A DNA stretch of 53,779 nucleotides from a virus. Below are positions 1 to 53,779 of this stretch, one piece after another. The DNA lies in IMG/VR virus record IMGVR_UViG_3300012933_000343, positions 1-53,779 of that record. One strand, given 5' to 3'. Below the pieces are notes generated by a model, which was given only the letters and a program-made list of their open reading frames with translations, was not told where the DNA came from and searched no databases. The position numbers and the translations under genes were made by a program. Numbering within the stretch: the first letter of the stretch is position 1; every line of letters starts with the position of its first letter.

Positions 1-55
1 GGCTCCTGCACAGGTGCTGCAAGGGCACGCTCATCAGCACGAACAAGGGCTTCAA
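1..55. repeat. Left copy of a 55-bp exact direct terminal repeat (identical to 53725..53779); end overlap of a circular map
   Basis: First 55 nt (ggctcctgcacaggtgctgcaagggcacgctcatcagcacgaacaagggcttcaa) are identical to the last 55 nt of the window. Confidence 0.97.
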
Positions 56-155
56 AGGCTTTTAGGTTTTCGTCACCCCCCCAAACGGTCTGGCCCATTC
101 CTGCTGGTCCAACATTTAATCCTGCCTCACGGGCCATGTCTATCGTGTCTCTCAT
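1..155 (-). CDS. Hypothetical protein, 5' part of a CDS that crosses the circular junction (continues 53724 -> 53454; 141 aa in total)
   Basis: ATG at 155..153 overlaps the stop of ORF 152..292 (ATGA). The frame stays open to base 1 and is in frame with 53454..53779 once the duplicated 55 nt are counted once (155 + 271 = 426 nt). N-terminus reads MRDTIDMAREAGLNVGPAGMGQTVWGGDENLKAFEALVRADERALAAP. Confidence 0.7.
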   Translation of the reverse strand, partial: MRDTIDMAREAGLNVGPAGMGQTVWGGDENLKAFEALVRADERALAAPVQE

Positions 156-292
156 TTCTGCCTCCTCAAACAAGTGCAAGTGAACCCGCTGCTGTCATAG
201 CCCAGGCCATGGCAGTAAGGGCAGTGCTCATCGGCCGCTGCCGGCTCAGCCAGGGCGAACAGCCAGTTCCAGAATTTAACGATGGTGGTCAT
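152..292 (-). CDS. Small Cys-rich zinc-finger protein (46 aa)
   Basis: Track ORF 152..355 trimmed to MTTIVKF... The ATG at 292..290 overlaps the upstream stop (ATGA) and the stop overlaps the next ATG. Contains CPYCHGLG (CxxCxGxG, DnaJ-type zinc-finger signature). Confidence 0.55.
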   Translation of the reverse strand: MTTIVKFWNWLFALAEPAAADEHCPYCHGLGYDSSGFTCTCLRRQK

Positions 293-573
293 GCGGCCTT
301 CCGTGCAACGATCATGGCGTCGGCGTATCGGTACTTGGCTTCTTCCCGCGACCACCGCGCCTCACGAATTCGCAGTTCTTTATTTCCGTTGCCTAAATCC
401 AATACGTACTCCTCCTTGAAGCCCTTTAAACTGTGCGCGGCAATATCATCCTCGTTCGCCTTGGCCGCAAAGTAGTCGCGCAGGGTCATGCCTTCGTAAT
501 GCCAAGTGCGTGTTCCGGTTTGTTGAGCGCTATCGGTTGGAAACACTGGCCCACCTGTTTTTATATCGCTCAT
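289..573 (-). CDS. Hypothetical early protein (94 aa)
   Basis: Track ORF 289..621 trimmed to MSDIKTGG...; aaggag SD upstream of the ATG at 573; ATGA overlaps on both sides. Confidence 0.6.
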   Translation of the reverse strand: MSDIKTGGPVFPTDSAQQTGTRTWHYEGMTLRDYFAAKANEDDIAAHSLKGFKEEYVLDLGNGNKELRIREARWSREEAKYRYADAMIVARKAA

Positions 574-938
574 GCCAACTCCTTCAACTGAGCCGCCAGC
601 TTCTCGCACTCGGCCACACAAAACTCCAGCGTTTTGACTGTGCCTCCTTCGTCAAACCTTGGCCACTTCTCGTAAATCTTGCGGTACTCGTCGCTCATCA
701 ATTCAGGGTCCTTGGCGTCGTACAAATGAGCGCAGTCAAAGCCAAACTGTGCACCGTTTCCGTATGTCAGGCCGCCGTGCACCTCCACGTCCAGATCGTC
801 GTAGTCCTTACCTGCGCAAGGGTGCCCATCTGGCACTGTGACGTAGCCGCAGCGGTGCCCCATTTCTGTCGCCAGCACCTCGGCCTCGTAGCCGGCGGCA
901 GTCGTCCACCGCTTTTCGATTTTTGGTTCTTTAATCAT
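570..938 (-). CDS. Hypothetical early protein (122 aa)
   Basis: Track ORF 570..947 trimmed to MIKEPK..., whose ATG (938..936) overlaps the stop of 935..1273. Confidence 0.6.
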   Translation of the reverse strand: MIKEPKIEKRWTTAAGYEAEVLATEMGHRCGYVTVPDGHPCAGKDYDDLDVEVHGGLTYGNGAQFGFDCAHLYDAKDPELMSDEYRKIYEKWPRFDEGGTVKTLEFCVAECEKLAAQLKELA

Positions 939-1273
939 GCTGTCCACTCCAGTGCTTGCAGTTTGCTGATGCGGTCAAGGATGGCGTTTTCACGCTGCTG
1001 GTTGTCAGCGCGGACTTTTTGCAGCTGCGCGTTTAAGCCATCGAGCTCCTTGGCGACAAGCTCTTCGCGAGGGTAAAACGTGACGGTGATGCTGGCCGTG
1101 CCAACCTGAACCCATCCATCGGTGTCGCTCATATCGTGGTTGATGTACGTCAGCGCGCTGGCGGCTTCGTCTAATTCGCCTTCTTTGATTGTGTGCAGGA
1201 TGTGGTCAATATCGCTCCACTGGCTGGTTGTCCAAGCCTTTGTGGTGCCAGTGAATGTGATCGGTGTGTTCAT
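935..1273 (-). CDS. Hypothetical early protein (112 aa)
   Basis: Track ORF; SD (aaggag) upstream of the ATG at 1273; ATGA overlap with the upstream ORF. Confidence 0.65.
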   Translation of the reverse strand: MNTPITFTGTTKAWTTSQWSDIDHILHTIKEGELDEAASALTYINHDMSDTDGWVQVGTASITVTFYPREELVAKELDGLNAQLQKVRADNQQRENAILDRISKLQALEWTA

Positions 1274-1659
1274 GCTTTCTCCTTGGTTTCAGGTTTAAGT
1301 GCTTCTTTCCACGTCAGCGCCTCAACGCTGGTCATGTCGGTCCATTTCAATGCGCGCGCAGTGGCCAGCGTATAGGTGTTCTTCCAGTCCGTGCTGGCTT
1401 CGGCCCACACCGCTTGCGCCTTGGCAATCGCTGCAGGCTTGGACCTGGCCACCACGTTGTAGAGCCTCAGCCACTCGCCCGTCTTGCGGTGCTGGCCAAA
1501 CACGGCCCACTTCGGTGAAGGCTTGGCAGGCCGCGTTTTTTGCTTGCCTGTGCCCTTGCAGCCAAAGCAGGTGGTGCCGTGCAGCAGATTGAAAGAGTAC
1601 CGACCCGTGCCGTTGCAACGTGTGCAGGTGTAGGTCTGGCGCTCGGCGACGTCGCTCAT
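1270..1659 (-). CDS. Zinc-finger protein with two CxxCxGxG motifs (129 aa)
   Basis: Track ORF; N-terminus contains CTRCNGTG and CFGCKGTG (DnaJ-type Zn-finger repeats); SD ggagg upstream; ATGA overlaps. Confidence 0.65.
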   Translation of the reverse strand: MSDVAERQTYTCTRCNGTGRYSFNLLHGTTCFGCKGTGKQKTRPAKPSPKWAVFGQHRKTGEWLRLYNVVARSKPAAIAKAQAVWAEASTDWKNTYTLATARALKWTDMTSVEALTWKEALKPETKEKA

Positions 1660-1910
1660 GCCTGCCTCCGGCTTTCGTAAGCCTCGTCCAGGCTGCGCGG
1701 CGTGCGCAGGGGGAAAGGCAGCACCAGGCTTGAAATTTTGCCGTCTGGAATTGGCGCGGCCAGTTTGCCGCCCTGCGTTGCCATCACCCAGCGGTCACCG
1801 AGCTGGCGCAGGCTGCGCACCCACTTGCGAATATTGGCGCGTTGCGTGGCGCGGTCGGCGTGGCCAACGCACCAGATGCGGCGGGCGGTTTTTAGGATTG
1901 TCGTGTTCAT
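1656..1910 (-). CDS. Hypothetical early protein (84 aa)
   Basis: Track ORF 1656..1988 trimmed to MNTTILK... (aaggag SD; the ATG overlaps the stop of 1907..2116). Confidence 0.55.
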   Translation of the reverse strand: MNTTILKTARRIWCVGHADRATQRANIRKWVRSLRQLGDRWVMATQGGKLAAPIPDGKISSLVLPFPLRTPRSLDEAYESRRQA

Positions 1911-2116
1911 GCTTGCTCCTTGGTGTTGGCGTTGTGATCGCAGATACTGCACGGCTCGTTGGTGTCGCTGCCGTGGCGGTGTGTGCACCAGCAGCAGGGC
2001 TCAACAAATCCGGTGCGCGGAATGTCAGGGTTGAAATGGTTGCGGCGGACCTGCGGAAACTGCCAGCCTGCAAATGAGGCCAGCGCTTGCTGCATGATTG
2101 GGTGGAGGTGGGTCAT
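1907..2116 (-). CDS. Cys-rich hypothetical protein (69 aa)
   Basis: Track ORF; CCWC...CSIC cysteine pairs; SD aggag upstream; ATGA overlaps. Confidence 0.6.
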   Translation of the reverse strand: MTHLHPIMQQALASFAGWQFPQVRRNHFNPDIPRTGFVEPCCWCTHRHGSDTNEPCSICDHNANTKEQA

Positions 2117-2283
2117 GCTTCGCTCCTGCTTTGCTGGCCGGCCTGGTAGGCGGCCAAGAGCGCCGCCTTGATCGATGCGACGTTGAGGTCGTGAAAATCA
2201 AGCCGGTCACTGTTTCTGGTTTCCAGCGTTTCCAGGCCCAAGGCCTGCTTGGCGATCTGGTCGAGTATTTGCGTGGTGGTCAT
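2113..2283 (-). CDS. Hypothetical early protein (56 aa)
   Basis: Track ORF 2113..2352 trimmed to MTTTQILD... (SD gaagga; the ATG overlaps the stop of 2280..). Confidence 0.5.
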   Translation of the reverse strand: MTTTQILDQIAKQALGLETLETRNSDRLDFHDLNVASIKAALLAAYQAGQQSRSEA

Positions 2284-2486
2284 GCTGCTTCCTTCTTGGC
2301 AGCCTGGCGCTGCAGGAAGGCAAACAGTTTGCTGCTGGCGCACCGGGTGCAACGTTGCTCAGTGGGCTCGCCGGCAAACTCGCTGAACTTTTCTGTGATG
2401 TGCTCGCCGCGCAAGCTGCCGCCGGAGCGACCGGACTGGCAAGTTGGACCGTAATGAACGGTGTGTTGAAGGTGGACTTTTCTCAT
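2280..2486 (-). CDS. First gene of the leftward operon; small Cys-containing protein (68 aa, or 82 aa if it starts at 2528)
   Basis: Track ORF 2280..2528. The internal ATG at 2486 has a ggagag SD, the ATG at 2528 has none. Contains C...CTRC. Confidence 0.5.
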   Translation of the reverse strand: MRKVHLQHTVHYGPTCQSGRSGGSLRGEHITEKFSEFAGEPTEQRCTRCASSKLFAFLQRQAAKKEAA

Positions 2487-2528
2487 AAGGCTCTCCGGTT
2501 GGTGTTGCGATAACTCCATCATGCTCAT

Positions 2529-2613
2529 GTTTTAAGTGGGCTGCAAGTGGTTAACGTGGGTTTATTCAAGATATTTTTAAGCCAGTGTTGCTTTTTACGC
2601 TACACTCCCCGGC
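2529..2613. promoter_or_regulatory. Divergent early control region between the leftward and rightward operons
   Basis: 85-bp AT-richer gap between divergent ORFs. AAGTGG at 2534-2539 and 2545-2550 plus ACGTGG at 2554-2559, at 9-11 bp phasing. TACACT at 2601-2606 ends 7 nt before the ATG at 2614, which has no SD. Confidence 0.5.
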
Positions 2614-2880
2614 ATGACCGCAGAAACCAAAGACCCCGTGCTGGAAACCCCAGCAGATAAGTGCATTGACGCCTTCGGTGGCGTGCGCGCGCTTGCTCGC
2701 GCTTTGGAGCGAAACCCCAGCTCAGTTGTGCGCTGGCGCAAGCCCAAAGATGAGGGCGGGAGCGCGGGTGCCGTGCCGTCCAGCCTGCAGGGCCGAATCC
2801 TGGCCATGGCCCAAGAGCGAGGCTTGCACTTGACCGCCGAGGACATGATCTTGCGCACAGCGAAGGACTGGTCCTTGTAA
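2614..2880 (+). CDS. Cro/YdaS-like helix-turn-helix DNA-binding regulator (88 aa)
   Basis: Track ORF. CIDAFGGVRALARALERNPSSVVRWRK matches the YdaS/Cro-type HTH pattern. It is the first gene of the rightward unit, next to the divergent gap. Confidence 0.7.
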   Translation: MTAETKDPVLETPADKCIDAFGGVRALARALERNPSSVVRWRKPKDEGGSAGAVPSSLQGRILAMAQERGLHLTAEDMILRTAKDWSL

Positions 2881-3071
2881 TGGTCGCCGACCGGATGCTG
2901 CTGTCCGTGATCTCGCACACGCGATATGAGCTGCCGCGCGACATTGCCAGCCGCGTCGGCCTGCGCCGCGTCAACGCCTCCCTTGGCCGCTTGGTGCGCT
3001 GCGGATTGCTTGAGCGTGTGCCAGGGCCGACCTGCTTTTTGTACCGTTCAAAACAAGCGAGGATTGCGTGA
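2880..3071 (+). CDS. Small winged-helix-like DNA-binding protein (63 aa)
   Basis: Track ORF; LPRDIASRVGLRRVNASLGRLVRCGLLERV resembles a wHTH recognition helix plus wing; start overlaps the upstream stop (TAATG). Confidence 0.45.
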   Translation: MVADRMLLSVISHTRYELPRDIASRVGLRRVNASLGRLVRCGLLERVPGPTCFLYRSKQARIA

Positions 3072-3295
3072 AAGCAACGCCGCAAAAATCACCTCAGAAA
3101 TACGGTTGCTATAACCGCCCAGAGTATCGCAAGATGCTACCCGTGCAAGACGGCTGGTGGCTTGATGGCCAGACCCGAGTGGCCAAGATGACGCCCAGCC
3201 CGTTTCGCATGTCGCCCGAGTGCCAGTACACCCACACCGCGCTCGGCCAGTCAGATCACAAGTGTGTGGGGTGCAAACATAAAACGGAGGGCTGA
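3068..3295 (+). CDS. Hypothetical protein (75 aa)
   Basis: Track ORF; GTG start overlapping the upstream stop (GTGA); C-terminal CVGC. Confidence 0.45.
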   Translation: MKATPQKSPQKYGCYNRPEYRKMLPVQDGWWLDGQTRVAKMTPSPFRMSPECQYTHTALGQSDHKCVGCKHKTEG

Positions 3296-3436
3296 ATGAG
3301 CCAACCCGAGAAAAAACAACAGCCACCAATCAGGTGGCCATTTCCACCCGCCACCGGCCCCGTCCCTTGGACGCCCGGCCAGCTGCGCGCCTACCAACAG
3401 CAGCAACGTGAGCAAGTCGGGGAGGCACCATGGTGA
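3296..3436 (+). CDS. Small Pro/Gln-rich hypothetical protein (46 aa, below the track cutoff)
   Basis: Hand translation: MSQPEKKQQPPIRWPFPPATGPVPWTPGQLRAYQQQQREQVGEAPW. ATG directly follows the upstream TGA, with a ggaggg SD upstream. It fills an otherwise 135-nt gap. Confidence 0.4.
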   Translation: MSQPEKKQQPPIRWPFPPATGPVPWTPGQLRAYQQQQREQVGEAPW

Positions 3437-3936
3437 GCACTGAAAACACCGCCTGCAAACACGACTGGCATTTCCTGCCTGGCACAGATCGACTGCGCTG
3501 CATCCGCTGCAACACGGAGACCGGACCCAGCACGCCGGAGCAGCTCGCGCAAGCCATGCTGCGCGACGTTATCACCATGGGCAGTGCTTGGAGTCAAAAC
3601 GGCAAGCGCATCGACCCAACAGAGGTGTATGCCGTGCCTGCGGGGCTCGCGCAAGAATTCAAGTTCCACAACGCACAGCCCAACAGCATCAAGTTTTACA
3701 ACGGTGCTCCTGACAACACCGAAGTCCTGCGCATTTCCAAAGACGGCATCTGGGCCAACCCGGATGTGCCTGCAGACGATGCTGCGCAAGCCGTGCTGCG
3801 AGCAATAGACGGCCACATCAAGCAGATGGTCGATCGTGTGCGGCGTGAGGAGCGCGAGGCGTGTGCACGAATCGCGGAGACATCGCCTGATCGTTACCAC
3901 GCGGCCTCCGCCATCCGCGCCCGGAGCAACTCATGA
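3430..3936 (+). CDS. Hypothetical protein (168 aa)
   Basis: Track ORF; ggggagg SD; N-terminal C..H...CIRC cluster. Confidence 0.6.
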   Translation: MVSTENTACKHDWHFLPGTDRLRCIRCNTETGPSTPEQLAQAMLRDVITMGSAWSQNGKRIDPTEVYAVPAGLAQEFKFHNAQPNSIKFYNGAPDNTEVLRISKDGIWANPDVPADDAAQAVLRAIDGHIKQMVDRVRREEREACARIAETSPDRYHAASAIRARSNS

Positions 3937-4088
3937 ACTACCACGGCGCAATCACCCAAGCACTGGTCGACGAGCTTTTGGCCGTCGTCCACAAATACGA
4001 CCAGACCATGCTGCTACCCACCGCGCTTGGTTGCCTTGATTTGGTCAAGGCACAGCTGATTCAGGATCACCAGGAGGACGAGGAGTGA
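3933..4088 (+). CDS. Small hypothetical protein (51 aa, below the track cutoff)
   Basis: Hand translation: MNYHGAITQALVDELLAVVHKYDQTMLLPTALGCLDLVKAQLIQDHQEDEE. ATGA overlap with the upstream stop and GTGA overlap with the helicase start. It fills the gap exactly. Confidence 0.45.
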   Translation: MNYHGAITQALVDELLAVVHKYDQTMLLPTALGCLDLVKAQLIQDHQEDEE

Positions 4089-5500
4089 TCACCCCCCGCC
4101 CCCGACAAGCAAAAGCCATCGAGGACCTGCGCACCGCTTACCGCCAGGGCTTGAAGGCTCCGGTCCTGATTGCCCCCACCGGGTTTGGCAAGAGCGCAAC
4201 CGCGATCTGCATGATTCAAAGCGCGCTCGACAAAGGCAAGCGCGTCTGGTTCATCGCCCACCTCAAGGAAATCCTGAACGACACCAGCGGACGGCTGACC
4301 GAGGCGGGCATCCCGCACGGTTGGATCGCCTCTGGCCGCGACGGCAATCACCGCCTGCCCGTGCAGGTGGCCATGGTGCAAACGCTGGTGCGCCGCCTGG
4401 ACCGGTACCAACCGCCGGACCTGATCATTGTGGACGAGGCGCACCTGGCTGTGGCCAACACTTACCAGCAGATTTTTGAGTGGGCTGGCGCTGGGCCCAA
4501 GCACACACGCTCGGGTGGCTCGCACTTGCTGCACCTCACAGCCACACCCACACGGCTCGACGGCCGGGGCATGGGAGAGGTCGCCGACATTCTGGTGCCA
4601 ACCTGCAGCACGCAAGACCTGATCGACGAGGGGCTGCTTGCGCCCATTCGCTACTACGCGCCCAGCGAGCCGGACCTGTCCGGTGTGCACACCGTGGCCG
4701 GCGACTTCAACCAAGGCGAGCTGGCCGCTGCGATGGACAAGCCCGTCATCACCGGCAGCGCTGTTCAGCACTACCGCAAGTTGGCCGACGGTCGCCCGGC
4801 TGTGGCGTTTTGCGTGACCGTGGAGCACGCCACCAACGTGGCCGAGCAATTCAAGCAGGCCGGCTACCGTGCGGTGGCCATCAGCGGCGAGTCCGACACC
4901 GTTGCGCGCGATGCAGCGCTACAGGGCTTGCGAGACGGCAGTCTGGACGTGGTCTGCAACTGCGCCCTGTGGGTTGCCGGCGTCGATGCGCCAACCATCG
5001 GGTGCATCATTTTGCTCACGCCCACGCAGTCCGTGGTCAAGCACCTGCAGTCAATCGGCCGGGGCCTGCGCACACACCCGGGCAAGACCGAGTGCATCGT
5101 GCTCGACCACGCGGGCAACGTCAAGCGCCACGGGCTGCCCACCGAGCCACGCGAGTGGACGCTGGATGCGGTGGAGAAAAAGAAGAACGCCAAGAAGTCC
5201 GAGGTTCCGGTGAAAACCTGCCCCGTGTGCTTTGCCACCGTTGTTAGTGTGGTCACCGACTGCCAGTGTGGTCACCACTTCGAGGCCGTGGGCCGAAAGA
5301 TCAACGAGGTCGATGGTGATCTGAAAGAGATCACGGCCGCAGCCAAGGCTCAGGCAGTTCAAGACCGCAAACGCGAGCAGGGAAGGTCGCAAACCGAGGC
5401 CGACCTGATTCGCATCGGCTATTCCCGAGGCATGAAACGTCCAGAGCTTTGGGCGCGCCACGTGCTCCGCGCCCGAGCCGCCAAGGAGGCACAGAAATGA
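4085..5500 (+). CDS. Superfamily-2 DEAD/DEAH-box DNA helicase (471 aa) with a C-terminal zinc ribbon
   Basis: Walker A APTGFGKS, DEAH box (IIVDEAHL), later SF2 motifs (TATP, HAGN), CPVC...C.CGH ribbon; aggagg SD before the GTG start. Confidence 0.85.
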   Translation: MITPRPRQAKAIEDLRTAYRQGLKAPVLIAPTGFGKSATAICMIQSALDKGKRVWFIAHLKEILNDTSGRLTEAGIPHGWIASGRDGNHRLPVQVAMVQTLVRRLDRYQPPDLIIVDEAHLAVANTYQQIFEWAGAGPKHTRSGGSHLLHLTATPTRLDGRGMGEVADILVPTCSTQDLIDEGLLAPIRYYAPSEPDLSGVHTVAGDFNQGELAAAMDKPVITGSAVQHYRKLADGRPAVAFCVTVEHATNVAEQFKQAGYRAVAISGESDTVARDAALQGLRDGSLDVVCNCALWVAGVDAPTIGCIILLTPTQSVVKHLQSIGRGLRTHPGKTECIVLDHAGNVKRHGLPTEPREWTLDAVEKKKNAKKSEVPVKTCPVCFATVVSVVTDCQCGHHFEAVGRKINEVDGDLKEITAAAKAQAVQDRKREQGRSQTEADLIRIGYSRGMKRPELWARHVLRARAAKEAQK

Positions 5501-6126
5501 AAGTATTGATTGCTTGTGAATATTCAGCTCGTGTGCGCGACGCATTCAGACGCAAAGGGCATGACGCTTGGTCTTGCGATCTTCGGGAATGCGAGGGTGA
5601 CCCAGCGTTTCACATTCAAGGCGATGCGCTTGACCAGCTTCAGCCCGGAAGATGGGATCTGCTGATCGGCCACCCTTATTGCACATACAACACTCTTGCT
5701 GGCATCCGCTGGATGTACCACCCAGAGGACACGCATCTTCCAGCCGAGCAGCGCCGACGCCACCCCAGTTATCCAAATCGCATGGAGGATTTTCTCGAAG
5801 GCGTGCGGTTTTTCAACGCACTGAAGAACGCGCCCGTTCCGCTTATTGCGCTTGAAAACTCTCAGCCTCACGGATTGGCGATGCAGCACATTGGGCGCTA
5901 CGATCAAATTGTCCAGCCATGGATGTTTGGAGACCCTTACACCAAGGCAGCTGCGCTGTGGCTTAAGGGGTTGCCCAAGCTGGTCGCAACAAACCAAAAA
6001 AGCGACTACACAAAGATCATTGCAGCTTGTCACCTCATGCCACCCGGGCCGGAACGTGAAAAAGAGCGAAGTCGAACTCATCTTGGGATTGCTGAGGCCA
6101 TGGCAGAGCAGTGGGGTGGGTTATGA
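5497..6126 (+). CDS. Short DNA (cytosine-5) methyltransferase-like protein (209 aa)
   Basis: Track ORF trimmed to MKVLIACEYSARVRDAF... (ATGA overlap). The pattern LIACEYS (motif I-like), GHPYCTY (motif IV-like, Cys retained) and IALENS (ENV-like) matches a short phage C5-MTase-like family as I remember it. Confidence 0.5.
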   Translation: MKVLIACEYSARVRDAFRRKGHDAWSCDLRECEGDPAFHIQGDALDQLQPGRWDLLIGHPYCTYNTLAGIRWMYHPEDTHLPAEQRRRHPSYPNRMEDFLEGVRFFNALKNAPVPLIALENSQPHGLAMQHIGRYDQIVQPWMFGDPYTKAAALWLKGLPKLVATNQKSDYTKIIAACHLMPPGPEREKERSRTHLGIAEAMAEQWGGL

Positions 6127-6401
6127 CCTGCCCCGCATGCGCCCACCCCCGCGTCACACTGATCGACGGTACCGAGACCTGCACCTGGTCCGAGGCCTGG
6201 CGTTCTGAGACCGAAGCTCGCCACGTGCTGGCCATGCCTGGCAAGTATGAACGGCGCGAATACCTGCACGGCCGTGAGGAGGCGGGCAAGATCGTCAAGC
6301 GCGGCGTGTTTCAGGTCAGGGGCGAGGCTGCATGCCTGCAGCTTGAGGCCCAGGTGCGCAAGGTCTGGGAGCATGGCCGGAAACAACCGGGGGAAAAATG
6401 A
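6123..6401 (+). CDS. Hypothetical protein (92 aa)
   Basis: Track ORF 6111..6401 trimmed to MTCPACAHP... (ATGA overlap); N-terminal CPAC...C. Confidence 0.55.
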   Translation: MTCPACAHPRVTLIDGTETCTWSEAWRSETEARHVLAMPGKYERREYLHGREEAGKIVKRGVFQVRGEAACLQLEAQVRKVWEHGRKQPGEK

Positions 6402-6733
6402 ACCCGAAAATTCCACCCCCACTAAGTGAGGCCGATTTAATGCGGCAAATCATGGTGGCGCTCTCGGCCGACGGGCACTTTGTAACCAGGGCCAACGTGG
6501 GGTTGTTTTTCACCGCCGACGGCAGGCCCATCAAAACAGGTCTGCCCAAGGGGTTTTCGGATTTGTTTGGCCACCGACAGTGGGACTGCCGGGCTTTTTA
6601 CCTTGAGGTGAAAACCGCCAAGGGCCGTGCGTCTCCGGAGCAGCTGGCCTTCATCGCCGCCATGCAAAAGCGCGGCGCGCTGGCGGCAATCGTTCGGTCG
6701 GTGGAGGATGCCAGGCGGGCGCTTGAAGGTTGA
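6398..6733 (+). CDS. VRR-NUC domain nuclease (111 aa)
   Basis: GFSDLFG ... YLEVKTAKGRASPEQLAFI matches the D...(D/E)xK VRR-NUC core; ATGA overlap with the upstream ORF. Confidence 0.8.
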   Translation: MNPKIPPPLSEADLMRQIMVALSADGHFVTRANVGLFFTADGRPIKTGLPKGFSDLFGHRQWDCRAFYLEVKTAKGRASPEQLAFIAAMQKRGALAAIVRSVEDARRALEG

Positions 6734-6953
6734 TGGTGGCCCCGCTATACCTGGGCTCGGCAGCATTGATCGACCCTTGGCGGCGCTATCCCGGGTTCAT
6801 CCGCTTCTCTGGTATCTGCCTTCACGTTGTTGGGTGCCAAGAACCCTCAGCATTGCCCTCACCATCACGGCTGCGGACTGTTGGGCGTTTCCGGCGTTTC
6901 AGCCACTTTATCCTTTCAGAGCTGTGTACGAAACAGCCAGTCCGCATGCGTGA

Positions 6954-7039
6954 TGGTGGATGCCCAGGGACTCGAACCCCGCCGCCTTTTGGGCCACAGA
7001 TTTACAGTCTGCTGCGGTCGCCAGCGCCGCCCGGCATCC
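6954..7039 (-). tRNA. tRNA-Tyr: tRNA-Tyr (anticodon GTA), class II with long variable arm, CCA encoded
   Basis: Hand-folded reverse complement: acceptor GGATGCC/GGCATCC, D stem GCGG/CCGC, anticodon stem GCAGA/TCTGT with loop CTGTAAA, 14-nt variable arm, T arm CGGGG-TTCGAGT-CCCTG, discriminator A, CCA. The anticodon arm is nearly identical to E. coli tRNA-Tyr. Confidence 0.85.
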
Positions 7040-7156
7040 AGATTGACACCCCACCGGCCTGTTTTCGCCGAGTTACTTGAACTCCAAATCGGTGAGGTGT
7101 CAGGCTTAATCGTACCACAACCGTTGGGTTTTTCCGCACATTTATTTGACCCGCTG

Positions 7157-7187
7157 TTGCTTTTTTCCGCACCGCACCCTTTATACT
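7157..7187 (+). promoter_or_regulatory. Possible sigma70-like promoter upstream of the primase-helicase gene
   Basis: TTGCTT (7157-7162) - 19 nt - TATACT (7182-7187), with two TTTTTCCGCAC direct repeats (7129-7139, 7162-7172) nearby. The spacer is longer than optimal. Confidence 0.25.
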
Positions 7188-7284
7188 TTCGGTGGGGCTC
7201 GATCCGGTTAGCTACCGGGTGACACATGGCCTGACCCTGGCGAGGGCTGCCCCACCTTTTATTCGCCATCAACAAAAGCCAGGC

Positions 7285-9873
7285 ATGACGGACACAAAAA
7301 CAACAGGGCAGAGGGACCCCATTTCCCTTGAGACAGCGGAGCGCATGCTCTCGTTTGTTCGCGGTGTTGATGACCGCGAGACCTGGGTGAAGATGGCATT
7401 CATCCTCAAAGAAGAATTCGGCGAGCCCGCCTTTGACGCGTGGGACGCCTGGAGCCAGCAGGGCTCAAACTACAAACCAATCGACGCCCGCGACGTCTGG
7501 AAATCGTGCAAGCCCGGTGGCAGCTCCAAACGCGCCACCATCGGCACGCTGATCGCCCTAGCCAAAGAGGGCGGCTATAAATCCACCGCCCAAGACCGCA
7601 AGCCGGTCGACCACGAGGAGCGCCAGCGCCGGATCGCAGAGCGCGAGGCCCGCATGGCTGCCGAGGAGGCGCAGGCCAAAATTGATCGCGACGCCGCCGC
7701 CACCCGCGCGGCCGAGATGTGGGCCCGGGCCACGGTGGTCACCAGCCACCCTTATGCGCAGCGCAAACTGATCGAGCCCGATGGCGCTCGCATGCTGGGC
7801 GACGAGCTGCTTATTCCGCTGCGCCACGGGCCCGGCGCACTGGTCGGCCTCCAACGCATCAAGTCCGACGGCACCAAGTTGTTTCTCAAGGGCACGCCCT
7901 CGGGCGGTGCTTACACGGTGCTGGGCAAGCCCAACAAGCAGGGCACCATCGTGATCGCCGAGGGCTGGGCCACTGCCTGCTCCATCCGGCAGGCCACCGA
8001 GCACTGCGTGGTGGTCGCCTTCAACAGCGGCAACCTCCTGCCGGTCGCCCGCAAGATCCGCGCGGCCATGCCCGAGGCCCGCATGATCATTGCGGCCGAC
8101 GACGACTTCCAGACCAAAGGCAACCCCGGCATCACCGACGCCCGCAAAACGGCGATCGATGTCAACGCCCTGCTGGCCATCCCGGTTTGGTCCTCCGAGC
8201 GCGGGTCCGGTACCGACTTCAACGATCTGCACCTGGCCGATGGCTTGATCGCGGTCGAGGACTGCATCATGAGGGCCGACCCACCGGTTTCGCCCGATCC
8301 ACCACCGCAGCCGCCCGAGCCAACACCGGACCCAACGCCGGACCCAACGGACGACACCCCACCTTGGGACGACCACTCCGGCGACGGGCCACCGGACGAC
8401 ATTCCGCCCGACGATTACAGCGACCCGTCCCCACCGGACTCGGACGACGAGCGGATGATCTTCTCATCCTCGCCCATGAAAACCGCCAGCCTGTTCCACG
8501 ACACGCTGCCCGAGAAGGGCCGCATCCTGCACTGGCGCGGCGAGTTCTACAGCTGGGACGCCACGCGGTATGTCACCCGGGACCGGGTCTACATCGACCA
8601 GCGCCTCTACCACTTCATGGCCAAGTGTGTGACGCTCAAGGTCCACCCCAAGACCGGCGCGTCCGAGACGGTGGCCTTCAACCCGAAGTCCTCCACGGTC
8701 AACGACGTGGCCCACGCCCTGCGCGCGGTCTGCTACGCCGACCTGCCCGAGCCGCAGGTTTGGATTGACGACAAGCCTGGCGACGTTGCGGCCCATGAGA
8801 TCGTGGCCTTCAAAAACGGCTTCCTGCACCACCCAAGTCGGGAGCTGCTGCCCTCCACCGATCGCCTGTTTTGCACCTCGGCGCTGGACTTCAACTTCAC
8901 GCCCGAGGCCCCGCCGCCCACCGAATGGCTCAAATTCCTGCACAGCCTCTGGCCCGACGACCCCGAGTCGATCACCACGCTGGCCGAGATGTTTGGCTAC
9001 CTGCTGACCGACGACACCAGCCAACAAAAGATGTTCATGCTGATCGGCCCACCGCGCTGCGGCAAGGGCACCATCCTGCGCATCTTGGAAGCACTGGTCG
9101 GATACGCCAACCGGGTCAGCCCAAGCCTGGCGTCCCTGGGCACCCAGTTCGGCCTGCAGCCCCTGATTGGCAAGCGCCTGGCCATGATCTCCGACGCCCG
9201 CCTCTCCGGCCGCGCCGATCAGCAGCCCATCGTGGAAAACCTGCTGCGCATCTCCGGCGAGGACACCATCACGATTGACCGCAAGAACATGACCGCTTGG
9301 TCCGGCAAGATGGCCATCCGCTTTGTGCTCGCCTCCAACGAGCTGCCCGCCTTTTCGGACGCCTCGGCAGCGCTGGCCAACCGCTTCTTGCCCTTCAAGT
9401 TCAACACCAGCTTCCTGGGCAAAGAGGACCATGGCCTCACCGCCCGCCTGCTCAAAGAGCTGCCCGGCATCGTGATCTGGGCCCTCGACGGGCTTGGCCG
9501 TTTGAACCAGCGCGGCTACTTCCAACGCCCCACATCAGCCGACGAGCTGGCCGCCGACTTGGTCGATCAGACCAGCCCGATCCGGTCCTTTGTGCAAGAG
9601 ATGTGCATAGTTGGAGAGATCTACCAAGCCGACCGCGACGAGCTTTTCAAGGCTTGGAAGACCTGGTGCGAGGCTCAGGGCCGCGACCACGCGGGCACCA
9701 AAGTGTCGTTTGGCCGCCAGCTTTCAGCCGCCTTCCCTGGCATCAAGCGCAGTCAGCCTCGCGGAAATGGCACAGGATCATCCGGCGCCAACGAGCCTTC
9801 TGGCACAAGATTGAACCTTTACACGGGCATTCGGATGCGCCATGACTGGGAGGCAGACCATGAGCCTTTCTGA
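7285..9873 (+). CDS. Bifunctional DNA primase / SF3 replicative helicase (Toprim + P4/D5-type), 862 aa
   Basis: Track ORF 7192..9873 trimmed to MTDTKTTG... The N-terminal WVKMAFILKEEFG...FDAWDAWS resembles a primase C-terminal (PriCT-like) motif. Toprim signature IVIAEGWATACSI ... IIAADDD. Pro/Asp-rich linker. Walker A GPPRCGKGT and Walker B AMISDAR of P4-family helicases. Confidence 0.85.
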   Translation: MTDTKTTGQRDPISLETAERMLSFVRGVDDRETWVKMAFILKEEFGEPAFDAWDAWSQQGSNYKPIDARDVWKSCKPGGSSKRATIGTLIALAKEGGYKSTAQDRKPVDHEERQRRIAEREARMAAEEAQAKIDRDAAATRAAEMWARATVVTSHPYAQRKLIEPDGARMLGDELLIPLRHGPGALVGLQRIKSDGTKLFLKGTPSGGAYTVLGKPNKQGTIVIAEGWATACSIRQATEHCVVVAFNSGNLLPVARKIRAAMPEARMIIAADDDFQTKGNPGITDARKTAIDVNALLAIPVWSSERGSGTDFNDLHLADGLIAVEDCIMRADPPVSPDPPPQPPEPTPDPTPDPTDDTPPWDDHSGDGPPDDIPPDDYSDPSPPDSDDERMIFSSSPMKTASLFHDTLPEKGRILHWRGEFYSWDATRYVTRDRVYIDQRLYHFMAKCVTLKVHPKTGASETVAFNPKSSTVNDVAHALRAVCYADLPEPQVWIDDKPGDVAAHEIVAFKNGFLHHPSRELLPSTDRLFCTSALDFNFTPEAPPPTEWLKFLHSLWPDDPESITTLAEMFGYLLTDDTSQQKMFMLIGPPRCGKGTILRILEALVGYANRVSPSLASLGTQFGLQPLIGKRLAMISDARLSGRADQQPIVENLLRISGEDTITIDRKNMTAWSGKMAIRFVLASNELPAFSDASAALANRFLPFKFNTSFLGKEDHGLTARLLKELPGIVIWALDGLGRLNQRGYFQRPTSADELAADLVDQTSPIRSFVQEMCIVGEIYQADRDELFKAWKTWCEAQGRDHAGTKVSFGRQLSAAFPGIKRSQPRGNGTGSSGANEPSGTRLNLYTGIRMRHDWEADHEPF

Positions 9874-10100
9874 TTTTTGCCATTTGGCACAACTTAAAGG
9901 TGTGCCAGCACAACCTGGCACGACTTTTTTTAACCCCAAAAAACCTTTGCAACCCTTTGAATTCATTGGTTTTTTTGACTTTGGCACAACCTTGCACAAG
10001 ATAAAACGTATACCACTACATGTGCATGCACACACACGCACGCAAGAAACATATAGACGGGGTGAGGTTTTCTCCTGTTCCACCCGTGCCACCTGTGCCA
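9768..10100. repeat. Cluster of eight TGGCAC(A)/(T)GTGCCA motifs plus an A/T-rich tract; candidate replication origin or iteron/operator array
   Basis: TGGCAC at 9768, 9801, 9885, 9916 and 9982; GTGCCA at 9902, 10086 and 10095. An 11-bp TTTGGCACAAC repeat occurs at 9883-9893 and 9980-9990. A perfect inverted repeat TGGCACA-N9-TGTGCCA lies at 9885-9907. A6 and T7 tracts lie at 9936-9976. Confidence 0.6.
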
Positions 10101-10124
10101 AAGATTTTTTTATACAATAAAAGA

Positions 10125-10331
10125 ATGAAAACCAAAAATGAATCACTCCAACGAGGTCGTCCTTCAAAACACCCGTTTAGGGAACTTGATGTTGGTCAGT
10201 CCTTTCCCGTTCCTTTGAACGCTCAGGAATCCGTCAGGCGCCTTGCTTGGCGTCGAGGATTGGAGCTCAGTCGATCCTTCAGCGTTCGCAAACAACCCGA
10301 TGGCACGTTTCTGTGCACGCGCGTTGCATAA
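10125..10331 (+). CDS. Hypothetical basic protein (68 aa)
   Basis: Track ORF 10020..10331 trimmed to MKTKNESLQRGRPSK... The upstream part of the track ORF covers the AT-rich repeat region. Confidence 0.5.
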   Translation: MKTKNESLQRGRPSKHPFRELDVGQSFPVPLNAQESVRRLAWRRGLELSRSFSVRKQPDGTFLCTRVA

Positions 10332-10356
10332 TCCCCACCACCACCCAAGGCCCCCC

Positions 10357-11715
10357 ATGACCAAATCCACCACGGAAATCGCAGCCGAAAAACTTACCGG
10401 AAACCCTGCCGACAAAATCGAGCAGTGGAGCATCGACAAACTTATCCCCTACGCGCGCAACAGCCGCACGCACTCAGACGAGCAGGTCGGACAAATCGCC
10501 GCCTCGATCAAAGAGTGGGGCTGGACCACTCCAATCCTGGTCGATGAGAACGGCGGCATCATTGCCGGACACGGCCGCACGATGGCCGCACAGCGCCTCA
10601 AAATGACCACGGTCCCTGTCATGGTCGCCACAGGCTGGTCCGAGGCCAAAAAGATGGCCTACATCATTGCCGACAACCGCCTTGCCTTAAACGCCGGGTG
10701 GGACAACGAGATGCTCGCCACCGAGTTCAAAGACCTGCTCGACCTCGGCTTCGACGTCAGCCTCACAGGCTTTTCCGAGGAGGAGATCGACGCCTTGATG
10801 CCACTGGAGCTGGAAGAAGGCCTCACGGACCCCGACGACGCGCCCGAGGCCCCGGTCAACCCAGTCACGGTCCAAGGCGACGTTTGGGTGCTCGGCAAAC
10901 ACCGGCTCTTGTGCGGCGACAGCACCAGCATGGACGACTTGGCCAAGCTGTGCGAAAACCAAGCCGTCGACATGTGGCTGACCGACCCACCCTACAACGT
11001 GGCCTATGAGGGCGGCACCAAAGAGAAGCTGACCATCAAAAACGACGAGATGGGCGACGATCAGTTCCGCCAGTTTCTGCGCGACGCTTACACCGCTGCC
11101 GACTCGGTCATGAAATCCGGCGCGGTTTTCTACATTTGGCACGCTGACTCCGAGGGTTACAACTTCCGGGGCGCTGCCAAGGACGCCGGCTGGACTGTGC
11201 GCCAGTGCTTGATCTGGAAGAAGTCCTCCCTCGTCATGGGCCGCCAGGATTACCACTGGAAGCATGAGCCCTGCCTCTACGGCTGGAAAGACGGCGCGGG
11301 CCACCTCTGGGCTGCCGACCGCAAGCAGACCACCATCCTCGAGTTCGACAAACCCACCCGCAACGGCGAGCACCCGACCATGAAGCCCGTGGCCCTGTTC
11401 GAGTACCAGCTGCTCAACAACACCAAGGGCGGCGACATCGTTTTGGACTCGTTTGGCGGCTCCGGCACCACCCTGATCGCCGCCGAGAAAAACGGCCGAG
11501 TTGCACGGTTGATGGAGTTGGAACCAAAATACTGCGACGTGATCGTGACCCGGTGGCAGCAATTCACCGGCAAGCACGCCCACCTGGAGGCCGACGGTCG
11601 GTCCTTCACCGAGGTGATGGGCGAGCGCAGCCCCAACAGCCTGATCGGCAGCGAGATCGGCAAGGCTGACAAGCCCAAGGTTGAGAAGGCCAAACCTGCA
11701 AAATCGGCCGATTGA
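10357..11715 (+). CDS. ParB-like nuclease domain fused to a beta-class N6A/N4C DNA methyltransferase (452 aa)
   Basis: Track ORF trimmed to MTKSTTEI... N-terminal ParB/Srx pattern (IDKLIPYARNSRTH ... IIAGHGR), then DPPY (LTDPPYNV) preceding the SAM motif VLDSFGGSGTT. Confidence 0.85.
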   Translation: MTKSTTEIAAEKLTGNPADKIEQWSIDKLIPYARNSRTHSDEQVGQIAASIKEWGWTTPILVDENGGIIAGHGRTMAAQRLKMTTVPVMVATGWSEAKKMAYIIADNRLALNAGWDNEMLATEFKDLLDLGFDVSLTGFSEEEIDALMPLELEEGLTDPDDAPEAPVNPVTVQGDVWVLGKHRLLCGDSTSMDDLAKLCENQAVDMWLTDPPYNVAYEGGTKEKLTIKNDEMGDDQFRQFLRDAYTAADSVMKSGAVFYIWHADSEGYNFRGAAKDAGWTVRQCLIWKKSSLVMGRQDYHWKHEPCLYGWKDGAGHLWAADRKQTTILEFDKPTRNGEHPTMKPVALFEYQLLNNTKGGDIVLDSFGGSGTTLIAAEKNGRVARLMELEPKYCDVIVTRWQQFTGKHAHLEADGRSFTEVMGERSPNSLIGSEIGKADKPKVEKAKPAKSAD

Positions 11716-11756
11716 TGACAAAAACAGACCGAATCACTGTCAAAAAGGAGAGATTC

Positions 11757-12224
11757 ATGACAAAAACGACTGAAAAACCGGTTGTAAAAAAGACCGGCAA
11801 AAATGGCGGTGCTCGCGATGGGGCTGGTCGCAACCCATTTGAGCCCACAGAAACCGAGCGCAAGCAAGTGGAGGCTCTGTCGGGCTACGGCCTTCCCCTT
11901 GAGCAGATCGCTGTGCTGGTGCGCAAAAGCATCAGTGTGGAAACCCTGACGACTCACTTCAAAGAGGAGCTGATCAGCGGCAAGGCCAAGGCCAACAGCC
12001 AGGTCGGCCGCACTCTTTACCAGAAGGCGACGGGCGGCGACACCACAGCCATGATCTGGTGGACCAAAACCCAGATGAAGTGGTCCGAGACGCAGAAGGT
12101 CGAGCACACCGGCAAAGACGGCGGCGCGATCGCCCTGTCCAGCGTGGACTTGAAAGGCTTGAACGACAACGAGCTGGCGCAGATGCAAGCGTTGTTGCAA
12201 AAAGCCAACGGGGGTGAGGAATGA
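11757..12224 (+). CDS. terS: Terminase small subunit (155 aa)
   Basis: Track ORF trimmed to MTKTTEK... (aaaggag SD). GAGRNPFEPTETERKQVEALSGYGLPLEQIAVLV...TL..HF..EL..GKAKAN...TLYQKA..GDTTAMIWWTKTQMKW is a typical HTH-type TerS pattern. Located two small ORFs upstream of TerL. Confidence 0.75.
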   Translation: MTKTTEKPVVKKTGKNGGARDGAGRNPFEPTETERKQVEALSGYGLPLEQIAVLVRKSISVETLTTHFKEELISGKAKANSQVGRTLYQKATGGDTTAMIWWTKTQMKWSETQKVEHTGKDGGAIALSSVDLKGLNDNELAQMQALLQKANGGEE

Positions 12225-12529
12225 GCGCCAGCGAACCCATGGACCCGTTCTTCACCACGATGAAAATCCGCGCCTGCGAAGGCGACGCCGCCGGCCAGCT
12301 CTTGCTTGAGGCTTACGGCAAGCAGCAGGTGCAAGCAGCCATGGCCCAGATTGCACCCCGCATTCAGGCCGCCATCGAGCAGTCCGCACTGGACGCGGCC
12401 GTTGCCGAGCGCCAGCGCATCATCGAATGGATGCGCAACGACGACGGCGCAGGCATGAGCGCCAAGGAGTACGCCGACATTTTGGCCATGGGCATCCCAA
12501 CAACACAACCAACCGAGACCCCGCAATGA
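12221..12529 (+). CDS. Hypothetical protein (102 aa)
   Basis: Track ORF; ATGA overlap with TerS. Confidence 0.55.
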   Translation: MSASEPMDPFFTTMKIRACEGDAAGQLLLEAYGKQQVQAAMAQIAPRIQAAIEQSALDAAVAERQRIIEWMRNDDGAGMSAKEYADILAMGIPTTQPTETPQ

Positions 12530-12801
12530 ACAAACCCACCCTTCCCGAGTCCCCCCTGCCCGCCCTGCTGGACCACGACGGTCGCTTTCAGGCCTTGTTC
12601 CCCGAGGACCTGGTGCGCCAGCACGGCGAGGACATGATTGCCTTTGAGCGCGCCCGCATCATTGCCCTGCTGGACACGTTTGCCGTTCAATGCCAAAAGC
12701 AGGCCGAGGCCATGAGCGAGACGGGCCACGCCGATCAACGGCTGGTCAACGCCCAGCACGATGCCGTGCGCCTGCTGCAAGAGGCGATAAACGCCGCATG
12801 A
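12526..12801 (+). CDS. Hypothetical protein (91 aa)
   Basis: Track ORF 12427..12801 trimmed to MNKPTLPES... (ATGA overlap). Confidence 0.55.
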   Translation: MNKPTLPESPLPALLDHDGRFQALFPEDLVRQHGEDMIAFERARIIALLDTFAVQCQKQAEAMSETGHADQRLVNAQHDAVRLLQEAINAA

Positions 12802-12995
12802 CTGCCTCAGCGGCTTACCCGGGCGATGAAGACGTGTTTTGCCATTTGGTCCCGATCGGGGACTTTAAGGAGCATGAGCTATCGCGCGCTTGCTGGTGCC
12901 ACCCACGCCCCGACGAGCAAGTGCCAGAGGTGATGGTCCACAACGCCATGGACCAGCGCGAGCGGCTTGAGCGCGGGGAGATTTACATCCAATGA
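12798..12995 (+). CDS. Hypothetical protein (65 aa)
   Basis: Track ORF 12690..12995 trimmed to MTASAAYPG... (ATGA overlaps on both sides); C..H...C.CH cluster. Confidence 0.5.
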   Translation: MTASAAYPGDEDVFCHLVPIGDFKEHELSRACWCHPRPDEQVPEVMVHNAMDQRERLERGEIYIQ

Positions 12996-14569
12996 GCGCG
13001 CCCGTTTCGCCAGCCGTCATGCTGGACATGATCTCCAAGGAGCAAGCTCGCCGCAGGGCGGGCGCTTCGCTCTACGAGTTCGTCAAGCAGTCTTGGCACG
13101 TCATGGAGCCCGGCGTCCCGTTCGTCCCGAGCTGGCACATCGAGGAGATCTGCGAGCACCTGGAGGCTGTAAGCTGCGGCGACATTCAGCGGCTGCTGAT
13201 CAACATCCCGCCGCGCCACTCCAAGTCCACCATCGTCTCGGTGGCCTGGTGCGCCTGGGAGTGGATCGCCAATCCAGAGCAGAAGTTCTTGGCCGCGTCG
13301 TACTCGGGCACGCTGTCCATCCGGGACAACTTGAAGGCCCGTCGCCTGATCCAGTCGCCTTGGTACCAGGACCGCTTTGGGCATATGTTCAACCTTGCGG
13401 GCGACCAAAACGCCAAGCAGCGCTTCGAGAACGACTGCACCGGCTACCGAATCGCCACCTCGGTGGGCGGTACCGCAACGGGTGAGGGCGGCTCGCGTTT
13501 GATCCTTGACGACCCGCACGGCGCGCAGGACGCGCAGTCCGAGACCATGCGAGAGACCGCGCTCGAGTGGTTCGACATGGTCTGGTCGACCCGGCTGAAC
13601 AACCCCAAGACCGACGCCATGGTCACCGTCATGCAGCGCCTGCATGAGAAGGACATCAGCGGTCACATCCTGAACGACATCGGCGGCTGGGAGCACATCT
13701 GCATCCCTGCCGAGTGGGACGGCAAGAAGCGCAGCACGGTGCTCGGCTCCTACGACCCGCGCACGGTCAAGGGCGAGCTGATCTGTCCGGACCGATTCGG
13801 TGAGGCCGAGATCACCAAGCTCAAGCAACTGCTGGGCACCTACGGCTCGTCTGGCCAGCTGCAGCAGGACCCGTCTCCCACCGAGGGCGGCATCTTGGCC
13901 ACCAAGCACTTTCAGCTTTGGCAGTCGGTTACCCGCCTGCCGCAGTTCGAGTACATCCTGCAAAGCTACGACACCGCGTTCACCGAGCGCACCACGGGCG
14001 ACCCGACCGCCTGCACCGTCTGGGGCGTGTTCTCGCACCGAGGCCTGCGCAACGCGATGCTGCTGGACGCCTGGGACGAGCACCTGTCTTACCCGGACCT
14101 GCGCGCCCGCGTCATCCGGGACTGGACGTCGCAGTACGGCGCGGACGCCAGCCCCAAGGCGGGGATGCCGACCAAGGGCAGGCGGCCCGACCGTTTGCTG
14201 GTCGAGGCGAAGGCCTCGGGGCAGTCGCTGCTGCAGGACCTGCGGTTGGCCAAAGTCCCGGCCGTTGGCTACAATCCCGGGCAAGCGGACAAGGTTTCGC
14301 GGGCGCACCAGGCAGCGCCAACGCTGGAGCTGGGGTTGTTGTGGATTCCCGAGTCCACCAAAAACCCCGGGCAGCCAGTCAGTTGGGCGGCCACCTTTCT
14401 GAAGCAGATCGCCAAGTTCCCTGTCGCAGAGCACGATGACTACGTGGACACCTTCACCCAGGCAGTCATTTTTCTGAAAAACGATGGCTGGTTCGAGCTG
14501 CCGCAAGCAAGCGACGCGGACGAGCCAAGACCGTACAAGAAGGAAAGGTCGAATCCTTATGCCGCCTGA
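12992..14569 (+). CDS. terL: Terminase large subunit (525 aa)
   Basis: ATPase centre LLINIPPRHSKST (Walker A-like) and LILDDPH (Walker B), followed by a nuclease half; size and position after TerS fit. Confidence 0.9.
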   Translation: MSAPVSPAVMLDMISKEQARRRAGASLYEFVKQSWHVMEPGVPFVPSWHIEEICEHLEAVSCGDIQRLLINIPPRHSKSTIVSVAWCAWEWIANPEQKFLAASYSGTLSIRDNLKARRLIQSPWYQDRFGHMFNLAGDQNAKQRFENDCTGYRIATSVGGTATGEGGSRLILDDPHGAQDAQSETMRETALEWFDMVWSTRLNNPKTDAMVTVMQRLHEKDISGHILNDIGGWEHICIPAEWDGKKRSTVLGSYDPRTVKGELICPDRFGEAEITKLKQLLGTYGSSGQLQQDPSPTEGGILATKHFQLWQSVTRLPQFEYILQSYDTAFTERTTGDPTACTVWGVFSHRGLRNAMLLDAWDEHLSYPDLRARVIRDWTSQYGADASPKAGMPTKGRRPDRLLVEAKASGQSLLQDLRLAKVPAVGYNPGQADKVSRAHQAAPTLELGLLWIPESTKNPGQPVSWAATFLKQIAKFPVAEHDDYVDTFTQAVIFLKNDGWFELPQASDADEPRPYKKERSNPYAA

Positions 14570-16895
14570 CACCCCGTCAATTTTTTCTGTCTCGCCGTAC
14601 TCGCGCGCAATTGCACGCGAAATGTACCCGGGACAGCGCGGCCAAAACGACCAACAAGACGCAGCCAGGCACATGCTGGCCGCTGGCACGATGGCGCGCA
14701 AGTACGGCCCAAGAGTTGCCGAGCTGGCGGGCAAGGCGCACGAATACGTCGAGTCGCCACTTAAGGCAATGATGATGATGCTGGGCCGTGGCCAGATGCC
14801 ACCGGACTACGAGCAAGACCTGCACAACAACGCGCTGGGAATCGAGATGGCCAATCGCGCCCAGTCCCAGCGTGATTTGGAGGACTTGGTCCAATCGATG
14901 GCTGAGCGATCGGCAACCTCGCAAACACAGGGTCGCCCCTGGGTGAACAAAGCAAAGGGCGGCGCAGTGACCGCCCCAAGGAGTGCCAATATGGCTGACG
15001 ATTTAAACCGCCCGTTCATCGGCTACCGCTCCGCTGGTCGCCGCCCCGAGTCCCAGCAAGACCGCCGTGCCTCCGCCGACGCTCCGCTGGCTGCGCTGCG
15101 CGGGATGGTGTCCGGTGTGCTTGGCGCTCCCGGCGACATCGAGTCGCTGATCCGCATGCTGCCCGGTCTGTCCGAGCAGACTGTGCTGCCGACCAGCGAG
15201 GATGTGCGCGGCCGTTTGCCTGGACGCTCTCTGGAGTCGACACCGGTGGGCCGAGCCGCAACGGAGCTTGGCACGCTTGGCGGCGGTTTCTACACTGGCC
15301 CAGGCTCCCCATTGCGCGCCGTCGCTGCGCTTCCGTCGGCGGTGTCGCGCGCTGGGCGTGACTTTGCGTTGTCCGCAGGTCAGCCTGCCGTGAACGTGGT
15401 TAAGCCTAATGGTGCGCGATCACTGACCGAGATGTTTTCGAAGTATGCAGCACCAGAATCAACCGGCAAACAGGCCGCACCAGGCTCGCACGCTGGATTA
15501 TTTAACCAATGGTTGACGGAGCAACCAGAGGATGCAATCACCGCAATCAATCGCAACATTTTTTCACGCAAGAGCGGCCCAAAATACGACTACGAGCTTC
15601 GCATGATGCCGATTGAAAAAGCAAAACCCACCCAGGTTGGCGAAAATTACCTTAACGATTCAAGTCGTTACACAGCCAAAGAACTCAAGACAAAAGATAT
15701 CTACAGCATTCATCGTACAAACGATGCGCTGCCAATCATCCTTGACGAGGCTGGCAACATTTCCGACGGTAACCACCGGCACGCGGCAGCCGTCCTTAAT
15801 GGCGAGAATGTCATCCCGGCTTTGGTGCCTGTTGGGGAAGGCAGCGGAAAAGTTATTAACCTACCTTCAAATGTTGATAAGCCCGGATTCTCCCAAGGCG
15901 GCCAGGTTCGCGGCTACGCCGAGGGCGGAATCGTCAGCAGTATTGATCCGCCAGCTCGCGGCTACGACTGGCAAGCAATTGCCGATGCGGCCAAAGTCTC
16001 GGGCTTGCCAATCTCCAGCTTCATGTCAAGAAATTGGGACAAAATAATGGGCGGGATGTACAACTTGGCCCCAGCTCCCGTTGTTCAGGTCCCAACCACA
16101 ACCACGCCAAACAACAGCAATTACAGCGGCGGCAGTGATGGGGATTCAACAGGAAACAATTTTGGTTTGGATGGCATCGGCCTAAATACTGGTGGCCTTA
16201 ACACGAGCGGAATTCAAGGCGTTGTCAGCCAGGCCATGATGGACGCCGCTCAAATCGCAATTGGCCAAGTGGCCAATGCCATAAGCACGCCAAACACCCC
16301 ATCTCAACAAGCGGCGATTAGCGTTTCAGACTTGGGGGTAGCGTTGGATGGGACAACGGGCCCAAGCTCAGCAACGGGCATCGGTGTGGGTAGTACTGCC
16401 GGAATTAACGCCATGGACGCCATGAGCGACGCAGCCTCGGCGGCAGGTAACGGTGGCACCGCCGGTGGTGTTTCCGGTGTTGGTGTTGGCAGCTCGGACG
16501 GCGTAAACGGAATGGATGCATCCAGCGACGCAGCCTCGGCGGCATCAAGCGACGGCGACGCAGCCTCGGCTGACGGCGACGGAGGTTCGAGCTCCGGAAC
16601 TGGCGACGGTGGCGGTTCAAGCGCGGGAGACGGCGGTGGCTCAGGTGATGGCGGAGGTAGTTCGGGAGGGGATGGTGGCGGCGATGGCGGAGGCGGCGAT
16701 GGCGGAGGTTGGGCAAAAGGCGGTCAAATCAAACTGAGAAACTTGGATAAAAAATACGCCAAATCATTAACAAAGCGAAAAACCAAGTTTTTTGCAGGCG
16801 GCCAAGTAAGTGGTGCGAATTTCCCCACATACGACTTCGACCCGGATAGAATCGACGCAATTGTGGGCGAGCTCCACGCAATGAACGCAGGCTGA
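14559..16895 (+). CDS. Large virion-module protein with a central ParB/sulfiredoxin-like domain and a Gly/Asp/Ser-rich C-terminus (778 aa)
   Basis: Track ORF 14484..16895 trimmed to MPPDTPSIF... ParB/Srx pattern IEKAKPTQVG ... PIILDEAGNISDGNHRHAAAVLNGENVIPALV at about 15603-15835. N-terminal D..RH ... HE ... DLHNN..G motif series. GDS low-complexity tail at 16380-16715. Five x-G-G-x-[VI] motifs. Confidence 0.6.
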   Translation: MPPDTPSIFSVSPYSRAIAREMYPGQRGQNDQQDAARHMLAAGTMARKYGPRVAELAGKAHEYVESPLKAMMMMLGRGQMPPDYEQDLHNNALGIEMANRAQSQRDLEDLVQSMAERSATSQTQGRPWVNKAKGGAVTAPRSANMADDLNRPFIGYRSAGRRPESQQDRRASADAPLAALRGMVSGVLGAPGDIESLIRMLPGLSEQTVLPTSEDVRGRLPGRSLESTPVGRAATELGTLGGGFYTGPGSPLRAVAALPSAVSRAGRDFALSAGQPAVNVVKPNGARSLTEMFSKYAAPESTGKQAAPGSHAGLFNQWLTEQPEDAITAINRNIFSRKSGPKYDYELRMMPIEKAKPTQVGENYLNDSSRYTAKELKTKDIYSIHRTNDALPIILDEAGNISDGNHRHAAAVLNGENVIPALVPVGEGSGKVINLPSNVDKPGFSQGGQVRGYAEGGIVSSIDPPARGYDWQAIADAAKVSGLPISSFMSRNWDKIMGGMYNLAPAPVVQVPTTTTPNNSNYSGGSDGDSTGNNFGLDGIGLNTGGLNTSGIQGVVSQAMMDAAQIAIGQVANAISTPNTPSQQAAISVSDLGVALDGTTGPSSATGIGVGSTAGINAMDAMSDAASAAGNGGTAGGVSGVGVGSSDGVNGMDASSDAASAASSDGDAASADGDGGSSSGTGDGGGSSAGDGGGSGDGGGSSGGDGGGDGGGGDGGGWAKGGQIKLRNLDKKYAKSLTKRKTKFFAGGQVSGANFPTYDFDPDRIDAIVGELHAMNAG
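16380..16715 (+). repeat. Coding low-complexity / imperfect tandem repeat (Gly-Asp-Ser-Ala rich)
   Basis: agcgacgcagcctcggcggca occurs at 16425 and 16524 (99-bp offset), a third partial copy at 16557, then (GAT/GAC)GG(C/T)GG(n) runs encoding GDGGGSS...GDGGGDGGGGDGGG. Confidence 0.8.
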
Positions 16896-16900
16896 ACAAT

Positions 16901-19426
16901 ATGGCAGATCAACTCTTGAACGACGGCGAAGACGAGAATCCATCTGACGACGCACAGCGCGGCGAGTCTGTCTCGCTCCCTGGCGACGACGAGATGGACA
17001 TCCACGACACTGATGACGGCGGCGCGATGGTTCGCATCGGCGACGACCGAGATGTGGTGGACAAGAAGGCCCACTTCGCCAACATTGTGGAAGAGGTCGA
17101 CCAAGGCATGCTGGACGACGCCGTGGTGGACTTGATCGACAAGATCGAGCGCGACAAAGACGCTCGCTCCAAGCGCGACAAGCTCTACGAAGAAGGCCTG
17201 CGCCGCACGGGCCTCGGCGACGACGCCCCCGGTGGAGCTCAGTTCTCGGGCGCGAACAAGGTTGTGCACCCCATGCTGGTCGAGGCCTGCGTTGACTTCA
17301 GCGCCCGCTTCATGAAAGAGGTGTTCCCGCCTTCTGGCCCCGTGAAGTCCAAAGTGCTGGGCACCGTGGATAAGGAAAAGCTGGACAGGTCGCGCCGCAA
17401 GACCGATTTCATGAACTGGCAGACCACCGAGCAAATGCCCGAGTTCCGTGGCGAGCTCGAGCAGCTCTCGACGCAGCTGCCCTTGGGTGGCGGCCAGTAC
17501 CTCAAGCTCATGTGGTCGCCCCAGTGGCGTCGCCCCACCTCCGAGTTCATCGCCATCGATGACATGTACCTGCCGTTTGCGGCCACTAACTTTTACTCTG
17601 CCGAGCGCAAAACGCACGTGCAGTACGTGACCAAGGCTGAGTTCAACCGCCGCGCCAAGGCTGGCATGTACATCGACGTGGACCTGGGCTCACCCGATCA
17701 GATCGATTTCAGCCGCGCGACCAAGGCCAACGACAAGATCGAGGGCCGCGAGGACACCAGCTACAACGAGGACGGGTTGCGCACGATCTTTGAGATTTAC
17801 ACGCATCTGGACTTTGGTGACGGCATGGAGCCGTACATCATCAGCATCGACAAGTCCACGCGCCAGGCGCTGAGCTTGTATCGCAACTGGGAGCCAGAGG
17901 ACAATCGCCGCCGCGAGCTGGAGTGGATTGTCGAGTTCCCGTTTGTGCCATGGCGCGGTGCGTACCCGATTGGCTTGACCCACATGATCGGCGGCCTGTC
18001 TGGCGCGGCCACCGGCGCTTTGCGTGCATTGCTGGACTCGGCCCACATCCAAAACATCCCCACGCTCTTGAAACTAAAGGGCGGCCCTGGCGGGCAGACG
18101 ATCAACCTGCAGCCGACCGAGGTGGTCGAGATCGAGGGCGGCGCGCTTGTTGACGACATTCGCAAGCTGGCCATGGCGCTGCCGTTCAACGGCCCGTCCC
18201 CCACGCTGTTCCAGCTGCTCGGCTTCTTGGTCGATGCTGGCAAGGGCGTCGTGCAGACCTCGTTCGAGAAGCTGGCCGATCAAAACGCCAACGCACCTGT
18301 CGGTACCACGCTGGCGCTGATCGAGCAGGGCATGGTGGTTTTCAGCTCCATTCACTCGCGCTTGCACAACTCGATGGAGCGGGTGTTCAAAATCCTGCAC
18401 CGCATCAACAGCGCATACTTGACCGAAGAGGACATCAAAGCGGATGCCGCCGGCCTTGACGTCAAGCCAGAGGACTTCGACGGTCCGATGGACGTGATTC
18501 CGGTCAGCGACCCCGCCATCTTCAGCGAGGCTCAGCGTTTTGCCCAGGTCACGGCCGTGCAGCAACGTTCAGCGATGTTGCCGCAGATGTACGACGCGCG
18601 CAAGGTTGAGGAGATGTTCCTGCGCAACCTGAAGCTCAACCCTGGCGACGTGCTCAACCCACAGCCGGGCGAGGACGATGTTGACCCGGTAAGTGAAAAC
18701 GTGGCCGCATCGCTTGGCCGCCCTGTTTTTGTTCTGCCAAAGCAGGACCACATCGCGCACATCCAAACGCACCTGGCGTTTTTGAAGTCGCCTTTGTTTG
18801 GCTCAAACCCGGCCGTGGTGAAAACCTACCTGTACCCGATGGCTCAGCACCTGCGCGATCACTTGCTGAACTTCTACCTCACGCAAGCTCATGAGGCCGT
18901 TCAGCGTGCCGAGTCCGAGGGTTTGATCACGGACGAGGCCAGCCAGCAGGTGAAGGTGATTGTTCGCGTGCAGCAGGTCATCGAGCAGCAAATGGCGCAG
19001 TTCGCCCAAGAGCTGGCCCAGATCGACCAGGCCGCCCAGCAGTTTGCGCCTCAGCCGCCGCAGATGCCGCAGGACAAGAGCCTGGAAGTTGCCCAGATCA
19101 ACGCTCAGGTGCGTCAGGCCGACAGCCAGCAGCGCGCTCAGTCCGATGCCGCACGCTTGCAAGTCGAACAGGCCAAGCTCTCGCAAAAGCAGCAGGCAGA
19201 CCAGCAAGCCTTGGCCGACAAGCAGCAAGCGCGCATGGAAGAAATGCAGGTCGCTCAGTTGCAAGAGGCCATGGAGAACGAGCGAACAGCCGCCGAGATC
19301 GACGCGCGTTTGCAAATGAACTCGGACGACAACGCCACGGCCATGCGCCTGGCGGCCGCAGAGATTGCCTCCGGCGAAAAGGTCGCCGTGAGCACAGGCA
19401 CGGGCATCAACCCGGGCACACGTTAA
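16901..19426 (+). CDS. Portal protein (841 aa), probable
   Basis: Large ORF downstream of TerL; acidic N-terminus; long Gln-rich coiled-coil C-terminus reminiscent of a P22-type portal barrel. Assigned from position and size, not from a diagnostic motif. Confidence 0.6.
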   Translation: MADQLLNDGEDENPSDDAQRGESVSLPGDDEMDIHDTDDGGAMVRIGDDRDVVDKKAHFANIVEEVDQGMLDDAVVDLIDKIERDKDARSKRDKLYEEGLRRTGLGDDAPGGAQFSGANKVVHPMLVEACVDFSARFMKEVFPPSGPVKSKVLGTVDKEKLDRSRRKTDFMNWQTTEQMPEFRGELEQLSTQLPLGGGQYLKLMWSPQWRRPTSEFIAIDDMYLPFAATNFYSAERKTHVQYVTKAEFNRRAKAGMYIDVDLGSPDQIDFSRATKANDKIEGREDTSYNEDGLRTIFEIYTHLDFGDGMEPYIISIDKSTRQALSLYRNWEPEDNRRRELEWIVEFPFVPWRGAYPIGLTHMIGGLSGAATGALRALLDSAHIQNIPTLLKLKGGPGGQTINLQPTEVVEIEGGALVDDIRKLAMALPFNGPSPTLFQLLGFLVDAGKGVVQTSFEKLADQNANAPVGTTLALIEQGMVVFSSIHSRLHNSMERVFKILHRINSAYLTEEDIKADAAGLDVKPEDFDGPMDVIPVSDPAIFSEAQRFAQVTAVQQRSAMLPQMYDARKVEEMFLRNLKLNPGDVLNPQPGEDDVDPVSENVAASLGRPVFVLPKQDHIAHIQTHLAFLKSPLFGSNPAVVKTYLYPMAQHLRDHLLNFYLTQAHEAVQRAESEGLITDEASQQVKVIVRVQQVIEQQMAQFAQELAQIDQAAQQFAPQPPQMPQDKSLEVAQINAQVRQADSQQRAQSDAARLQVEQAKLSQKQQADQQALADKQQARMEEMQVAQLQEAMENERTAAEIDARLQMNSDDNATAMRLAAAEIASGEKVAVSTGTGINPGTR

Positions 19427-19445
19427 TTTTTACAAGGAGCATCCC

Positions 19446-19583
19446 ATGAGCGACAAACCCACCCAAGGTACCGTGCCAATGAATGGCGCACTGGTCAAGC
19501 AACACCACCGCATGGCTGCCGGTCAGCCCGTGACCGGCCAGACAACGCCGGCCGCCCCATCGATGCCAAAGACCCCTGCCTGA
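19446..19583 (+). CDS. Small hypothetical protein (45 aa, below the track cutoff)
   Basis: Hand translation: MSDKPTQGTVPMNGALVKQHHRMAAGQPVTGQTTPAAPSMPKTPA. aaggag SD 7 nt upstream. The stop overlaps the next ATG (TGATG). Confidence 0.5.
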   Translation: MSDKPTQGTVPMNGALVKQHHRMAAGQPVTGQTTPAAPSMPKTPA

Positions 19584-19780
19584 TGGCCGTCGAGGACCGC
19601 CTGCTCGGAAAGCTCAAAGCTGACCAGCAGGCTTTTGCGTTTGAGGCTCTTAAACGCCCGGTCGAGCGTGACGCTTTCGAGTACGGATACAGAGTGGGCA
19701 TGGTTGCTGGATACGAAGCAGCCATCAAAGCCCTGCTTGATCTTCTGAACGACGAGCGCCACGGCGACCGAGACCTGTGA
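19583..19780 (+). CDS. Hypothetical protein (65 aa)
   Basis: Track ORF; start coupled to the upstream small ORF. Confidence 0.55.
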   Translation: MAVEDRLLGKLKADQQAFAFEALKRPVERDAFEYGYRVGMVAGYEAAIKALLDLLNDERHGDRDL

Positions 19781-19835
19781 TTTGCACGGGTCTGTGAGAT
19801 TTTTTTGATGGCAGCCGTTGTGGCTGCCGAAACAA

Positions 19836-19851
19836 CTGCTGAAAGGAGCAG
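19836..19851 (+). promoter_or_regulatory. SD-containing RNA hairpin (CTGCT-GAAAGG-AGCAG) 3 nt upstream of the ATG at 19855
   Basis: 5-bp stem with the SD AAGGAG spanning loop and 3' arm; one of three sites with the same loop and compensatory stem changes. Confidence 0.5.
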
Positions 19852-19854
19852 AGC

Positions 19855-20250
19855 ATGAGCGAAGCATTGATCGAGGCTTTTCCGGATGCCGACCCAGGCA
19901 TCACCCCATTTGGAAGCCGTGTCTTGGTGCAAATCCGAAGCCCCAAGAGCAAGACCGCCTCTGGCATCATTCTTGACAGCGGCTCCCGCGACACCGAAAA
20001 GTGGAACACGCAAGTGGCCAAGGTGATCAACGTCGGCGCGCTGGCCTTCAAGAACCGAAACACCATGGACTCCTGGCCAGAGGGCAGCTGGTGCAAGCCG
20101 GGCGATTACGTTCGTGTGGCCAAGTACGGCGGCGATCGCTGGGAGGTTCCCATGCCCAACGGCGAGTCCGCCCTTTTCGTGATCTTCAACGATCTGGACA
20201 TCATTGGCCAGGTGACCGGCGACCCGCTGGCCATTCGTGCGTTCATCTGA
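19855..20250 (+). CDS. GroES/Cpn10-like co-chaperonin (131 aa)
   Basis: ITPFGSRVLVQIRSPKSKTASGIILDSG...AKVINVG ... GDYVRVAKYGG ... FVIFNDLDIIGQV aligns by eye with E. coli GroES (IRPLHDRVIVKR.EVETKSAGGIVLTGS ... GDIVIFNDGYG ... ESDILAIV). Confidence 0.7.
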   Translation: MSEALIEAFPDADPGITPFGSRVLVQIRSPKSKTASGIILDSGSRDTEKWNTQVAKVINVGALAFKNRNTMDSWPEGSWCKPGDYVRVAKYGGDRWEVPMPNGESALFVIFNDLDIIGQVTGDPLAIRAFI

Positions 20251-20261
20251 GGAGCGGCACC

Positions 20262-20678
20262 ATGAACCACGAACAGATCGCCCGCGTTTGCCATGAAGTC
20301 AACCGCGCTTATTGCGAAGCCCTGGGCGACATGAGTCAGCCAGCCTGGAAAGATGCACCGCAGTGGCAGCGCGACAGCGCCATGATGGGCGTCAAACTCC
20401 ACAGCGACAACAACGTCGGCCCCGAGGCCAGCCACGAGAGTTGGATGGCGCAGAAGGTTTCCGAGGGTTGGGTGTACGGCCCCACCAAAGACCCCAAGGC
20501 CAAGACGCACCACTGCATCGTGCCATTTGACACGCTGCCCCGCGAGCAGCAAGCCAAGGACTTCATCTTCCGCGCTGTGGTGCACGCTTTGCGTCCAGTG
20601 GCACCTGCTGAAGACGACTTCCCTCTTGGCAAAGCCTGCGACCTCTCCGGCGAAGGCAATTGCGAAGCCTGCCAATAA
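20262..20678 (+). CDS. RyR (ryanodine-receptor repeat) domain protein (138 aa)
   Basis: Track ORF 20001..20678 trimmed to MNHEQIARV... SHESWMAQKVSEGWVYGPTKDPKAKTHHCIVPFDTLPREQQAKD matches the HE.W...GW.YG....K.HP.LVP...L....K..D RyR signature. C-terminal C-x7-C-x2-C. Confidence 0.8.
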   Translation: MNHEQIARVCHEVNRAYCEALGDMSQPAWKDAPQWQRDSAMMGVKLHSDNNVGPEASHESWMAQKVSEGWVYGPTKDPKAKTHHCIVPFDTLPREQQAKDFIFRAVVHALRPVAPAEDDFPLGKACDLSGEGNCEACQ

Positions 20679-20683
20679 CCCCC

Positions 20684-20699
20684 CAGCTGAAAGGAGCTG
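20684..20699 (+). promoter_or_regulatory. SD-containing RNA hairpin (CAGCT-GAAAGG-AGCTG) 3 nt upstream of the ATG at 20703
   Basis: Same architecture as 19836..19851, with covarying outer stem pairs. Confidence 0.5.
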
Positions 20700-20702
20700 A
20701 AA

Positions 20703-21677
20703 ATGCCAATTCTGAAAGAAGACGACGAGCGTCCCGACAATGAGGAAATTGTCATCGTTGAGGACAAGCCCCGTGCCGAAGATCAAGACGACGACCGGCG
20801 CTTAAGCGAGAACGAAGACGACGACGCCCCGGGCGACAGCAACGATCCCGAGCGCAAGGCCATCCAAGAGCGACGCCGACTGGAAAAGATCGAGCGCAAG
20901 AAGCGCCGCGACGAGGCCATCAGCCGCGACAAGCTGGAGCTGAGTTTCCTGCGCAAGCGCAACGACGAGCTCGAGCGCCGCATCGGCAGCGTTGAGCAGC
21001 GCACGCACCAAGCCGACCTGTCTCAGTTCGACGCCCAAATCAACGGCGCTCGTCAAGAGGCAGAGATGGCTGAGCGCGTGATTGCTAAGGCCGTGGCGGC
21101 TGGCAACGGTGAGGACGTGACGCAGGCGATGCGGTACCGCGACCAAGCCATGCAAAAGGCGCAACAGTTGGCGTTTGCAAAGCAGCAAGCAGCCCAGCAG
21201 CGCCAGACAAAGCCAGCGGACGGCATGGACGACATGACCATGCACTACGCCAAGGAGTTCATTCAGGACAACCCTTGGTATGACATGCAGGGCAAGGACG
21301 AGGACAGCGCAATCGTGCTGGCCATCGACGGTGCTTTGATGCGCGAGGGCTTCAAGCCCGACAGCGAAGAGTACTGGGACGAGCTGCGCGACCGCGCCGC
21401 CCGCCGTTTGCCCGAGCGTTTCAAGCAGACCGAGCGTCGCAACGACCACGGCGAAGAGCGCGCAGCCCGCGAAGAGCCGCGCCAGCAACGCCAGACCCGT
21501 GGTGGCCCAACGATCGGCTCTGGTCGTGAGCACGCTCCAACATCGACCCGCACTGAGGTTTATGTGAGCCCCGAGCGAAAGCAGGCATTGATTGATGCTG
21601 GCGTTTGGGACGATCCTGTTTTGCGTCAAAAATACGTGAAACGCTACGCCGAATATGACCGCAATAATCGGGCTTGA
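20703..21677 (+). CDS. Scaffolding protein, probable (324 aa)
   Basis: Highly charged, coiled-coil-prone sequence (acidic N-terminus, RRRLEKIERKKRRDE..., Q/A-rich middle) between portal and capsid genes. Confidence 0.55.
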   Translation: MPILKEDDERPDNEEIVIVEDKPRAEDQDDDRRLSENEDDDAPGDSNDPERKAIQERRRLEKIERKKRRDEAISRDKLELSFLRKRNDELERRIGSVEQRTHQADLSQFDAQINGARQEAEMAERVIAKAVAAGNGEDVTQAMRYRDQAMQKAQQLAFAKQQAAQQRQTKPADGMDDMTMHYAKEFIQDNPWYDMQGKDEDSAIVLAIDGALMREGFKPDSEEYWDELRDRAARRLPERFKQTERRNDHGEERAAREEPRQQRQTRGGPTIGSGREHAPTSTRTEVYVSPERKQALIDAGVWDDPVLRQKYVKRYAEYDRNNRA

Positions 21678-21706
21678 TTGTTTTTTAAAAATCGCAAGCC
21701 TATAAT
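21678..21706 (+). promoter_or_regulatory. Sigma70-like promoter candidate (TTGTTT-N17-TATAAT)
   Basis: A perfect -10 hexamer at 21701-21706 lies in the 58-nt gap before 21736. The -10 is followed by TTCCCC, as at two other late intergenic sites. Confidence 0.4.
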
Positions 21707-21714
21707 TTCCCCAA

Positions 21715-21730
21715 TCGCTGAAAGGAGCGA
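21715..21730 (+). promoter_or_regulatory. SD-containing RNA hairpin (TCGCT-GAAAGG-AGCGA) 5 nt upstream of the ATG at 21736
   Basis: Third copy of the GCTGAAAGGAGC hairpin, with compensatory outer pairs. Confidence 0.5.
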
Positions 21731-21735
21731 GAAAA

Positions 21736-22266
21736 ATGTCCGATGAACGCTTAAAGAAATCTGCTGGTGACAACCGTGAGAGCCGTGCGATGGTAGATCG
21801 CGCCGCAACTGAATCACGTGCCTTGTCCGATGACGAGCGGGTTGAAATGTTCCGACAGCAGTTTCACCAGTCCTCTCTTCCGGACTTGCCGAAACTTGAT
21901 GGCTGGCACACGTGCTGGCTGACCACAACCAACCCAAGAGACTCCATCCACATGAGAATGCGGCTGGGTTATGAGCCACTGAAGCCTGAGGATGTTCCAG
22001 GCTGGGAATATGTCACCCTGAAGACGGGCGACTGGACTGGCTTTATTGGGGTGAACGAGATGCTCGCTTTCAAACTCCCGATCAGCTTGTACGAAAAGTA
22101 CATGCAGGAAGCTCACCACGACGCGCCGATGCGCGAAGAGGAAAAGCTCACCGACACCGCTGATTTCATGGAGCAACAAGCTCGCGCTTCTGGTTCACGC
22201 ATGGATGCGGGTGATGGCATGACGGAAATTGGACAACGCAGGGACGCTCGTTTTGAGCTGACCTGA
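21736..22266 (+). CDS. Head-module hypothetical protein (176 aa)
   Basis: Track ORF with a strong SD; located between scaffold-like and decoration-like genes; no recognisable protease motif. Confidence 0.6.
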   Translation: MSDERLKKSAGDNRESRAMVDRAATESRALSDDERVEMFRQQFHQSSLPDLPKLDGWHTCWLTTTNPRDSIHMRMRLGYEPLKPEDVPGWEYVTLKTGDWTGFIGVNEMLAFKLPISLYEKYMQEAHHDAPMREEEKLTDTADFMEQQARASGSRMDAGDGMTEIGQRRDARFELT

Positions 22267-22306
22267 TTTTCTGGTTCATTCATCAATCCCTCAAGGAGAA
22301 CGCTAA

Positions 22307-22900
22307 ATGTCCTCGACAAGCGCACCTTTTGGCTTTCGCGCCTCTTACCACAACAGTGGTCAGATGCGTCCCAAAGCCTACACCGTAGCGAGCACCTACG
22401 CCGCCAACATTTTCTCGGGCGACCCCGTGAAGTTGACCGACGCTGGTGTTATTCAACTGGGCACCTCTGACGGCACCCGTTCCGGCACTACAGACGGCAT
22501 TACCCTCCTGGGTATCTTCGCTGGCTGCCAGTACCTGGACGCGACCGGCAAGCCCACCATCAGCCCCTTCTGGCCAAGCGGCACCACAGGCACTGAAATC
22601 ACTGCCTGGGTGTTTGATGATCCAGAAACGCTGTTCGATGTGCAGTACAACAACCCCTCCGCTGGTACCACCGTGCAAACGGCTGTCGGCGAAGAGTGCG
22701 ACTGGACTGTTGCCTCGCCTGGTGGCTCAACCCAAACGGGCCTGAGCAACACCTACCTCACCGCCATCCAGTCGACTTCTGGCCAGTTCCAGATCACCGG
22801 CTTCGGATACAACATCAACGACTCGCTGACTGACGCTTATGTCACGGCCACTGTTCGCATCAACGAACACGCCTACAAAGCAGCGGTCAACAGCATCTAA
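22307..22900 (+). CDS. Head decoration-like / capsid accessory protein (197 aa)
   Basis: Track ORF, aaggag SD, Gly/Thr-rich beta-type sequence immediately upstream of the major capsid gene (the lambda gpD position). Confidence 0.45.
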   Translation: MSSTSAPFGFRASYHNSGQMRPKAYTVASTYAANIFSGDPVKLTDAGVIQLGTSDGTRSGTTDGITLLGIFAGCQYLDATGKPTISPFWPSGTTGTEITAWVFDDPETLFDVQYNNPSAGTTVQTAVGEECDWTVASPGGSTQTGLSNTYLTAIQSTSGQFQITGFGYNINDSLTDAYVTATVRINEHAYKAAVNSI

Positions 22901-22913
22901 GGAGGGCTGAAAC

Positions 22914-23828
22914 ATGGCAACCCCAATGCGCAGTACGGACTTCCGTTCCGTAGTCGAGCCCATCCTGAACGAAGTGTTCGATGGTGTTTATGAGCAACGT
23001 GCCGACGAGTGGAAACAAGTGTTCCGCGAGCAAAAAGGCATCCCACGCAACTACCATGAAGAGCCCGTCTTGTACGGCTTCGGCGCAGCTCCTGAGCTGC
23101 CCGACGGCATGGCAGTGACGTACCAGTCCGGCGGCGTGCTGTTCTTGCAGCGCTACCTGTACAAGGTGTACGGCTTGGCCTTTGCTTTGACCAAAGTTTT
23201 GGTTGAAGACGGCGACCACATCCGTATCGGCCAGACTTACGCCAAGCACTTGGCTCAGTCGCTGATCGAGACCAAAGAGACCCTGGCTGCCAACATCTTG
23301 AACCGTGCATTCAACGGCGCGTACACAGGTGGCGACGGCGTGGCTCTGGTTTCCACGGCTCACCCCATCGTCAACGGCACGTTCAGCAACCAGCTGTCCA
23401 CCGCCGCTGCCCTGTCGCAGACGTCCCTCGAGCAGATGCTGATTCAGATTCGCAATGCTGTGGACAACAACGGCAAGCGCATCCGCCTGACACCCAAGAA
23501 GATCGTCACCGGTCCTTCCAACGTGTTCTCGGCTGAAGTGCTGCTGAAGTCCGTGCTGCGCACTGGCACCGCTGACAACGACATCAACCCTGTGAAATCG
23601 ATGGGCTTGCTGGCCGAAGGCCAGGCCAACTTGTCGCGTATCACTTCCACCACAGCCTGGTGGGTTCAGACCGACGCTCCCGAAGGTCTGAAACTGTTGA
23701 TGCGTCGCGGCCTGGAGAAATCCATGGAAGGCGACTTCGAAACCGACAGCATGCGTTACAAGGCCACAGAGCGTTACGTTCTGGGCTGGACTGACCCACG
23801 CGGCGTGTTCGGCACATCCGGCATCTGA
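22914..23828 (+). CDS. Major capsid protein (304 aa)
   Basis: Track ORF, aaggag SD, followed by the strongest terminator in the window. Size and position are typical of HK97-fold capsid proteins. C-terminal ...TTAWWVQTD...Y pattern. Confidence 0.75.
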   Translation: MATPMRSTDFRSVVEPILNEVFDGVYEQRADEWKQVFREQKGIPRNYHEEPVLYGFGAAPELPDGMAVTYQSGGVLFLQRYLYKVYGLAFALTKVLVEDGDHIRIGQTYAKHLAQSLIETKETLAANILNRAFNGAYTGGDGVALVSTAHPIVNGTFSNQLSTAAALSQTSLEQMLIQIRNAVDNNGKRIRLTPKKIVTGPSNVFSAEVLLKSVLRTGTADNDINPVKSMGLLAEGQANLSRITSTTAWWVQTDAPEGLKLLMRRGLEKSMEGDFETDSMRYKATERYVLGWTDPRGVFGTSGI

Positions 23829-23862
23829 CGCGGACTTAACGGGCTTCGGTCCAATCCAAAAA

Positions 23863-23887
23863 GGGGGCTTCGGCCCCCTTTTCTTTT
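23863..23887 (+). terminator. Rho-independent terminator after the major capsid gene
   Basis: GGGGGC-ttcg-GCCCCC stem-loop followed by TTTTCTTTT. Confidence 0.85.
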
Positions 23888-24517
23888 GTTGGCACACCCT
23901 TTAAAATTGGGCCAAAAGGGTTGTTTATGCCATACAAAATCGACGTAGTTGGAATATACAAAATCGTTAACAAGGCCACGGGGCATTGCTACGTTGGCCA
24001 ATCTCAATATGTCAAAAAAAGGCTTAAAGAGCATTTCAGGCTGCTTCGTTTAAACAAGCACCCAAACGGGCACTTGCAAAATTCTTACAACAAATACGGG
24101 CTTGAGAATTTTTACGGCTCAATTGAAATTGAGTGCGATAGCACCGTTGATTTAGACCAGCTTGAGGAGATGTTTATTTCTGGGGCTGCTTGGTTTGATC
24201 AACCCACTGTTTACAACATTGCTGATTTTGCTAAAGCTCCAATGCGTGGAAAAACGCATAGTGCCGAGGTAAGAATGCGAATCAGCGCAGGAAGAAACGC
24301 AACAACATTTGACTACAGAAGTCCGGAATATCGGGAAACTTTGTCAAGAGCGCAAATGGCACGCTTTCATTCAGACCAAAAATTTATGGCAAAAGTAAAG
24401 TTTATATTGGACAATTCCGACCTGTCATATGCTGAGCGTGGAAGACGTCTTGGTGCCGACACAAGCTCAGTGCGAAGGATTGCGCTGAGGTATCAACATC
24501 TCAAAGGAGTACCGTAA
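23888..24517 (+). mobile_element. Free-standing homing-endonuclease gene cassette (GIY-YIG) inserted between the capsid terminator and the next structural gene
   Basis: The segment is markedly AT-richer than its surroundings (hand counts of 35-48% GC per 60 nt against about 60% around it). It starts right after the terminator and ends with TAATG overlapping the next gene. Confidence 0.6.
23927..24517 (+). CDS. GIY-YIG family homing endonuclease (196 aa)
   Basis: VGIYKIVNKATGHCYVGQS...RLKEH...N..LQNSYNKYG..NF (GIY-YIG core), followed by NUMOD-like HSAEVRMRISAGR. Confidence 0.88.
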   Translation: MPYKIDVVGIYKIVNKATGHCYVGQSQYVKKRLKEHFRLLRLNKHPNGHLQNSYNKYGLENFYGSIEIECDSTVDLDQLEEMFISGAAWFDQPTVYNIADFAKAPMRGKTHSAEVRMRISAGRNATTFDYRSPEYRETLSRAQMARFHSDQKFMAKVKFILDNSDLSYAERGRRLGADTSSVRRIALRYQHLKGVP

Positions 24518-24888
24518 TGGCTCAAACTCGATTTTCCGGCCCCGTTGCGTCTGATAACGGCTTTATCGGCACAGTCACCGGCAACGTCACGGGCGACGTT
24601 ATTGCCACCAACCAAGCCCTGTCTGGCGCTGGCGCTGTCAATTTGACAGACATGCTCACCAGCCTGACAAGCACTGGCTCAGCCCAGGCGCTCACGTTGG
24701 CCAACGGTACTTTGGGTCAACTCAAAATCATCAGCCACGTTGTGGACGGCGGCTCCGCTGTGCTGACGCCCACCACCAAGATTGGCTTTACGACCATCAC
24801 GTTCACCGGTGTTGGCGAGTCCGCCATGCTGGTGTACACCGCTGCTGGCTGGGCCATCGTTGCTTTGAACGGCGCTGTTGCGGCCTAA
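24517..24888 (+). CDS. Virion structural protein, hypothetical (123 aa)
   Basis: Track ORF; Gly/Thr/Ala-rich beta-type sequence in the head-tail module. Confidence 0.55.
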   Translation: MAQTRFSGPVASDNGFIGTVTGNVTGDVIATNQALSGAGAVNLTDMLTSLTSTGSAQALTLANGTLGQLKIISHVVDGGSAVLTPTTKIGFTTITFTGVGESAMLVYTAAGWAIVALNGAVAA

Positions 24889-24894
24889 TTCAAA

Positions 24895-24916
24895 CCGGGG
24901 CCTTGACTGGCCCCGG
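24895..24916 (+). terminator. Stable GC hairpin after 24517..24888 (possible terminator or mRNA stabiliser; no U-tract)
   Basis: CCGGGGCC-ttgact-GGCCCCGG, a perfect 8-bp stem 7 nt after the stop. Confidence 0.3.
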
Positions 24917-24942
24917 CTCCATCATTCAAACAGGAGCGCAAC

Positions 24943-25356
24943 ATGGCTGACGCAGTAACTTCTCAAACAATCCTTGACGGTGAGCGCCTGTTCATCGGCA
25001 AGTTCACCAACATCAGCGACGGCACCGGTGAAACGGGGGCCCTCAAGATCGACGTGTCCACACTGGCCCCTAGTGCATCGGGCAACGCCTGCAACGGCAT
25101 CAAGATCAACAAGATTTGGGCTCAGACTTTTGGCATGTCTGTGGATATCCTATGGGATGCCACGACCGATCTGCTGTGCGAGACCATTCCCGAGAATCAG
25201 TTTTACTTGATGGACTACAGCTCGTTTGGTGGTTTTCCAAACAACGCTGGCGCAGGCAAGACTGGCGACGTGCTGTTTTCAACTGTGGGGGCGGCATCGG
25301 GCGACCGGTACACCATCACCATTGAAGGCATCAAAACCTACAATGTCCCAGCTTAA
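24943..25356 (+). CDS. Virion structural protein, hypothetical (137 aa)
   Basis: Track ORF; caggag SD. Confidence 0.55.
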   Translation: MADAVTSQTILDGERLFIGKFTNISDGTGETGALKIDVSTLAPSASGNACNGIKINKIWAQTFGMSVDILWDATTDLLCETIPENQFYLMDYSSFGGFPNNAGAGKTGDVLFSTVGAASGDRYTITIEGIKTYNVPA

Positions 25357-25380
25357 CACTGGGCGCAAAGGTAAATCGTC

Positions 25381-25623
25381 ATGGAGATGATGCTTTGGAA
25401 TGTGGCCCTCAGTGCAATTGTGGCGGTCATGGGATTTTTGCTTAAGAGCAAGTTTGACGAGCTGGATCGGTTGAGTATTTTGCTCAACCGCACCCGCGAA
25501 GAGGTCGCTCGAGACCACATCACTCGCGCCGAGTTCAGGGCGGACATGCAACAACTGCTTGATCGGTTTGACCGAATTGAGCGCAAGATCGACAATTTAA
25601 AAGGTCATCCCGAACGGGAATGA
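25381..25623 (+). CDS. Small membrane-anchored coiled-coil protein (80 aa)
   Basis: Track ORF; N-terminal hydrophobic helix (LWNVALSAIVAVMGFLL) followed by a charged helical segment. Confidence 0.5.
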   Translation: MEMMLWNVALSAIVAVMGFLLKSKFDELDRLSILLNRTREEVARDHITRAEFRADMQQLLDRFDRIERKIDNLKGHPERE

Positions 25624-25634
25624 AGGAGCGCATC

Positions 25635-26162
25635 ATGGGCTGCACATACGTCAAAGAGTTCGACTTCGGAACCAAAAAAGCCGATGGCGGCGTGGTGAAA
25701 TACGCCAAGGGTGGCAAGGTTCAAAACCCTGGCATGCTGGCCGACAACAGCAATCTGGGCATCAAAGGCAACAAGAACCCTGGCATCAAAGGCGCAAAGC
25801 CTGTGGCTCCAGACCTGCCCACACTGAAGCTGGCCAAGGGCGGCGCTTGCAAGTCCGCCTACGCAGAGGGTGGCAAGGTCCACAGCGATGCGGCGATGGA
25901 CAAGAAAAGCATGGTCAAAGCTGTGCACAAGCATGAGAAAGCGCTGCACAAGGGCGAGCCTTTGACCAAGCTGGCCAAGGGCGGCAAGGTTCCACGCGTT
26001 GAGGCTATGGAAAAGCGCGAGATGGCCGAGACTCCAAGCATGCGCCGCGAGTCGGCCATGAGCAGCCGCAAGGTGCAAGCTCCCGTGCGCAAAATGGTCC
26101 CCGTCTCTCCCCGTGAGCCGATGTTGGCCATGAAAAAAGGCGGTAAAGCCTCGATGTGCTGA
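25635..26162 (+). CDS. Lys-rich basic protein with repeated A-K-G-G-K-V motifs (175 aa); possible internal or DNA-associated virion protein
   Basis: Track ORF 25620..26162 trimmed to MGCTYVKEF... (aaggag SD 6 nt upstream). Motifs ADGGVV, YAKGGKV, LAKGGAC, YAEGGKV, LAKGGKV, MKKGGKA. Confidence 0.55.
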   Translation: MGCTYVKEFDFGTKKADGGVVKYAKGGKVQNPGMLADNSNLGIKGNKNPGIKGAKPVAPDLPTLKLAKGGACKSAYAEGGKVHSDAAMDKKSMVKAVHKHEKALHKGEPLTKLAKGGKVPRVEAMEKREMAETPSMRRESAMSSRKVQAPVRKMVPVSPREPMLAMKKGGKASMC

Positions 26163-26176
26163 TCAGTGTGAGCAAG

Positions 26177-26195
26177 GCGGCAGGTTTGCCGCTTT
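26177..26195 (+). terminator. Weak intrinsic terminator candidate
   Basis: GCGGCA-ggtt-TGCCGC followed by TTT, 15 nt after the stop at 26162. Confidence 0.3.
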
Positions 26196-26215
26196 GCGTC
26201 CTCTTGATCTACAAT
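26186..26215 (+). promoter_or_regulatory. Promoter candidate (TTGCCG-N18-TACAAT) with a TTCCC downstream motif
   Basis: Lies in the 117-nt gap before 26280. The -10-like TACAATTCCCAA resembles TATAATTTCCCC (21701) and TATAATTCCCGC (33009). Confidence 0.3.
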
Positions 26216-26279
26216 TCCCAAAACCCTCAAAAGGGCACGCTGGAACGGCGGCCATCTGACGACCCAACACGGAGTTAGC

Positions 26280-27272
26280 ATGGCCTTTTCCGGCAGCATA
26301 AGCAACACGACATTCAATGCACTGAAGGTGGTCGATACCGCCTTTCGTCGTTGCCGCCTGCCAGCGCAAGCGATCACAGCGGAAATGCAAAGCTACGCGC
26401 TTGAAGCCCTGTATTTGCTGCTGAGCGACCTGGCCAACACCAAGACCCCGAGCTGGTGCATTGAGCGCCAGATTTACCCGTTCTACGAGGGGCAGCCCAT
26501 CGTTACGCTGACGAACGGCACCGTTGAGGTGTTGAACGCAAACCTGCGCACGCTGCAGGAGCTGACCGGCACCACCGTGGCGCTGTCCCAGAGCTACACG
26601 GTGGACTTCACGGACCAGGATGGCGGCGTGGGTACCGTCAACACCGTGGGCGTGAAATGGCTTGGTGCTGCCGTGGACTTGACATTCCAGACCTCGCGCG
26701 ACGGAATCATCTGGGCCACCGTTGGCACGCAAACAACCGAGGCATCTTCTGGCGAGTGGACATGGACGGACGTTGTGCCTGCGCTGGCCAAAGAGTTCTT
26801 CCGCATCACCAGCACCGCGCCGATGCTTCTCGAGGAGGTTTACCTGGGCACGCTGCCGCAGGAAATCCCCATGGGCCCTTTGAACCGCGACACCTATGTG
26901 GCGCAAAGCAACAAGGTGTTCTTGGGCCGTCCGCTGACTTACTGGTTCCAGCGCGACCTGCCTCAGCCCGTGATGAACTTGTGGCCAAGCCCGAATCTGG
27001 CGGCCGAGCACCAGCAGCTGATTGTGTGGCGTCACCGCCACATCATGGACACGCAAAACCTGCGCCAAGACGTCGAGGTGCCTCAGCGTTGGCTTGAGGC
27101 GATCGTGGCGGGCTTGGCCTCGCGCGTCGCCGCCGAGACTCCGTCGGTGGACCCATCGCTGGTCGGCATGCTGGACCAGAAGTGGTACCTTGCGCGTCAG
27201 GCTGCGTGGGACGGCGACAACGACGGCTCGCCAACGTACATTAACCCCGGCATCGGCTGCTACACGAAGTAA
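26280..27272 (+). CDS. Virion structural protein (330 aa), possibly head-tail adaptor or tail component
   Basis: Track ORF; position after the head genes and before the fibres; no diagnostic motif. Confidence 0.45.
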   Translation: MAFSGSISNTTFNALKVVDTAFRRCRLPAQAITAEMQSYALEALYLLLSDLANTKTPSWCIERQIYPFYEGQPIVTLTNGTVEVLNANLRTLQELTGTTVALSQSYTVDFTDQDGGVGTVNTVGVKWLGAAVDLTFQTSRDGIIWATVGTQTTEASSGEWTWTDVVPALAKEFFRITSTAPMLLEEVYLGTLPQEIPMGPLNRDTYVAQSNKVFLGRPLTYWFQRDLPQPVMNLWPSPNLAAEHQQLIVWRHRHIMDTQNLRQDVEVPQRWLEAIVAGLASRVAAETPSVDPSLVGMLDQKWYLARQAAWDGDNDGSPTYINPGIGCYTK

Positions 27273-27275
27273 GAC

Positions 27276-27584
27276 ATGCCGCGCTTTATTGACCCCACCG
27301 GCGAGCCAACCTACGGGATTGGCATTTGCGCGCGTTGCTCGCGCAAGTTTCGGCTGGCTGAGCTGCGCCCGGACCCAAACTACCCGGCGTTGATGGTCTG
27401 CGATGAGGACACGGACGACTATGACCCTTATCGACTGGCCCCGCGCAAGGAAGACCAGATTGTTTTGCCGTTTGTGCGGCCCGATGTTCCCGTGACAACC
27501 AGCCCTTCCGGCGTGATCACGCAAGACGGGTCGCGTTTTGTTGTGACTGAAGATGGGCAGCGGTTCATCTACATCGTGGATTAA
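27276..27584 (+). CDS. Virion-module hypothetical protein (102 aa)
   Basis: Track ORF; contains CARC and an acidic CDEDTDDYDPY segment. Confidence 0.5.
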   Translation: MPRFIDPTGEPTYGIGICARCSRKFRLAELRPDPNYPALMVCDEDTDDYDPYRLAPRKEDQIVLPFVRPDVPVTTSPSGVITQDGSRFVVTEDGQRFIYIVD

Positions 27585-27587
27585 AAA

Positions 27588-30221
27588 ATGGCAACCGTTC
27601 CATCAAACCTCATTCCGGTCAGCATCACGCAGCTTCCCGTTCCTGTAACGCCCGCCTCGGAAGACACGCTGCTGGTTGGCGTCTACCAGGGCGTGACCTA
27701 CAAAATCCGCGCCGGTGACCTGTTGCAGGTGGCCGGTGTTCCTTTGAGCCGCCAGGTGATCGCTGGCACGGGGCTTACGGGCGGAGGTGCGCTGTCCGCA
27801 AACGTGACCCTGTCGGTTGCCCCGGGCGGCATCGGCACCGCGCAGTTGGCCAGCTCTGGCGTGACGCCTGGTGTGTATGGCGACGGCTCGAATGTGCCGC
27901 AGCTCACCGTTGACGCCACCGGCCGCGTGATGGCTGCGACGTCGGTGCCGATCTCGATTTCAGGCTACGTGCCTACCAGCCGCGAGGTGATCGCTGGAAA
28001 CGGCCTGACCGGCGGTGGCCCGTTATCCTCGAACGTCACGCTTGCTGTGAATTACGGCGGCACGCCGCTGGCCGGTACCGGCTCGGGCTCCGCAGGCGCG
28101 GCGCTGACCCTCTCGCGCTCGGACCACCGCCACCCAGCGGTTGATCTGGCCGACCAAACGCAGATCGATGGCATCTTGCCGATCGACCAAGGCGGTACAA
28201 GCCGGAGCCTCACGATGCAGCCTGGCGCTGTCGTTTGGTCCGGTGGTGATGGTCTCTACGTTGGCACGGCGGGTGTGAGTGGTCAGGTGCTGGTGTCGGG
28301 CGGTACCGGCGCACCCACATGGGGCTCGGCGCTTGTGGTGTCCCCGCAGATTGCAAACTCTGTTTTTGCCGGCCCAACAAGCGGCAGCTCAGCAGACCCG
28401 ACATTTCGCACGCTGGTGAATGCCGATCTTCCCGCCTCGGGCGTGGTGGCCGCAACTTATGGCTCCGGCTCTTTGGTGCCTGTCCTGGTTGTGAACAGTA
28501 AGGGTGTGGTGACCAGCGCCAGCAGCACGGCCGTGACGCCCGCTTGGTCCAACGTGACCGGAACGCCCACCACGATTGCTGGGTACGGGATTGTTGACGG
28601 CGTGACGCTGACCGGCGCTCAGACGCTGACCAATAAGACGCTCGGATCAGGCTCAACTTGGAATGGTGATGCGGTGGCTATCTCCTACGGCGGCACCGGA
28701 GCAACTACAGCCTCGGGTGCTCGCACGAATCTTGGCCTCGGCACTATGGCCGTTCAGAACGCCAACTCAGTGGCCGTGACCGGCGGGGCGATTGACGGCA
28801 CAACCGTTGGCGCTACGACGGCGGCTGCGGGCAAGTTCACCACCATTAACGCCACCGGGCGCACAACGCTGCCCGCTTCAACTTCAGGGTTAACGCCTTT
28901 GAATATTGCTGTGGGAGCCACACCCTCAGCACCTGTGGACGGTGACATCTGGGTGGAGGCGAACGGCCTGTTTGCGCATACTGCGGGTTTCACAAACCAG
29001 CTTGACGTGGACACCAATATGTCGGGTGTGCTCAGCATGCCCGGCATCACCATTACCGGGAGTGGCGCAACTTTTAATGCCACCTCGGTGCAGGCGTTTT
29101 TGTTTTCCACCGCAACTTTCACTGGGGATTTTCGCAAGTTCACAATTCCCGCCGCCACTGGATTGGCGTTGGCAGATCAAACAACCACCTACTTGGTTGT
29201 CAAATACAACGGCGGCAGTCCTGTTTTTGATGTCACGCTTAACGTGGCCGACATCAACGGCTCTGATGTGGCGGGAGCAGCGTTGTTGTTCCGCAACGGC
29301 ACAGAGGTGCATCACCAATCGGTGAACTGGGGCCTAGCCCCCGCGAGCCGTAACAACAGACGCCTGATTCAGACCCGACGGTATGAACGGGGTATGGGTT
29401 TGTCTTTGGGCGAGTCAACAGGCAGGGTCATTACTTTGACCTCTGGCGTGATCTGGTACGGGGTGACTGAATACCTTGAAACTGCGCAGACCTCCGCCTC
29501 TAACAACACCGAGTTTTGGTATCACGTGGCGGGCGTTTGGACCAAGTCGGTCGTTTCCGTTTACAACAACAGTCAATACGACAACGGCACAAACCTGGTG
29601 ACGCTGTCGGGAGCGGGTACTCAGTATGCGGTGAACTGGGTGTACCGCTACATTGATGGTGACGCGCTGCCCAAGCTGGCATATGTGCTAGGCGGGGGTA
29701 ACTACAACCTGGCCCAGGCGGTAGCCTCGGGCTCACCCGCTCCGCCCGCTATTTTGTCTCAGATGGCGATTTTGGTCGGGCGCATCATTGTTGCGCAGGG
29801 TGCGTCCACCGCTACGCAGATTGACTCCGCATTCACGCAGGTTTTTGCTGGAACTACGGTCACCGATCACAACGATTTGTCAAGCCTGCAAGGCGGCACC
29901 GTTGACGAGTACTACCACCTGACTTCTGCCGAATACACCGGCACGGGTGCGGGCGTGTTTGTGCGTGCGAGCTCTCCTGTGCTGGTCACGCCCAACTTGG
30001 GCACTCCGAGCGCGCTGGTCGGCACCAACATCACCGGAACCGCGTCAGCTTTGACCGCTGGCAAGGCCACCAACCTGGCCGGCGGCGCGGCTTCTCAGAT
30101 TGCGTATCAGACCGGTGCAGGCGCAACCGGGTTCATTGCCAACGGCACGGCGGGGCAGGTGCTCACGTCGGCGGGCGCAGGCACACCAGTGTGGTCGGGT
30201 ATTTCCGGCGGCACGTTTTAA
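27588..30221 (+). CDS. Tail fibre / tail spike-like protein (877 aa)
   Basis: Repeated fibre motifs (QVIAGTGLTGGGALSANVTLSV / EVIAGNGLTGGGPLSSNVTLAV; VTPGVYGDGSNVPQLTVDATGRVMAAT / VVAATYGSGSLVPVLVVNSKGVVTSAS), YGGTGATTASGARTNLGLG, and C-terminal HNDLSSLQGGTVDEYYHLTSAEY. Confidence 0.8.
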   Translation: MATVPSNLIPVSITQLPVPVTPASEDTLLVGVYQGVTYKIRAGDLLQVAGVPLSRQVIAGTGLTGGGALSANVTLSVAPGGIGTAQLASSGVTPGVYGDGSNVPQLTVDATGRVMAATSVPISISGYVPTSREVIAGNGLTGGGPLSSNVTLAVNYGGTPLAGTGSGSAGAALTLSRSDHRHPAVDLADQTQIDGILPIDQGGTSRSLTMQPGAVVWSGGDGLYVGTAGVSGQVLVSGGTGAPTWGSALVVSPQIANSVFAGPTSGSSADPTFRTLVNADLPASGVVAATYGSGSLVPVLVVNSKGVVTSASSTAVTPAWSNVTGTPTTIAGYGIVDGVTLTGAQTLTNKTLGSGSTWNGDAVAISYGGTGATTASGARTNLGLGTMAVQNANSVAVTGGAIDGTTVGATTAAAGKFTTINATGRTTLPASTSGLTPLNIAVGATPSAPVDGDIWVEANGLFAHTAGFTNQLDVDTNMSGVLSMPGITITGSGATFNATSVQAFLFSTATFTGDFRKFTIPAATGLALADQTTTYLVVKYNGGSPVFDVTLNVADINGSDVAGAALLFRNGTEVHHQSVNWGLAPASRNNRRLIQTRRYERGMGLSLGESTGRVITLTSGVIWYGVTEYLETAQTSASNNTEFWYHVAGVWTKSVVSVYNNSQYDNGTNLVTLSGAGTQYAVNWVYRYIDGDALPKLAYVLGGGNYNLAQAVASGSPAPPAILSQMAILVGRIIVAQGASTATQIDSAFTQVFAGTTVTDHNDLSSLQGGTVDEYYHLTSAEYTGTGAGVFVRASSPVLVTPNLGTPSALVGTNITGTASALTAGKATNLAGGAASQIAYQTGAGATGFIANGTAGQVLTSAGAGTPVWSGISGGTF

Positions 30222-30239
30222 ATTTTCAGAGGAAAAACC

Positions 30240-31436
30240 ATGTCACAAGCAGGCTTCACACCCATCCAGCTCTACTACTCGAGCACCGCCTTTGCTGCGC
30301 CATCCGCTGGCAACTTGGCTAATGGCGAGTTGGCGCTGAACATCACGGACGGCAAGTTGTTCTACAAGGACAACGGCGGCTCGGTTCAGGTGCTGGCCAC
30401 CAAGGCTGGCGCGAACGGCGACGTGGTGGGTCCTGGCAGCTCAACGGACAACGCTCTGGTGCGCTTCGATACAACAACGGGCAAGCTGGTGCAAAACTCG
30501 GTGGGCATCTTGAGCGATGCGGGGGTGCTTACCGGCCTGACCGGGCTGACGTCGTCTGGCTCGATCACGTTCTCATCGTTGACCTCTGGCCGTGTGCCCT
30601 ACGCCACAACCGCTGGTCTGTTGACTGACGACGCGGACCTGACGTTTGATGGCACCACCCTCGCTGCGGGCGGGTTCTCTACTGGGGGCTCCGTCACTCT
30701 CACAGGCGGCACAGCCAACGGTGTGGCCTACCTCAACGGCTCCAAAGTACTGACCACTGGTAGTGCGCTGACGTTTGATGGAACGAATTTTGGTGTTGGT
30801 GCATCACCTTTGTCTGGTATCAAAGCATATTTTGCATCTCAGTCAGGAAATAACACGGTACGTTTGGACTGCGGGCCGGGCGGCGCTTCAACTTCAGATT
30901 TAACTTTTGGTGCATATGGTTTTTCCGCAGTGGCTGGTCTTCGTTTTGAGGATGCAAATGCACTTCTGCGCATGTATGGGGATGCCACTCGTGCACTCGC
31001 ATTTAATGCAAACGGCTCCGAACAAATGCGCCTGACCAGCACAGGTCTGGGTATTGGGACGAGTTCACCTGCCGTTAAATTGGATGTGGTGGGGGCAATT
31101 AGTTCTACTGGAAATATCAGATCGAACGGCAAAGCCTATATTGCGTCAAATGGAACAATCAATTGGGGCACTACTGGTGCAGATGGCATCTTGTCGTGGG
31201 ACGCCTCAAAAGTTTTGATTTACGGACTTGCCGGTAAGGCTATTGAGTTTGGAACCAATAACGCTTTTGCCGCCACCATTGACACCGCAGGCAACCTCGG
31301 AGTGGGGGTTACTTCACCCGGAGACAAGCTGGAAATAGGAGGTGCCGGTGCCGGGATTATTTTGGCGAGTCCCAATGGAACCCGTTACCGAATCACAGTA
31401 AGCAATCTTGGTGTTTTAATCGTTGCTGCCGCATGA
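30240..31436 (+). CDS. Tail fibre protein 2 (398 aa) with a compositionally distinct C-terminal half
   Basis: N-terminus TPIQLYYSSTAFAAPSAGNLANGELALNITDGKLFYKDNGG is a common fibre anchor motif. MRLTSTGLGIGTSSPAVKLDVVG is also a fibre motif. GC drops from about 30780 to the stop. Confidence 0.8.
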   Translation: MSQAGFTPIQLYYSSTAFAAPSAGNLANGELALNITDGKLFYKDNGGSVQVLATKAGANGDVVGPGSSTDNALVRFDTTTGKLVQNSVGILSDAGVLTGLTGLTSSGSITFSSLTSGRVPYATTAGLLTDDADLTFDGTTLAAGGFSTGGSVTLTGGTANGVAYLNGSKVLTTGSALTFDGTNFGVGASPLSGIKAYFASQSGNNTVRLDCGPGGASTSDLTFGAYGFSAVAGLRFEDANALLRMYGDATRALAFNANGSEQMRLTSTGLGIGTSSPAVKLDVVGAISSTGNIRSNGKAYIASNGTINWGTTGADGILSWDASKVLIYGLAGKAIEFGTNNAFAATIDTAGNLGVGVTSPGDKLEIGGAGAGIILASPNGTRYRITVSNLGVLIVAAA

Positions 31437-31687
31437 TTGAGCAAGTTCTCACCCGCCTGAACAACATCCCCGCAGACAAGGTGGCTCACTTTGCTGCCGG
31501 GGCCATCCTGTTCGCTGTCGCGTTACCATTCCTTGGCGCTCAGTACGCACTGACCCTTGCGGTCATTGCAGGGTTTGTCAAAGAACTCTACGACGCACTG
31601 AACAAGGAAAATCACACCCCCGACATCTGGGACGCTCTGGTCACTTCGGCTGGCGGCGTTCTGGGGTATTTCTGCACTCTTTTTTAA
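31433..31687 (+). CDS. Small membrane protein (84 aa), possible holin or antiholin-class protein
   Basis: Track ORF; two to three hydrophobic helices (HFAAGAILFAVALPFLGAQYALTLAVIAGFV, SAGGVLGYFCTLF); lies upstream of the lysis genes. Confidence 0.45.
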   Translation: MIEQVLTRLNNIPADKVAHFAAGAILFAVALPFLGAQYALTLAVIAGFVKELYDALNKENHTPDIWDALVTSAGGVLGYFCTLF

Positions 31688-31696
31688 GGAACCACC

Positions 31697-32008
31697 ATGA
31701 CTACATTCAATTGGACCATCACGCAATGTGACCGCTTGACCTCAGACAACTTCATCACCACAGCGCACTGGACAGCCACCGCCGTGGATGGCGACTACAC
31801 CGCGTCCATTTACTCGACCTGCACCTTCTCCAAGCCCGAATCCAATGTGGACCTGACGCCCTACGATGAAGTGACGGAGCAAGACGTGCTGGGCTGGTGC
31901 TGGGCTGACGGCGTGGACAAAAACGCCACCGAAGCGGCGCTGGCGCAAAACATCTACCTGCAGAAAAACCCCGTGGTGGCCGCTGGCGTGCCTTGGGGAA
32001 ACCAATGA
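31697..32008 (+). CDS. Hypothetical protein (103 aa)
   Basis: Track ORF between fibre and holin genes. Confidence 0.5.
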   Translation: MTTFNWTITQCDRLTSDNFITTAHWTATAVDGDYTASIYSTCTFSKPESNVDLTPYDEVTEQDVLGWCWADGVDKNATEAALAQNIYLQKNPVVAAGVPWGNQ

Positions 32009-32469
32009 ACCTGAGTGACCTGAACCCATTGGCCGCGATTGGCGGCAAACTGATCGATCGTTTCTTGCCTGACCCAGCGGCCGCAGCAGCCGCAAAGCAA
32101 GAGCTGGCACAGATGCAGGAGAACGGCGAGCTGGCGCGGATGGCCAACGAGACCAAGGTGCTGGAGATTGCCAACGCCAACACCGACAGCGCTCGGAACA
32201 TGAACGCCACAGTGCAAGAGTCCGTCAACGCATCGTGGTTGGCCAAAAACACCGCCTACGCGCTCGACATTGGGATTGTTGCGGCCACCATTTTTTTGGC
32301 TTGGTTTGCCTTCATTAAAGGCGTTCCGGAAGCCAACAAAGAACTTGTTTACATGGCGCTTGGCTCTCTCATCACCATGTCTGGTACGGTTTTGAACTTC
32401 CACCGTGGAAGTTCTCAAGGCTCCAAGGATAAGGGTAGTGAAATCCAAAAACTGAAGGACACGAAATGA
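32005..32469 (+). CDS. Holin, 3-TM GTA-release type (154 aa)
   Basis: Track ORF trimmed to MNLSDLNPLAAIGGKLIDRFLPDP... (ATGA overlap). The N-terminal IGGKLIDRF.PDP motif and C-terminal hydrophobic helices match the 'holin of 3TMs for gene-transfer release' family as I recall it. It is directly coupled to the endolysin. Confidence 0.7.
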   Translation: MNLSDLNPLAAIGGKLIDRFLPDPAAAAAAKQELAQMQENGELARMANETKVLEIANANTDSARNMNATVQESVNASWLAKNTAYALDIGIVAATIFLAWFAFIKGVPEANKELVYMALGSLITMSGTVLNFHRGSSQGSKDKGSEIQKLKDTK

Positions 32470-32978
32470 AAGCTAACTTCGACTCCGCGCTGAAAGCCGT
32501 TTTGCACCACGAAGGCGGCTTTGTGAACCATCCCGCCGACCCAGGCGGCATGACCAACCTTGGTGTGACCAAGAAGGTCTGGGAGGAGTGGCTCGGCCAC
32601 CCTGTTGACGAGAAAGCCATGCGTGCGCTGACACCTGAGATTGTGGGCCCAATGTACAAGGCCAAGTACTGGGACAAGATAAAAGGCGACGAGCTGCCGG
32701 CTGGTGTGGACTACGCCGTTTTTGACGCCGCCGTCAACAGCGGTCCAGGCCGTGCGGCAAAGTGGTTGCAGGCTTGCGTTGGCGTTGAGCCCGATGGCGG
32801 TATTGGCCCCAAGACGCTGGCTGCCGTGGCATCTTTTGACCCTGCCAACTTGGTTGAGGACTACGGCAAGCGCCGCCTGTCGTTTTTGATGGACTTGCAG
32901 AACTGGGACACATTTGGCAAAGGCTGGAGCCGTCGCGTCACAGAGGTGGCGTCCGTGGCCGGCAACATGACCGCCTGA
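32466..32978 (+). CDS. Endolysin: glycoside hydrolase family 108 muramidase with a PG_binding_3 domain (170 aa)
   Basis: LHHEGGFVNHPADPGGMTNLGVT (GH108 catalytic EGG.. motif) and ...PDGGIGPKTLAAV... (peptidoglycan-binding domain). Confidence 0.92.
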   Translation: MKANFDSALKAVLHHEGGFVNHPADPGGMTNLGVTKKVWEEWLGHPVDEKAMRALTPEIVGPMYKAKYWDKIKGDELPAGVDYAVFDAAVNSGPGRAAKWLQACVGVEPDGGIGPKTLAAVASFDPANLVEDYGKRRLSFLMDLQNWDTFGKGWSRRVTEVASVAGNMTA

Positions 32979-32985
32979 CGCCTGT

Positions 32986-33014
32986 TTCCCAAAATGTTCG
33001 CCGAGCCCTATAAT
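32986..33014 (+). promoter_or_regulatory. Promoter candidate with a perfect TATAAT (33009-33014) and a weak -35
   Basis: Lies in the 90-nt gap after the endolysin; -10 context TATAATTCCCGC is shared with the sites at 21701 and 26210. Confidence 0.3.
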
Positions 33015-33068
33015 TCCCGCAACAACGCGCCAGCTGGACCAGCGGCTTCATAACCATTTGGAGTCCCC

Positions 33069-33698
33069 ATGTACACGATGACGTACAGCAGCTTGCTGGA
33101 AGATGTGCGCCGCTACCTTGAGCGGGGCTTTACCGCTGAGAGCGACCAGATCGTTTATGAGCAGCTGCCGCGCCTGGTCACACTGGGCGAGCGCCGCATC
33201 TCTCGTGAGCTCAAGATTCAGGGCTTCATTCGCGCCGTTCAAACCCCACTGCAAATTGGCCTTGCCACCTACCGCAAGCCCGACCGTTGGCGCGACACGA
33301 TCAGTATGACGCTGGACGGACAGCCGATTTTTGCCCGCGCCTATGAGTATTGCCGAAGCTACTGGCCGGACGAGGCCGAGACGGCTGTTCCGCAGTTTTA
33401 TGCGGACTACGACTACAACCACTGGCTGATCACGCCAACGCCTATTGCTGCGCAGACGCTTGAGGTTCTCTACTACGAGCAGCCGCGCTTTTTGGGCGAG
33501 GACTTCCAGACCAACTGGCTGACCGAGTACGCGCCCGACTTGCTGCTGTACGCCACATTGCTGGAGGCCACGCCGTTCCTGAAGAATGACGGGCGCATCG
33601 GCACCTGGCAACAGATGTACGACCGCGCGGCCCAGGCGCTCAACGGCGAGGACCTCAAGAAAATCATGGACCGAAGCGCCCAAAGGACTGAAGCATGA
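33069..33698 (+). CDS. Virion structural protein (209 aa), possibly adaptor or tail-associated
   Basis: Track ORF; coupled (ATGA) to the following fibre-like gene. Confidence 0.45.
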   Translation: MYTMTYSSLLEDVRRYLERGFTAESDQIVYEQLPRLVTLGERRISRELKIQGFIRAVQTPLQIGLATYRKPDRWRDTISMTLDGQPIFARAYEYCRSYWPDEAETAVPQFYADYDYNHWLITPTPIAAQTLEVLYYEQPRFLGEDFQTNWLTEYAPDLLLYATLLEATPFLKNDGRIGTWQQMYDRAAQALNGEDLKKIMDRSAQRTEA

Positions 33699-34894
33699 CC
33701 ACATACACCGACGTTTTCGGTGGGGCGAACATTTACCCCAGCGAGATTGATTTCAGCTCGACGGCCTTGGCGGCCGACATTACGCTGAGCTGGCCCGACG
33801 AGACCTCGACAAGCTCAAACCTGGCCACCAAAATCATGGACGTCACACCGGCGTCCGCAGGCCTGTCCATCACACTGCCGCCCGCGAACGGTACCGGCAC
33901 CGGTCAAACCATCCTGTTTAACAACCGTGGCGCATCGACGTTCACGGTCAAAAACGCAGCCGGCACCCAAATTGTCACCGTGGCGTCCGGCACGCTGTGG
34001 CAGGTCTACCTGACAGACAACAGCACTGCGGCCGGAACATGGGTTGCTCTCCAGTACGGCGCAACAACATCCACGGTCAACGCCTCCTCGCTTGCCGGCA
34101 ACGGTATTGTGGCCACCGGAACGCTGCTCTCGCAGTCCGTTCCCGTCACTGAGTTCAACAGCAACTACAGCGCAGGCGTTCAAGACCGAGCGCGCATGTT
34201 TGTCTGGACTGGCGCTGGCGGAACACTGACGCTTCCGGCTCCCACCACCGTCGGAAACGACTGGTTTTGCTACTTGCGCAACTCGGGGTCTGGCGCGATC
34301 GTGGCCGACCCAGCGGGCACCGTTTTCATTGACGGCAGCACAACACTGTCTTTCCAGCCTGGCGAGTCGGCCATCATCGTCTCGGACGGCATCAACTACT
34401 ACACGATTGGCTTTGGCCAGTCCGCCACCTTCGCATTTGACTACACCTCGATCAACGTGTCCGGTACCGGAAACTACACGCTGACCGGTACCGAGCTCAA
34501 CCGCATCGCCTATGGATTCACTGGAACGCTGACGGGCAACCGAAACATCATCGTTCCGGCCACAGTGCAGCAGTATTGGGTGAACAACGAGACCACGGGC
34601 GCGTACAACTTTACGGTCAAGACGTCTTCTGGCGCTGGTGTGCTTGTTGCCTCTGGCTCGCGCTCCATCTTGTACTGCGACGGCACCGATGTGGTCAACG
34701 CCGATACGGGCGGCCTGGCTGTTCCCATCCAAGTGTCCGACGGCGGCACTGGCGCGACAACGGCAGGGGCGGCTCGCATCAACCTTGGAGCAACGGCTGT
34801 GGGTGATGCGGTGTTTACCGCCGCCACTGGCGCGGCCGCTTATGCCGCACTGGGCGTTGCGCCATCTGGCGTGGTGGTGGGCGGGACTTTCTGA
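33695..34894 (+). CDS. Tail fibre-like protein with three internal beta-domain repeats (399 aa)
   Basis: Three related segments (ITLPPANGTGTGQTILFNNRGASTFTVKNAAG... / LTLPAPTTVGNDWFCYLRNSGSGAIVADPAG... / IIVPATVQQYWVNNETTGAYNFTVKTSSG...). C-terminal SDGGTGATTAGAARINLGA matches the fibre motif in 27588..30221. Confidence 0.6.
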   Translation: MTTYTDVFGGANIYPSEIDFSSTALAADITLSWPDETSTSSNLATKIMDVTPASAGLSITLPPANGTGTGQTILFNNRGASTFTVKNAAGTQIVTVASGTLWQVYLTDNSTAAGTWVALQYGATTSTVNASSLAGNGIVATGTLLSQSVPVTEFNSNYSAGVQDRARMFVWTGAGGTLTLPAPTTVGNDWFCYLRNSGSGAIVADPAGTVFIDGSTTLSFQPGESAIIVSDGINYYTIGFGQSATFAFDYTSINVSGTGNYTLTGTELNRIAYGFTGTLTGNRNIIVPATVQQYWVNNETTGAYNFTVKTSSGAGVLVASGSRSILYCDGTDVVNADTGGLAVPIQVSDGGTGATTAGAARINLGATAVGDAVFTAATGAAAYAALGVAPSGVVVGGTF

Positions 34895-36723
34895 TGCCAA
34901 CGCAAATCCTCAAGTCTCAGCCTGGCATAAAGCGAGACGGTACCAAGTTTGATGGCGACTTCTATGTCGACGGACAGTGGGTGCGGTTTCAACGTGGCCT
35001 GCCGCGCAAGATTGGCGGGTACCGCTCAATCTCCAAGTACCTGACAGAGATTTCACGCGGCTTCATGAGCTTCACGCAGCAACTGTTGCAATACTGCCAC
35101 AGCGGAGGACCAAGCACGCTTGAGCGCTTCACGATCGACGCCAGCAAGAACGCCAGCCTGATCACCAGCCGCACACCTGTGGCTGTGGCAGCGACAGGCA
35201 CGGTCACGCTGACCGGCGGCGCATCTGGCTCTGTGAACGGCATCACCGTGAACGGCGTGCAGATCATGTCCGGCGCGGTGTCCTTCACGACAGACCTGGA
35301 CACCACGGCTGCGGCTGTGGCGACAAACATCAACCTGCACACATCGAGCCCTGATTACAGCGCCGTGGCCGTTGGTTCGGTGATCACCATCACGGCAGTG
35401 ACGGCTGGCGTGGCCACAAACGGATATGCGGTTGTCGCAGCCACAACTGTGATCACGGCCACGGAAACCGACATGGTTGGCGGCTCTGACGCGCTGACGG
35501 CCTCGGATGCCAACAAGTGGATGTTTCAGGCGGTGTTTGATTCATCGACCGCTTACAACGCGCTGCTTGCTCACGTCTCGCCCAACGGACGCTGCTTGTG
35601 CAACGACGTGGGTGGGCAGATTTTCTACGGCGATTTGCTGGGCACCGCACCTTTGAAGAGCGTGCAACTTCCCGCTGGGGCTAACGTGACGGGCGGCATC
35701 GTGGCGCTGCACCCCTACCTGTTTTACTACGGCACAGCTGGAATCATCGGCTGGTCCGTAGCTGGCGAGCCAACCGACCTGACCGGCTCTGGATCAGGTA
35801 TCGCCCGTGTGTGGAGCCAAAAGATCGTCAAAGGCATGCCTTTGCGTGCTGGCTCTGGCTCTGCTCCGGCTGGAATCTTCTGGGCCTACGACGCGGTTAT
35901 TCGTGCCACATTCAGCGGTGGCGCTACGGTGTTCCAGTTTGACACGATCGCCACCGACACATCCATCATGTCGGCAGACTCGGTGGTGGACTACGACGGC
36001 GTGTTCTTCTGGGCTGGCGTGGACCGGTTTTTTATGTTCAACGGTGTGGTGCGCGATGTACCCAACCAGATGAACATCAACTACTTCCTCGAAGGCCTGA
36101 ACCCCCAGCAGCACAGCAAGGTGTTTGCTTGGAAGGTGCCGCGATTTGGTGAAATTTGGTGGGCTTATCCCAAGGGCGACGCCACTGAATGCACGCACGC
36201 CGTGATCTACAACGTGCGCGAGAACACTTGGTACGACACTGCGCTGCCGGTGGTAGGCCGCTCGGCTGGCGGATACAACAACGCATTCATGGCTCCCATC
36301 CTGGTGGATGCTGTGCCAACGGCCAGCGGCTACCGCACCTGGGTGCATGAGCAGGGCGTGGACGAGATCGACGGCACGCTGGCCGCCCCCATCCAGTCTT
36401 ACTTTGAGACCTCCGACCTGTCCTCGATCGTTCAGGGCCAAGACGGCTATCTGCGCATCAGCACCATCGAGCCGGACTTTGTGCAAAAGGGCCCAATGAC
36501 CGTGCAGATCACCGGCCGTGCCAACGCGCGCGCACCCGAGGTGACGAGCTCAATCTTCACATTCCCCGAGCAAGCCAACCTGCCTTACGAGCAGATCGTG
36601 ATGCTCAAAGAGCAGCGCCGCGAGTTGCGTGCGCGCTTTGAGTCCAACGCGCTGTACGGCGACTACCAGATGGGCCAGATCATTGCGCACATCGAGTCTG
36701 GCGACAGGACGGTGCTGGGATGA
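34894..36723 (+). CDS. Large tail protein (609 aa), possibly nozzle or tail-tubular type
   Basis: Track ORF; start overlaps the upstream stop. The N-terminal QPGIKRDGTKFDGDFYVDGQWVRFQRGLPRKIGGY pattern recalls podovirus tail proteins (memory only). Confidence 0.45.
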   Translation: MPTQILKSQPGIKRDGTKFDGDFYVDGQWVRFQRGLPRKIGGYRSISKYLTEISRGFMSFTQQLLQYCHSGGPSTLERFTIDASKNASLITSRTPVAVAATGTVTLTGGASGSVNGITVNGVQIMSGAVSFTTDLDTTAAAVATNINLHTSSPDYSAVAVGSVITITAVTAGVATNGYAVVAATTVITATETDMVGGSDALTASDANKWMFQAVFDSSTAYNALLAHVSPNGRCLCNDVGGQIFYGDLLGTAPLKSVQLPAGANVTGGIVALHPYLFYYGTAGIIGWSVAGEPTDLTGSGSGIARVWSQKIVKGMPLRAGSGSAPAGIFWAYDAVIRATFSGGATVFQFDTIATDTSIMSADSVVDYDGVFFWAGVDRFFMFNGVVRDVPNQMNINYFLEGLNPQQHSKVFAWKVPRFGEIWWAYPKGDATECTHAVIYNVRENTWYDTALPVVGRSAGGYNNAFMAPILVDAVPTASGYRTWVHEQGVDEIDGTLAAPIQSYFETSDLSSIVQGQDGYLRISTIEPDFVQKGPMTVQITGRANARAPEVTSSIFTFPEQANLPYEQIVMLKEQRRELRARFESNALYGDYQMGQIIAHIESGDRTVLG

Positions 36724-36947
36724 TCATCACGATGCCAACCGGTATGGAGCTGCTTGACTGGGCGTCTCAGATCATCATCGACCTGGATGCCTACGGCTCC
36801 TTTGGTCGTTTGGACGACGCAAGCCACTGGCAGGACTGGGGCATGCAGTTTTTGAACAACACAACGATCGGCCGCAATTTGCCGATTCCTTACGGATTTA
36901 CTGACTGGCGAGAATGGGCAGAGCGTTTGGTGGGCTCGTTGTCATGA
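36720..36947 (+). CDS. Hypothetical protein (75 aa)
   Basis: Track ORF; ATGA overlaps on both sides. Confidence 0.5.
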   Translation: MIITMPTGMELLDWASQIIIDLDAYGSFGRLDDASHWQDWGMQFLNNTTIGRNLPIPYGFTDWREWAERLVGSLS

Positions 36948-37387
36948 AATACATCGGAACTCAACGCGAGAATGAGGCGATTGAATGGGCCAAAAATGTG
37001 CTCAACATCGAAGGCCCGACTGGTTTTTGCCGTGCATTGTCTGCAGTTGATGCCGCCGGGGAATTTGTTTTTGTTGTGGTGCTTTCAAACTTCACAGAGA
37101 CAAACGTGGACATGCACACTTCCGCCAAGCCTGGTGCCAAATGGGCCACGCCGCGCGCTGCCGTTGAGATGTTTCGAGGCGTTTTTGGGTATGCTTTTGA
37201 TCATTTCCAGGTGCAACGCGTGACAGGCCTGGTGCGTGCAAAAAACACAGCTGCTCGTCATTTTGACGAGCACATTGGATTTCAGCTCGAGGGCGTGATG
37301 CGCCGGGCTTTTAAGGACGACGATCTTTGCGTTTACGGTTTCTTGCGCGAGGATTACATTTCACACAGATGGAATCGGAGTAAATAA
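36944..37387 (+). CDS. GNAT-family N-acetyltransferase (147 aa)
   Basis: Track ORF 36914..37387 trimmed to MKYIGTQRE... RVTGLVRAKNTAARHFDEHIGFQLEGVMRRAF...D..VYGFLREDY matches the RimJ/RimL-type GNAT core (motif A plus the C-terminal beta strands). Confidence 0.7.
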   Translation: MKYIGTQRENEAIEWAKNVLNIEGPTGFCRALSAVDAAGEFVFVVVLSNFTETNVDMHTSAKPGAKWATPRAAVEMFRGVFGYAFDHFQVQRVTGLVRAKNTAARHFDEHIGFQLEGVMRRAFKDDDLCVYGFLREDYISHRWNRSK

Positions 37388-39297
37388 TGGACAAACAAAC
37401 AATCATGGCGCTGGCGGCCAACAACCCTCAAGTCGCGCAAGCCGCAGACATCATTGAGGCCCGAATTTCCAACATGCCCGGCATCACCGAAGAGATGATT
37501 GACCAGTTGGTGGCCACCCTTGAGTACGTGCTGCAAAACCCGCAAAAGTACCCAGAGGTTCGCGAGGCCGCCATTCAAGCTGGTTTTGGCTCAGAGCAAG
37601 ATTTCCCCGCTGAGTTTGACCCAACGCTGATTGTCTCCATGCTGGTGGCGTTGTACGAAGTTCAAGCTCGTTACCAAGGGGGGCAGTCGCAGGCATTTGC
37701 CCGGGGCGGTCTTGCCCAGGCCGCCAGCCGAGTTGCTGCAGCTGGCCGTGGTGGTGACAGCATGTTGGCACACATCAATCCGCGAGAAGCAGCCATGCTG
37801 GCGCGTATGGGCGGCAGCGGTACCGTCAATCCAACCACAGGCTTGGTTGAGTTCAAAGGAGGCATCGGCAAACTTATTGCTGCTGTTGCTCCTATAGCGT
37901 TGTCGATTTTGGCTCCAGGCATCGGTACCGCAATCGGCGGCTTTATTTCTGGCGGCGCGTTGGCTGGAACTGCGGCCAGCATGCTTGGCGGCGCAGCGAT
38001 CGGTGGCCTGTCCTCTGCTGCCGCAGGCGGTGATCCACTGAAGGGCGCGCTCGGCGGCGCGTTGGGGGCAGGCGCTGGCGGTGCCCTTGGTGGTGCTATC
38101 GGCGATGCAACCGGCATGACGCTGAGCAACACGGCGCAAAACGTGCTGGGCAGCTCTTTGATTGGCGGCGCTCAGAGTGCGGCCAGCGGGGGCGACTTCC
38201 TAACCGGCGCTGTGCAAGGCGGTGTCGGCGGCTATGCTGGCAGCGCGCTTTCTGGGGCTGCTGGGGGCTTTGATGGCAAGCTCGGCGCTGGGTTGCAGAC
38301 CGCAGGCCAGCAGTTTGGCAACGCGCTGACCATGGGGGCTGATGCAAAGCAGGCGCTCACGCAAGGAGCGCTTTCTGGCTTGGCTGCGGCTTATGCCGCC
38401 CCATCGGCACCAGCGCCAAAGTCAATCTACGACATCACGCCCGCCGAGACTGGCGGTATTGGCCTAAAGGCACCGTCCGACCTGGTGATCGAGGGCTTGA
38501 AAGTTCCTCATGTCAACACAACTAGCATGCCAGAAAGCGGCCTCAGCACAAATTACAGCCTGACCGGTGGAAACACGCCAACGTTCAGTGGGCCCGACAG
38601 CTTCACGCCGGATTACTCGCTGGCTGGACCATCAATGACTGACTCGGCATCTGCTGAGCCTTACACTGGAACAGGCCTCAAAGCATCCCCGCTGAACACG
38701 ATTGCGGCGCAAACAACTGACGCGACCTCTTTGGTGCCCAAAGCACCAGCAGGAACGGCCAACAAGGGATTCAGCCTTGGCAACGCCGCATCAATGCTGC
38801 CTTTGCTCAGCATGTTTGGCAGCGCGCAGACGCCGGAAGAAGTGCAGCAAGTTGTGGCCGGTATGACGCCCGAGCAGCAGGAATACTTCAACCGTCCGAT
38901 GCGAAGCTGGAACTGGGACACACTCAGCGCGGCGGCAAAAATGCAAAACCTGCCCGTCGGTAGCTACATTGCTCGCAACTGGGACAAGGTTGGCGGCGGC
39001 ATGTATGACCAGTCAACTGAAGAGCCTAAGGCCTTTGCCCGTGGCGGCGCTTTGACCCGATTGGCCCGTGGCGGCGGCTCTGGCCGTGATGACACCATCA
39101 ACGCCAAGCTGTCGGACGGAGAGTACGTGATGGACGCCGAGACCGTGGCGCTGTTGGGCGATGGCTCAACGGATGCAGGGGCTCGCCGTTTGGACGAGAT
39201 GCGGGCTAAAATCCGTCAACACAAAGGCAAATCGATGGCCCGGGGCAAGTTCAGCGCGAACGCCAAATCGCCGTTGGCATATTTGAAAGGCGCTTAA
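37387..39297 (+). CDS. Internal virion / ejection-type protein with a Gly-rich membrane segment (636 aa)
   Basis: Long Gly/Ala hydrophobic stretch (GKLIAAVAPIALSILAPGIGTAIGGFISGGALAGTAASMLGGAAIGG...). Motifs FARGG (twice), LARGG, DSMLAHINPREAAMLARMGGSGTVNPTTGLVEF and LSDGEYVMDAETV. Position in a block of four large late ORFs. Confidence 0.55.
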   Translation: MDKQTIMALAANNPQVAQAADIIEARISNMPGITEEMIDQLVATLEYVLQNPQKYPEVREAAIQAGFGSEQDFPAEFDPTLIVSMLVALYEVQARYQGGQSQAFARGGLAQAASRVAAAGRGGDSMLAHINPREAAMLARMGGSGTVNPTTGLVEFKGGIGKLIAAVAPIALSILAPGIGTAIGGFISGGALAGTAASMLGGAAIGGLSSAAAGGDPLKGALGGALGAGAGGALGGAIGDATGMTLSNTAQNVLGSSLIGGAQSAASGGDFLTGAVQGGVGGYAGSALSGAAGGFDGKLGAGLQTAGQQFGNALTMGADAKQALTQGALSGLAAAYAAPSAPAPKSIYDITPAETGGIGLKAPSDLVIEGLKVPHVNTTSMPESGLSTNYSLTGGNTPTFSGPDSFTPDYSLAGPSMTDSASAEPYTGTGLKASPLNTIAAQTTDATSLVPKAPAGTANKGFSLGNAASMLPLLSMFGSAQTPEEVQQVVAGMTPEQQEYFNRPMRSWNWDTLSAAAKMQNLPVGSYIARNWDKVGGGMYDQSTEEPKAFARGGALTRLARGGGSGRDDTINAKLSDGEYVMDAETVALLGDGSTDAGARRLDEMRAKIRQHKGKSMARGKFSANAKSPLAYLKGA

Positions 39298-39298
39298 C

Positions 39299-41227
39299 AT
39301 GCCCAGCTTGTTCCAGGGTGACCCCCAAAAAGCGACGTCTTACGTCACCAGCACCACCGAGACACCGAAGTGGCTGCAAGATGCGATTTACAACCAAATC
39401 TACCAGTCCACCAACGTGGCCAACACGCCGTTTACGCCTTACGGCGGGACGCTGGTGGCCGGTGCAACCCCGCAGCAAAAGCAGGCCTACGACGCGGTAA
39501 GCGCCAACTTTGGGGCATTTCAGCCGGCCCTGGCAAAAGCGCAAGAGGGCGTGCAAGCACTGTCAACTGCGCCTGGCGGTATGGCGGCGGCATCGCCTTA
39601 CATGACGCAGGCCGCAGGCATGAGCCCACTGCAGGCCGCGCAGCCTTTGCTGTCGCAGGCCACAAGCACAAGCGGCGTTAACGCGGCGCAGCCTTACCTT
39701 GCGCAACAAGCTGGACAGCTTGGTGCGATTGATTACGGCGCAGCCGGTTCGGCTTTGTCGCCCTACGTGCAACAAGCCATCCAAAGCAGCGGTGTTGGCG
39801 CGGCATCGCCATATTTGAACCAGCAGGCGGCGGCTCTTGGTGGCGTTGACACTGGTGCCGGTGCTCGCACGCTCTCTCCGTATGTGCAAGAAGCGATGCA
39901 GACAAGCGGCGTCGGCGCGGCGTCTCCGTATATTTCGCAAGCGGCTTCGCAGCTTTCAGGCGTTGACACCGGTGCCGGTGCTCGCGCGCTCTCGCCGTAT
40001 GTGCAGGCCAGCCTTGAGGGCTCTGGCCTGACCGCTGCGGCCCCGTACATGCAGCAGGCTGCACAAACATCTGCACAGGATATTGGGCAGTTCTTCAACC
40101 CCTACACGGAGTCGGTGACCAACCAGATCGCCAAGCTCGGTGCGCGCAACCTTTCAGAAAACTTGCTGCCTGCGGTGTCGGACTCTTTCATTCGCGCCGG
40201 CCAATTCGGCGGCACGCGCATGGGCGAGTTTGGCAGCCGTGCATTGCGCGACACGCAAGAGTCCGTCATTGGCCAGCAGTCGCAGGCTTTGCAAGCTGGC
40301 TACGGCCAAGCGTTGTCCGCCGCTCAGCAAGAATCAGCTCGCCAAGCGCAACTGGCATCTACCGCTGGCAGCCTGGGCACAGCTCAGCAGCAAGCCATCA
40401 TGGCCGGAGGCCAAGCTCTTAGCTCCGCTCAACAGCAGGCCGCCCAACAAGAGATGGCGCGCGCAGGACAGACAGCACAACTTGGCCAGCAGTTGGGTGG
40501 CCTTACTCAAGCCCAACAGCAGGCCATCCTGTCCGGCGGCCAGGCGCTCAGCGCTGCTCAGCAACAGGCCGCTCAACAGGAAATGGCGCGCGCACAGGGC
40601 TTGGGCCAAGTGGGCTCTCAGCTTGGCCAACTCACGCAGGCACAGCAGCAGGCAATCCTGTCTGGTGGCCAGGCCTTGTCGTCTGCCGAGCAGCAGGAAA
40701 TTTCCCAGCGGTTGTCCGGTGCGGGTCAGGTTGGCCAAATCGGCGCTCAGCTTGGCGGTTTGACGCAAGCTCAGCAACAAGCCCTCATGAGCGCGGCTCA
40801 ACAAACGGGCTCGCTTACCGGACAGCAGCAGCAGTTGCTGGCGACTCTGGGTTCCCAATCCGGTCAGCTTACAGGTGCAGACCTGCAGCGCCAGCAGTCG
40901 GCGTTGCAGCAGATGGCGGCCATGGCCCAGCAGGGTCAGCAGATGCGAACAACCGATGTGGCTGCACTGGAGGCCGCAGGGTCTGCCCAGCAAACACAGG
41001 CGCAGCGCGAGGCCGACGCAAAGTACCAGCAGTACATGCTCGAGCAGCAGTACCCCAAGTCGCAGCTCGACTGGTTGTCCACTCAGGTTCGCGGCATGGC
41101 CCCCAACGTGCAGTCGTCCACCACGCAGGGCACAACAAGCACCGGGGCATCTTACTCGGCGTCTCCGTTGCAGCAATTGGCAACCGGACTGTCGGCATCT
41201 GCCGGTCTGAGCAAGCTGCTCGGCTAA
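39299..41227 (+). CDS. Gln/Ala-rich repeat protein, internal virion / ejection-type (642 aa)
   Basis: Two families of in-frame tandem repeats (39-aa units with SPY(V/L/I)QQA motifs; 43-aa units GGQALS.AQQQAAQQEMARA...LGGLTQAQQQAILS). Confidence 0.55.
   Translation: MPSLFQGDPQKATSYVTSTTETPKWLQDAIYNQIYQSTNVANTPFTPYGGTLVAGATPQQKQAYDAVSANFGAFQPALAKAQEGVQALSTAPGGMAAASPYMTQAAGMSPLQAAQPLLSQATSTSGVNAAQPYLAQQAGQLGAIDYGAAGSALSPYVQQAIQSSGVGAASPYLNQQAAALGGVDTGAGARTLSPYVQEAMQTSGVGAASPYISQAASQLSGVDTGAGARALSPYVQASLEGSGLTAAAPYMQQAAQTSAQDIGQFFNPYTESVTNQIAKLGARNLSENLLPAVSDSFIRAGQFGGTRMGEFGSRALRDTQESVIGQQSQALQAGYGQALSAAQQESARQAQLASTAGSLGTAQQQAIMAGGQALSSAQQQAAQQEMARAGQTAQLGQQLGGLTQAQQQAILSGGQALSAAQQQAAQQEMARAQGLGQVGSQLGQLTQAQQQAILSGGQALSSAEQQEISQRLSGAGQVGQIGAQLGGLTQAQQQALMSAAQQTGSLTGQQQQLLATLGSQSGQLTGADLQRQQSALQQMAAMAQQGQQMRTTDVAALEAAGSAQQTQAQREADAKYQQYMLEQQYPKSQLDWLSTQVRGMAPNVQSSTTQGTTSTGASYSASPLQQLATGLSASAGLSKLLG
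39671..40060 (+). repeat. 117-bp (39-aa) in-frame tandem repeats, about 3.3 copies
   Basis: Units start at 39671, 39788, 39905 and 40022 (partial). The 50-mers starting at 39842 and 39959 differ at only a few positions. Confidence 0.85.
40277..40792 (+). repeat. 129-bp (43-aa) in-frame tandem repeats, 4 copies
   Basis: Units start at 40277, 40406, 40535 and 40664. Conserved cores ggccaggc.ct.agc.c.gc.cagcaacaggc and ct.ac.ca.gc.cagca.ca.gc. Confidence 0.85.
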
Positions 41228-41245
41228 AAATCCCAGGAGAAAAAC

Positions 41246-42547
41246 ATGGCATCGATTTACGACCTGGCCTCAAACTACGGAATGACGGACGAGATGGGAA
41301 ACTCTCTACCCGTCCAAGAGGCTCAATCAGCGCCTGCGGCCGTTGCTTCAGCGCCAGTTTCCGCTCCCTTTGCTGCACTTTCTGCAGCACCTGCCGCTGC
41401 TCCTTTTGGCCTTCCCACAAGTGACCGCAATCAGGCGCTCATGTCCATGCTGGGTAAGTATTTTCCACAGGGCGACGAGTATGGCGCTGAGTTGAAGGCT
41501 GCGCGTGCCACGATGACCAAAGAGTCTGAGGCTTTCAACAATCTTTTGCAAACAGCCATCAACCAGCCGCAGGAATCGGGCCCAAGCAAGGCTGAGATGT
41601 ATTTCCGCTTGGCTGCCGCTTTTGGTGCACCAACCAAGACCGGCAACTTCATGGAGTCGCTGGGCAAGGCTGGCGAGGCCGCAGCCGTCATGAACAAGGA
41701 GCAACGCGAGTCGGCAACCGCTGAGCGCGCTCGCAAGTTGCAGTTGGGCCTTGAGGCCCAAAAGCTGCGCATGACCGGTGCCAAAGAGGACCTGACAACG
41801 TTGCGTCAACTGGCATCTGAGGGCATGAAAGACAAGCGCACGATCGCCACTGAGCTGATCAAAGACTATGTGAAGTCCGGGCAGCCAGAGTCGGCCGCTG
41901 GAAAGCAGGCCAAAGACGAAGGGCTTGTTCCTGGCTCTGCGGAGTTTCAAGCTCGGGTGGCAAAGATCGCCGAAAACAACGTCAGCCAGCAGCTCGACAG
42001 GATTAATGCCACGCTGGCCAACGTGTCCGTGGCGCAGGCCAATCAGGCGTTGGCTCAGCAGAAGTTCAATTTCCAAGAGCAGCAAGCCACCAAGCTGACC
42101 CCTGCCGAGGTTAAGTTGAAGTCTGAGGCCGAGGAAGCGCTGACTGGACTGGACTCATCTATCACTTCTTTGCAGAAGGCTTACAAGCTCAATCCAAATA
42201 CGTTTGACGCTTCATTGATGAACAAAGCCCAGCGCAAATTGCTGGAAGAAACAGGCTCTAAAGACCCCAAGGTGCAAAACACACGGGAAATGGAAAACCT
42301 GCTCAGCTCCGGTGCGGTTGAAAAACTTAAAGCGTCGTTTGGTGGAAACCCAACCGAGGGCGAGCGAGACATTTTGCTGAGCCTGGAAGGCTTGGGTGCC
42401 AAGAGCATTGAAGAGCGCGGCAAGATCATGAAAAACACGTACATCAAGCTCAAAGCTGTGCGTGCCGCTCGTCAGAAGCGCCTCAATGAAATCAGCTCTG
42501 GTTTGTACCGCAACACTGGTGAAGTCGACACTGGGGGACTTGAATAA
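41246..42547 (+). CDS. Internal virion / ejection-type protein (433 aa)
   Basis: Track ORF; caggag SD; helical, Ala/Lys/Gln-rich; part of the block of large late ORFs. Confidence 0.5.
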   Translation: MASIYDLASNYGMTDEMGNSLPVQEAQSAPAAVASAPVSAPFAALSAAPAAAPFGLPTSDRNQALMSMLGKYFPQGDEYGAELKAARATMTKESEAFNNLLQTAINQPQESGPSKAEMYFRLAAAFGAPTKTGNFMESLGKAGEAAAVMNKEQRESATAERARKLQLGLEAQKLRMTGAKEDLTTLRQLASEGMKDKRTIATELIKDYVKSGQPESAAGKQAKDEGLVPGSAEFQARVAKIAENNVSQQLDRINATLANVSVAQANQALAQQKFNFQEQQATKLTPAEVKLKSEAEEALTGLDSSITSLQKAYKLNPNTFDASLMNKAQRKLLEETGSKDPKVQNTREMENLLSSGAVEKLKASFGGNPTEGERDILLSLEGLGAKSIEERGKIMKNTYIKLKAVRAARQKRLNEISSGLYRNTGEVDTGGLE

Positions 42548-44562
42548 TGGCCGATCAACTCACCGGCGCTGCACGCGCATTTCTTGGCCAAGGCCTGGGC
42601 ATGGGCTGGGGCGACGAGGGCGAGGCCTGGCTTCGCTCCAAACTTGGCGACAAGCCTTATGAGCAGGCGTTGAATCAGATCCGCCAAGAGTATGCGCAGT
42701 ATTCCAAGGAATCGCCCGTGGCATCCACCGCCGCAGAGTTTGCCGGCAGCATGGCTCCGGCGGTTGGCATGATGTTTGTGCCCAGCGCGCAGGCAGCAGG
42801 TGCCGCACAGGCGGCGCGCTCGACAGGTGGGGCCCTTGCCCGCTTGGCAGGCCTTGGCGCGGCCACCGGGGCGGTGTCGGGTGCTGGGTCGGCCACAGAG
42901 GGCGACCGGACAAGCGGGGCCGTGACGGGAGCAACACTTGGCACAATTCTTGGTCTTGGTGTGCCGGTCGGACTGCGCAGCGCCAAGGGCGCGGGTTCTT
43001 GGCTGCGCGAGCGGCTGGCACCCAGCGAGGCCGGTGCTAAACAGCGCGCCGAGCAGATGCTTTACGACGCCGTTGTAAAGCGCTCAAAGATGACGCCTCA
43101 GCAAATGGAAGCCGCCATGAACAAAGACCGCGCCATGGGGGTGCCGTCCGTCTTGGCTAATTTAAGCCCAGCGACGGCCCGCCTGACGCGCGGTGTTGCC
43201 AAAGTTGGCAGCGAAGGCGCGGACACCATTGAGGATGTTCTTGGCAAGCAAAAATTTGGTGCACGTGAGCGCGCCTACTCGCAGGTAAAAAAAGGCCTAC
43301 AGCCTGGCGACTATTACGCCGATGAGGCGAATCTGGTAAAAGATTTGCGCAGCCGAGCACAGACCGTTTATGACGACGCTTATGCCCACGGCGATGTGGA
43401 TGACCCGCGCATTGTTGAGGCGCTGAAGAACCCGCAGTTTCAGGCGTTTTTCCAGAAAGCGCGCAGCATTGCCGACACAGAGGCAACGGCCGCCAAGTTG
43501 CGCGGCGAGGACCCCAGCCGCTTTGCGCTGCCTGAGATTTACAAGCCCACCGGAAAATTCACTGAGTCCGGTGCCGAGGTTTTGGAGCTGACCAAGCTGC
43601 CCGACGTGCGCACGCTGGACTACATCAAACGCGGCATCGATGCCAGCATTGATTCTGGTTTCCGGGGCCAAGGCATGTCCACGGCAGAGGCCAGCGCCCT
43701 GCGCAGCCTGCGTAAAGAGTTTGTAAATGCAATTGACGAGAACGTGCCAGCCTACCGCGCGGCCCGCCAAGAATACGCTGGCGACATGGAAGTGATCGAC
43801 GCCATGCGCGCAGGCATGAACGATTTTGGCAAGCTCGACCATGAGCAGGTGATCGACATGCTATCCAAGATGGGCAAGGCTGAAAAAACAGCTTTTCGCA
43901 CTGGCGTTGCCCGCGATCTGTATGCAACCGTCATGCGCCCATCCAACGAGCCAGACGCTGCACGCCGCATCATTGGAAGCCCAGAAATGCAGCTTAAGCT
44001 GCAGCCGCTGTTTGATGATCCTGCGCAGTTCAATTTGTTCAAAAACGCACTTGAACGCGAGTCGGTTTTATTTAAAAACGCATCCCGAATTTTGGGCGGT
44101 TCCGACACAGCTGAAAACCTGGCGATTAAGGAAAGTTTGTCAGGCAGCGGGTCGTTATTTGACGCATTGGACCGGGCGGCAACAGGGGGAAATTTCACCA
44201 ACTCGCTGGCAGGCCTCGCCCTTACAGCGCTCAGCAAGGGCCAGATGGCATCAAGAACTGCCGATAAACTGTCAGATATGCTTATGGCCAAAGACCCAGC
44301 CGAAGTGGCTGCCGTGGTCAGGTATTTGGAGCAGCACGCAGCGGGCCTGGCACCCAAGGCCGTCCAATCAACAGCCGCAGAGCGCGGCGCGGTCATGGGC
44401 AGCACGTCCACCGTTTGGCCCGCCCCACAAGTTGAGTCCGGTCAGCGCGGCGGCATGGGCGGCGACATTGAACAAGACATCCGGACCGACGAGGCGTTTC
44501 CAGCGTCGGCACCTGGTCCGGATATTGAGTCGGATATTGAGGCGGACCTCAAGCCGAAATGA
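42547..44562 (+). CDS. Internal virion / ejection-type protein (671 aa)
   Basis: Track ORF; start overlaps the upstream stop (TAATG); N-terminal Gly/Ala hydrophobic region; last gene of the rightward unit. Confidence 0.5.
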   Translation: MADQLTGAARAFLGQGLGMGWGDEGEAWLRSKLGDKPYEQALNQIRQEYAQYSKESPVASTAAEFAGSMAPAVGMMFVPSAQAAGAAQAARSTGGALARLAGLGAATGAVSGAGSATEGDRTSGAVTGATLGTILGLGVPVGLRSAKGAGSWLRERLAPSEAGAKQRAEQMLYDAVVKRSKMTPQQMEAAMNKDRAMGVPSVLANLSPATARLTRGVAKVGSEGADTIEDVLGKQKFGARERAYSQVKKGLQPGDYYADEANLVKDLRSRAQTVYDDAYAHGDVDDPRIVEALKNPQFQAFFQKARSIADTEATAAKLRGEDPSRFALPEIYKPTGKFTESGAEVLELTKLPDVRTLDYIKRGIDASIDSGFRGQGMSTAEASALRSLRKEFVNAIDENVPAYRAARQEYAGDMEVIDAMRAGMNDFGKLDHEQVIDMLSKMGKAEKTAFRTGVARDLYATVMRPSNEPDAARRIIGSPEMQLKLQPLFDDPAQFNLFKNALERESVLFKNASRILGGSDTAENLAIKESLSGSGSLFDALDRAATGGNFTNSLAGLALTALSKGQMASRTADKLSDMLMAKDPAEVAAVVRYLEQHAAGLAPKAVQSTAAERGAVMGSTSTVWPAPQVESGQRGGMGGDIEQDIRTDEAFPASAPGPDIESDIEADLKPK

Positions 44563-44594
44563 GCAGTTGTCTCCTGTTCCTATTGGGAACCTTG

Positions 44595-44621
44595 CCCCGC
44601 CCTAACCCGGCGGGGTTTTTT
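44595..44621 (+). terminator. Rho-independent terminator closing the rightward (late) transcription unit
   Basis: CCCCGCC-ctaaccc-GGCGGGG followed by TTTTTT, 33 nt after the stop at 44562. Confidence 0.8.
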
Positions 44622-44759
44622 GTTGACCATGTGTTTTCTTGGGCGCAACTGCGGGCCCGACTTTCGCCCAGAATATTGCTGGCAACCATTTAATGTGCCG
44701 TTCTGGTGGAAGGTGTATTTTTAATACATACCGCACGCCAAAAAGTTTTATGCTCAGTC

Positions 44760-45014
44760 TCATGTGTTTTTCTCAATTAGCTTGGCTTCGATGGCGTCCA
44801 TCACATCGCGCCCAGAGTAGCCGTCAACATCGCCATGCGGGTCTGCGTTTCCTATGGTGTACCAAATGTGATCGCGCTCTTCATCCGTCAGCCCGACCCA
44901 CGGCTTTCGATGCTCAGCCTCACGCTCCAGCCGCTCATTGCGCGCCCGCAACAAACGGTTCTCGCGGTCCAGCTCGGCGACCAGCATGTCGAGGTTTTGT
45001 TCGTCTGGTGTCAT
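44760..45014 (-). CDS. Hypothetical protein (84 aa) with a C-terminal WVGLTDEE...KLIEKNT module
   Basis: Track ORF 44760..45071 trimmed to MTPDEQN... (ATGA overlap). Coiled-coil N-terminus. The C-terminal module is paralogous to that of 52856..53338. Confidence 0.55.
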   Translation of the reverse strand: MTPDEQNLDMLVAELDRENRLLRARNERLEREAEHRKPWVGLTDEERDHIWYTIGNADPHGDVDGYSGRDVMDAIEAKLIEKNT

Positions 45015-45460
45015 GCTTTTTCCCCCCACATAAGTTTGCGCCAAGCGCGGTAGATGGTTGTGCCACGCCACCAGATTCCAGCGAGCGCGGGCATGTTGAC
45101 GTGCGTGACTTGGCCTCCACCGGAGATCTGCACCAGCGGCTCAAACTTGGGCCCACGAACCTCCAGCTTGAAGGCTGGTGGTGATGTGCCGATGCCAAGG
45201 ATTCCAGTCGTGGAAAGCCGCATCGTGGCAGGGCCGCGACCAAACGCGGTGTCAAGGCTGTTCAGGTGCCTTGCGCACATCTCGGCCCACTCTTGCGTCT
45301 GGAAGATGTACCCATCTGCGCCGCCGATTGACAGCATGCCGTCGGCGCTCAAGCGCATGGCTTCGCGGGGCGTGTAGTAGACCTCCCAGTGGTCGTCTAC
45401 ATGCTCGGCAATCCAGCCTTGCGACCAGCTGTTGGGGTTTGAAAACCAAATGTGTGTCAT
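45011..45460 (-). CDS. Hypothetical protein (149 aa) carrying a tail-fibre-type motif
   Basis: Track ORF; MRLSTTGILGIGTSPPAFKLEV resembles MRLTSTGLGIGTSSPAVKLDV in fibre gene 30240..31436. Confidence 0.55.
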   Translation of the reverse strand: MTHIWFSNPNSWSQGWIAEHVDDHWEVYYTPREAMRLSADGMLSIGGADGYIFQTQEWAEMCARHLNSLDTAFGRGPATMRLSTTGILGIGTSPPAFKLEVRGPKFEPLVQISGGGQVTHVNMPALAGIWWRGTTIYRAWRKLMWGEKA

Positions 45461-45978
45461 AGCTCCATAACCTCCACATCGTGCGGCTTTTTCTTGCCCG
45501 CGAGTATTTCGTGAATGCGCCGCTCGGTTTCCCGGTGCGCTTTAATCATGGTCCTGGCAGGCAGGACTTCGAGCAGGTCTCTGTAATCGGCCAGCACGCC
45601 GCGAACTGCTTGGATGCCTGCGCCGTCCAATCGAATGTTTCCACCGGACTTGTGGCGTTTGCCTGCCATGGCCATGGCCGTCACAGCGTCCTGCAGCAAG
45701 CCAGAGGCGTCGGTGATTTCGACAGGGTCACCATCGCAGTCAAGCCACGGGCCGTTGTTGACCAGCGTCTCCATGATGTTGACCGCGTCGCTGACCACGC
45801 GCCAGTCGTCGGTGGTGGGCACCGGTGCTTTCTCCATGGCCTCAAGACCTTGGTGCATGCGTGTGAGCTGGTGCCTGCGCAGGTGCTCGGCCAACGGAAC
45901 GCTGGGGCTGGCCAGTACAACGTCAAAAAGGGTGTAGCGGTAGACGTAGACCGTCCGCTTAAGTTTTTGTTTTTTCAT
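45457..45978 (-). CDS. Hypothetical protein (173 aa)
   Basis: Track ORF 45457..46071 trimmed to MKKQKLKRT... (ATGA overlaps on both sides). Confidence 0.55.
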   Translation of the reverse strand: MKKQKLKRTVYVYRYTLFDVVLASPSVPLAEHLRRHQLTRMHQGLEAMEKAPVPTTDDWRVVSDAVNIMETLVNNGPWLDCDGDPVEITDASGLLQDAVTAMAMAGKRHKSGGNIRLDGAGIQAVRGVLADYRDLLEVLPARTMIKAHRETERRIHEILAGKKKPHDVEVMEL

Positions 45979-46214
45979 GGTCCGGCGATTTTTTGTGCGG
46001 CTCGGTGCAGCCGCGCGTTGAACCAGCGCCTGATCGCATAGCTGCGCACCAGGCTGATGATGGTGAACCAAGCCCCGATGGCCAGGTTATCCGACAGCGG
46101 CAGGTGAATGCCAAACATCGGGAAAATTGCAAGCTGGCTGGCCAGCGCCACGCCGTAGCCGATCACCACGTTAAACATGGACTCGATCAACGATGCAGTG
46201 CGGGACTGGTTCAT
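45975..46214 (-). CDS. Small integral membrane protein (79 aa)
   Basis: Track ORF 45975..46310 trimmed to MNQSRTASLIESMFNVVIGYGVALASQLAIFP... Two hydrophobic helices and a basic tail (RSYAIRRWFNARL), a pattern common in small phage membrane proteins. Confidence 0.55.
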   Translation of the reverse strand: MNQSRTASLIESMFNVVIGYGVALASQLAIFPMFGIHLPLSDNLAIGAWFTIISLVRSYAIRRWFNARLHRAAQKIAGP

Positions 46215-46330
46215 TTCAGCAAAGCCATGATGAAATAAAAACCAAACAAAACACCGTTCATCCAGTGCTTTCCGATCCAAGAAGCCAAGAACACGTTGCT
46301 GGTCAGCCAAAGAATCTGATACTCAGTCAT
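46211..46330 (-). CDS. Very small membrane protein (39 aa)
   Basis: Internal start of track ORF 46211..46435: MTEYQILWLTSNVFLASWIGKHWMNGVLFGFYFIMALLK. ATGA overlaps on both sides. Confidence 0.45.
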   Translation of the reverse strand: MTEYQILWLTSNVFLASWIGKHWMNGVLFGFYFIMALLK

Positions 46331-46635
46331 TTGTTTGGCTCCAATAATTTCTTGACATCTTCGTACACGTCGTTCCGCGCGTGGTTGTCGGCCTCTTGCA
46401 CGGTCCAGCCTGCGTAGCGCATCTCGTTTTCGCAACGTTGCAGCAGCTCATGCATCTCGCGCAAGCAGTCTGCAGCCTTGCCATGCAAAGGCACCTGCAT
46501 GGTTTTTTCCAGCATGGTGGCAAGGCGCAAAGGCTTTGGGAGTTGACTCGCGCGCATCAGCTCTGCGGTGTCTTCTTCACTGGCATACAGGTCGAAATAA
46601 TCGTCAGCTTTTTGAAATGTGGGCGAAATACTCAT
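46327..46635 (-). CDS. Hypothetical protein (102 aa)
   Basis: Track ORF; aaggagaaaag SD; ATGA overlaps. Confidence 0.6.
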   Translation of the reverse strand: MSISPTFQKADDYFDLYASEEDTAELMRASQLPKPLRLATMLEKTMQVPLHGKAADCLREMHELLQRCENEMRYAGWTVQEADNHARNDVYEDVKKLLEPNK

Positions 46636-46838
46636 GTCTTTTCTCCTTTCGCGTCCTCAAACATCCAGTCCTCGACGTCTTGCAGTCGGTATCGGACGGG
46701 GCTGCGGTGCTGGCCACCAAGTTTCAGAAACTTTGGCCCGTGGTTTTTAAGCCGCCAGTTTTCCAGTGTTCCGGTGCTGACTTGCAGCAGATCTGCCACT
46801 TGCTGCGGCGTGAGCAGCTGGTTTTCAAACTTCTCCAT
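46632..46838 (-). CDS. Excisionase/AlpA-type (MerR-like) helix-turn-helix DNA-binding protein (68 aa)
   Basis: Track ORF trimmed to MEKFENQLLTPQQVADLLQVSTGTLENWR... (ggagag SD). LTPQQVADLLQVS..TL..WR is the HTH_17-type pattern. Confidence 0.65.
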   Translation of the reverse strand: MEKFENQLLTPQQVADLLQVSTGTLENWRLKNHGPKFLKLGGQHRSPVRYRLQDVEDWMFEDAKGEKT

Positions 46839-46879
46839 ATTGCTCTCCAGGTGGGCCGCTCGAAAGCGGCCCGGGGTTA

Positions 46880-47077
46880 TCACTCGGCAGCGGGCGTGGT
46901 CTCTGCGGCAGGCGTTGCCACTGGGATGTTTTGCGCCTCAGCTTGCGCCTTGGCCTGGCTCTCCAGGTTGTTCAAGAGCACCCAAGCGTTTGTCTTGGTG
47001 GGCAGGTCGCCCAAAATGGCCTGCAGGAAGTTGAACTCGCTGACGGTCAGCTTAAGGTTGATGGTTTGTTCGTTCAT
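46880..47077 (-). CDS. Hypothetical protein (65 aa)
   Basis: Track ORF. Confidence 0.5.
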   Translation of the reverse strand: MNEQTINLKLTVSEFNFLQAILGDLPTKTNAWVLLNNLESQAKAQAEAQNIPVATPAAETTPAAE

Positions 47078-47084
47078 GGTTTTC

Positions 47085-47894
47085 TCACTTAGGTTGGTAT
47101 GTGCCCAAAAGCACAGGGGTTGTTTTTACTGTTGCACGAACCAGATCGGCCAGCTCGTTTGCCATTTCCTCTTCGTGCTGCTCCAGATTCTGGACACGCA
47201 AAGTGATGGTGGGTTTTTCGTTGCCGGTGCGAATGCCAAGGCGCAGCACAAACAAGCGCGATGACAGGCCGTGGTACGGCACGGTTTCGAAGTAAACCAA
47301 GGTGGGCAGCGGCTCAGTGCTGGTCGCTTGGATGCTTTCAAAAGCGCTGCGGCTGGCGGCGTGCTGCTTCTCGGTGTTCTCCATCTTGCGCATGGACTCA
47401 ATGCTCACCTTTCGAACAGCGGCGATGGCTTTGGCTGGCGAAATGGTGCCCTCGTCGTTGAAACAGGACACCATGCTGGGCCAGTCCTCCAAAAACTCGG
47501 CGATCGTTTGCTGGCTGTGGGCTTGGCCTCCCGACACCGTAAGCATGGCCTGAAATGCAGCCGTGCGGCGAGCCTCAAGCACGGCCAGGTTGTCGGCTTG
47601 GCCCGGATCTTCTGGTACCCCAAGGTTCAGGACCGCTGTGGCCGACATGGCGTCGGCGTTGACAAACACCGTGGCTCCGATCTCGGCGTGTGCTTCCACG
47701 TAGTTGGCAAAGTCTAGCAGCGCGTTGGTCTTCATCACACCGATGGCGCGGCGGCGATTGGTCTGGTGTTTTTCCAGGTCATGCAGCCGAAAGTTTTCTG
47801 GCAGCGCGGTCACAAAAGGTGCGCGGACATTGTTGTTGGCGGCGGTGATGGCCTCTGACAGTTGCAGGGCCTCGATGGCGTCTTTGTCGATCAT
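47085..47894 (-). CDS. DUF2303 / YfdQ-like protein (269 aa)
   Basis: Track ORF; aaggag SD. Overall pattern and position next to the RecT/exonuclease genes are as in YfdQ-family prophage proteins (assignment from memory of the family, moderate certainty). Confidence 0.6.
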   Translation of the reverse strand: MIDKDAIEALQLSEAITAANNNVRAPFVTALPENFRLHDLEKHQTNRRRAIGVMKTNALLDFANYVEAHAEIGATVFVNADAMSATAVLNLGVPEDPGQADNLAVLEARRTAAFQAMLTVSGGQAHSQQTIAEFLEDWPSMVSCFNDEGTISPAKAIAAVRKVSIESMRKMENTEKQHAASRSAFESIQATSTEPLPTLVYFETVPYHGLSSRLFVLRLGIRTGNEKPTITLRVQNLEQHEEEMANELADLVRATVKTTPVLLGTYQPK

Positions 47895-47903
47895 GTCAGC
47901 TCC

Positions 47904-48260
47904 TTAGACCAGCTCACCCTGCTTGCCCATCAGCGAAGGCTGAGCGAGCGAGAGAGCGCCGTACTTGCCAACGTGCAGGACGGTGGCGCGTTTTTCTTCT
48001 TCACCAGACTTGCCGTCCAGCGTGGGCTTGACAAACTTGAGCGTGTGCTCGCAGCGCACCTGGCCGGTACCGGGAATCTGCGAAAAGGACAGCTTGATGT
48101 TGACCTCGCCGACCTTGTCGTGGTCGGTACAAGCTGCGGCCACTTGGGACAGTGCGATCGAGAGCTTGCGCTCAAAGATGCCGCCGTCCAGATCGGTGAA
48201 GAACTCGGACACGTCTGTTGCGGCTGCAACGCTGATGGGGGATGGTTTGTTGTCGCTCAT
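47904..48260 (-). CDS. Hypothetical protein (118 aa)
   Basis: Track ORF; aggag SD. Confidence 0.6.
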   Translation of the reverse strand: MSDNKPSPISVAAATDVSEFFTDLDGGIFERKLSIALSQVAAACTDHDKVGEVNIKLSFSQIPGTGQVRCEHTLKFVKPTLDGKSGEEEKRATVLHVGKYGALSLAQPSLMGKQGELV

Positions 48261-48275
48261 GAAATGCTCCTGGGT

Positions 48276-48482
48276 TTAAATTGCGTCTGCGTTGTCGTTG
48301 TTGGCAACACGCTCGATGGGCACACCGGCCTCGACATAATCGCCGACGTCAGCAGTGCTGGGGTTCTCAATCACAAAGCGGTCCTTGACCAGGTGGCGCA
48401 GCACTTGGGCTTTGCTGCCTGCGCGCACAAGGCGAATGGTGTCGCTGCCGACTTCGCGGATGAGGTAAATGCGGTATTCCAT
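48276..48482 (-). CDS. Hypothetical protein (68 aa)
   Basis: Track ORF; aagga SD. Confidence 0.55.
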   Translation of the reverse strand: MEYRIYLIREVGSDTIRLVRAGSKAQVLRHLVKDRFVIENPSTADVGDYVEAGVPIERVANNDNADAI

Positions 48483-48491
48483 GAGAGGTCC

Positions 48492-48641
48492 TTAGAAACA
48501 GTTGGTTGTGCAGTTGCTGCCGTAGCAGCAGGTTGTGCAAGTGACAATTCGTCCGTTTTGCATGATGGTGTGGGTTGTGCATGCAGCCCAAGTGGTTGTG
48601 GCAACGGCGGCAAGCCAAATTGCAATTAATGTTTTCTTCAT
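48492..48641 (-). CDS. Small secreted (or lipid-anchored) Cys/Thr-rich peptide precursor (49 aa; below the track cutoff)
   Basis: Hand translation: MKKTLIAIWLAAVATTTWAACTTHTIMQNGRIVTCTTCCYGSNCTTNCF. aggaga SD 6 nt upstream. N-terminal KK + hydrophobic signal peptide ending TWA-AC. Six Cys in the C-terminal 29 residues. Preceded by a 97-nt untranslated gap. Confidence 0.55.
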   Translation of the reverse strand: MKKTLIAIWLAAVATTTWAACTTHTIMQNGRIVTCTTCCYGSNCTTNCF

Positions 48642-48738
48642 GAAGTTCTCCTGTGAGTAAAAAAGGTGGGCCTACTCGCTGCGTCTGACCTCGGACCGTA
48701 TGAGATCGTCGCACCAGCATCCGCTTTCGGCCCGTAAA

Positions 48739-49602
48739 TCAGATGGGGCTGTCGTGCTCTTCGGCTGGTTGCTGGCCAGCCGCATTGGTGGTTGGCATGT
48801 CGATCACGCCGTCGTCATCGCGCGGCGAATCGTGCCAGTGCTGCTCATCGGCCGGCGCTGGGGCCTGTTCCGCGACCTTTTGCAAGCGACTAGGGCGCTT
48901 GGCAGCCGATGGCGCTTCAGGCGCTTGTGCGGCCTCTGGCGCGGTTTGCTCGGGCATGAACAGCTCGTCGTCCTCTTTGATCATGCCGTCGATGTCGGTG
49001 GACAGCGGCAAGCGCTTGCTGTGGCGTCGCACCACGGTCTTTTTAGCCATCTCGGCAAAGTCGGTCTGCCATGGGCCTGAGTTGCCCGAGCGGCTGCGGG
49101 CTCGGATGGCGTTGACGTCCTCGACGCTCATCACCTCGCGGGATTTTTCACCATCCTTCATGGTGACGATGGAGTAGACCGCGATCAGCTTGCCCCGGTT
49201 GGAGAGCGAAGGCTTGTGCGTGATGTGCTCCTCATCGCCCAGGCAAAAATCAAAAGCGTCGTGTTCGTAGACCGCCTGCACCGACCAGGTGCTGATCTCG
49301 CCCGAGTTGCGCACCAGCTTCATGATGCCGGCAACCATTGGCATGAACTGCGCTTGGTTTTTGAAGGTGACGATTGCGCCCTCGCGGCCGTCGGGCAGCA
49401 GGCCCATCTGGCTGGCGCGCATGGCCGATGCAAACAGCGTGCGGCGATCAGCATCCAGCAGGGAGGGCGTCATCTGCACAGCGGTCATCACGACGCGCAC
49501 AAATCGCGCCGGGTCCACGTGCTTAGGAAGGGCGGCCGCAAACTGCGGCTGCATGGCGGTCAGCTGGTTTCTGACCTGGTCGACAACGGTAAGTTGGCTC
49601 AT
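48739..49602 (-). CDS. recT: RecT-family single-strand annealing recombinase (287 aa)
   Basis: Typical RecT N-terminal and core pattern (...FAAALPKHVDPARFVRVVMTAV...SLL..D..TL..A....A..GL.PDG.EG.IV.F...Q.MP...G...L...SGEI......AVYE.D.F...); aggaga SD. Confidence 0.9.
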   Translation of the reverse strand: MSQLTVVDQVRNQLTAMQPQFAAALPKHVDPARFVRVVMTAVQMTPSLLDADRRTLFASAMRASQMGLLPDGREGAIVTFKNQAQFMPMVAGIMKLVRNSGEISTWSVQAVYEHDAFDFCLGDEEHITHKPSLSNRGKLIAVYSIVTMKDGEKSREVMSVEDVNAIRARSRSGNSGPWQTDFAEMAKKTVVRRHSKRLPLSTDIDGMIKEDDELFMPEQTAPEAAQAPEAPSAAKRPSRLQKVAEQAPAPADEQHWHDSPRDDDGVIDMPTTNAAGQQPAEEHDSPI

Positions 49603-49638
49603 ATTTTCTCCTGTACTCCGGCCAGTTCAGCCAGACTT

Positions 49639-49657
49639 AAAACCGGTGGCCGACCGG
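49639..49657 (-). terminator. Weak hairpin plus U4 between the exonuclease and recT (attenuator or terminator candidate)
   Basis: Minus strand reads CCGGT-cggcc-ACCGG-TTTT within the 88-nt exo-recT gap. Confidence 0.25.
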
Positions 49658-49690
49658 CGGCGGTGTTGCTTGTTTTCAAACAGTGTACCA

Positions 49691-50644
49691 TCACTTAGTG
49701 GGCTTGCGTGGGTTTATTCGTAAATTTCTGAAGCCTTTACGCCCACCGTAGGATGTGCCCACCATGTTCTCCGTGATCAGCGTTGGGGGCGTCTCTGCCT
49801 GCATGGCGGCGCTGACCGTCCAAGCGCCGGTGAGCACCTTCTCGGCGTCCGCGATGTGCTTGAAAATTTCGGCCTTGGCCACGTCTTTGTCGTCCTTGGC
49901 GTTGGCCTCGTCGGCTGCGGCTTTTTTGTACCGCTTAATCAGATCGGCCAGCACATCGTCACTGCTGGCGTCCAGCACCTTGCCGGGCTTGGCGTACTGG
50001 TTCAAGCGGATCAGCACCTCGGCATCGCCTGGCATCACTGGGTCGGGCTCTTCGCCTGCGTCCACCGTGCGCCAGAAGTCGGCCACCTTGGCTTTGATCG
50101 CGGCGATCACATCCTCGTCGCGCAGGCGCTCGATCACCACACCTCTGTTGCCGCCGATGAATGCGCCGATGAATGCGCGCTTGAAACCCGACACAGCCAT
50201 CTGGTGCTGGACTTGCAGCTCAATGTGAATTGGGGCCTCTACTGAGCCATCTTCGTGCTCCAGCCATCCATCTCGAAACGCCAAGTAATCCACGTTTTTA
50301 ATTTCCAGATGGACGGGCTCTCCAAGGCTTGTGATCACAAAATCAAAGCTCGAACCCATGCGTAAATCAGGATTCCTGAAATACTCCTTCATCGGTTTAA
50401 TCTCCCAGCCTTGCTCTTCTGCAATGCCATAAGCAATTGCCGCTTCCAGCCGGTTTCCCCATGCCATTCGATCATTTGTTTTGAACTCTGGAACAATCCC
50501 GGTGCGCTTGCGGTGCCAAAGATCAAAATGTGTCATGTAAGGGCTTTCGCCAAACAAGCATGCCGATTCGGTGGATGTCACGTCTAGCTTGCGCATGGCA
50601 AGCCAGTGTTCTTGGTTGCTGGGTACGATAATTTCAGTGGTCAT
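49691..50644 (-). CDS. YqaJ-type (lambda Exo-like) recombination exonuclease with a C-terminal extension (317 aa)
   Basis: Track ORF 49691..50752 trimmed to MTTEIIVPSNQEHWLAMRKLDVTSTESACLFGESPY... (ATGA overlap). YqaJ N-terminal signature plus the D...E.K nuclease core (LEIKNV). About 100 extra C-terminal residues. Confidence 0.8.
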   Translation of the reverse strand: MTTEIIVPSNQEHWLAMRKLDVTSTESACLFGESPYMTHFDLWHRKRTGIVPEFKTNDRMAWGNRLEAAIAYGIAEEQGWEIKPMKEYFRNPDLRMGSSFDFVITSLGEPVHLEIKNVDYLAFRDGWLEHEDGSVEAPIHIELQVQHQMAVSGFKRAFIGAFIGGNRGVVIERLRDEDVIAAIKAKVADFWRTVDAGEEPDPVMPGDAEVLIRLNQYAKPGKVLDASSDDVLADLIKRYKKAAADEANAKDDKDVAKAEIFKHIADAEKVLTGAWTVSAAMQAETPPTLITENMVGTSYGGRKGFRNLRINPRKPTK

Positions 50645-51090
50645 GCGGCTCTCCTTGCGCGTTGTGCGTCCATCCTGCATTGGTGGCAATAGCGTCGGCC
50701 ATCTGGCCGGATTCGAAGGTTCTCGCCAGTCAGGCTGTGGCCACGCTGGCATTCTGTTTGCGATCCTCGGCGATATGCGTCGCCTCGTTTTTTGGAAATC
50801 ATGTCCTGCATGTTTTTGCTGTGCGTACCTGAAAACAAGTGATCAGGGTTGCAGCAACTTGGCACATCACAGTGGTGGCAAATCTCTTGGCCTGGCGGTA
50901 TCTCGCCGACAAAGTGTTGGAATGAAACTCGGTGCGTGTACACCATTCGAGCGTTCCCTGCCTCGGTGTAGCCGCTACCAATCAAGCCATAACCACCGCG
51001 AGCTGTTGTGCCTGTCCAGATCCAGCAGCCAGAAAATGGCACGCGCTGAATCTTGTCAAGCAATCGATCAATCACTGGTCTTTTTTTCAT
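50641..51090 (-). CDS. HNH endonuclease (149 aa)
   Basis: Track ORF 50641..51165 trimmed to MKKRPVIDRL... (ggagg SD). GYGLIG...YTHRVSF......G..ICHHCDVPSCCNPDHLF.GTH..N is the classic phage HNH pattern; C-terminal CQRGH...YCHQC. Confidence 0.88.
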   Translation of the reverse strand: MKKRPVIDRLLDKIQRVPFSGCWIWTGTTARGGYGLIGSGYTEAGNARMVYTHRVSFQHFVGEIPPGQEICHHCDVPSCCNPDHLFSGTHSKNMQDMISKKRGDAYRRGSQTECQRGHSLTGENLRIRPDGRRYCHQCRMDAQRARRAA

Positions 51091-51289
51091 GCTTACCTCC
51101 AAACAAAGCCAGCCCTGCCGCCTCTGGGAACCGCGCCCCGTGCGCAGCCACCATGTTGGCGTCAATCACCTCGTTGAAGCCATCACACGGCGCGATCCAA
51201 AAACCCTGCTCGCCGTCGTCTTGCGTTGCGGCCACGATACCGATCAGGCCCTTGCCGCTGCTAAACCATAAAACTTTGTGGATTTTCAT
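51068..51289 (-). CDS. Hypothetical protein (73 aa)
   Basis: Track ORF; its 3' end overlaps the HNH start by 23 nt. Confidence 0.5.
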   Translation of the reverse strand: MKIHKVLWFSSGKGLIGIVAATQDDGEQGFWIAPCDGFNEVIDANMVAAHGARFPEAAGLALFGGKHEKKTSD

Positions 51290-51633
51290 GCTTGTTCTCC
51301 GGTGGCGTTTTTGATGGCACCGTGTAGCTGCCCCATCACAATCATGGTTGGTGTCATGTCTTTGGAAAGCACGTATCCACTACTTGTTGCTTTCACTGGA
51401 ACAGGTTGGTCACCAATAAATCTCACGGCAACTTCGCAGGCTTTCACTAGCTGGTCGTGCGCGTTCCAACGTCGCTGCATTTCTATGAGGATTTCCGCCT
51501 GCTTGGCGATGGTGTGCTCGCCGTTGACAAGCAGGGCCAGCAGCCACTTGTCGTCGGCTTGGTTGATCAGCGAGTAGCTGTTGGCCTCGCTGTTTGCGCG
51601 AAAACAAATCCGGACTGGTAGGTGTTCTTTCAT
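51286..51633 (-). CDS. Hypothetical protein (115 aa)
   Basis: Track ORF; ATGA overlaps. Confidence 0.55.
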   Translation of the reverse strand: MKEHLPVRICFRANSEANSYSLINQADDKWLLALLVNGEHTIAKQAEILIEMQRRWNAHDQLVKACEVAVRFIGDQPVPVKATSSGYVLSKDMTPTMIVMGQLHGAIKNATGEQA

Positions 51634-51872
51634 GGTTGTTCTCCGGTTGGTTCGGCAACCCGAATGCCGCTGTCGTATGGTTGAAGCGCGTCGCGCAAAA
51701 GGTCTGCATGGGCAATAAGCAACTCCACCAATTCGTCGCTTGTCCTTGCACCGTATAAGTTGGCATGATTTGCCGCGCGCTCAACGGATTCGCGCCGCTT
51801 TCCCAGCACCAATCCTCTGCGAACGGCCATTTCGTTAAAACGCCGCTCATCTTCTTGTGTCCAGTTGTTCAT
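51630..51872 (-). CDS. Hypothetical protein (80 aa)
   Basis: Track ORF; ATGA overlaps. Confidence 0.55.
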   Translation of the reverse strand: MNNWTQEDERRFNEMAVRRGLVLGKRRESVERAANHANLYGARTSDELVELLIAHADLLRDALQPYDSGIRVAEPTGEQP

Positions 51873-52168
51873 GCTGCCACTCCGGTTGCTTTGGCGATGG
51901 CGGCGTGAAGGGTATCAATGCGCTTGTCGTAGCGTGGCATGTGACCAGAAAGCGCAAGCAGAATCTTTCCAACTTTTGCGTCGCGGTCGTTGTCCCAATG
52001 GTCATGCGCTTGGTTTGCCAGCTTGACGACTTCTTGCAAAGACTCCAGCAATTCAGCATTGACTGAGTGCAAGCGGCGCAGTTCGGCGGCAGCTCGATTG
52101 TTGACATTAATAAGCTCGGGGTGTTTATCAGACAACTCCAATGCGTTAGCCAGTTCAAGTGTGTTCAT
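51869..52168 (-). CDS. Hypothetical protein (99 aa)
   Basis: Track ORF; aaggagcaac SD. Confidence 0.55.
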   Translation of the reverse strand: MNTLELANALELSDKHPELINVNNRAAAELRRLHSVNAELLESLQEVVKLANQAHDHWDNDRDAKVGKILLALSGHMPRYDKRIDTLHAAIAKATGVAA

Positions 52169-52205
52169 AAGTTGCTCCTTTCAGCTTCCGTTCACGTTTA
52201 AAAAA

Positions 52206-52346
52206 TCACAAGACGATGTTCGCTCTCCAAGAGAAAACATCAAGTCCTGTTATCAAAATACCCAGCAAAAATACAACACATTCAGCGATAAAAATACCGC
52301 GCTCAGATTGCGTTGGGATAGGCTTGGCGGGGCCTGTGTATTTCAT
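52206..52346 (-). CDS. Small membrane protein (46 aa)
   Basis: Internal start of track ORF 52206..52544: MKYTGPAKPIPTQSERGIFIAECVVFLLGILITGLDVFSWRANIVL. Strong aaggagg SD; one TM helix. Confidence 0.5.
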   Translation of the reverse strand: MKYTGPAKPIPTQSERGIFIAECVVFLLGILITGLDVFSWRANIVL

Positions 52347-52477
52347 GCGGCCTCCTTGGCAAACTGGCGGCCTTGCAAAAACAAGCCCCAGCACCTGGCG
52401 CAAATCCAGCGCTTTGGAGTCATCTGGACGCCACCCTCGGGCACGCGTGGGCGGTCGCAGTCGTGGCAGTGGTTCAT
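52343..52477 (-). CDS. Small zinc-ribbon protein (44 aa; below the track cutoff)
   Basis: Hand translation: MNHCHDCDRPRVPEGGVQMTPKRWICARCWGLFLQGRQFAKEAA (CxxC...CxxC). ATGA overlaps on both sides fill the gap exactly. Confidence 0.5.
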   Translation of the reverse strand: MNHCHDCDRPRVPEGGVQMTPKRWICARCWGLFLQGRQFAKEAA

Positions 52478-52665
52478 GTGTTCTCCAGAAGGCTGATCGG
52501 CATGTGATGGCAGGCTTTGTCGCGGCTGCTGGACGCGGCCACAAACGACTGCCTGAAAGGGTGGTTTTCCTGCTTAGGGTGGTCCATCCACCGGCGGCAG
52601 TTTTGGCATTTCTCGCACACCACAGCAGGCAGGCAGCGGCTGTAATCGAATGGGAGGGGGGTCAT
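52474..52665 (-). CDS. Small Cys-rich protein (63 aa)
   Basis: Track ORF 52474..52701 trimmed to MTPLPFDYSRCLPAVVCEKCQNCRRW... (ATGA overlap). Confidence 0.5.
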   Translation of the reverse strand: MTPLPFDYSRCLPAVVCEKCQNCRRWMDHPKQENHPFRQSFVAASSSRDKACHHMPISLLENT

Positions 52666-52859
52666 GCTTGCACCTTTGGGATGTCGCGCCATGTTCCGCA
52701 CACTGGTCTAAACATATCGCCACACACCTCCTTGCCGTCCGGGTGCTCCCAAAACTGCTGAAGGATATTTACCGTGCGTGCGGTGCAGTGAGTGGCGTGG
52801 CGTTCCACAATCTCTTGGCGCTCAACGAAGCGCAGGTATAGGGTTGGTATAGGTGTCAT
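52662..52859 (-). CDS. Hypothetical protein (65 aa)
   Basis: Track ORF 52662..52892 trimmed to MTPIPTLYLRF... (aaggagaag SD; ATGA overlap). Confidence 0.5.
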   Translation of the reverse strand: MTPIPTLYLRFVERQEIVERHATHCTARTVNILQQFWEHPDGKEVCGDMFRPVCGTWRDIPKVQA

Positions 52860-53338
52860 GTGTTCTTCTCCTTGAGTTTGGTGTTCATCCATTCAACCAG
52901 CTCGTCTGTTGTCCATTCGGATTCTTTTATCCACTGTTTCTCATCATCCGTCAGCCCAACCCATTGCCGCTGTGCTGCGGGTGGGGTGATAAGCATGGCG
53001 CGGAGTTCGGCTTTTGCTTGCTCTGCGTCTTCAAGCCCATTGCCAGAGTCAAAGCGCCCACCGACAAGTGACCAAGCCGATGCAAAGACTTGCGCTTGCT
53101 CCATCACGGAATCAATCCACGCCGCAGGCTCCTGCACAACAGGTGCTGGCTGTGCGGGTGTGCCGAGAGCCAGAACCTGTGTCAAAAGTTCTTTTGCGGC
53201 GGCTGGGCGCATCCACGGGTCAAGTAATGCAATTTGCGCATTGCTGGGCTCCTGCACAGGTGCTGCTCGGTCAAACAACTCAGGCAGTCGCTTGTACAGC
53301 ATTTCAATCAGTTCTTTGGTTGTTGGATGAACTTTCAT
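52856..53338 (-). CDS. Hypothetical protein (160 aa) with APVQEP-type linkers and a C-terminal WVGLTDDE...KLKEKNT module
   Basis: Track ORF; the C-terminal module is paralogous to 44760..45014. Confidence 0.6.
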   Translation of the reverse strand: MKVHPTTKELIEMLYKRLPELFDRAAPVQEPSNAQIALLDPWMRPAAAKELLTQVLALGTPAQPAPVVQEPAAWIDSVMEQAQVFASAWSLVGGRFDSGNGLEDAEQAKAELRAMLITPPAAQRQWVGLTDDEKQWIKESEWTTDELVEWMNTKLKEKNT

Positions 53339-53457
53339 GGCTTGCCTTTCAAAATAACGCAGTAACCGTCACCTTCTGGTGTTGTCCCGCAAACCTCTTG
53401 CAGTGGTACGGCGCAACCAGTCAGAACAAGTGCGGCGGCGAGAATGAGTTTGTTCAT
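53335..53457 (-). CDS. Small lipoprotein (40 aa; below the track cutoff)
   Basis: Hand translation: MNKLILAAALVLTGCAVPLQEVCGTTPEGDGYCVILKGKP. Canonical lipobox L-T-G-C after a short hydrophobic signal. ATGA overlaps on both sides. Confidence 0.6.
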   Translation of the reverse strand: MNKLILAAALVLTGCAVPLQEVCGTTPEGDGYCVILKGKP

Positions 53458-53779
53458 GGCTTGCCTTTCGTGGGTGCGGCGGCGAGCATGGCCCCGTAGC
53501 ACTCAATGGCTGCAACAATCAGGGCGCGGTCGTACCCACGGAGGCGAAGGTCTGCTACGCCCGCATCTAGCATTTCGGGTGTCGGCTTTACCGGAACCAG
53601 CCTCCACCCTTCGGGCACGGCTGGCTGTGCTGAGGGTGGGGTAGCGAGTTTGCAAAGAGGGTGATGATCGCCGGGTGCGCAAAGCGGCTTCCCGCAAGAC
53701 AACGGCATTCCCATGCTATCAATGGGCTCCTGCACAGGTGCTGCAAGGGCACGCTCATCAGCACGAACAAGGGCTTCAA
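53454..53779 (-). CDS. 3' part of the junction-spanning CDS (see 1..155)
   Basis: The track ORF 53454..53735 starts at a GTG, but the frame is open upstream to the window edge and continues in frame into 56..155 after circular closure. Contains PEGWRLVPVKPTPEMLDAG, a motif common in small phage proteins. Confidence 0.7.
   Translation of the reverse strand, partial: EALVRADERALAAPVQEPIDSMGMPLSCGKPLCAPGDHHPLCKLATPPSAQPAVPEGWRLVPVKPTPEMLDAGVADLRLRGYDRALIVAAIECYGAMLAAAPTKGKP
53725..53779. repeat. Right copy of the 55-bp exact terminal repeat (identical to 1..55)
   Basis: Verbatim identity with bases 1-55. Confidence 0.97.

Follow-up and report, generated by a model that had tools for sequence, protein, structure and literature searches.

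What function does a dense array of short repeats serve at the 3′ end of a phage primase-helicase gene? The question is raised by a 53,779-nucleotide viral sequence (the window, by which we mean the whole stretch of DNA analyzed), in which an original prediction had singled out positions 9768–10100 as a candidate origin or iteron region. The sequence belongs to a family of uncultured phages of ~54 kb from freshwater and soil metagenomes, whose host is probably Polaromonas or another member of the Comamonadaceae.

Composition of the repeat array

All eight exact copies of the hexamer TGGCAC were found where they had been predicted, with direct copies at 9768, 9801, 9885, 9916, and 9982 and inverted copies at 9902, 10086, and 10095. 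In the genome as a whole, the hexamer is present at chance level (n = 57 in 53.8 kb, both strands); this is one copy per 0.94 kb, so the background of one per 2 kb assumed in the prediction was too low. Within the 333 bp of the array, however, 8 copies are observed versus 0.35 expected (Poisson, P = 4e−9). This is the most extreme clustering of any hexamer in the whole genome, low-complexity ones excluded, and only 1 of 300 simulated first-order Markov genomes contained a hexamer, of whatever sequence, that clustered at least as strongly. Chance is excluded as an explanation of the clustering.

While TGGCAC is a real and exact repeat, it is only part of a longer unit of ~11 bp, which in the window reads TGGCACA(A/G)(G/C)(A/T)T. 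An alignment of the relatives described below yields a family-wide iteron core, GCACA(A/G)GAT. The genome contains four matches to GCACARGAT, three of them in the array and one elsewhere, and clustering of the motif is confined to this one locus. We recognize ~12 positionally conserved sites, designated A to L, over 9768–10100: the 8 exact copies and 4 degenerate ones (B, F, I, and J), the latter occupying positions that are conserved sites in the relatives. Direct copies (A, C, D, F, G, H, and I) make up the left part, with the inverted copies B and E among them, and the right part consists of the inverted copies J, K, and L.

As predicted, the array straddles the stop codon of the primase-helicase gene (9871–9873), with three copies within the last 105 nucleotides of the ORF. 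Iteron A (9768–9778, plus strand, TGGCACAGGAT) covers codons 859–863, in the wing loop of the C-terminal domain, and uses the rare codons ACA, GGA, and TCA. Iteron C (9801–9811, plus strand, TGGCACAAGAT) covers codons 870–874 (S-G-T-R-L) and is found in all relatives, including those at 58–67% identity; in ten long genes, AGA, the arginine codon used here, accounts for 1.3% of all Arg codons. The use of rare A-ending codons at sites A and C indicates selection on the DNA sequence. Iteron B (9780–9790, minus strand, also in the ORF) is degenerate in the window (reverse complement TGGCGCCGGAT), but most relatives have an exact inverted copy there; most loci show a minus-strand copy at −85.

The first intergenic copy, iteron D (9885–9895, plus strand, TGGCACAACTT), begins 12 bp past the stop codon and forms a palindrome with iteron E (9897–9907, minus strand, reverse complement TGGCACACCTT), which is the inverted repeat TGGCACA-N9-TGTGCCA at 9885–9907 that had been described correctly. 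Iteron F (9906–9916, plus strand) is degenerate (CAGCACAACCT), and in many relatives E and F together form the palindrome ATCCTGTGC-C-GCACAGGAT. Iteron G (9916–9926, plus strand, TGGCACGACTT) can pair with E as a hairpin that is followed by T7 and is terminator-like, 28 bp past the stop codon. Iteron H (9982–9992, plus strand, TGGCACAACCT) stands in tandem, at 10-bp spacing, with the degenerate iteron I (9992–10002, plus strand, TTGCACAAGAT), directly after which comes a conserved GATAAAACG. The 11-mer TTTGGCACAAC is indeed present twice, at 9883 and 9980. On the minus strand, iterons J (10072–10082, degenerate, reverse complement TGGAACAGGAG), K (10081–10091, reverse complement TGGCACGGGTG), and L (10090–10100, reverse complement TGGCACAGGTG) lie in tandem at 9-bp spacing, in the orientation opposed to that of the left-hand copies.

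The array also contains elements other than iterons. Its A/T-rich center (9925–9976) includes homopolymer runs that we verified (T7 at 9925–9931, A6 at 9938–9943, and T7 at 9970–9976) and, from sequence and stability profile, is a candidate unwinding region. Inside it lies a conserved IHF-type site (9950–9962, minus strand); the copy in the window has a single mismatch, and an exact IHF-type WATCAANNNNTTR is found at the homologous place in 27 of the 36 relatives. Farther right is a perfect alternating purine/pyrimidine tract of 28 nucleotides (10017–10044, TACATGTGCATGCACACACACGCACGCA), which is conserved in the alignment of relatives. It is the longest such alternation in the genome, where the next longest has 13 nucleotides, and shuffles average 16 nucleotides. 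The A/T-rich stretch sits between iterons G and H, with H and I to its right, whereas the copies that face each other (H/I versus J/K/L) flank the alternating tract rather than the A/T-rich stretch. The site of melting is, therefore, ambiguous.

The non-coding gap after the primase-helicase gene spans 9874–10124 (251 bp). It had been called the largest AT-rich non-coding gap of the genome; it is AT-rich and non-coding, but the spacer at 6734–7191 is longer. This gap represents the second most AT-rich 300-bp segment (0.41 G+C versus 0.40 at 23879), and the least stable 40-mer of the genome, according to the stability profile, is at 10104, at the right edge of the array. Cumulative GC skew, which had been suggested as a check, has no inflection at 9.9 kb; the skew follows the direction of transcription, and the test is therefore uninformative here. 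Rfam gave no match in 9000–11000 up to E = 1 and none across the whole window at the gathering score.

Conservation of the array among relatives

To follow the array through related phages, we compared 36 distinct relatives, whose primase-helicases are 58–96% identical, and counted motifs in 39 related loci. The expectation that homologous phages would keep a repeat array at the same place was borne out: position, orientation plan, and iteron core are all kept in the 36 distinct relatives. Their common plan consists of left direct copies, an A/T-rich center with an IHF-type site, a tandem direct pair, the 28-nucleotide alternating tract, and three inverted copies. In 33 of the 39 loci, TGGCAC itself is retained in 6 to 11 exact copies that follow this orientation plan. 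Five of the remaining six keep the array as CCGCAC or CTGCAC, and the sixth, L044, has a TGGTCC array.

The repeat sequence also covaries, as had been anticipated, since the bases that flank the core change together across the sites within a genome. The 5′ dinucleotide is TG at 6 to 10 sites in most genomes, CC/TC in L012, L013, and L046, and TT/CT in L002. The sites inside the ORF share this concerted flank change, with a Gly-to-Arg replacement in the protein. The array remains linked to the primase-helicase gene whatever gene comes next, and the iteron type is independent of the TerS family. Among GenBank phages, we found no close relative; the best match is the methylase, at 79% identity, and primase matches are below 40%. 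The ends of related contigs fall at many different places, and the window itself is a circular assembly.

More distant homologues, at 29–56% identity, have different repeats right after the stop codon (TGGTCC, GTCCC, TTGTGCTGTTGG, and GCGTTC), and three of the four sets are convergent. In L044, four copies of TGGTCC are followed by 65 bp of A/T-rich sequence and three inverted copies of GGACC. Similarly, L057 has three copies of GTCCCTAGT, an A/T-rich stretch, and three inverted copies of GGGGACACT, and in L048 three copies of GCGTTC stand opposite three of GAACGC. L049 has four to five copies of TTTGTGCTGTTGG after the helicase gene; a search for relatives of L049 returned only L049. Arrays of distant homologues stay beside the helicase gene even where the downstream genes differ greatly. 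In five GenBank phages with homologous primases (9NA, R9Y2, 1/44, Wentworth, and 1.032.O), there is no significant repeat array after the primase gene, and the arrangement is therefore common, not universal.

The primase-helicase and the case for a replication origin

The primase-helicase gene (7192–9873, plus strand, with the start between 7192 and 7285) encodes PriCT_2, Toprim, D5_N, and SF3 helicase/DUF5906 domains and a C-terminal winged helix. Pfam matches are to DUF5906, D5_N, Toprim_3, and PriCT_2, and there are PHROG matches too. When the whole protein was compared with the PDB, the sole sequence match was 7OLA, PriRep5 of SaPI5 (E = 3.6e−10, residues 537–832). The top four matches of a C-terminal-domain profile were PriRep5, RFX1, RFX5, and the P4 alpha origin-binding domain (1KA8), the similarity to the last being marginal (E = 0.2). 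An AlphaFold model of the domain, which rests on a shallow alignment (the homologue search returned only 8 close fragments), has a core pLDDT of 76–90, and Foldseek matched it to RFX5 (4.8e−4) and RFX1 (3.4e−3) with TM of 0.72–0.74. The predicted structure of the C-terminal domain is thus an RFX-type winged helix, as in the origin-binding domain of P4 alpha (PMC10516667). D5-family helicases bind origins via a C-terminal winged helix (PMC4889955), and RFX1 uses its wing to read the major groove (PMC4333399). Here, the wing-hairpin codons (9745–9873, plus strand) encode the last ~43 residues (851–893), a variable tail in which the modeled wing has strand b2 at 852–854, a disordered loop at 859–871, and strand b3 at 876–882.

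We propose that the primase-helicase is the initiator of an origin borne by the array, and we estimate a probability of about 75% that 9768–10100 is a phage replication origin of the SaPI type, related to the ori of P4. The conservation of the array in place, the different arrays of distant homologues, the homology to PriRep5, and the RFX-type fold support the origin or iteron reading with the adjacent primase-helicase that had been predicted. The SaPI ori has 6 to 12 iterons immediately downstream of rep and an AT-rich center, with at least two iterons in opposite orientation on each side; Rep binds to the iterons through its winged helix (PMC9371898). All features of a SaPI/P4-type origin that can be sought in sequence were found. 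Short iterons (8 exact and 4 degenerate) lie immediately downstream of, and reach into, the ORF of the putative initiator; the A/T-rich region has at least two opposed iterons per side, with the caveat that H and I, both on the plus strand, are to its right; the neighboring gene codes for a helicase of the SF3 type (D5_N/DUF5906) with homology to SaPI Rep/PriRep and P4 alpha; a C-terminal winged helix is indicated by profile and predicted model; and iterons co-vary with initiator specificity among relatives, correlatively.

In such an origin, the RFX-type winged helix at the C terminus of the primase-helicase would bind the iterons, its wing hairpin reading the variable flanks. Hexamers would form on both sides while host IHF bends the center, the easily melted DNA would open, and the SF3 helicase would load itself. 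The Toprim domain would then prime synthesis, and a host polymerase would extend the primers; no polymerase gene was recognized among the phage genes scanned.

The original prediction drew its analogy from P4. The related type of initiator stands, but among known systems the SaPI origin, rather than P4 ori and crr, is the nearest model. Replication of P4 depends on both ori and crr, separate cis elements that have the octamer TGTTCACC and are about 4.5 kb from each other. The phage, in contrast, has a single array, and no other cluster of the extended motif that could form a crr-like second iteron region was found in its genome. Four TGGCAC copies at 12896–13138 were considered as a second cluster and rejected, as they lie in coding DNA and have no common extended motif. 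The P4 initiator likewise combines a Toprim primase, an SF3 helicase, and a C-terminal winged-helix origin-binding domain (PMC4889955). Short iterons in both orientations are also common to P4 and the phage.

With SaPIs, the phage shares a homologous initiator (PriRep5, 7OLA) with a C-terminal winged helix, 8 to 12 short iterons at the 3′ end of the gene, an A/T-rich center with opposed iterons on two sides, and a specificity that differs among relatives (PMC9371898). It differs in that its primase domain is of the Toprim/DnaG type with PriCT_2, its iterons are ~11 bp long rather than 5–6 bp, three of them are inside the ORF, in wing codons, and its array has an IHF-type site and the 28-nucleotide alternating tract. 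Moreover, it is no satellite but a tailed phage of 53.7 kb, whose Gram-negative host probably belongs to the Comamonadaceae.

Two other kinds of origin are similar in part. In lambdoid phages, iterons also lie within the coding sequence of the initiator (gene O), and iterons and binding domain co-vary among related phages. The O protein of lambda, unlike the primase-helicase, is not a helicase and binds via its N-terminal domain, with the ori in mid-gene and host DnaB recruited through P. SV40 large T antigen and papillomavirus E1 are, like the proposed initiator, SF3 helicases, and they assemble on inverted short repeats flanking easily melted DNA. These, however, are initiators of eukaryotic viruses, and their origin-binding domain has a different, endonuclease-derived fold (PMC4889955).

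An operator array at the border of early and late genes, the alternative already named in the original prediction, is in our view unlikely. Bound by a phage regulator or by the primase-helicase, it would terminate or repress the replication operon and control a promoter of the methylase and terminase genes (compare SV40 T antigen), as its sole function or as a possible second role beside that of an origin. In favor of this reading, the array invariably marks the border between replication and packaging modules, most relatives have a conserved GTTGCATAAT between site L and the next gene, and the E/G hairpin with its T7 resembles a terminator. However, class-2 relatives are without a T-run after the hairpin, a promoter scan found no sigma-70-like promoter in 9500–10500, and the spacing between the array and GTTGCATAAT is variable: 15–25 bp in most relatives but 230–290 bp, with inserted ORFs, in the window, L024, L003, L007, L008, and L028/29. 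An operator is also at odds with the clustering of the motif at a single locus and with the arrays of distant homologues, which adjoin the helicase gene despite their different downstream contexts. Finally, a search for co-varying genes within ±10 kb found that none of 14 left-arm genes tracks the iteron class; an HTH protein is encoded in the right arm (46635–46883). Small-terminase binding at a packaging site (pac or cosB-like), with bending by IHF as at lambda cosB, would fit the IHF-type site among the repeats and the location upstream of the packaging genes, almost directly upstream of the small-terminase gene in L030, L036, and L044. We nevertheless consider it very unlikely, given that the small terminases found with TGGCAC iterons belong to two unrelated families (phrog_309 in the window versus Sf6-type in L030 and L036) and include TerS proteins that are just 52% identical. 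In the window, terS lies 1.6 kb from the array, beyond the methylase gene and an inserted ORF, and in L049 the array is next to a homologous helicase without a nearby terminase. Nor is there a fixed end here, with the contig ends scattered and the assembly circular.

The gene that follows the array in most relatives encodes a ParB_N-methylase, and the repeats could be parS-like centromere sites for this ParB-domain methyltransferase. We regard this as highly improbable: L030, L036, and L040 have the array but no ParB_N-methylase gene within 3–4 kb, the methylase genes of L013 and L011 are 97–98% identical in nucleotide sequence while their iteron classes differ, and the protein matches ParB_N and methylase families only, with no helix-turn-helix family. 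The stretch 9982–9996 (TGGCACAACCTTGCA) resembles TGGCAC-N5-TTGCA, and inverted repeats and an IHF-type site lie upstream, as if TGGCAC were the −24 element of one or more sigma-54 promoters with an enhancer and a bend. A canonical sigma-54 promoter has GG-N10-GC between its −24 and −12 elements. The spacing at 9982 is one base short (GG-N9-GC) in every relative because two iterons are 10 bp apart; in addition, 7 of the 8 copies are without a −12 element, and relatives of the CCGCAC and CTGCAC classes are without the GG, which makes sigma-54 promoters scarcely credible. A DnaA box was rejected by eye, as the iteron reverse complement TTATCCTGTGC agrees with TTATCCACA at just 6 of 9 positions. 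An attP site is not favored: the array travels with the helicase gene, and no integrase was seen among the genes scanned, a set that excludes the structural ORFs at 14.6–44.6 kb.

If 9768–10100 is a replication origin, it provides a concrete candidate for a family of uncultured ~54-kb phages and would extend the SaPI design of initiator gene, iterons, melted center, and inverted iterons to tailed phages of Gram-negative hosts. The same design would also take in at least four additional lineages whose iterons differ. Iteron classes on near-identical protein backbones would offer a natural series for studying how RFX-type wings read DNA. For annotation, short convergent repeats right after a D5-family helicase gene would be a useful predictor of origins.

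Apparent exchange of the protein tail together with the array

Judging from alignments, the array and the last ~45 codons of the primase-helicase behave as a cassette exchanged between genomes. Between L013 and L011, residues 1–850 are 97–98% identical and residues 851–893 only 77%. Nucleotide identity is 91–100% in the flanks and drops to 60–80% solely in the interval between about −210 and +270 relative to the stop codon. The genomes are mosaic, and it is just within about ±2.5 kb that only the array differs. Tail identity follows iteron class, a co-variation that is partly trivial, since sites A–C lie within the tail; the link between iterons and protein, seen in flank changes and tail/array swaps, is correlative.

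An extension of the origin reading, which we put forward tentatively and think rather doubtful, would make the origin a specificity cassette complete in itself, the same DNA both encoding the reader and forming some of the sites that are read. In that case, recombination over a single short tract, between about −210 and +270, would switch origin specificity, and the driver could be competition or incompatibility between co-infecting relatives. Iterons A–C fall in the wing-hairpin codons (residues 859–874), and a flank change from TGGCAC to CCGCAC therefore rewrites the wing at two positions, from Gly to Arg. Other wing changes that accompany the class switch are QPR to QPM and LYTG to LFVG.

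Genomic setting and statistics of the repeat cluster

Bases 1-55 of the window recur at 53725-53779, so that the assembly closes into a circle of ~53,724 bp and represents a complete genome. The array of TGGCAC-type iterons (9768-10100) lies astride the stop codon (9871-9873) of an 893-codon primase-helicase gene (7192-9873; PriCT_2, Toprim_3, D5_N and DUF5906/SF3 domains). Upstream are genes for an SNF2-type helicase (4085-5500) and a VRR-NUC nuclease (6398-6733); downstream are a non-coding gap of 251 bp (9874-10124), a 68-codon ORF (10125-10331, phrog_10287), and genes for a ParB_N-N6/N4 methylase (10357-11715), the small terminase (11712-12224) and the large terminase (12992-14569). This gene order places the array at the border of the replication and packaging modules. 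Given the position of the stop codon and the start of the next ORF, three copies of the repeat are coding and the others fall within the gap. The scanned genes included no recognisable polymerase gene, and RecT- and RecE-like genes are located on the opposite arm from the array. ARAGORN called a tRNA-Tyr (GTA) at 6954-7039, in the variable non-coding DNA that separates the VRR-NUC gene from the primase-helicase gene, on the minus strand, opposite to its neighbours; the only Rfam match there is a sub-threshold one to the tRNA-Sec model (32 bits versus a gathering score of 47).

The eight TGGCAC copies reported in the original prediction are all exactly positioned, and the 11-mer occurring twice, the inverted repeat at 9885-9907 and the homopolymer runs are as it described. 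TGGCAC is not a rare word genome-wide: its 57 copies on both strands, one per 0.94 kb, are what shuffling predicts. Within 333 bp, however, 0.35 copies would be expected and eight are present (Poisson, P = 4e-9), and a hexamer cluster at least as extreme arose in 1 of 300 first-order-Markov genomes, low-complexity words being left out. The cluster reported originally is confirmed, with refinements. When all hexamers were compared, CAGCAG alone clusters more strongly: its ten copies in 333 bp (~40643-40975), the strongest hexamer cluster of the genome, lie inside a long plus-strand ORF (39299-41227) and are presumably a coding repeat. Four further TGGCAC copies within 243 bp (12896-13138), around the 5′ end of the gene for the large terminase, have no extended motif in common with the iterons and are probably due to chance.

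Conservation of the array and its iteron classes

No close relatives were found among GenBank phages. The relatives found comprise 45 loci in IMG/VR and one Polaromonas MAG contig in GTDB, with primase-helicases 45-96% identical to that of the window. Of the 39 relative loci that extend to the gene's 3′ end, 33 contain 6 to 11 exact TGGCAC copies between −150 and +400 of the stop codon, in a single orientation plan (background in the surveyed loci, 0.2-1.3 per kb). When 36 distinct sequences were aligned with MAFFT, 12 sites, A to L, proved to be conserved in position. Sites A(+), B(−) and C(+) occupy the last ~105 nt of the ORF, and D(+), E(−), F(+) and G(+) lie directly 3′ of the stop codon; an A-run and a conserved GCAACCCTTTGATTTCATTG separate G from H(+) and I(+), which are 10 bp apart; GATAAAACGCCTAT and a purine/pyrimidine-alternating tract separate I from J(−), K(−) and L(−), which are 9-10 bp apart; and GTTGCATAAT stands between L and the next gene. 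The family-wide iteron core is GCACA(A/G)GAT, of which TGGCAC is the form in most genomes. The alternating tract, flanked by the facing iterons H/I and J/K/L, is in the window a perfect alternation of 28 nt (10017-10044, TACATGTGCATGCACACACACGCACGCA). No run in the genome is longer, the second being 13 nt, and relatives keep the tract down to a protein identity of 58%. Of 36 relatives, 27 have an IHF-type site, exact WATCAANNNNTTR with varying N positions, at the corresponding place, and the window's site has one mismatch to it.

Five of the six loci without TGGCAC retain the entire array with a different flank; the sixth is L044, a 45%-identical homologue with its own repeats. The bases 5′ of GCAC are CC/TC in L012 (7+4 sites), L013 (5+2) and L046 (6+2), and TT/CT in L002 and L042. 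Classes can be told apart by the 3′ half of the iteron as well, which reads AAC(T/C)T in the group that includes the window and A(A/G)GAT in others. Sites inside the ORF change too (GGC ACA to CGC ACA, Gly to Arg at two positions), and this change, together with the rare codons at sites A and C (ACA 16%, GGA 8%, TCA 9% and AGA 1.3% of their families, computed from ten long genes), points to selection on the DNA sequence itself.

Three relatives with three different iteron classes (L013, L011 and L032) have primase-helicases that are 91-99% identical over residues 1-850 and 68-77% identical over the tail (residues 851-893), and their nucleotide identity is 91-100% on both sides, with a dip to 60-80% only from about −210 to +270. 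The window and relative L024 are identical in the tail and carry the same array, with protein bodies 81-93% identical. These comparisons indicate that the array and the last ~45 codons move jointly as a cassette swapped as a unit, the co-variation of tail and array being partly automatic because three sites lie within the tail. Independent class switches are small in number, and the genomes are mosaic beyond ±2.5 kb. The place of a 118-aa plus-strand ORF without a family (2098-2454), the first after a divergent region (~1988-2098), may be an immunity-type variable region: the ORF is replaced in most relatives (homologous place ~−7700 in L100, L102 and L113), three otherwise similar genomes differ mutually there, and the region does not track iteron class.

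In four further lineages, arrays lie immediately 3′ of the stop codon of a D5-family helicase gene, each with its own repeat (TGGTCC, GTCCC, TTGTGCTGTTGG and GCGTTC in L044, L057, L049 and L048, respectively). L044 (45% identical to the window; 5431-5563) has four TGGACC/TGGTCC copies spaced by 9-11 bp, 65 bp of A/T-rich DNA and three inverted GGACC(A); L057 (56% to L044; 2905-3035) has three GTCCCTAGT, ~65 bp of A/T-rich DNA and three inverted GGGGACACT; L049 (LR797314; 29% to the window, same domain order; 4084-4215) has four to five TTTGTGCTGTTGG, all direct; and L048 (Flavonifractor, a 431-aa helicase only; 29% to the window; 5004-5066) has three GCGTTC facing three GAACGC. Convergent sets are thus present in three of the four lineages, with a spacer that is A/T-rich in L044 and L057 and G+C-rich, of 20 bp, in L048. 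No array was detected at this place in five other homologues (9NA, R9Y2, 1/44, Wentworth and 1.032.O). The original expectation that homologous phages keep an array at the same position with a covarying repeat was borne out in the close family and in these four lineages, and an array directly 3′ of a D5-family helicase stop codon could be a general rule for predicting origins.

The origin reading and the predicted C-terminal winged helix

These data support the origin interpretation offered originally by analogy with P4, and the array is best classed as a probable SaPI/P4-type origin. In SaPI origins, rep is directly followed by 6-12 iterons, with AT-rich DNA close to the middle and at least two iterons per side in opposite directions; the winged helix in the C-terminal domain of Rep binds the iterons, and two hexamers are probably loaded (PMC9371898). 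All SaPI features that can be tested by sequence are present in the window, and the array is the putative site of binding, melting and initiation. Unlike SaPI origins, the window has longer iterons, three sites within the ORF, a Toprim primase domain in the proposed initiator, an IHF-type site and the 28-nt alternating tract. The genome has no second, crr-like cluster and so does not follow the two-site layout of P4.

At the sequence level, the PDB gives a single match to the whole protein, 7OLA (PriRep5 of SaPI5; E = 3.6e-10), and a profile of its last 150 residues (13 homologues) matches four chains: PriRep5 (2e-3), RFX1 (0.014), RFX5 (0.03) and 1KA8, the P4 alpha origin-binding domain (0.2). 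The AlphaFold model of residues 740-893, built on nine close sequences (mean pLDDT, 70.7; core, 76-90), shows a winged helix, for which the top Foldseek matches are RFX5 (4.8e-4, TM 0.72) and the RFX1-DNA complex (3.4e-3, TM 0.74), followed by the ASFV primase-helicase tail domain. D5-family proteins, P4 alpha included, use a winged helix at the C-terminus to bind origins (PMC4889955); RFX1 has the same fold as the P4 origin-binding domain (PMC10516667) and reads the major groove with its wing, not its helix (PMC4333399). The modelled wing consists of strand 852-854, a disordered loop (859-871) and strand 876-882, which would place sites A (codons 859-863), B (863-867) and C (870-874) in the wing loop and the start of the second strand. 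The wing-loop insertion is absent from distant homologues. Part of the array thus lies in codons for the very wing that probably reads it, and the wider interest is in this overlap and in the swapping of the unit as a cassette.

Alternative functions and the right edge of the array

A pac or cosB packaging site is unlikely, because identical iterons occur alongside unrelated small-terminase families, whether the terminase is 1.6 kb off or directly adjacent, and there is no fixed end at the array. We likewise doubt that the iterons are parS sites for the ParB-methylase, given that the array is kept where the methylase gene is absent and that iteron class switches while this gene remains 97-98% identical. 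An operator or terminator role on top of origin function is possible. The window's class has a hairpin with T7 that resembles a terminator, which class 2 lacks. No sigma-70 promoter was detected in 9500-10500, differing inserted ORFs break the distance from the array to GTTGCATAAT in several lineages, and no gene among 14 on the left arm tracks iteron class. A sigma-54 promoter match at 9982 was rejected, as it consists of two iterons 10 bp apart that give GG-N9-GC, and the GG is missing in whole classes of relatives.

The GTTGCATAAT element (10323-10332 in the window; homologous places in L002-L047; GTTGCGAAAAT in distant relatives) is conserved directly 5′ of the gene after the array, whichever gene follows. 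It may be a −10-like or leader element; no full sigma-70 promoter was detected. The phrog_10287 ORF, situated between the last iteron and GTTGCATAAT, is found at this point in the window and L024 only; other relatives have ~290 bp of different DNA, or nothing, and the array's right edge looks like a hot spot for insertions.

Follow-up and report, generated by a model that had tools for sequence, protein, structure and literature searches.

A modular protein encoded between the terminase and portal genes of an uncultured phage is a candidate polyvalent effector on a clade-specific chassis

The MuF polymorphic toxins of temperate phages, like CdiA and Rhs, have a conserved delivery part and exchangeable cassettes, and a short demarcation motif (VENN in CdiA, DPxGL in Rhs) lies exactly at the point of exchange. 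MuF proteins carry an N-terminal MuF domain, and their gene usually follows the portal gene directly. Targeting peptides for shells of the HK97 fold are exemplified by the T4 capsid-targeting sequence and the cargo-loading peptides of encapsulins. The closest precedent for the locus described here is the class of phage-type polyvalent proteins (Iyer, Burroughs, Anand, de Souza & Aravind 2017, J Bacteriol, PMC5512222), which combine several unrelated effector domains in one polypeptide encoded among the late or virion genes of terminase-portal phages. They are predicted to be packaged; the ParB-like DdrB of P1 undergoes processing and becomes part of the head, and ParB/Srx (DdrB-like) domains beside virion genes have already been described within this class, which spans phages and conjugative elements (PMC5512222). 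BteO, a T6SS effector of Bacteroides fragilis GA3 and the only characterised member of DUF6973, acts in the periplasm and binds OmpA; it is toxic from the periplasm only and non-toxic in the cytoplasm (PMC12541434). Its R-H, H-E and D..D residues line a groove engaging target and immunity proteins; with Ala at these positions toxicity was lost and OmpA binding was markedly lower, and BteO has no demonstrated metal site (PMC12541434).

The window, the whole stretch of viral DNA that was analysed, is 53,779 nucleotides long. The gene under study and its direct neighbours are:

12992-14569, + strand, large terminase TerL (phrog_38, E 3e-90)
14559-16895, + strand, polyvalent mosaic gene, 778 aa, between TerL and portal
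16901-19426, + strand, portal protein, 841 aa (phrog_1216)

The 778-aa ORF has no internal stop codon in translation. Its ATG at 14559 lies 11 nt upstream of the TerL ORF end, and the portal ORF starts 6 nt past its stop. A longer ORF from the ATG at 14484 is possible; the start at 14559 was favoured because homologues begin with MP(P/N/K)DTPS. This is a real gene: the first protein search returned 345 homologues at E ≤ 1e-3. A ParB_N-methylase and TerS are encoded upstream in the same genome as separate genes. The modules and signals of the 778-aa gene are:

14580-14948, + strand, all-alpha DUF6973 domain (PF22322), aa ~8-130, assigned by Pfam
14949-14969, + strand, junction motif 1, KAKGGAV, aa 131-137, between DUF6973 and core
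14978-14993, + strand, internal Shine-Dalgarno-like AAGGAG and then the ATG of Met145
14991-15413, + strand, conserved core, aa 145-285, Pro/Gly/Arg-rich with a GAPGDIESLIRMLPG motif
15456-15884, + strand, ParB/Srx-fold domain, aa ~300-442, assigned by AF2 model, Foldseek and profile search
15765-15779, + strand, DGNHR, aa 403-407, aligned at ParB box II GERR
15888-15935, + strand, junction motifs 2 and 3, tandem FSQGGQV RG YAEGGIV, aa 444-459
15942-16064, + strand, 41-aa module, aa 462-502 (...SRNWDKIMGGMY), found by a pairwise match within the genome
16116-16706, + strand, acidic G/S/A/D-rich low-complexity region, aa 520-716
16710-16808, + strand, junction motif 4 (WAKGGQI, aa 718-724), basic stretch (aa 725-743) and junction motif 5 (FFAGGQV, aa 744-750)
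16809-16892, + strand, C-terminal tag, SGANFPTYDFDPDRIDAIVGELHAMNAG, conserved across homologues

The overlap of the start with the TerL stop had been noted in the original prediction, and every motif quoted there is present in the translation: DAARHML (aa 34-40), GKAHEY (aa 58-63) and DLHNNALG (aa 87-94) near the N-terminus, and KPTQVG (aa 356-361), DGNHRHAAAV (aa 403-412) and IPALV (aa 419-423) in the centre. The original interpretation, with its N-terminal motif series, ParB/Srx domain and low-complexity C-terminus with a basic tail, is supported in part; it overlooked the junction motif, the core and the C-terminal tag, the last two of which are conserved.

The N-terminal motif series is assigned to DUF6973, the family of BteO. 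The Pfam model scored 39.1 bits with aa 1-144 and 34.4 bits with the whole protein, above the gathering threshold of 27 bits; the BteO fragment of PDB 9UU0 scored 50.1 bits (E 2.5e-13) with the same model. Direct phmmer alignment of the N-terminal domain with 9UU0 showed low similarity (E 0.0039). R37, H38, H61, E62, D83 and D87 align with BteO R143, H144, H167, E168, D187 and D191, so that all six functionally tested BteO residues, required for toxicity and OmpA binding, are conserved. AF2 pLDDT was 80-97 across aa 11-130. Foldseek comparison of the aa 1-300 model with the PDB gave no significant match, BteO included; 9UU0 is an MBP fusion and is perhaps missing from the Foldseek copy. These motifs had been likened to small metal-dependent enzymes or toxin domains: the toxin-type assignment held, and the metal-site reading needs correction, the equivalent BteO residues lining the groove for target and immunity proteins. 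BteO stands alone as an effector, has a TM helix at its N-terminus and is paired with the immunity protein BtiO, whereas the phage domain forms the N-terminus of a longer protein and has neither a TM helix nor a neighbouring immunity gene. Since BteO is toxic only in the periplasm, and inspection of the 778-aa sequence revealed no signal peptide or TM segment, delivery from outside would be the simplest route.

The fold proposed earlier for the central segment was borne out by structure prediction, Foldseek and profile searches. The AF2 model (pLDDT 88.3, pTM 0.82) has two N-terminal helices followed by a beta1-(helices)-beta2-beta3-alpha-beta4 core. All 45 top Foldseek matches in the PDB were ParB/Srx proteins (ParB, Srx, Noc, SerK, SbnI, KorB); probabilities reached 1.0 and E values began at 8e-3. 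BFVD matches, where named, were also ParB/Srx, and many lay inside proteins of >1000 aa. The five PDB matches of the domain profile were all ParB, SbnI or Spo0J. On this modelling evidence the central domain is of the ParB/Srx fold. Exhaustive searching yielded 183 cluster representatives of the family, which has two motifs, P357-x-Q359-x-G361-E-[D/N]-Y-x-N366-x-S368-S369 and P392-I-x-x-D...D403-G404-N-H406-R407-H-A-A-A, with D403, H406 and R407 invariant across a 63-sequence family alignment.

As in the rest of the superfamily, the core fold is accompanied by a conserved Arg, here with a His, in the pocket where Srx and ParB hold nucleotide phosphates. The phage domain differs in its additional helices, which carry the GEDY-N-SS motif, and in several features that separate it from the described groups. 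Membership in the ParB CTPase DNA clamps was rejected, as DGNHR replaces the GERRxRA box (the second Arg alone is kept when DGNHRHA is aligned with GERRWRA) and junction motifs follow the domain in place of an HTH or dimerisation domain. The catalytic Cys of sulfiredoxin sits in a GGCHR motif. At this position the phage domain has N405, and sulfiredoxin membership was likewise rejected. The score with the DdrB-like model (ddrB-ParB, PF18763) was 14.4 bits (E 0.04) against a threshold of 27.6 bits, and nine of the 63 family members matched this model, all weakly; membership was rejected here too. Pfam ParB_N matches were also sub-threshold, and the 778-aa protein itself had no match to PF02195. 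By sequence the domain belongs to a subfamily outside every Pfam model, treated as a sister to ddrB-ParB and not a member, with its own Q-x-GEDY-x-N-x-SS / DGNHRHAAA signature. A distant homologue lies within a 2622-aa phage protein with an InPase polyvalent domain.

The two domains are joined to the rest of the protein by copies of a motif with the consensus G-[FY]-A-x-G-G-x-V. It occurred 258 times in 122 homologues, compared with 2.7 times in shuffled sequences, and was at chance level in 147 unrelated proteins with the ParB-like domain (4 against 2.9). In MW202545.1 the slot encodes an 890-aa protein that is unrelated apart from this motif. The core (aa 145-285), found in 117 of 120 homologues, was modelled by AF2 with low confidence and had no match in Pfam or the PDB; it is presumed to be a chassis or anchoring region. 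Most homologues begin at the equivalent of Met145 (MADDL...), and many relatives encode DUF6973 in an ORF of its own, upstream and overlapping. The low-complexity C-terminus and basic tail were found as described originally: K and R are missing from aa 520-716, which contain 57 G, 32 S, 27 A and 21 D, include a degenerate 99-nt tandem duplication and carry SDAASAA twice (aa 623 and 656). GDGGGSSGGDGGGDGGGGDGGG occupies aa 696-717, after which nine K/R fall within aa 721-760. The protein ends with the tag, of ~28 residues (consensus GANFPTDDFDPxRIDxIVGELHAMNAG). The tail motif starts 23 residues before the C-terminus in 80 of the 80 proteins carrying it. Tag bearers range from 152 to 1164 aa and differ in their cargo domains, the smallest architecture being DUF6973 plus tag.

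The 41-aa module behind the tandem junction motifs is 44% identical (pairwise E 1e-11) to aa 501-541 of another protein of the same genome:

37387-39297, + strand, 636-aa Gly/Ala-rich ORF, tape-measure/ejection-like (homologues annotated as tape measure protein)

This shared module, together with the long disordered Gly-rich region and the position of the gene within the head module, could suggest a required ejection or internal-core protein, as T7 gp15/gp16 or P22 gp7/gp16/gp20, forming a trans-envelope channel in which the enzymatic-looking domains are secondary. T7 gp16 has a transglycosylase domain, which the envelope-targeting N-terminal domain of the phage protein recalls. The comparison with relatives makes such a role rather improbable. 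The slot is empty in Caulobacter phages whose portals are 56% identical, and where occupied it encodes proteins of 248 to 1801 aa with unrelated content, variation not expected of a core structural protein.

The relatives form a clade of uncultured phages of ~54 kb, in which the slot between TerL and portal is hypervariable and the order TerL-X-portal-...-Cpn10 is maintained. The slot proteins are built from DUF6973, conserved core, PcfJ-like, ART-PolyVal and ParB-like modules, the PcfJ-like and ART-PolyVal modules being borne by same-locus orthologues, and usually terminate in the tag. In a near-identical phage (locus L009, portal 98% identical) a PcfJ-like module replaces the following segment:

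15413-16796, + strand, cassette, aa 286-746, no nucleotide match to L009

The left flank of the cassette is 88% and the right flank 95% identical to L009, and the right breakpoint lies inside junction motif 5. Phages otherwise about 95% identical have swapped cassettes here at defined motifs, a clean natural case, and by these alignments the cassette locus is hypervariable, with the 778-aa protein as one of its alleles. Caulobacter phages RW, KcrB, RLK and GB2A, the closest relatives in culture, do not have the gene, which therefore cannot be needed for assembly. The earlier statement that this slot is normally empty holds for these phages; in KcrB the gap contains just a tRNA-Val.

A survey of the order TerL, ParB-domain protein, portal had been proposed with the original prediction. 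The position TerL-X-portal is conserved in metagenomic relatives; the ParB-like module occurred in none of the 50 IMG/VR loci with the same slot and in four of the 120 best homologues, and is therefore an optional cassette. This weakens the suggestion that the protein assists packaging, as a ParB-like clamp on DNA or a nuclease that works with the terminase on the pac site and never reaches the next host. Translational coupling to TerL through the 11-nt overlap and the DNA and NTP binding of ParB-fold proteins would suit it, yet TerS and TerL are conserved where the module is not, the domain has no GERRxRA box and is followed by neither an HTH nor a dimerisation domain, and a ParB_N-methylase and TerS are already encoded upstream. 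We regard this role as very unlikely; swappable virion cargo is most likely the better description.

The gene might also encode a late effector or toxin that is not packaged and acts in the producing cell or after release by lysis, for example as a polymorphic toxin against neighbours or as a lysis accessory freeing the outer membrane from the peptidoglycan via OmpA. An interbacterial T6SS effector uses DUF6973 as its toxin domain, the locus has cassette polymorphism of the kind typical of polymorphic toxins, and related phages in culture do without the gene. We nevertheless consider this unlikely. No signal peptide or TM segment would direct the protein to the periplasm, while BteO is non-toxic in the cytoplasm; TerL and portal are the direct flanks, with no adjoining immunity-like gene; and a strictly C-terminal tag on diverse cargos, with a virion-type shared module, fits a common loading and delivery route more easily.

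We think it somewhat probable that the protein is an accessory polyvalent effector, made late, probably loaded in the head and released into the host along with the DNA, on a chassis specific to the clade. DUF6973 and ParB/Srx domains are combined in a single ORF between TerL and portal, and the domain identities, the modularity, the exchange of cassettes at junctions and the conserved position in the head block are direct observations. The architecture had been thought to have no described function; the polyvalent proteins provide the precedent, with the ParB/Srx-superfamily domain, ART-PolyVal in orthologues and extensive domain shuffling between close relatives as further likenesses (PMC5512222). 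The protein departs from them in lacking the hubs on which known packaged polyvalent proteins are built (MPTase, MuF or portal fusion), and in a ParB-like domain below the ddrB-ParB threshold; a chassis of core, G[FY]AxGGxV junctions and tag with a fixed TerL-portal position is not described there (PMC5512222). Membership in the MuF head proteins and toxins was rejected, as PF04233 (Phage_Mu_F) gave no match at E ≤ 0.1 with the whole protein or at E ≤ 10 with segments, and the gene precedes the portal. The likeness to MuF, CdiA and Rhs toxins is limited further by conserved parts that flank the cargo on both sides and by a different motif, several per protein. The tag recalls the T4 and encapsulin targeting peptides by analogy only, as a short conserved terminal peptide behind a flexible Gly-rich linker on unrelated cargos; no sequence similarity to them was found.

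We infer head packaging from context and analogy, and ejection and the activities of both cargo domains are predictions of the same kind. Of the options listed originally, an injected effector is the best supported. The chassis would comprise the core, the junction motifs at every module boundary and the tag, which may be an address docking the protein in the procapsid; the BteO-like DUF6973 and the ParB/Srx-fold domain would be plugged onto it as cargo. The junction motifs may be processing sites or extra docking motifs; the genome yielded no identifiable prohead protease, which leaves the processing idea without an enzyme. The ParB/Srx domain, with its His-Arg nucleotide-phosphate pocket, is predicted to act in the cytoplasm, by binding or hydrolysing an NTP or by nicking DNA, and so may blunt host defence. 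The best reading is a polyvalent effector of the class of Iyer et al. (2017) on a new chassis. If it is packaged, an antibacterial T6SS toxin family would be linked to phage entry, the ParB/Srx subfamily, many members of which lie in giant phage proteins, would join the candidates for injected counter-defence, and tag plus junction motif would amount to a simple rule, open to testing, by which foreign proteins could be loaded in a phage head, of use in phage engineering. A bolder version, which we find rather doubtful, is that in this freshwater phage clade any protein with the tag at its end and G[FY]AxGGxV joins would be loaded into the HK97-fold head for ejection and that a head protease would cut at the junctions to release separate effectors. 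A periplasmic OmpA-binding T6SS-type toxin domain and cytoplasmic effectors (ParB/Srx, ART, PcfJ) would then be delivered.

Junction-type motifs also occur in two other ORFs of the structural region of this genome. The 636-aa tape-measure-like ORF carries junction-like motifs, and a further ORF lies in the structural gene block:

25620-26162, + strand, Lys-rich ORF, 180 aa, with about six copies of an xAxGGxV-type motif

The 180-aa ORF, which had no database match, possibly belongs to the same system.

Bases 1-55 of the window are exactly repeated at 53725-53779. Such a 55-nt terminal direct repeat is typical of circular assembly. The window is a whole genome, that of a complete, circularly assembled phage of 53,724 bp. 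The open reading frame (ORF) studied here overlaps the end of the gene of the large terminase (TerL) by 11 nt, and its stop codon is located 6 nt upstream of the portal gene:

12992-14569, plus strand: large terminase, TerL (phrog_38, E 3e-90)
14559-16895, plus strand: studied ORF, 778 aa
16901-19426, plus strand: portal protein, 841 aa (phrog_1216)

The first search with the protein yielded 345 homologues at E<=1e-3, many of them on metagenomic contigs of approximately 54 kb, indicating that the gene is real. The motifs quoted in the original prediction were all found in their places, and the observation as a whole was confirmed. The match to PHROGs was marginal (phrog_17560, E 0.043). No match was obtained with PADLOC, with tblastn against 50,697 INPHARED phages or, even at E<=10, with Pfam for the core (aa 145-289) and for aa 443-778.

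The central part (aa ~300-442) was left unassigned by Pfam, the sole match being ddrB-ParB (PF18763) with 14 bits against a threshold of 27.6 bits. A word-indexed search with this domain alone found only two proteins, and an exhaustive profile search was needed to obtain 183 cluster representatives (92 at E<=1e-10). Many of the representatives are parts of proteins of 1000-6000 aa. In the alignment of 63 family members D389, P392, D403, H406 and R407 are invariant, and P357, Q359, G361, N366, S368, S369, G404 and A410 nearly so. The PDB matches of the profile derived from this alignment were ParB, SbnI and Spo0J chains only (E 0.26-1.1), and PI..D...I.DGNHRHAA...G...IPALV was paired with LQPILV...IIAGERRWRAS..G...VPAIV. 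The AlphaFold2 model of the domain was confident (pLDDT 88.3, pTM 0.82). When it was compared with the PDB by Foldseek, the top 45 matches were all ParB/sulfiredoxin (Srx) proteins (probability up to 1.0, best E 8e-3), among them pNOB8 ParB-N, human and plant sulfiredoxin, Noc, CTP-bound ParB, the serine kinase SerK, SbnI, KorB, PadC and Atu1540. The viral structure library agreed, with matches that included phage proteins longer than 1000 aa. The ParB/Srx fold proposed from the sequence was thus called correctly.

Two functions known for this fold were rejected because key residues are missing. A ParB clamp is contradicted by DGNHR in place of GERR and by the lack of a helix-turn-helix after the domain, a sulfiredoxin by an Asn in place of the Srx cysteine. 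The central domain has the ParB/Srx fold but is neither of the two; it represents a ParB/Srx subfamily for which there is no Pfam model. It is also distinct from the conventional ParB_N domain encoded elsewhere in the genome:

10243-11715, plus strand: ParB_N-N6/N4 DNA methyltransferase fusion, upstream of TerS (phrog_498, E 5e-178)

The N-terminal segment (aa 12-113) scored 34-39 bits with Pfam DUF6973, for which the threshold is 27 bits. Its only relative in the PDB by sequence was 9UU0 (E 0.0039), the Bacteroides fragilis type VI secretion effector BteO, whose aligned fragment matches the same Pfam model (E 2.5e-13). BteO is toxic from the periplasm only, and a peptidoglycan-degrading activity was looked for and not detected; replacement of R143, H144, H167, E168, D187 and D191 by Ala abolished toxicity and markedly lowered OmpA binding (PMC12541434). 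In the phage protein their aligned counterparts are R37, H38, H61, E62, D83 and D87, exactly the D-x2-RH / HE / D-x-HNN series that had been noticed and could not be placed. In the AlphaFold2 model of aa 1-300 the all-helical DUF6973 domain was confident (pLDDT 80-97). A Foldseek search of the PDB with this model returned noise (GPCRs, Mcl-1) and did not retrieve BteO, therefore the assignment of the domain to the BteO (DUF6973) family is one by sequence. A literature search under the name DUF6973 found nothing.

Mapping of the 120 best homologues by BLAST revealed a mosaic, in which the N-terminus and the middle are variable; the parts common to nearly all are the core (aa 145-289) and a C-terminal stretch of ~35 residues. 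The core motif was present in 117, a PcfJ-like module in 104, the C-terminal tail in 99 and a fused DUF6973 in 31 of these proteins; the ParB-like module occurred in only four and the acidic low-complexity region in only two. Other alleles contain ART-PolyVal. Because the ParB-like module is so rare among orthologues, the suggested role as a pac-site factor is unlikely.

Every module boundary is marked by the motif [FYWK][AS]xGGx[VIL] (consensus G-[FY]-A-x-G-G-x-V-[RS]-G), which occurs 258 times in 122 proteins as opposed to 2.7 times in shuffled sequences. The studied protein has four copies, at aa 131, 444, 453 and 718, and a fifth, relaxed one at aa 744. The tail was found on 80 proteins of 152 to 1164 aa, among them minimal forms consisting of DUF6973, junction and tail, and in every one the tail motif starts 23 residues from the C-terminus. 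Variants of the tail are of type A (FDPxRIDxIV...) or type B (YNPxxI/VxxLV...). In a control set of 147 unrelated proteins with the ParB-like domain the junction motif was about as frequent as expected by chance (4 against 2.9) and the tail never occurred, indicating that both belong to the chassis of this phage clade and not to the cargo modules that it carries. A collagen-like repeat in the Gly-rich region was rejected because reading of the sequence showed no G-X-Y periodicity, an RTX-type Ca-binding repeat because the GGxVxGYAE unit is incompatible with GGxGxDxUx, and membership in the MuF family because there was no Pfam match.

In many relatives DUF6973 has its own ORF, which runs into the beginning of the core ORF. 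A programmed frameshift uniting the two was considered; larger indels distinguish the fused from the split forms. The fused gene retains a canonical AAGGAG and an ATG (14978-14993) at Met145, the start point of most homologues, thus a shorter product of 634 aa lacking DUF6973 could also be made. The stand-alone DUF6973 proteins of relatives (locus L003, 2670-3008; locus L004, 4001-4498; proteins P0270, P0272, P0288 and P0316) have, in place of the usual tail, the conserved ending SPLN(Y/H)(V/I)KECSC(H)G with a Cys-x-Cys-His pattern.

The gene order primase, ParB-methylase, TerS, TerL, variable slot, portal, ..., Cpn10, ..., major capsid protein is conserved in metagenomic relatives. About 246 loci were found in IMG/VR. 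In 50 IMG/VR loci containing both TerL and portal genes the two genes are ~1.05-5.4 kb apart, the largest ORF between them encodes 248-1801 aa, and the ParB-like module was present in none. In locus L009, that of the closest relative (portal 98% identical), DNA identity was 95-96% in the TerL and portal genes and 88% over DUF6973 plus core. There was no nucleotide match to positions 15413-16796 (aa 286-746), which are replaced by a PcfJ-like module, and similarity restarted at nt 16797, within the last junction motif. L009 also has, between TerL and the DUF6973 gene, an extra ~950 nt (2533-3486) with two open frames (167 and 165 codons), which is absent from the window and indicates a second indel hotspot on the left border of the slot. 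In Caulobacter phages RW, KcrB, RLK and GB2A (portal 56% identical) the slot holds only a tRNA-Val gene. Because the slot can be empty, an essential structural role of the protein is unlikely. In MW202545.1 (portal 48% identical) the slot encodes an unrelated 890-aa protein, yet the junction motif occurs in it three times in strict form.

Polyvalent proteins combine several effectors in a single polypeptide; their genes accompany those for virion proteins, and packaging and injection have been predicted for them. DdrB-like ParB domains form a hub of this class, and phage P1 DdrB is a precedent for incorporation into the head (Iyer et al., PMC5512222). The studied protein fits the phage-type members of this known kind, and the claim that its architecture had no described function was too strong. 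The ParB-like domain also has a distant homologue within a 2622-aa phage protein that contains the polyvalent InPase domain. The studied protein is probably a polyvalent effector, built on a previously undescribed chassis with a putative BteO-family domain and the unmodelled ParB/Srx subfamily. In the most likely mechanism it would be synthesized late, coupled to TerL, loaded into the procapsid via the C-terminal tag, and perhaps also the core, and released at infection. The BteO-like domain would then be directed to OmpA-type anchors in the periplasm, and the ParB/Srx domain to nucleotide or DNA in the cytoplasm. Packaging and ejection are what we infer for this protein. The junction motif may be a site of processing, may serve for docking, or may simply be a joint at which modules recombine; a search of the genome for a prohead protease identified none.

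Other genes of the genome were noted as well:

19855-20250, plus strand: Cpn10/GroES co-chaperonin, between the portal and capsid genes (Pfam E 1e-8)
23921-24517, plus strand: homing endonuclease directly 3' of the major capsid gene, 22914-23828 (best match phrog_314, E 3e-21)
25620-26162, plus strand: 180-aa ORF rich in Lys, within the structural gene block
37387-39297, plus strand: 636-aa ORF whose middle part is long, hydrophobic and rich in Gly and Ala; homologues annotated as tape measure protein

The 180-aa ORF, which had no PHROG or INPHARED match, consists mostly of about six copies of xAxGGxV-type motifs (KKADGGVV, KYAKGGKV, KLAKGGAC, AYAEGGKV, KLAKGGKV, MKKGGKA). If the junction motif is read by some factor, the 180-aa product could serve that factor as a partner, a decoy or a substrate. 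The 636-aa ORF carries junction-like FARGG motifs and shares with the studied protein a 41-aa 'RNWDK..GGMY' module (aa 501-541 and 462-502, respectively; 44% identity, pairwise E 1e-11). PDB sequence searches with this module and with the core gave chance matches only. The C-terminal ~65 aa of the 636-aa ORF are 61% identical to Caulobacter phage proteins annotated as tape measure. The phage-encoded Cpn10 is conserved in every relative examined, Caulobacter phage KcrB among them. The head module also encodes proteins of 323, 176 and 197 aa, and one PHROG match assigns the homing endonuclease to the GIY-YIG type. Two tandem 117-nt copies (39758-39991), 73% identical, were found within the 642-aa ORF 39299-41227.

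What the first reader, a model, noticed from the sequence alone, without database searches (positions are those of the whole stretch)
19836..21730. Three SD-embedding hairpins with compensatory base changes in front of head-module genes
Immediately upstream of the ATGs at 19855 (GroES-like), 20703 (scaffold-like) and 21736 the sequence is CTGCT-GAAAGG-AGCAG, CAGCT-GAAAGG-AGCTG and TCGCT-GAAAGG-AGCGA. The hexaloop and the inner GCT/AGC pairs are identical. The two outer pairs differ between sites but remain complementary (C-G/T-A, C-G/A-T, T-A/C-G). Chance complementarity of both outer pairs at all three sites is roughly (1/16)^3. The SD AAGGAG spans the loop and 3' arm, and the stem ends 3-5 nt before the start codon. 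This is a conserved RNA element. It could tune or time translation, serve as a processing or stability site, or bind a phage protein. No other SD in the genome has this form.
Basis: seen in the sequence. Interest (0 to 1): 0.62.

Follow-up and report, generated by a model that had tools for sequence, protein, structure and literature searches.

The report
Ribosome-site display hairpins before phage head genes
Three small RNA hairpins that hold the ribosome-binding sequence of phage head-assembly genes in an open loop are real and kept by compensatory mutations across well over a hundred related uncultured phages; they most likely secure strong, context-independent translation and protect the message, which is a familiar kind of control in a new form.

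Summary
The three 16-nt hairpins lie at 19836-19851, 20684-20699 and 21715-21730, 3, 3 and 5 nt before the ATGs. Each folds at -6.7 to -7.3 kcal/mol.

One claim is wrong. The 12-nt core GCTGAAAGGAGC occurs a fourth time (52174-52185, minus strand) before an early gene, without the outer pairs.

Comparison of 230 related loci strongly supports a selected RNA structure. A hairpin of the same geometry (GG ends the loop, AG starts the 3' arm) sits at the orthologous ribosome-binding sites in 65%, 49% and 19% of unique sequences. At five control genes it sits in 0-5%. At least eight different stems keep pairing.

The "conserved hexaloop" is part of an 8-nt Shine-Dalgarno, GAAAGGAG, the longest in the genome. 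Folding predicts six of its eight bases ≥97% unpaired, the most accessible of 65 genes. The hairpin therefore displays the SD more than it hides it.

- Site 3 begins 7-9 nt after a conserved TATAAT, so it probably forms the 5' end of a late transcript.
- Site 2 in most relatives contains the stop codon of the GroES-like gene.

Best reading: a cis-acting SD-display and leader-protecting hairpin, function untested. It matches no Rfam family. Earlier scan notes describe broadly similar RBS-adjacent hairpins on other DNA, but not this motif.

The parts
19836..19851 (+). Site 1 hairpin CUGCU-GAAAGG-AGCAG. The SD octamer GAAAGGAG lies at 19841-19848. The stem ends 3 nt before the ATG (19855) of the GroES-like gene.
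   Evidence: Sequence. The fold is -6.9 kcal/mol and 94% of the ensemble. Orthologues carry CTGCT/AGCAG, TTGCT/AGCAA and ATGCT/AGCAT.
20684..20699 (+). Site 2 hairpin CAGCU-GAAAGG-AGCUG. The SD lies at 20689-20696. The stem ends 3 nt before the ATG (20703) of the 324-aa acidic scaffold-like gene and starts 5 nt after the RyR-gene stop codon.
   Evidence: Sequence. The fold is -7.3 kcal/mol and no shuffle out of 200 folds as well. Most relatives carry CAUC-UGA-AAGG-AGAUG, which includes the GroES stop codon.
21715..21730 (+). Site 3 hairpin UCGCU-GAAAGG-AGCGA. The SD lies at 21720-21727. The stem ends 5 nt before the ATG (21736) of a conserved 176-aa protein of unknown fold.
   Evidence: Sequence. 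The fold is -6.7 kcal/mol. 79 of 121 unique orthologous RBSs keep the hairpin. The C-G to U-A double change shows no single-change intermediates.
21678..21706 (+). Sigma70-type promoter-like element TTGTTT-17 nt-TATAAT, with the -10 box at 21701-21706. It ends 8 nt before the site 3 stem. The predicted transcript start is A21713 or A21714.
   Evidence: TATAAT is kept in relatives whose flanks have diverged. The gap from the -10 box to the stem is 7-9 nt in 58 of 59 unique sequences. The strict scan tool did not call it. The transcript start is not mapped.
52174..52185 (-). Fourth copy of the 12-nt core GCUGAAAGGAGC. It lies 5 nt before the ATG (52168) of a 99-aa ORF that heads the leftward early genes. 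It has no outer pairs.
   Evidence: Its orthologues L160-L163 keep the core and also lack outer pairing.
19810..19828 (+). GC-rich hairpin GGCAGCC-GUUGU-GGCUGCC, 7 nt upstream of site 1 and preceded by a U-run. It is a companion structure in the site 1 leader.
   Evidence: It is kept with compensatory changes (GGCGGCC/GGCCGCC, GGTGGCC/GGCCACC) and is duplicated in L005 and L015.
23859..23882 (+). Strong intrinsic terminator after the major capsid gene. It closes the transcription unit that starts at site 3.
   Evidence: 10-bp stem, 6 G-C pairs, followed by a T-run.

Best explanation
The three elements are genuine RNA hairpins in the mRNA, kept by selection. They act in cis as structured ribosome-binding sites that display the Shine-Dalgarno sequence.

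Shown:
- Each site carries the genome's longest SD, GAAAGGAG.
- A 5-bp stem of about -6 to -7 kcal/mol pairs only the last two SD bases (AG) with a CU placed upstream.
- As a result, the first six SD bases sit in the loop.

Inferred mechanism:
- The local hairpin folds fast and wins over alternative pairings in this 60% G+C RNA. The loop is therefore an always-available toehold for the 16S anti-SD.
- Pairing of the anti-SD (about -12 kcal/mol for 8 bp) then invades the top of the stem. The remaining 3 bp fall apart and free the spacer and the AUG.
- The result is strong, context-independent initiation at ribosome-binding sites that lie in untranslated spacers.

Site-specific extras (inferred):
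- At site 3 the hairpin starts 0-2 nt from the predicted 5' end of a late sigma70 transcript. There it should also shield the message from 5'-end-dependent decay.
- At the ancestral form of site 2 the 5' arm is the last codons plus the stop codon of the GroES-like gene. A terminating ribosome would open the hairpin, which adds translational coupling.
For: Structure and selection:
- The hairpins are the dominant local fold.
- Strict-geometry hairpins occur at orthologous RBSs in 79/121 (176-aa gene), 41/83 (scaffold-like) and 23/119 (GroES-like) unique sequences. At control genes the counts are 2/145, 1/144, 0/72, 0/46 and 3/64.
- Of 283 such hairpins found anywhere in 159 loci, 159 precede these three genes.
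- Covariation exceeds shuffled and slid controls. In the hexaloop register, 79/201 windows are fully paired, against 36 +/- 3.6 (maximum 50) in within-site shuffles.
- The C-G to U-A switch at site 3 has no one-sided intermediates and up to 7 origins on the protein tree.

Display rather than masking:
- All five GAAAGGAG octamers in the genome are RBSs and are its longest SDs.
- SD bases 1-6 are at least 97% unpaired in an 88-nt context.
- The best 4-nt SD accessibility is 0.99-1.00, the top of 65 genes (median 0.51). AUG accessibility is 0.67-0.70 against a median of 0.52.
- In relatives, hairpin-bearing RBSs have longer SDs (7.2-7.5 against 4.7-5.8 nt) and higher accessibility (0.92-0.95 against 0.58-0.75) than hairpin-less orthologues.

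Tuned stability:
- Hairpin energy is -5.8 +/- 0.6, -6.0 +/- 1.1 and -5.6 +/- 1.3 kcal/mol at the three sites. A/U-richer stems are longer, 6-8 bp.

Context:
- At the GroES-like and 176-aa genes the hairpins occur mainly where the RBS lies more than 25 nt from the upstream ORF.
- The -10 box lies 7-9 nt before the site 3 stem in 58/59 sequences.
- In most relatives the GroES stop codon lies inside the site 2 hairpin. The hairpin stays with the GroES 3' end when other genes are inserted.
Against:
- Accessibility values are thermodynamic predictions, and the host is unknown. The 8-bp SD:anti-SD pairing assumes a ...CCUCCUUUCU 16S tail.
- Many relatives lack the hairpin at one or more sites. Scaffold genes after a RyR insertion, as in L004 and L008, are an example. 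It is therefore dispensable.
- Site 4 keeps the 12-nt core without a stem, also in its orthologues. This hints at sequence-level constraints that the display model does not explain.
- G.U and A.C mismatches are equally frequent (7 against 7), so wobble pairs give no extra strand evidence.
- Three different site contexts (5' end, internal spacer, stop-codon overlap) may mean more than one function.
Confidence: 0.5

Rival explanations
1. Primarily an mRNA-stability element. The hairpin caps the 5' end of a primary or RNase-processed transcript and, together with a bound ribosome, blocks RppH/RNase E-type 5'-end-dependent decay. The effects on translation are secondary.
For: - Site 3 begins 7-9 nt after a conserved TATAAT in 58/59 relatives, so only 0-2 unpaired nt are expected at the 5' end.
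- The second late -10-like box (26210) is also followed at once by a small hairpin.
- Site 1 follows a U-rich stretch and a conserved GC hairpin.
- 5' stem-loops and SD-type stabilisers are established. The ompA, papA, aprE and STAB-SD references are listed in PMC3997798.
Against: - No -10 box lies upstream of sites 1 and 2 in any relative.
- Site 2 is internal to an operon.
- At site 1 the upstream GC hairpin, not the SD hairpin, would cap a processed end.
- This reading does not explain why the loop/stem boundary always splits GG|AG.
Confidence: 0.2
2. A negative gate. The hairpin lowers free initiation so that the gene is translated mainly when a ribosome arriving from the upstream gene opens it (translational coupling). 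Alternatively, it acts only under certain conditions, such as temperature.
For: - In most relatives the 5' arm of site 2 is the last two codons plus the UGA of the GroES-like gene (TTC ATC TGA), and the 3' arm has evolved to match it.
- The hairpin strengthens to about -10 to -11 kcal/mol at 15 C.
- The leader of gene 26280 in the same phage does sequester its SD and AUG.
Against: - Sites 1 and 3 lie 56 and 38 nt beyond the upstream stop codons, out of reach of a terminating ribosome.
- Six of eight SD bases and the AUG are predicted to be open.
- The hairpins accompany the strongest SDs, not weak ones.
Confidence: 0.12
3. An operator for a trans-acting RNA-binding protein, either phage-encoded or a host CsrA/RsmA-like factor that binds GGA in hairpin loops. 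The protein would co-regulate the GroES-like, scaffold-like and 176-aa genes.
For: - The same loop and the inner three pairs occur at three head genes.
- The 12-nt core is also kept without a stem at site 4.
- GGA lies at a hairpin loop overlapping the SD, as in CsrA targets.
- P22 scaffolding protein is known to autoregulate post-transcriptionally (Wyckoff & Casjens 1985, cited in PMC5529062).
Against: - Loop length varies from 5 to 10 nt and stems vary freely in orthologues.
- The A of GGA is paired, and the flanks do not fit the CsrA consensus.
- The phage has no CsrA gene.
- The conserved small neighbouring proteins show no RNA-binding family.
- Loop conservation is explained by the SD itself.
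Confidence: 0.1
4. Mostly a recombination linker. The shared CTGAAAGGAGC junction sequence is spread by gene-cassette exchange between gene boundaries, as with PeSL cassettes, and the RNA hairpin itself has little function.
For: - Insertions (the RyR gene and several unrelated small genes) sit exactly at the GroES/scaffold hairpin.
- The RyR insertion has CTGA-GGAGC at its left junction and CTGAAAGGAGC at its right junction.
- Four sites in one genome carry an identical 12-mer.
- PeSL precedent: PMC2839356.
Against: - Recombination does not explain stems that differ yet stay complementary. It also does not explain length compensation that keeps the energy near -6 kcal/mol.
Confidence: 0.05

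Closest known systems
5'-terminal stem-loop mRNA stabilisers (E. coli ompA and papA leaders; B. subtilis aprE leader, where a 5' stem-loop plus ribosome binding stabilise the mRNA; STAB-SD). References are listed in PMC3997798.
   Same: Site 3 is a short hairpin predicted to start 0-2 nt from a primary 5' end and is combined with a strong ribosome-binding site. The stability of about -6 to -7 kcal/mol is comparable.
   Different: Here the SD is part of the hairpin itself. Sites 1 and 2 are not at predicted transcript starts. No half-life data exist.
RBS-masking hairpins that couple translation of adjacent cistrons (MS2 coat to replicase/lysis; E. coli rpmI-rplT, atpH-atpA). This comparison rests on my own knowledge.
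   Same: In most relatives the 5' arm of site 2 is the end of the upstream coding sequence, including its stop codon.
   Different: Only 2 of 8 SD bases are paired, and the AUG is free. Sites 1 and 3 are too far from the upstream stop codon.
T4 gene e / soc / I-TevI leaders, where the SD is sequestered in early transcripts and a late promoter lies inside the 5' arm (PMC3014915).
   Same: A phage late gene, a promoter next to an RBS hairpin, and comparable stem sizes.
   Different: The -10 box ends 7-9 nt before the stem, so the late transcript should contain the whole hairpin. The SD is displayed, not sequestered.
PeSL (promoter-early stem-loop) cassettes of T4-type phages (PMC2839356).
   Same: Promoter, stem-loop and SD are packed between genes. 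The motif is repeated at gene junctions where accessory genes come and go.
   Different: PeSL stem-loops are G/C-rich terminators that usually overlap the promoter. These hairpins are 5 bp long, have no T-run, include the SD, and lie in the late head module.
CsrA/RsmA target hairpins (GGA in the loop, overlapping the SD).
   Same: A short hairpin with GG in the loop at an SD.
   Different: The A of GGA is base-paired. The flanks do not match the ACA-GGA-UG type consensus. The phage has no CsrA gene and the host is unknown.

Membership tests
Any described RNA family (Rfam 15) | A match to a curated covariance model | tested here: not met
   cmscan of 19300-24000 on both strands at E up to 10 gave only three chance-level hits, none at the three sites.
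5'-terminal stem-loop mRNA stabilisers (ompA/papA/aprE type) | The stem-loop begins within a few nucleotides of the transcript's 5' end | tested here: inconclusive
   At site 3 a conserved TTGnnn-17-TATAAT ends 7-9 nt before the stem in 58/59 relatives, which predicts 0-2 unpaired 5' nt. The transcript start is not mapped. Sites 1 and 2 have no -10 box upstream.
5'-terminal stem-loop mRNA stabilisers (ompA/papA/aprE type) | The stem-loop lengthens mRNA half-life in an RNase E/RppH-dependent way | not testable with these tools
   This needs rifampicin-chase measurements.
Translational-coupling RBS hairpins | The downstream RBS pairs with the end of the upstream coding sequence | tested here: inconclusive
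   Met at the ancestral site 2 form, CAUC-UGA-AAGG-AGAUG. Not met in the window's site 2, where the stem starts 5 nt after the stop codon. Not met at sites 1 and 3, which lie 56 and 38 nt after the stop codon.
Translational-coupling RBS hairpins | The SD and/or start codon is inaccessible without upstream translation | tested here: not met
   Predicted unpaired probability is at least 0.97 for six of eight SD bases and 0.67-0.70 for the AUG. This is a thermodynamic prediction only.
T4 gene e/soc-type promoter-in-hairpin switch | The late promoter lies within the 5' arm, so the late transcript lacks it | tested here: not met
   The -10 box (21701-21706) ends 8 nt upstream of the stem (21715). 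The same spacing holds in relatives.
CsrA/RsmA binding sites | An unpaired GGA in the loop of a short hairpin with ACA-GGA-UG-like flanks | tested here: not met
   GG lies in the loop, but the A forms the closing U-A pair. The flanks are CUGAAAGG-AGC.
CsrA/RsmA binding sites | A CsrA-family protein is available | tested here: inconclusive
   No PF02599 match in the complete phage genome. The host is unknown: the MAG bins that hold relatives are taxonomically scattered, many of them Betaproteobacteria.
Phage translational operators (T4 gp43/RegA, MS2 coat) | An invariant loop sequence and geometry recognised by a specific protein | tested here: inconclusive
   The loop is GAAAGG in most sequences, but loops of 5-10 nt occur at orthologous sites. 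Conservation is explained by the SD. No candidate protein was found.
PeSL cassettes | A strong sigma70 promoter plus a G/C-rich stem-loop that terminates transcription, repeated around accessory ORFs | tested here: not met
   Only site 3 has a promoter. The stems are 5 bp without a T-run, and the terminator scan did not call them on the + strand. Compared against PMC2839356.
RNA thermometers (ROSE, fourU) | The SD is paired in a heat-labile stem | tested here: not met
   Only 2 of 8 SD bases are paired.

The most novel reading that the evidence does not exclude
The hairpins at the GroES-like, scaffold-like and 176-aa genes, the stem-less core at the first early gene, and perhaps the larger SD/AUG-sequestering leader of gene 26280 could together form a post-transcriptional regulon. 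This regulon would be read by one trans-acting factor, such as a phage protein (for example unassembled scaffold, as in P22 autoregulation) or a host GGA-binding protein. It would match production of head-assembly proteins to assembly demand.
Probability: 0.1. Interest if true: 0.65.

Novelty: new variant of a known kind. Interest (0 to 1): 0.4.

Why it matters
- **Covariation in a very small element.** This is a clean, covariation-supported example of a 16-nt mRNA element, conserved across a large and abundant group of uncultured freshwater phages. These phages are distantly related to Caulobacter phages RW and KcrB.
- **Display rather than occlusion.** A hairpin around an SD need not be a repressor. 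Here it is predicted to make the SD the most accessible in the genome. This is relevant to gene-expression prediction in G+C-rich phages and to the design of insulated ribosome-binding sites.
- **Annotation.** The element marks the start of a late transcription unit (promoter, 5' hairpin, three genes including the capsid gene, terminator). It also marks a hotspot where accessory genes are inserted.
- **Limits.** No new principle of gene control is shown, and the function is untested.

Tried and rejected
- **Rfam:** no family matches at the sites.
- **CsrA in the phage:** none found.
- **Neighbouring proteins:** Pfam and PHROG searches of the small conserved neighbours (45 aa, 65 aa), the 176-aa, 197-aa and scaffold-like proteins found no RNA-binding or other informative family.
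- **Structure of the 176-aa protein:** the AlphaFold model has pLDDT 74, and no PDB fold matches at E below 1. Its role stays unknown.
- **Strand test:** G.U and A.C mismatches are 7 against 7, which is uninformative.
- **Promoter scan:** the strict sigma70 scan tool found no promoter in 19300-24000. The site 3 promoter was recognised only from conservation in relatives.
- **Promoter at site 1:** none was found, so a 5'-terminal role there was rejected.
- **Host identification:** the MAG records holding related capsid genes are taxonomically scattered, so the anti-SD sequence is assumed, not shown.
- **Caulobacter phage RW:** it has a related but looser hairpin only at the 176-aa homologue. 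Its GroES and scaffold leaders were not informative.
- **DNA-level palindrome / protein-binding site:** rejected because bases change while complementarity, gene orientation and SD-to-AUG spacing are kept.
- **N4-type hairpin promoter:** rejected because the phage has no RNA polymerase gene among the annotated large ORFs and the SD must be in the transcript.
Full report
**What the window is**

The window is a complete 53,779-bp phage genome with direct terminal repeats. It has no RNA polymerase gene among its annotated large ORFs, so it must use the host enzyme. Its genes include:
- helicase, primase-polymerase and ParB-methyltransferase;
- small and large terminase, portal and an HK97-type major capsid protein;
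- RecET-like early genes on the minus strand.

The region of the finding reads as follows:
- portal (16916-19426);
- two small ORFs;
- [site 1] GroES-like Cpn10 protein (19855-20250);
- RyR-domain protein (20262-20678);
- [site 2] 324-aa acidic protein, scaffold-like by position and composition only (20703-21677);
- [site 3] 176-aa protein (21736-22266);
- 197-aa protein;
- major capsid protein (22914-23828);
- a strong terminator (23859-23882).

**Observation**

- The three sequences are exactly as reported.
- Each folds into the 5-bp/hexaloop hairpin as the dominant local structure, at -6.9, -7.3 and -6.7 kcal/mol. The same hairpin appears in folds of 80-110-nt contexts.
The exact 12-mer GCTGAAAGGAGC occurs a fourth time, on the minus strand at 52174-52185. 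It lies 5 nt before the ATG of a 99-aa ORF at the head of the leftward genes.
- At that fourth site the outer positions are A.A and A.A. The same is true of its orthologues.
- A genome-wide scan looked for hairpins in which GGAG is split so that GG ends the loop and AG starts the 3' arm. It found 18, no more than in shuffled sequence (22 +/- 5).
- Only the three reported ones have no G.U pair, the same loop, and a called gene start 3-5 nt downstream.

**Relatives**

- Searches with the scaffold-like and capsid proteins returned 159 IMG/VR loci and 61 loci from MAG contigs. Capsid identity ranges from 43 to 99%.
- The distant cultured relatives are Caulobacter phages RW, KcrB, RLK and GB2A.
- I located orthologous gene starts by tblastn, independently of any structure, and read their upstream regions.

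**Conservation and covariation**

I used a strict definition: GG are the last two loop bases, A is the first base of the 3' arm, the stem has at least 5 bp, and at most one pair is G.U. Counts are of unique sequences.

| Gene | RBSs with the hairpin |
|---|---|
| 176-aa gene | 79/121 |
| Scaffold-like gene | 41/83 |
| GroES-like gene | 23/119 |
| 197-aa gene (control) | 2/145 |
| Capsid gene (control) | 1/144 |
| 45-aa gene (control) | 0/72 |
| 123-aa gene (control) | 0/46 |
| 137-aa gene (control) | 3/64 |

- Conversely, 283 such hairpins were found anywhere on either strand of the first 159 loci. Of these, 196 precede an ORF and 159 precede one of these three genes.
- The stems differ but stay complementary:
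  - site 3: TCGCT/AGCGA, TTGCT/AGCAA and TCGCT/AGTGA;
  - site 2: CATCT/AGATG, TATCT/AGATA, CTGCT/AGCAG, CAGCT/AGCTG and GGCT/AGCC;
  - site 1: CTGCT/AGCAG, TTGCT/AGCAA and ATGCT/AGCAT.
- On MAFFT alignments of the orthologous leaders, covariation score and paired fraction exceed all 500 shuffles and all slid registers.
- At site 3 the fourth pair is C-G in 66 rows and U-A in 7, with no one-sided change.
- On a FastTree of the 176-aa protein this double change needs up to 7 events. Recombination could lower that number.
- All three sites were pooled in the hexaloop register. The three variable pairs are all Watson-Crick in 79 of 201 unique windows. Within-site shuffles give 36 +/- 3.6 (maximum 50 of 2000), and shifted registers give 2-16.
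- The element matches no Rfam family.
- I regard the hairpin as a selected RNA structure with about 90% confidence.

**What the conserved loop is**

- GAAAGGAG occurs five times in the genome, always 5-8 nt before a start codon. These five are the longest matches to an anti-SD of the ...CCUCCUUUCU type among 71 called genes.
- The invariant loop is therefore the 5' three-quarters of an extended SD.
- In relatives the loop varies from 5 to 10 nt: GAAGG, GAAAAGG, GATAAGG, GACTAAAGG and others. The terminal GG and the CU...AG closing pairs stay fixed.
- The host, and hence the anti-SD tail, is not established. The tail is assumed from general knowledge of Alpha- and Betaproteobacteria.

**Display, not masking**

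- In an 88-nt context, SD bases 1-6 are 97-100% unpaired and bases 7-8 are at most 3% unpaired.
- Across 65 genes of this genome the median best-4-nt SD accessibility is 0.51. The three sites score 0.99-1.00, the highest of all. Their start codons score 0.67-0.70 against a median of 0.52.
- In relatives, hairpin-bearing RBSs carry longer SDs (7.2-7.5 against 4.7-5.8 nt). They also have higher predicted accessibility (0.92-0.95 against 0.58-0.75) than hairpin-less orthologues.
- The 8-bp SD:anti-SD duplex is about -12 kcal/mol, against about -7 for the hairpin. A 30S subunit that nucleates on the loop can therefore displace the stem.
- Hairpin stability is narrowly distributed, at -5.8 +/- 0.6, -6.0 +/- 1.1 and -5.6 +/- 1.3 kcal/mol. 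The A/U-richer CATCT-type stems are longer (6-8 bp). This looks like selection on stability rather than on sequence.
- From memory of de Smit and van Duin's work on the MS2 coat gene, about -6 kcal/mol is near the limit that an RBS hairpin can have without reducing initiation. I did not verify this here.

**Site contexts**

*Site 3*
- TATAAT (21701-21706) is invariant in relatives whose flanks have diverged. It is preceded by TTGnnn at 17 nt.
- It ends 7-9 nt before the stem in 58 of 59 unique hairpin-bearing sequences.
- An earlier scan note (e1-3418731) had pointed to this -10-like box.
- The predicted start at A21713/A21714 leaves 1-2 unpaired 5' nucleotides. This is the arrangement of known 5'-terminal stabilising stem-loops (references in PMC3997798).
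- The unit ends at the terminator after the capsid gene.

*Site 2*
- In most relatives the RyR gene is absent and the hairpin is CAUC-UGA-AAGG-AGAUG. Its 5' arm is the last codons and stop codon of the GroES-like gene.
- Where other small genes are inserted after GroES, the hairpin stays with the GroES 3' end and serves the inserted gene. The scaffold-like gene then has a plain SD.
- In the window the RyR gene interrupts that ancestral hairpin (TTCATCTGA|GGAGC). A GCT-type hairpin precedes the scaffold-like gene instead.
- Other RyR-containing relatives have no hairpin there.

*Site 1*
- The hairpin occurs only in relatives with an untranslated spacer. That spacer also holds a U-run and a covarying GC hairpin (19810-19828).
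- Relatives in which the GroES gene overlaps the upstream ORF lack the hairpin.
- No -10 box precedes sites 1 or 2.

**Interpretation**

- The feature common to all sites is an RBS in naked or just-vacated RNA. It carries a very long SD whose first six bases are locked into a loop.
- I therefore favour a cis-acting display or insulation hairpin (0.5).
- A 5'-protective role at site 3 and a coupling role at ancestral site 2 are add-ons.
- The rivals and their weights are:
  - pure stabiliser (0.2);
  - negative gate or coupling (0.12);
  - protein operator, including CsrA-like binding (0.1);
  - recombination linker without RNA function (0.05).
- The operator reading is weakened by variable loop length. 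It is also weakened by the paired A of GGA and the absence of a CsrA gene or any RNA-binding family among neighbouring genes.
- The operator reading is kept alive by the stem-less but sequence-identical site 4.
- The linker reading draws on PeSL cassettes (PMC2839356) and on insertions sitting exactly at the hairpin. It cannot explain compensatory changes.

**Comparison with earlier scan notes**

- Other agents reported RBS-adjacent hairpins on an Acinetobacter plasmid family (e1-1952793).
- They also reported promoter-linked 5' hairpins in a jumbo phage (e1-4036052).
- These are the same broad class but not this motif. I did not test those claims.

**Limits**

- The host is unknown.
- All accessibility and energy figures are model predictions.
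- Tree-based event counts may be inflated by recombination.
- The 176-aa protein remains unidentified.

Noticed in passing
window 26236-26285 (leader of gene 26280-27272): A larger conserved leader structure with two hairpins. The first is a small hairpin GCUGG...CGGC. The second is a long hairpin GGCCAUCUGAC...GG|AGUUAGCAUGGCC that pairs the 3' half of the SD and the AUG. Its energy is -18 to -20 kcal/mol, with z = -2.8. The AUG is paired in 47 of 73 unique orthologous leaders, with compensatory changes. It has the same GG|AG loop/stem geometry as the three sites, but here the RBS is truly sequestered.
   Followed up: partly
window 26210-26235 and 33009-33045: Two further late -10-like boxes, TACAAT at 26210 and TATAAT at 33009, are each followed within about 8 nt by a small hairpin. 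One is CCCU-CAAA-AGGG at 26224-26235. The other is GCCAGCU-GGACC-AGCGGC near 33028. This suggests that 5'-terminal hairpins are a general feature of this phage's late transcripts.
   Followed up: partly
window 20239-20265 and 20679-20702: The RyR-domain gene looks like a cassette inserted into the ancestral GroES-stop/SD hairpin. The left junction is TTCATCTGA|GGAGC and the right junction is CAGCTGAAAGGAGCTG. In relatives, several unrelated small genes occupy the same slot.
   Followed up: partly
window 24916-24937 (before gene 24943-25356): GCUCC-12 nt-GGAGC pairs the whole SD of the 137-aa gene. 19 of 64 orthologous leaders show a 4-5-bp hairpin at the SD.
   Followed up: no
window 19781-19828: The intergenic leader before site 1 has three parts: a hairpin AGACC...GGUCU overlapping the upstream stop codon, a U7 run, and a covarying GC hairpin. 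The GC hairpin is duplicated in L005 and L015. It could be a weak terminator or a processing site.
   Followed up: partly
window 21736-22266: The 176-aa protein is highly conserved, with 18 invariant residues in 48 orthologues. It has an alpha/beta core and a long helix (pLDDT 74) but no Pfam, PHROG or PDB-fold match. It is an unassigned head-module protein.
   Followed up: yes
window 23921-24517: A GIY-YIG homing-endonuclease-like ORF lies directly after the capsid terminator (Pfam PF01541, E = 5e-6).
   Followed up: no

Follow-up and report, generated by a model that had tools for sequence, protein, structure and literature searches.

The question raised by this locus is what a short Gly-Gly motif, recurring in three predicted virion proteins of a phage genome, does for the proteins that carry it. 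To our knowledge, how a phage chooses the proteins that it packs or injects is known in detail for few systems, among them the T4 capsid targeting sequence, SPP1 gp7 and MuF. In the stretch of viral DNA analysed here (53,779 nt, hereafter the window), a seven-residue motif marks three classes of predicted injected proteins, encoded by a large, uncultured lineage of freshwater phages:

14559..16895, +: pre-portal polyvalent protein, 778 aa if counted from the start used in the preliminary description (the longest ORF starts at 14484)
25635..26162, +: basic protein of 175 aa, pI 10.0, 16.6% Lys, predicted to be intrinsically disordered (from its translation, 537 homologues, alignments and AF2)
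37387..39297, +: pore- or tape-measure-like ejection protein, 636 aa, with a match to the tape-measure protein (TMP) family phrog_3547 at residues 542-592

A conserved motif confined to three late proteins

All 14 strings listed in the preliminary description were present in the translations of these genes. A[KRE]GG occurred ten times in the three proteins (1589 aa) and never in the 60 other predicted proteins of the window (14.7 kaa), and the longer [FYLWM]A[KRE]GG nine times versus none. Gly/Lys richness does not explain the motif, because shuffles preserving composition rarely give it: with within-protein shuffling of this kind, P was <= 0.002 for each protein and pattern, the strict 7-mer of the ejection protein excepted (one copy, P = 0.008).

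The core of the motif is Phi-A-x-G-G-x-V, where Phi is F, Y, L, M or W. Ala preceded x-G-G in 87-97% of instances and Val stood two residues past GG in about 90%, with free x positions and flanks that were conserved symmetrically on both sides of GG. The K/R/E initially assigned to the position before GG must be dropped from the core, as the residue there is free and tracks the composition of each protein (E/D/A/Q/H for the pre-portal protein, K for the basic one and R for the ejection protein). Synonymous codons varied among the 14 copies, so that selection acts on the protein and a DNA-level repeat is ruled out. Doublets were frequently spaced by 8-10 residues; RTX-like calcium-binding nonapeptides, which such a spacing recalls, were rejected, there being neither GxD nor a tandem array.

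Across about 106 related viral contigs, [FYLWM][AS]xGGx[VILA] was ~70 to 100 times denser in orthologues of the three proteins than across all the remaining groups of head, tail and replication orthologues, with 3.69 7-mers/kaa in pre-portal and 175-aa orthologues versus 0.034/kaa in 204 kaa of other groups for 80 portal-anchored relatives, and 1.73 versus 0.026/kaa elsewhere for 26 ejection-module relatives; these fold-enrichments are descriptive and not formal P values, since the motif was defined post hoc and common descent makes the loci compared non-independent. The motif was carried by 29/29 orthologues of the 175-aa protein and by every one of 120 database homologues of the pre-portal protein, which had 243 copies where shuffling predicted 6.7. 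A small multi-motif protein was found in 22 of 26 relatives with enough flanking sequence. Moreover, MW202545 encodes, at the positions of the pre-portal and small proteins, motif-rich counterparts, and its counterpart of the ejection protein has copies of the general pattern (e.g. GYASGGCV). This is a genuine conserved short linear motif limited to three late proteins, as had been proposed from the window alone.

Motif copies at domain boundaries and at the C-terminus of the pre-portal protein

The pre-portal gene sits between the genes of the large terminase (12992-14569) and the portal (16901-19426). Its product is acidic (pI ~5.35), with mainly E/D/A/Q and L/A/Q at the x positions, and contains the following elements:

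14949..14969, +: KAKGGAV, directly past the DUF6973 domain
15888..15935, +: doublet FSQGGQV-RG-YAEGGIV, with 9-residue spacing, past the ParB-like region
15963..16061, +: shared mini-domain YDWQAIADAAKVSGLPISSFMSRNWDKIMGGMY, homologous by BLASTP to 38908-39006
16710..16730, +: WAKGGQI
16788..16892, +: conserved putative C-terminal signal, made of FFAGGQV and the tail SGANFPTYDFDPDRIDAIVGELHAMNAG, with an amphipathic-helix pattern

From the N-terminus, DUF6973 (E=1.6e-8) is followed by a motif, a ddrB-ParB-like region (DGNHRH; E=0.033, below threshold), the motif doublet and an RNWDK helical mini-domain, and then by a Gly/Ser/Asp low-complexity region, two motifs and the C-terminal helix tail; neither a MuF domain nor an MPTase peptidase was detected here. 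It combines several unrelated effector-type domains with a place among virion, portal and terminase genes, two marks of the polyvalent proteins, and is thus a polyvalent effector protein. Polyvalent proteins, described by Iyer, Burroughs, Anand, de Souza and Aravind in 2017 (PMC5512222), are predicted to be packaged and injected; the window protein and its relatives resemble them, including P1 DdrB, in their large multi-domain architecture, their virion gene module and their joint ART-PolyVal/PcfJ/DUF6973/ddrB-ParB-like repertoire, and differ in that no Gly-Gly motif or C-terminal tag is described there (the words 'glycine' and 'linker' occur 0 times).

Positional relatives carry ART-PolyVal, PcfJ, DUF6973 and GP88 in varying combinations. 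Whatever these upstream domains, the last motif started 27-44 aa (median 35) from the C-terminus in all 120 homologues, and in 46 of them, although they are about 700 aa long and multi-domain, this C-terminal copy was the only one. The C-terminal copy and the terminal helix thus persist while DUF6973, ParB-like, PcfJ, ART-PolyVal and GP88 domains swap, as an address or anchor tag would. Similarly to SPP1 gp7 and Mu gpF (MuF), the gene adjoins the portal gene and encodes variable effector domains, which suggests, by gene order, a portal-linked incorporation; unlike in these systems, it lies upstream of the portal gene and its conserved part is a C-terminal tag of ~45 aa.

The 175-aa protein as a string of motif-terminated units

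An AAGGAG Shine-Dalgarno sequence lies 6 nt before position 25635 and supports the start of the basic protein there, as do the N-termini of homologues, most of which begin with MGCTYVKEF; the N-terminus MGCTYVKEFDFG is near-invariant in the family. The motif copies are:

25680..25697, +: ADGGVV, a degenerate copy
25701..25721, +: YAKGGKV, a column kept in the family (Y23, G26 and G27 at >= 90%)
25830..25850, +: LAKGGAC, closing the mobile unit '..LGIKGNKNPGIKG.KPVAP.LPTLKLAKGG'
25860..25880, +: YAEGGKV, with G79 and G80 invariant in the family
25971..25991, +: LAKGGKV, with A114, G116 and G117 invariant in a 20-sequence alignment
26103..26153, +: C-terminal unit VSPREPMLAMKKGGKAS with the variant copy MKKGGKA, resembling INPREAAMLARMGGSG of the ejection protein

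The protein is a string of units, each closed by a motif copy (4-6 motif-terminated units in the lineage), and unit deletions or insertions in the family have their boundaries at motif copies. Inter-motif segments are strongly conserved, and AF2 predicted no confident fold (mean pLDDT 53.5, pTM 0.15) despite an 88-sequence alignment with near-invariant columns; segments this conserved that do not fold by themselves are typically bound to a partner. Searches of Pfam (0 families at E <= 0.01), PHROG, NCBIfam and PDB sequences gave no match, nor did tblastn against isolate phages. The KGG stress-protein repeat (PF10685, E <= 0.01) and DUF6496 (PF20106) models did not match the window protein either; DUF6496 is present as an extra C-terminal extension in some members of the family. 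T7 gp6.7 and gp7.3, virion proteins that enter the host on ejection, are, like this protein, small, basic, Gly-containing and encoded in the virion module, and the T7 record gives gp6.7 as injected into the host. They were rejected as motif carriers, as their KARAGGKKS and KSAFGGKK are out of register and homology was not detectable.

The ejection protein and the tape-measure hook module

Five elements stand out in the ejection protein:

37696..37716, +: FARGGLA, kept as QAFARGGLA in orthologues
37762..37854, +: module MLAHINPREAAMLARMGGSGTVNPTTGLVEF, common to DSL-LC04, Methylophilales phage Venkman and two Manatee Spring phages
38908..39006, +: helical mini-domain WNWDTLSAAAKMQNLPVGSYIARNWDKVGGGMY, AF2 pLDDT 79-87
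39034..39081, +: pair FARGGAL-TR-LARGGGS, immediately before the hook core
39088..39168, +: hook core of TMP type, DDTINAKLSDGEYVMDAETVALLGDGS, with homology to GPGTxTSDSIPAxLSxGEFV..A..V in the tape-measure proteins of siphophages

A helical N-terminal region is followed by a motif, the INPREAAMLARMGGSGTVNPTTGLVEF module and a Gly/Ala-rich hydrophobic region, and then by the RNWDK mini-domain, two motifs, the TMP-type 'hook' core and a basic C-terminus. In the AF2 model of the C-terminal 142 aa, motif and hook had pLDDT < 50 beside the confident mini-domain. Its match to the 'TMP' of Caulobacter phage GB2A has 61% identity, and the A3 profile matches Douge gp16 (E=7.8e-8). The three motif carriers, which had been taken as otherwise unrelated, proved to have further sequence in common: the pre-portal and ejection proteins share a segment of ~33 aa (..W..AAK..LP..S[FY][MI].RNWDK[IV].GGMY), predicted as a confident helical mini-domain, and the C-terminus of the 175-aa protein (VSPREPMLAMKKGG) is similar to INPREAAMLARMGG of the ejection protein.

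Tail-tube, sheath and chaperone genes were not found in the window, and its 33069-33698 protein belongs to the same Pfam family (PF24175) as the adaptor of phage SU10. This SU10-type adaptor and the order of the ejection-protein genes make the phage appear short-tailed. With no tail-tube genes and an adaptor of this type, the ejection protein shares the hook module rather than being a tape measure, and in a short-tailed phage it would be stored in the capsid. The window also encodes a second adaptor candidate (26280-27272), the capsid protein (22914-23828) and a virion protein of 609 aa (34894-36723).

Judged by sequence, the motif is the same as a hitherto unstudied one flanking a conserved module in the tape-measure proteins of siphophages, JBD30 and Douge among them, a link that the preliminary description had overlooked. 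The module GPGTxTSDSIPAxLSxGEFV was found in 373 tape-measure records from phages of actinobacteria and proteobacteria, with the motif directly upstream in 5/5 inspected; one copy precedes the core GPGTxTSDSIPAxLSxGE[FY]V and another often follows it. Upstream of the core, Phi-A-x-G-G-x-V reads LARGGGS-GR-DDTINAKLS in the window and FASGGHVRGPGTSTSDS, LATGGRVTGPGTSTSDS and YAGGGFLSGPGTGRSDS, among others, in tape-measure proteins. Consistently, the window ejection protein has the homologous core DDTINAKLSDGEYVMDAETV with the motif directly upstream, as do the C-terminal modules of Pseudomonas phage JBD30 gp46 (residues ~1015-1085), mycobacteriophage Douge gp16 and Burkholderia phage KS9 gp13; unlike these siphophages, the window phage is apparently short-tailed, since its adaptor is of SU10 type and genes for a tail tube or tape measure were not detected, and its lineage has also spread the motif to two proteins without the hook core.

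The only solved structures with motif-containing chains are those of JBD30 (8rk3) and Douge (8zdo), whose TMP chains contain the module and are modelled for their last 33 and 42 residues, with the motif outside. For JBD30, the module was proposed, as a speculation from an AlphaFold2-multimer prediction, to be a 'hook' anchoring the TMP inside the baseplate (PMC11445458), by analogy with T5 pb2*, in which the 42-43 residues at the C-terminus slot in between subunits of the hub (PMC11445458, PMC10038345). Literature searches on DUF6496, DUF6973 and the peptides SDSIPA and LSDGEFV retrieved nothing relevant.

A possible docking element for ejected proteins

The motif is specific to its carriers and conserved, sits at domain boundaries or near the C-terminus, is linked to the tape-measure module and lies in predicted disorder. 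Both flanks of GG being equally conserved and the x positions free, it fits a two-sided contact motif. The three proteins probably travel inside the virion and enter the host on ejection; for the polyvalent and small proteins we infer both virion location and ejection, as we do the identity of the partner and the binding itself. Our favoured reading, held tentatively, is that the motif is a fold-on-binding docking element that tethers channel-transiting proteins to the ejection apparatus. One of the three functions suggested in the preliminary description, a signal that targets packaged proteins to capsid or portal, comes close to it.

According to this model, the motif would lie in disordered segments of proteins that exit the particle by way of the portal-tail channel. 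It would be older and more widespread in the C-terminal module of tape-measure and ejection proteins, its original home, and in this freshwater podovirus-like lineage it would have come to decorate a polyvalent effector and a small basic disordered protein as well. The Phi and Val side chains flanking the flexible Gly-Gly might occupy a pocket, or contribute a strand, on a ring-shaped partner, for which the portal, the adaptor and the nozzle lumen are candidates, or else on the hook module within the ejection protein. In this way the three proteins would be tethered as one internal ejectable assembly and positioned to leave before the DNA or along with it, and the multivalent small protein would serve as glue. 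A bolder version, which is possible although we doubt it, makes of the motif and the ~25-aa C-terminal helix of the polyvalent protein a portable 'ejection address', necessary and sufficient for loading any polypeptide on the assembly of portal or ejection proteins and for its delivery into the host with the DNA; within it, the effector and glue-like proteins could, with the same degree of doubt, have gained the address through mimicry of the docking motif of the tape-measure/ejection protein. As a general requirement for podophage ejection the motif is ruled out, since no copy occurs in the five experimentally identified ejection proteins of SU10, gp20-24.

Cleavage and other explanations

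Copies placed between domains and close to the C-terminus are just as compatible with a processing site. Gly-Gly is a common viral cleavage signature, used by adenain, Ulp/SUMO proteases, PLpro and ASFV pS273R, and adenain/Ulp sites read (M/I/L)-X-G-G|X, with a hydrophobic residue at P4. A phage or host endopeptidase cutting at or beside Gly-Gly, which is unlikely but deserves serious weight, would split the polyvalent protein into its domains, clip its C-terminal address helix, free the C-terminal portion of the ejection protein and break the small protein down to basic peptides of 10-50 aa, and could coexist with docking. Such cutting would account for copies past DUF6973, past the ParB-like region and around ART-PolyVal, for the motif copy that always precedes the short C-terminal tail of pre-portal homologues and for the beads-on-a-string units of the small protein, bounded at the motif; as to the conserved segments between these bounds, they do not discriminate between docking and cleavage. 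The window motif shares with adenain, Ulp/SUMO, coronavirus PLpro and ASFV pS273R sites a Gly-Gly after a hydrophobic residue, and in each case the proteins are bound for the inside of the virion. The resemblance to adenain/Ulp sites invoked in the preliminary description is, however, out of register: P4 is Ala (87-97%) and the hydrophobic residue stands at P5, while Val at P2' is conserved about 90%, like the P-side residues, which is unusual for a pure P-side cleavage signal. Inter-domain cutting is not a general role of the motif either, because 46/120 polyvalent homologues have the C-terminal copy only. As had been noted for the head module, no protease was recognisable, and neither a cysteine protease nor any other protease domain was found among window proteins searched against Pfam, PHROGs and NCBIfam, several of which are unannotated; the 324-aa protein at 20703-21677 has the composition of a charged helical scaffold. 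Polyvalent proteins have been proposed to be processed, P1 DdrB being cleaved before packaging (PMC5512222), and in T5 and lambda the tape-measure proteins undergo a cut close to the C-terminus, by enzymes still to be identified (PMC10038345), but the known T5 cut follows Arg and not GG. Tethering is more likely than a protease cut site, given that the motif is confined to three predicted ejected proteins and the flanks of the TMP module.

Three further explanations were weighed. Improbably, the motif could be a capsid-interior or scaffold targeting peptide, strictly analogous to the T4 capsid targeting sequence or to encapsulin cargo-loading peptides, which would bind the scaffold, or the HK97-fold capsid protein on its inner face, while the procapsid assembles and would serve loading only, not ejection; it is multivalent, in disordered segments and limited to predicted internal proteins, and its C-terminal tag is address-like while the upstream cargo swaps. 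With its Gly and hydrophobic residues the motif may recall encapsulin cargo-loading peptides. The likeness to these and to the T4 capsid targeting sequence is functional only, in that short portable peptides within disordered regions address unrelated cargo to a compartment that is viral or derived from a virus; the T4 signal is N-terminal and removed by gp21, and neither is related to the motif in sequence. What speaks against a capsid-wall partner, and for one in the channel or tail, is that the motif is common in siphophage tape-measure proteins, which are assembled in the tail and at no stage enter the capsid. We consider it about as improbable that Gly-Gly is a partner-less hinge or beta-turn that separates modules, keeps chains extended for the channel and spread by recombination between motif-coding repeats; the 8-10-residue spacing of doublets, the coil predicted for the motif and the motif-bounded unit indels of the small protein agree with this, whereas a hinge needs no aromatic, Ala and Val at fixed spacing, would not be excluded from other Gly-rich proteins (fibres have 0.45 motifs/kaa against 2.5-13/kaa in the target proteins) and does not account for synonymous-site variation that indicates selection on the peptide. 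Finally, a DNA-binding or condensing repeat making AKGGKV-type minor-groove contacts, another of the functions first listed, was suggested by the very basic 175-aa protein, whose copies are mostly AKGGKV, and is highly improbable: the basic residue lies outside the conserved core, acidic residues prevail there in the acidic pre-portal protein, and motif-bearing tape-measure proteins likewise lack basic residues at the x positions. Even so, the overall charge of the small protein may allow it to bind DNA.

If the motif is a docking or address signal, as in the reading we favour, motif mutants and reporter fusions would provide a handle on cargo selection and on the assembly of the ejection apparatus, and the motif would serve as a rule by which injected effectors could be predicted from the sequences of metagenomic phages, and as a possible tag for engineered phage-delivered proteins. 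Were the ejection address true, it would amount to a cargo-selection code for phage-injected proteins, usable for engineered payload delivery, and would explain the conserved module in hundreds of tape-measure proteins; a cleavage site would in turn imply an unidentified processing enzyme common to very diverse phages.

Mimicry of the GroES mobile loop was also considered and rejected, as the loop of the phage Cpn10 (KTASGIIL) differs in register and its hydrophobic triplet is missing from the motif. The gene of this Cpn10 homologue, encoded by the phage itself, adjoins the portal gene.

The motif within the window

The window is a phage genome with a GC content of about 59%, for which database comparison returned no close isolate relative; the capsid gene was the only window gene with a database phage match (phage record MW202545, 77% nucleotide identity). 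The features that concern us are the following:

14559-16895, pre-portal protein, between the large terminase and portal genes
25635-26162, small basic protein, 175 aa
37387-39297, ejection protein, architecture matching GB2A gp065c and DSL-LC04 'TMP'
15963-16061 and 38908-39006, common ~33-aa segment W..AAK..LP..S[FY][MI].RNWDK[IV].GGMY
37762-37854, module MLAHINPREAAMLARMGGSGTVNPTTGLVEF, recurring in DSL-LC04, Methylophilales phage Venkman and two Manatee Spring phages

All 14 motif strings named in the preliminary description were present in the three translations. An AAGGAG lies 6 nt upstream of start 25635, and the majority of homologues open with MGCTYVKEF. Across 63 hand-curated window proteins (simple ORF calling), A[KRE]GG occurred 10 times in the three carriers (1589 aa) and 0 times in the remaining 14.7 kaa, bearing out the proposed restriction to three proteins. 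Composition-preserving shuffles gave P ≤ 0.002 for every pattern in each protein with one exception, the ejection protein's single strict 7-mer (P = 0.008), so that Gly/Lys richness does not account for the motif. Synonymous-site codons varied among copies, which places conservation at the peptide level.

Position-specific counts defined the core as a Phi residue (F/Y/L/M/W), Ala (87–97%), a free position, Gly-Gly, a free position and Val (~90%; Leu/Ala instead in the ejection protein), often preceded by Gly or Lys and followed by x-G-P/A-G/N. The same counts did not uphold K/R/E as part of the motif: this residue varies with the composition of each protein. The pre-portal protein, which is acidic (pI 5.35), has E/D/A/Q/H here, the small protein, which is basic (pI 10.0), has K, and the ejection protein has R, a pattern that counts against the motif itself contacting DNA.

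Conservation across related loci

Head-module relatives (80 viral contigs) were anchored independently on the portal protein and ejection-module relatives (26 viral contigs) on the protein encoded downstream of the ejection-protein gene; their ORFs were matched to window proteins by BLASTP. The density of the 7-mer [FYLWM][AS]xGGx[VILA] was 2.53, 13.0 and 1.73 per kaa in orthologues of the pre-portal, 175-aa and ejection proteins, versus 0.034 per kaa in the other head-module groups (204 kaa) and 0.026 per kaa in the other ejection-module groups (78 kaa), ratios that are descriptive because the loci are related to one another and the pattern was set after the data had been seen. Portal (67 kaa) and terminase (22 kaa) orthologues contained 0 copies. 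The motif is thus kept in homologues, and is far denser in the three orthologue groups than in the others. Moreover, the 12 strict-motif ORFs without a BLAST match all lay directly upstream of a portal gene, so that the motif outlasts replacement of the rest of the protein.

In MW202545, the pre-portal and small proteins have motif-rich positional counterparts, and in the counterpart of the ejection protein there are copies of the general pattern, for example GYASGGCV. The small-protein counterpart (29302-30651, minus strand, 449 aa) has about 10 loosely motif-like copies, including KLKKGGKVA, YAKGGKVA, YATGGAIP, FAKGGKVP, FKKGGST, FATGGNVV and FKKGGKVKKFAEGGTE; motif number can therefore grow greatly. 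The motif is real, conserved and highly specific. Pfam, NCBIfam and the literature searched contained no description of it; as far as could be found, it is undescribed so far, while its context, polyvalent proteins and a conserved tape-measure module, is already known.

Architecture of the carriers

The pre-portal protein contains a DUF6973 domain and a below-threshold ddrB-ParB match around DGNHRH, and its positional relatives carry varying combinations of ART-PolyVal, PcfJ, DUF6973 or GP88. This domain content identifies it as one of the polyvalent proteins of Iyer et al. 2017 (PMC5512222), for which packaging and injection are predicted. Motif copies lie past DUF6973, past the ParB-like region and around ART-PolyVal, and a conserved C-terminal tail, ...[FY][DN]P..[IV]D.[IL]V..L..., patterned as an amphipathic helix, always has a copy ahead of it. 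Among the database matches listed, 120 of 120 homologues had at least one copy (243 observed vs 6.7 expected), the last starting 27–44 residues (median 35) before the C-terminus. Residues ~520-717 (window ~16120-16710) are of low complexity (Gly/Ser/Asp/Ala), with (GDGGG)n at the end; this long stretch draws spurious PDB matches to artificial Gly-Ser linkers and is followed by the last two motif copies. Against PDB sequences, the DUF6973 region (14559-14900) matched 9uu0, a T6SS effector fusion from Bacteroides fragilis, though very weakly (E=0.43, no significant stretch); this is a hint that the N-terminal domain may be toxin- or effector-like.

In the ejection protein, a motif copy is followed in turn by an MLAHI(N/T)P.EA..L...GG.GT.NP.TGL.E[FY] module, a Gly/Ala-rich hydrophobic region, one or more further copies, a core homologous to GPGTxTSDSIPAxLSxGEFV and a basic tail; gp065c of Caulobacter phage GB2A and the 'TMP' of phage DSL-LC04 share this architecture. 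The carriers, previously considered otherwise unrelated, proved to have more in common: the polyvalent and ejection proteins have the ~33-residue RNWDK segment in common, a confident small helical domain by AF2 (pLDDT 79–87) for which no family annotation was found, and the small-protein C-terminus is similar to the INPRE..ML...GG module of the ejection protein. That C-terminus, VSPREPMLAMKKGG (26103-26153), looks like a shortened copy of MLAHINPREAAMLARMGGSGTVNPTTGLVEF, and hence like a second common short motif.

The family of the small protein comprises at least 537 sequence clusters and has a near-invariant N-terminus, MGCTYVKEFDFG (25635-25670; family alignments A1 and A2), in which Gly-Cys directly follows Met. 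The protein is built of units, each ending in a motif copy, and in alignment A1 whole units are deleted, inserted or permuted with breakpoints at motif copies (members P0049, P0080, P0035, P0094 and others); the unit GFKG..LGIKGNKNPGIKGSKPVAP.LPTLKLAKGG, for example, can precede or follow the HKHEK unit. This pattern suggests shuffling by recombination between motif-coding repeats. AF2 with an 88-sequence alignment predicted disorder (pLDDT 53.5, pTM 0.15) except for three short helices. Members often end in Cys (26154-26159; ..MC, or ..AKC in MW202545), and some have an extra C-terminal DUF6496 domain.

Connection with tape-measure proteins

By tblastn, the DSL-LC04 C-terminal module was found in 373 phage records, nearly all the matches listed falling under tape-measure-annotated genes, in phages of Mycobacterium, Gordonia, Arthrobacter, Burkholderia, Vibrio, Pseudomonas and Pelagibacter. 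A Phi-A-x-G-G-x-V copy directly preceded the core in all five tape-measure proteins inspected, and a second lay 10–25 residues downstream in four of them. Two solved structures have the module in the chain (JBD30, 8rk3; Douge, 8zdo); their models cover no more than 33 and 42 residues at the very C-terminus. In JBD30 the module corresponds to residues 1022-1066, the 'hook' predicted by its authors (PMC11445458), who drew the analogy with T5 pb2*: once this protein is cleaved at R1127, its final 42-43 residues insert between subunits of the hub (PMC10038345). Phage SU10, with five experimentally identified ejection proteins and an adaptor that shares its Pfam family with window protein 33069-33698, contained no copy of the motif, which thus belongs to the hook-module lineage of ejection/tape-measure proteins and not to ejection generally.

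Proposed function

We tentatively propose, with single-chain structure prediction as the structural basis, that the motif may be a fold-on-binding docking element tethering its carriers to a common partner. The carriers are known (tape-measure, ejection) or predicted (polyvalent, small basic) travellers of the portal-tail channel; the motif lies in disordered yet highly conserved segments and is conserved on both sides of the flexible Gly-Gly; it is also part of a C-terminal tag that stays invariant in the polyvalent protein while the cargo ahead of it is exchanged. Together these features make docking the most economical reading. Two candidates for this partner are the ejection protein's hook module and a ring of the channel formed by portal, adaptor and nozzle; the small protein, being multivalent, would serve as glue. 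On this reading the motif would belong with the addressing/docking signals of virion-internal proteins.

A processing site, which might coexist with docking, seems rather unlikely: copies do lie at domain boundaries and cleavage has precedents in polyvalent and tape-measure proteins, but no protease was found in the window proteins searched, the register is unlike adenain/Ulp/PLpro sites, Val at P2' is conserved, and the C-terminal copy is the only one in 46 of the 120 polyvalent homologues among the matches listed. A hinge without a partner is improbable, leaving unexplained both the fixed Phi, Ala and Val and the exclusion from other Gly-rich proteins. Targeting purely to the capsid wall is equally hard to credit, if not slightly more so, given the abundance of the motif in tail-resident tape-measure proteins, and DNA condensation, contradicted by the acidic variants, is very improbable indeed.

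Neighbouring genes

Just downstream of the portal gene lies a GroES/Cpn10 homologue (19855-20250, PF00166, E=9.7e-9, mobile loop KTASGIIL), conserved as 68 ORFs across related loci and, as a phage co-chaperonin within a head module, reminiscent of T4 gp31. A RyR-domain gene (~20250-20678, ORF listed as 20001-20678; PF02026, E=1.4e-10; phrog_5154, E=3.9e-46) stands between it and the scaffold gene. The GIY-YIG homing endonuclease directly after the major capsid gene (23921-24517) has a single ORF counterpart across 80 related loci, so its insertion looks recent and mobile. The GNAT acetyltransferase gene (36914-37387; counterparts in 9 ORFs across 26 related loci), whose end shares base 37387 with the ejection-protein start codon, may encode an additional effector for injection or a protein that modifies the ejection proteins. 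Among the tail genes, a GH108 + PG_binding_3 endolysin (32466-32978) is followed by an SU10-type adaptor (33069-33698, PF24175, E=1.6e-25), a pairing that indicates a Kuravirus-like tail element within an otherwise unrelated genome.
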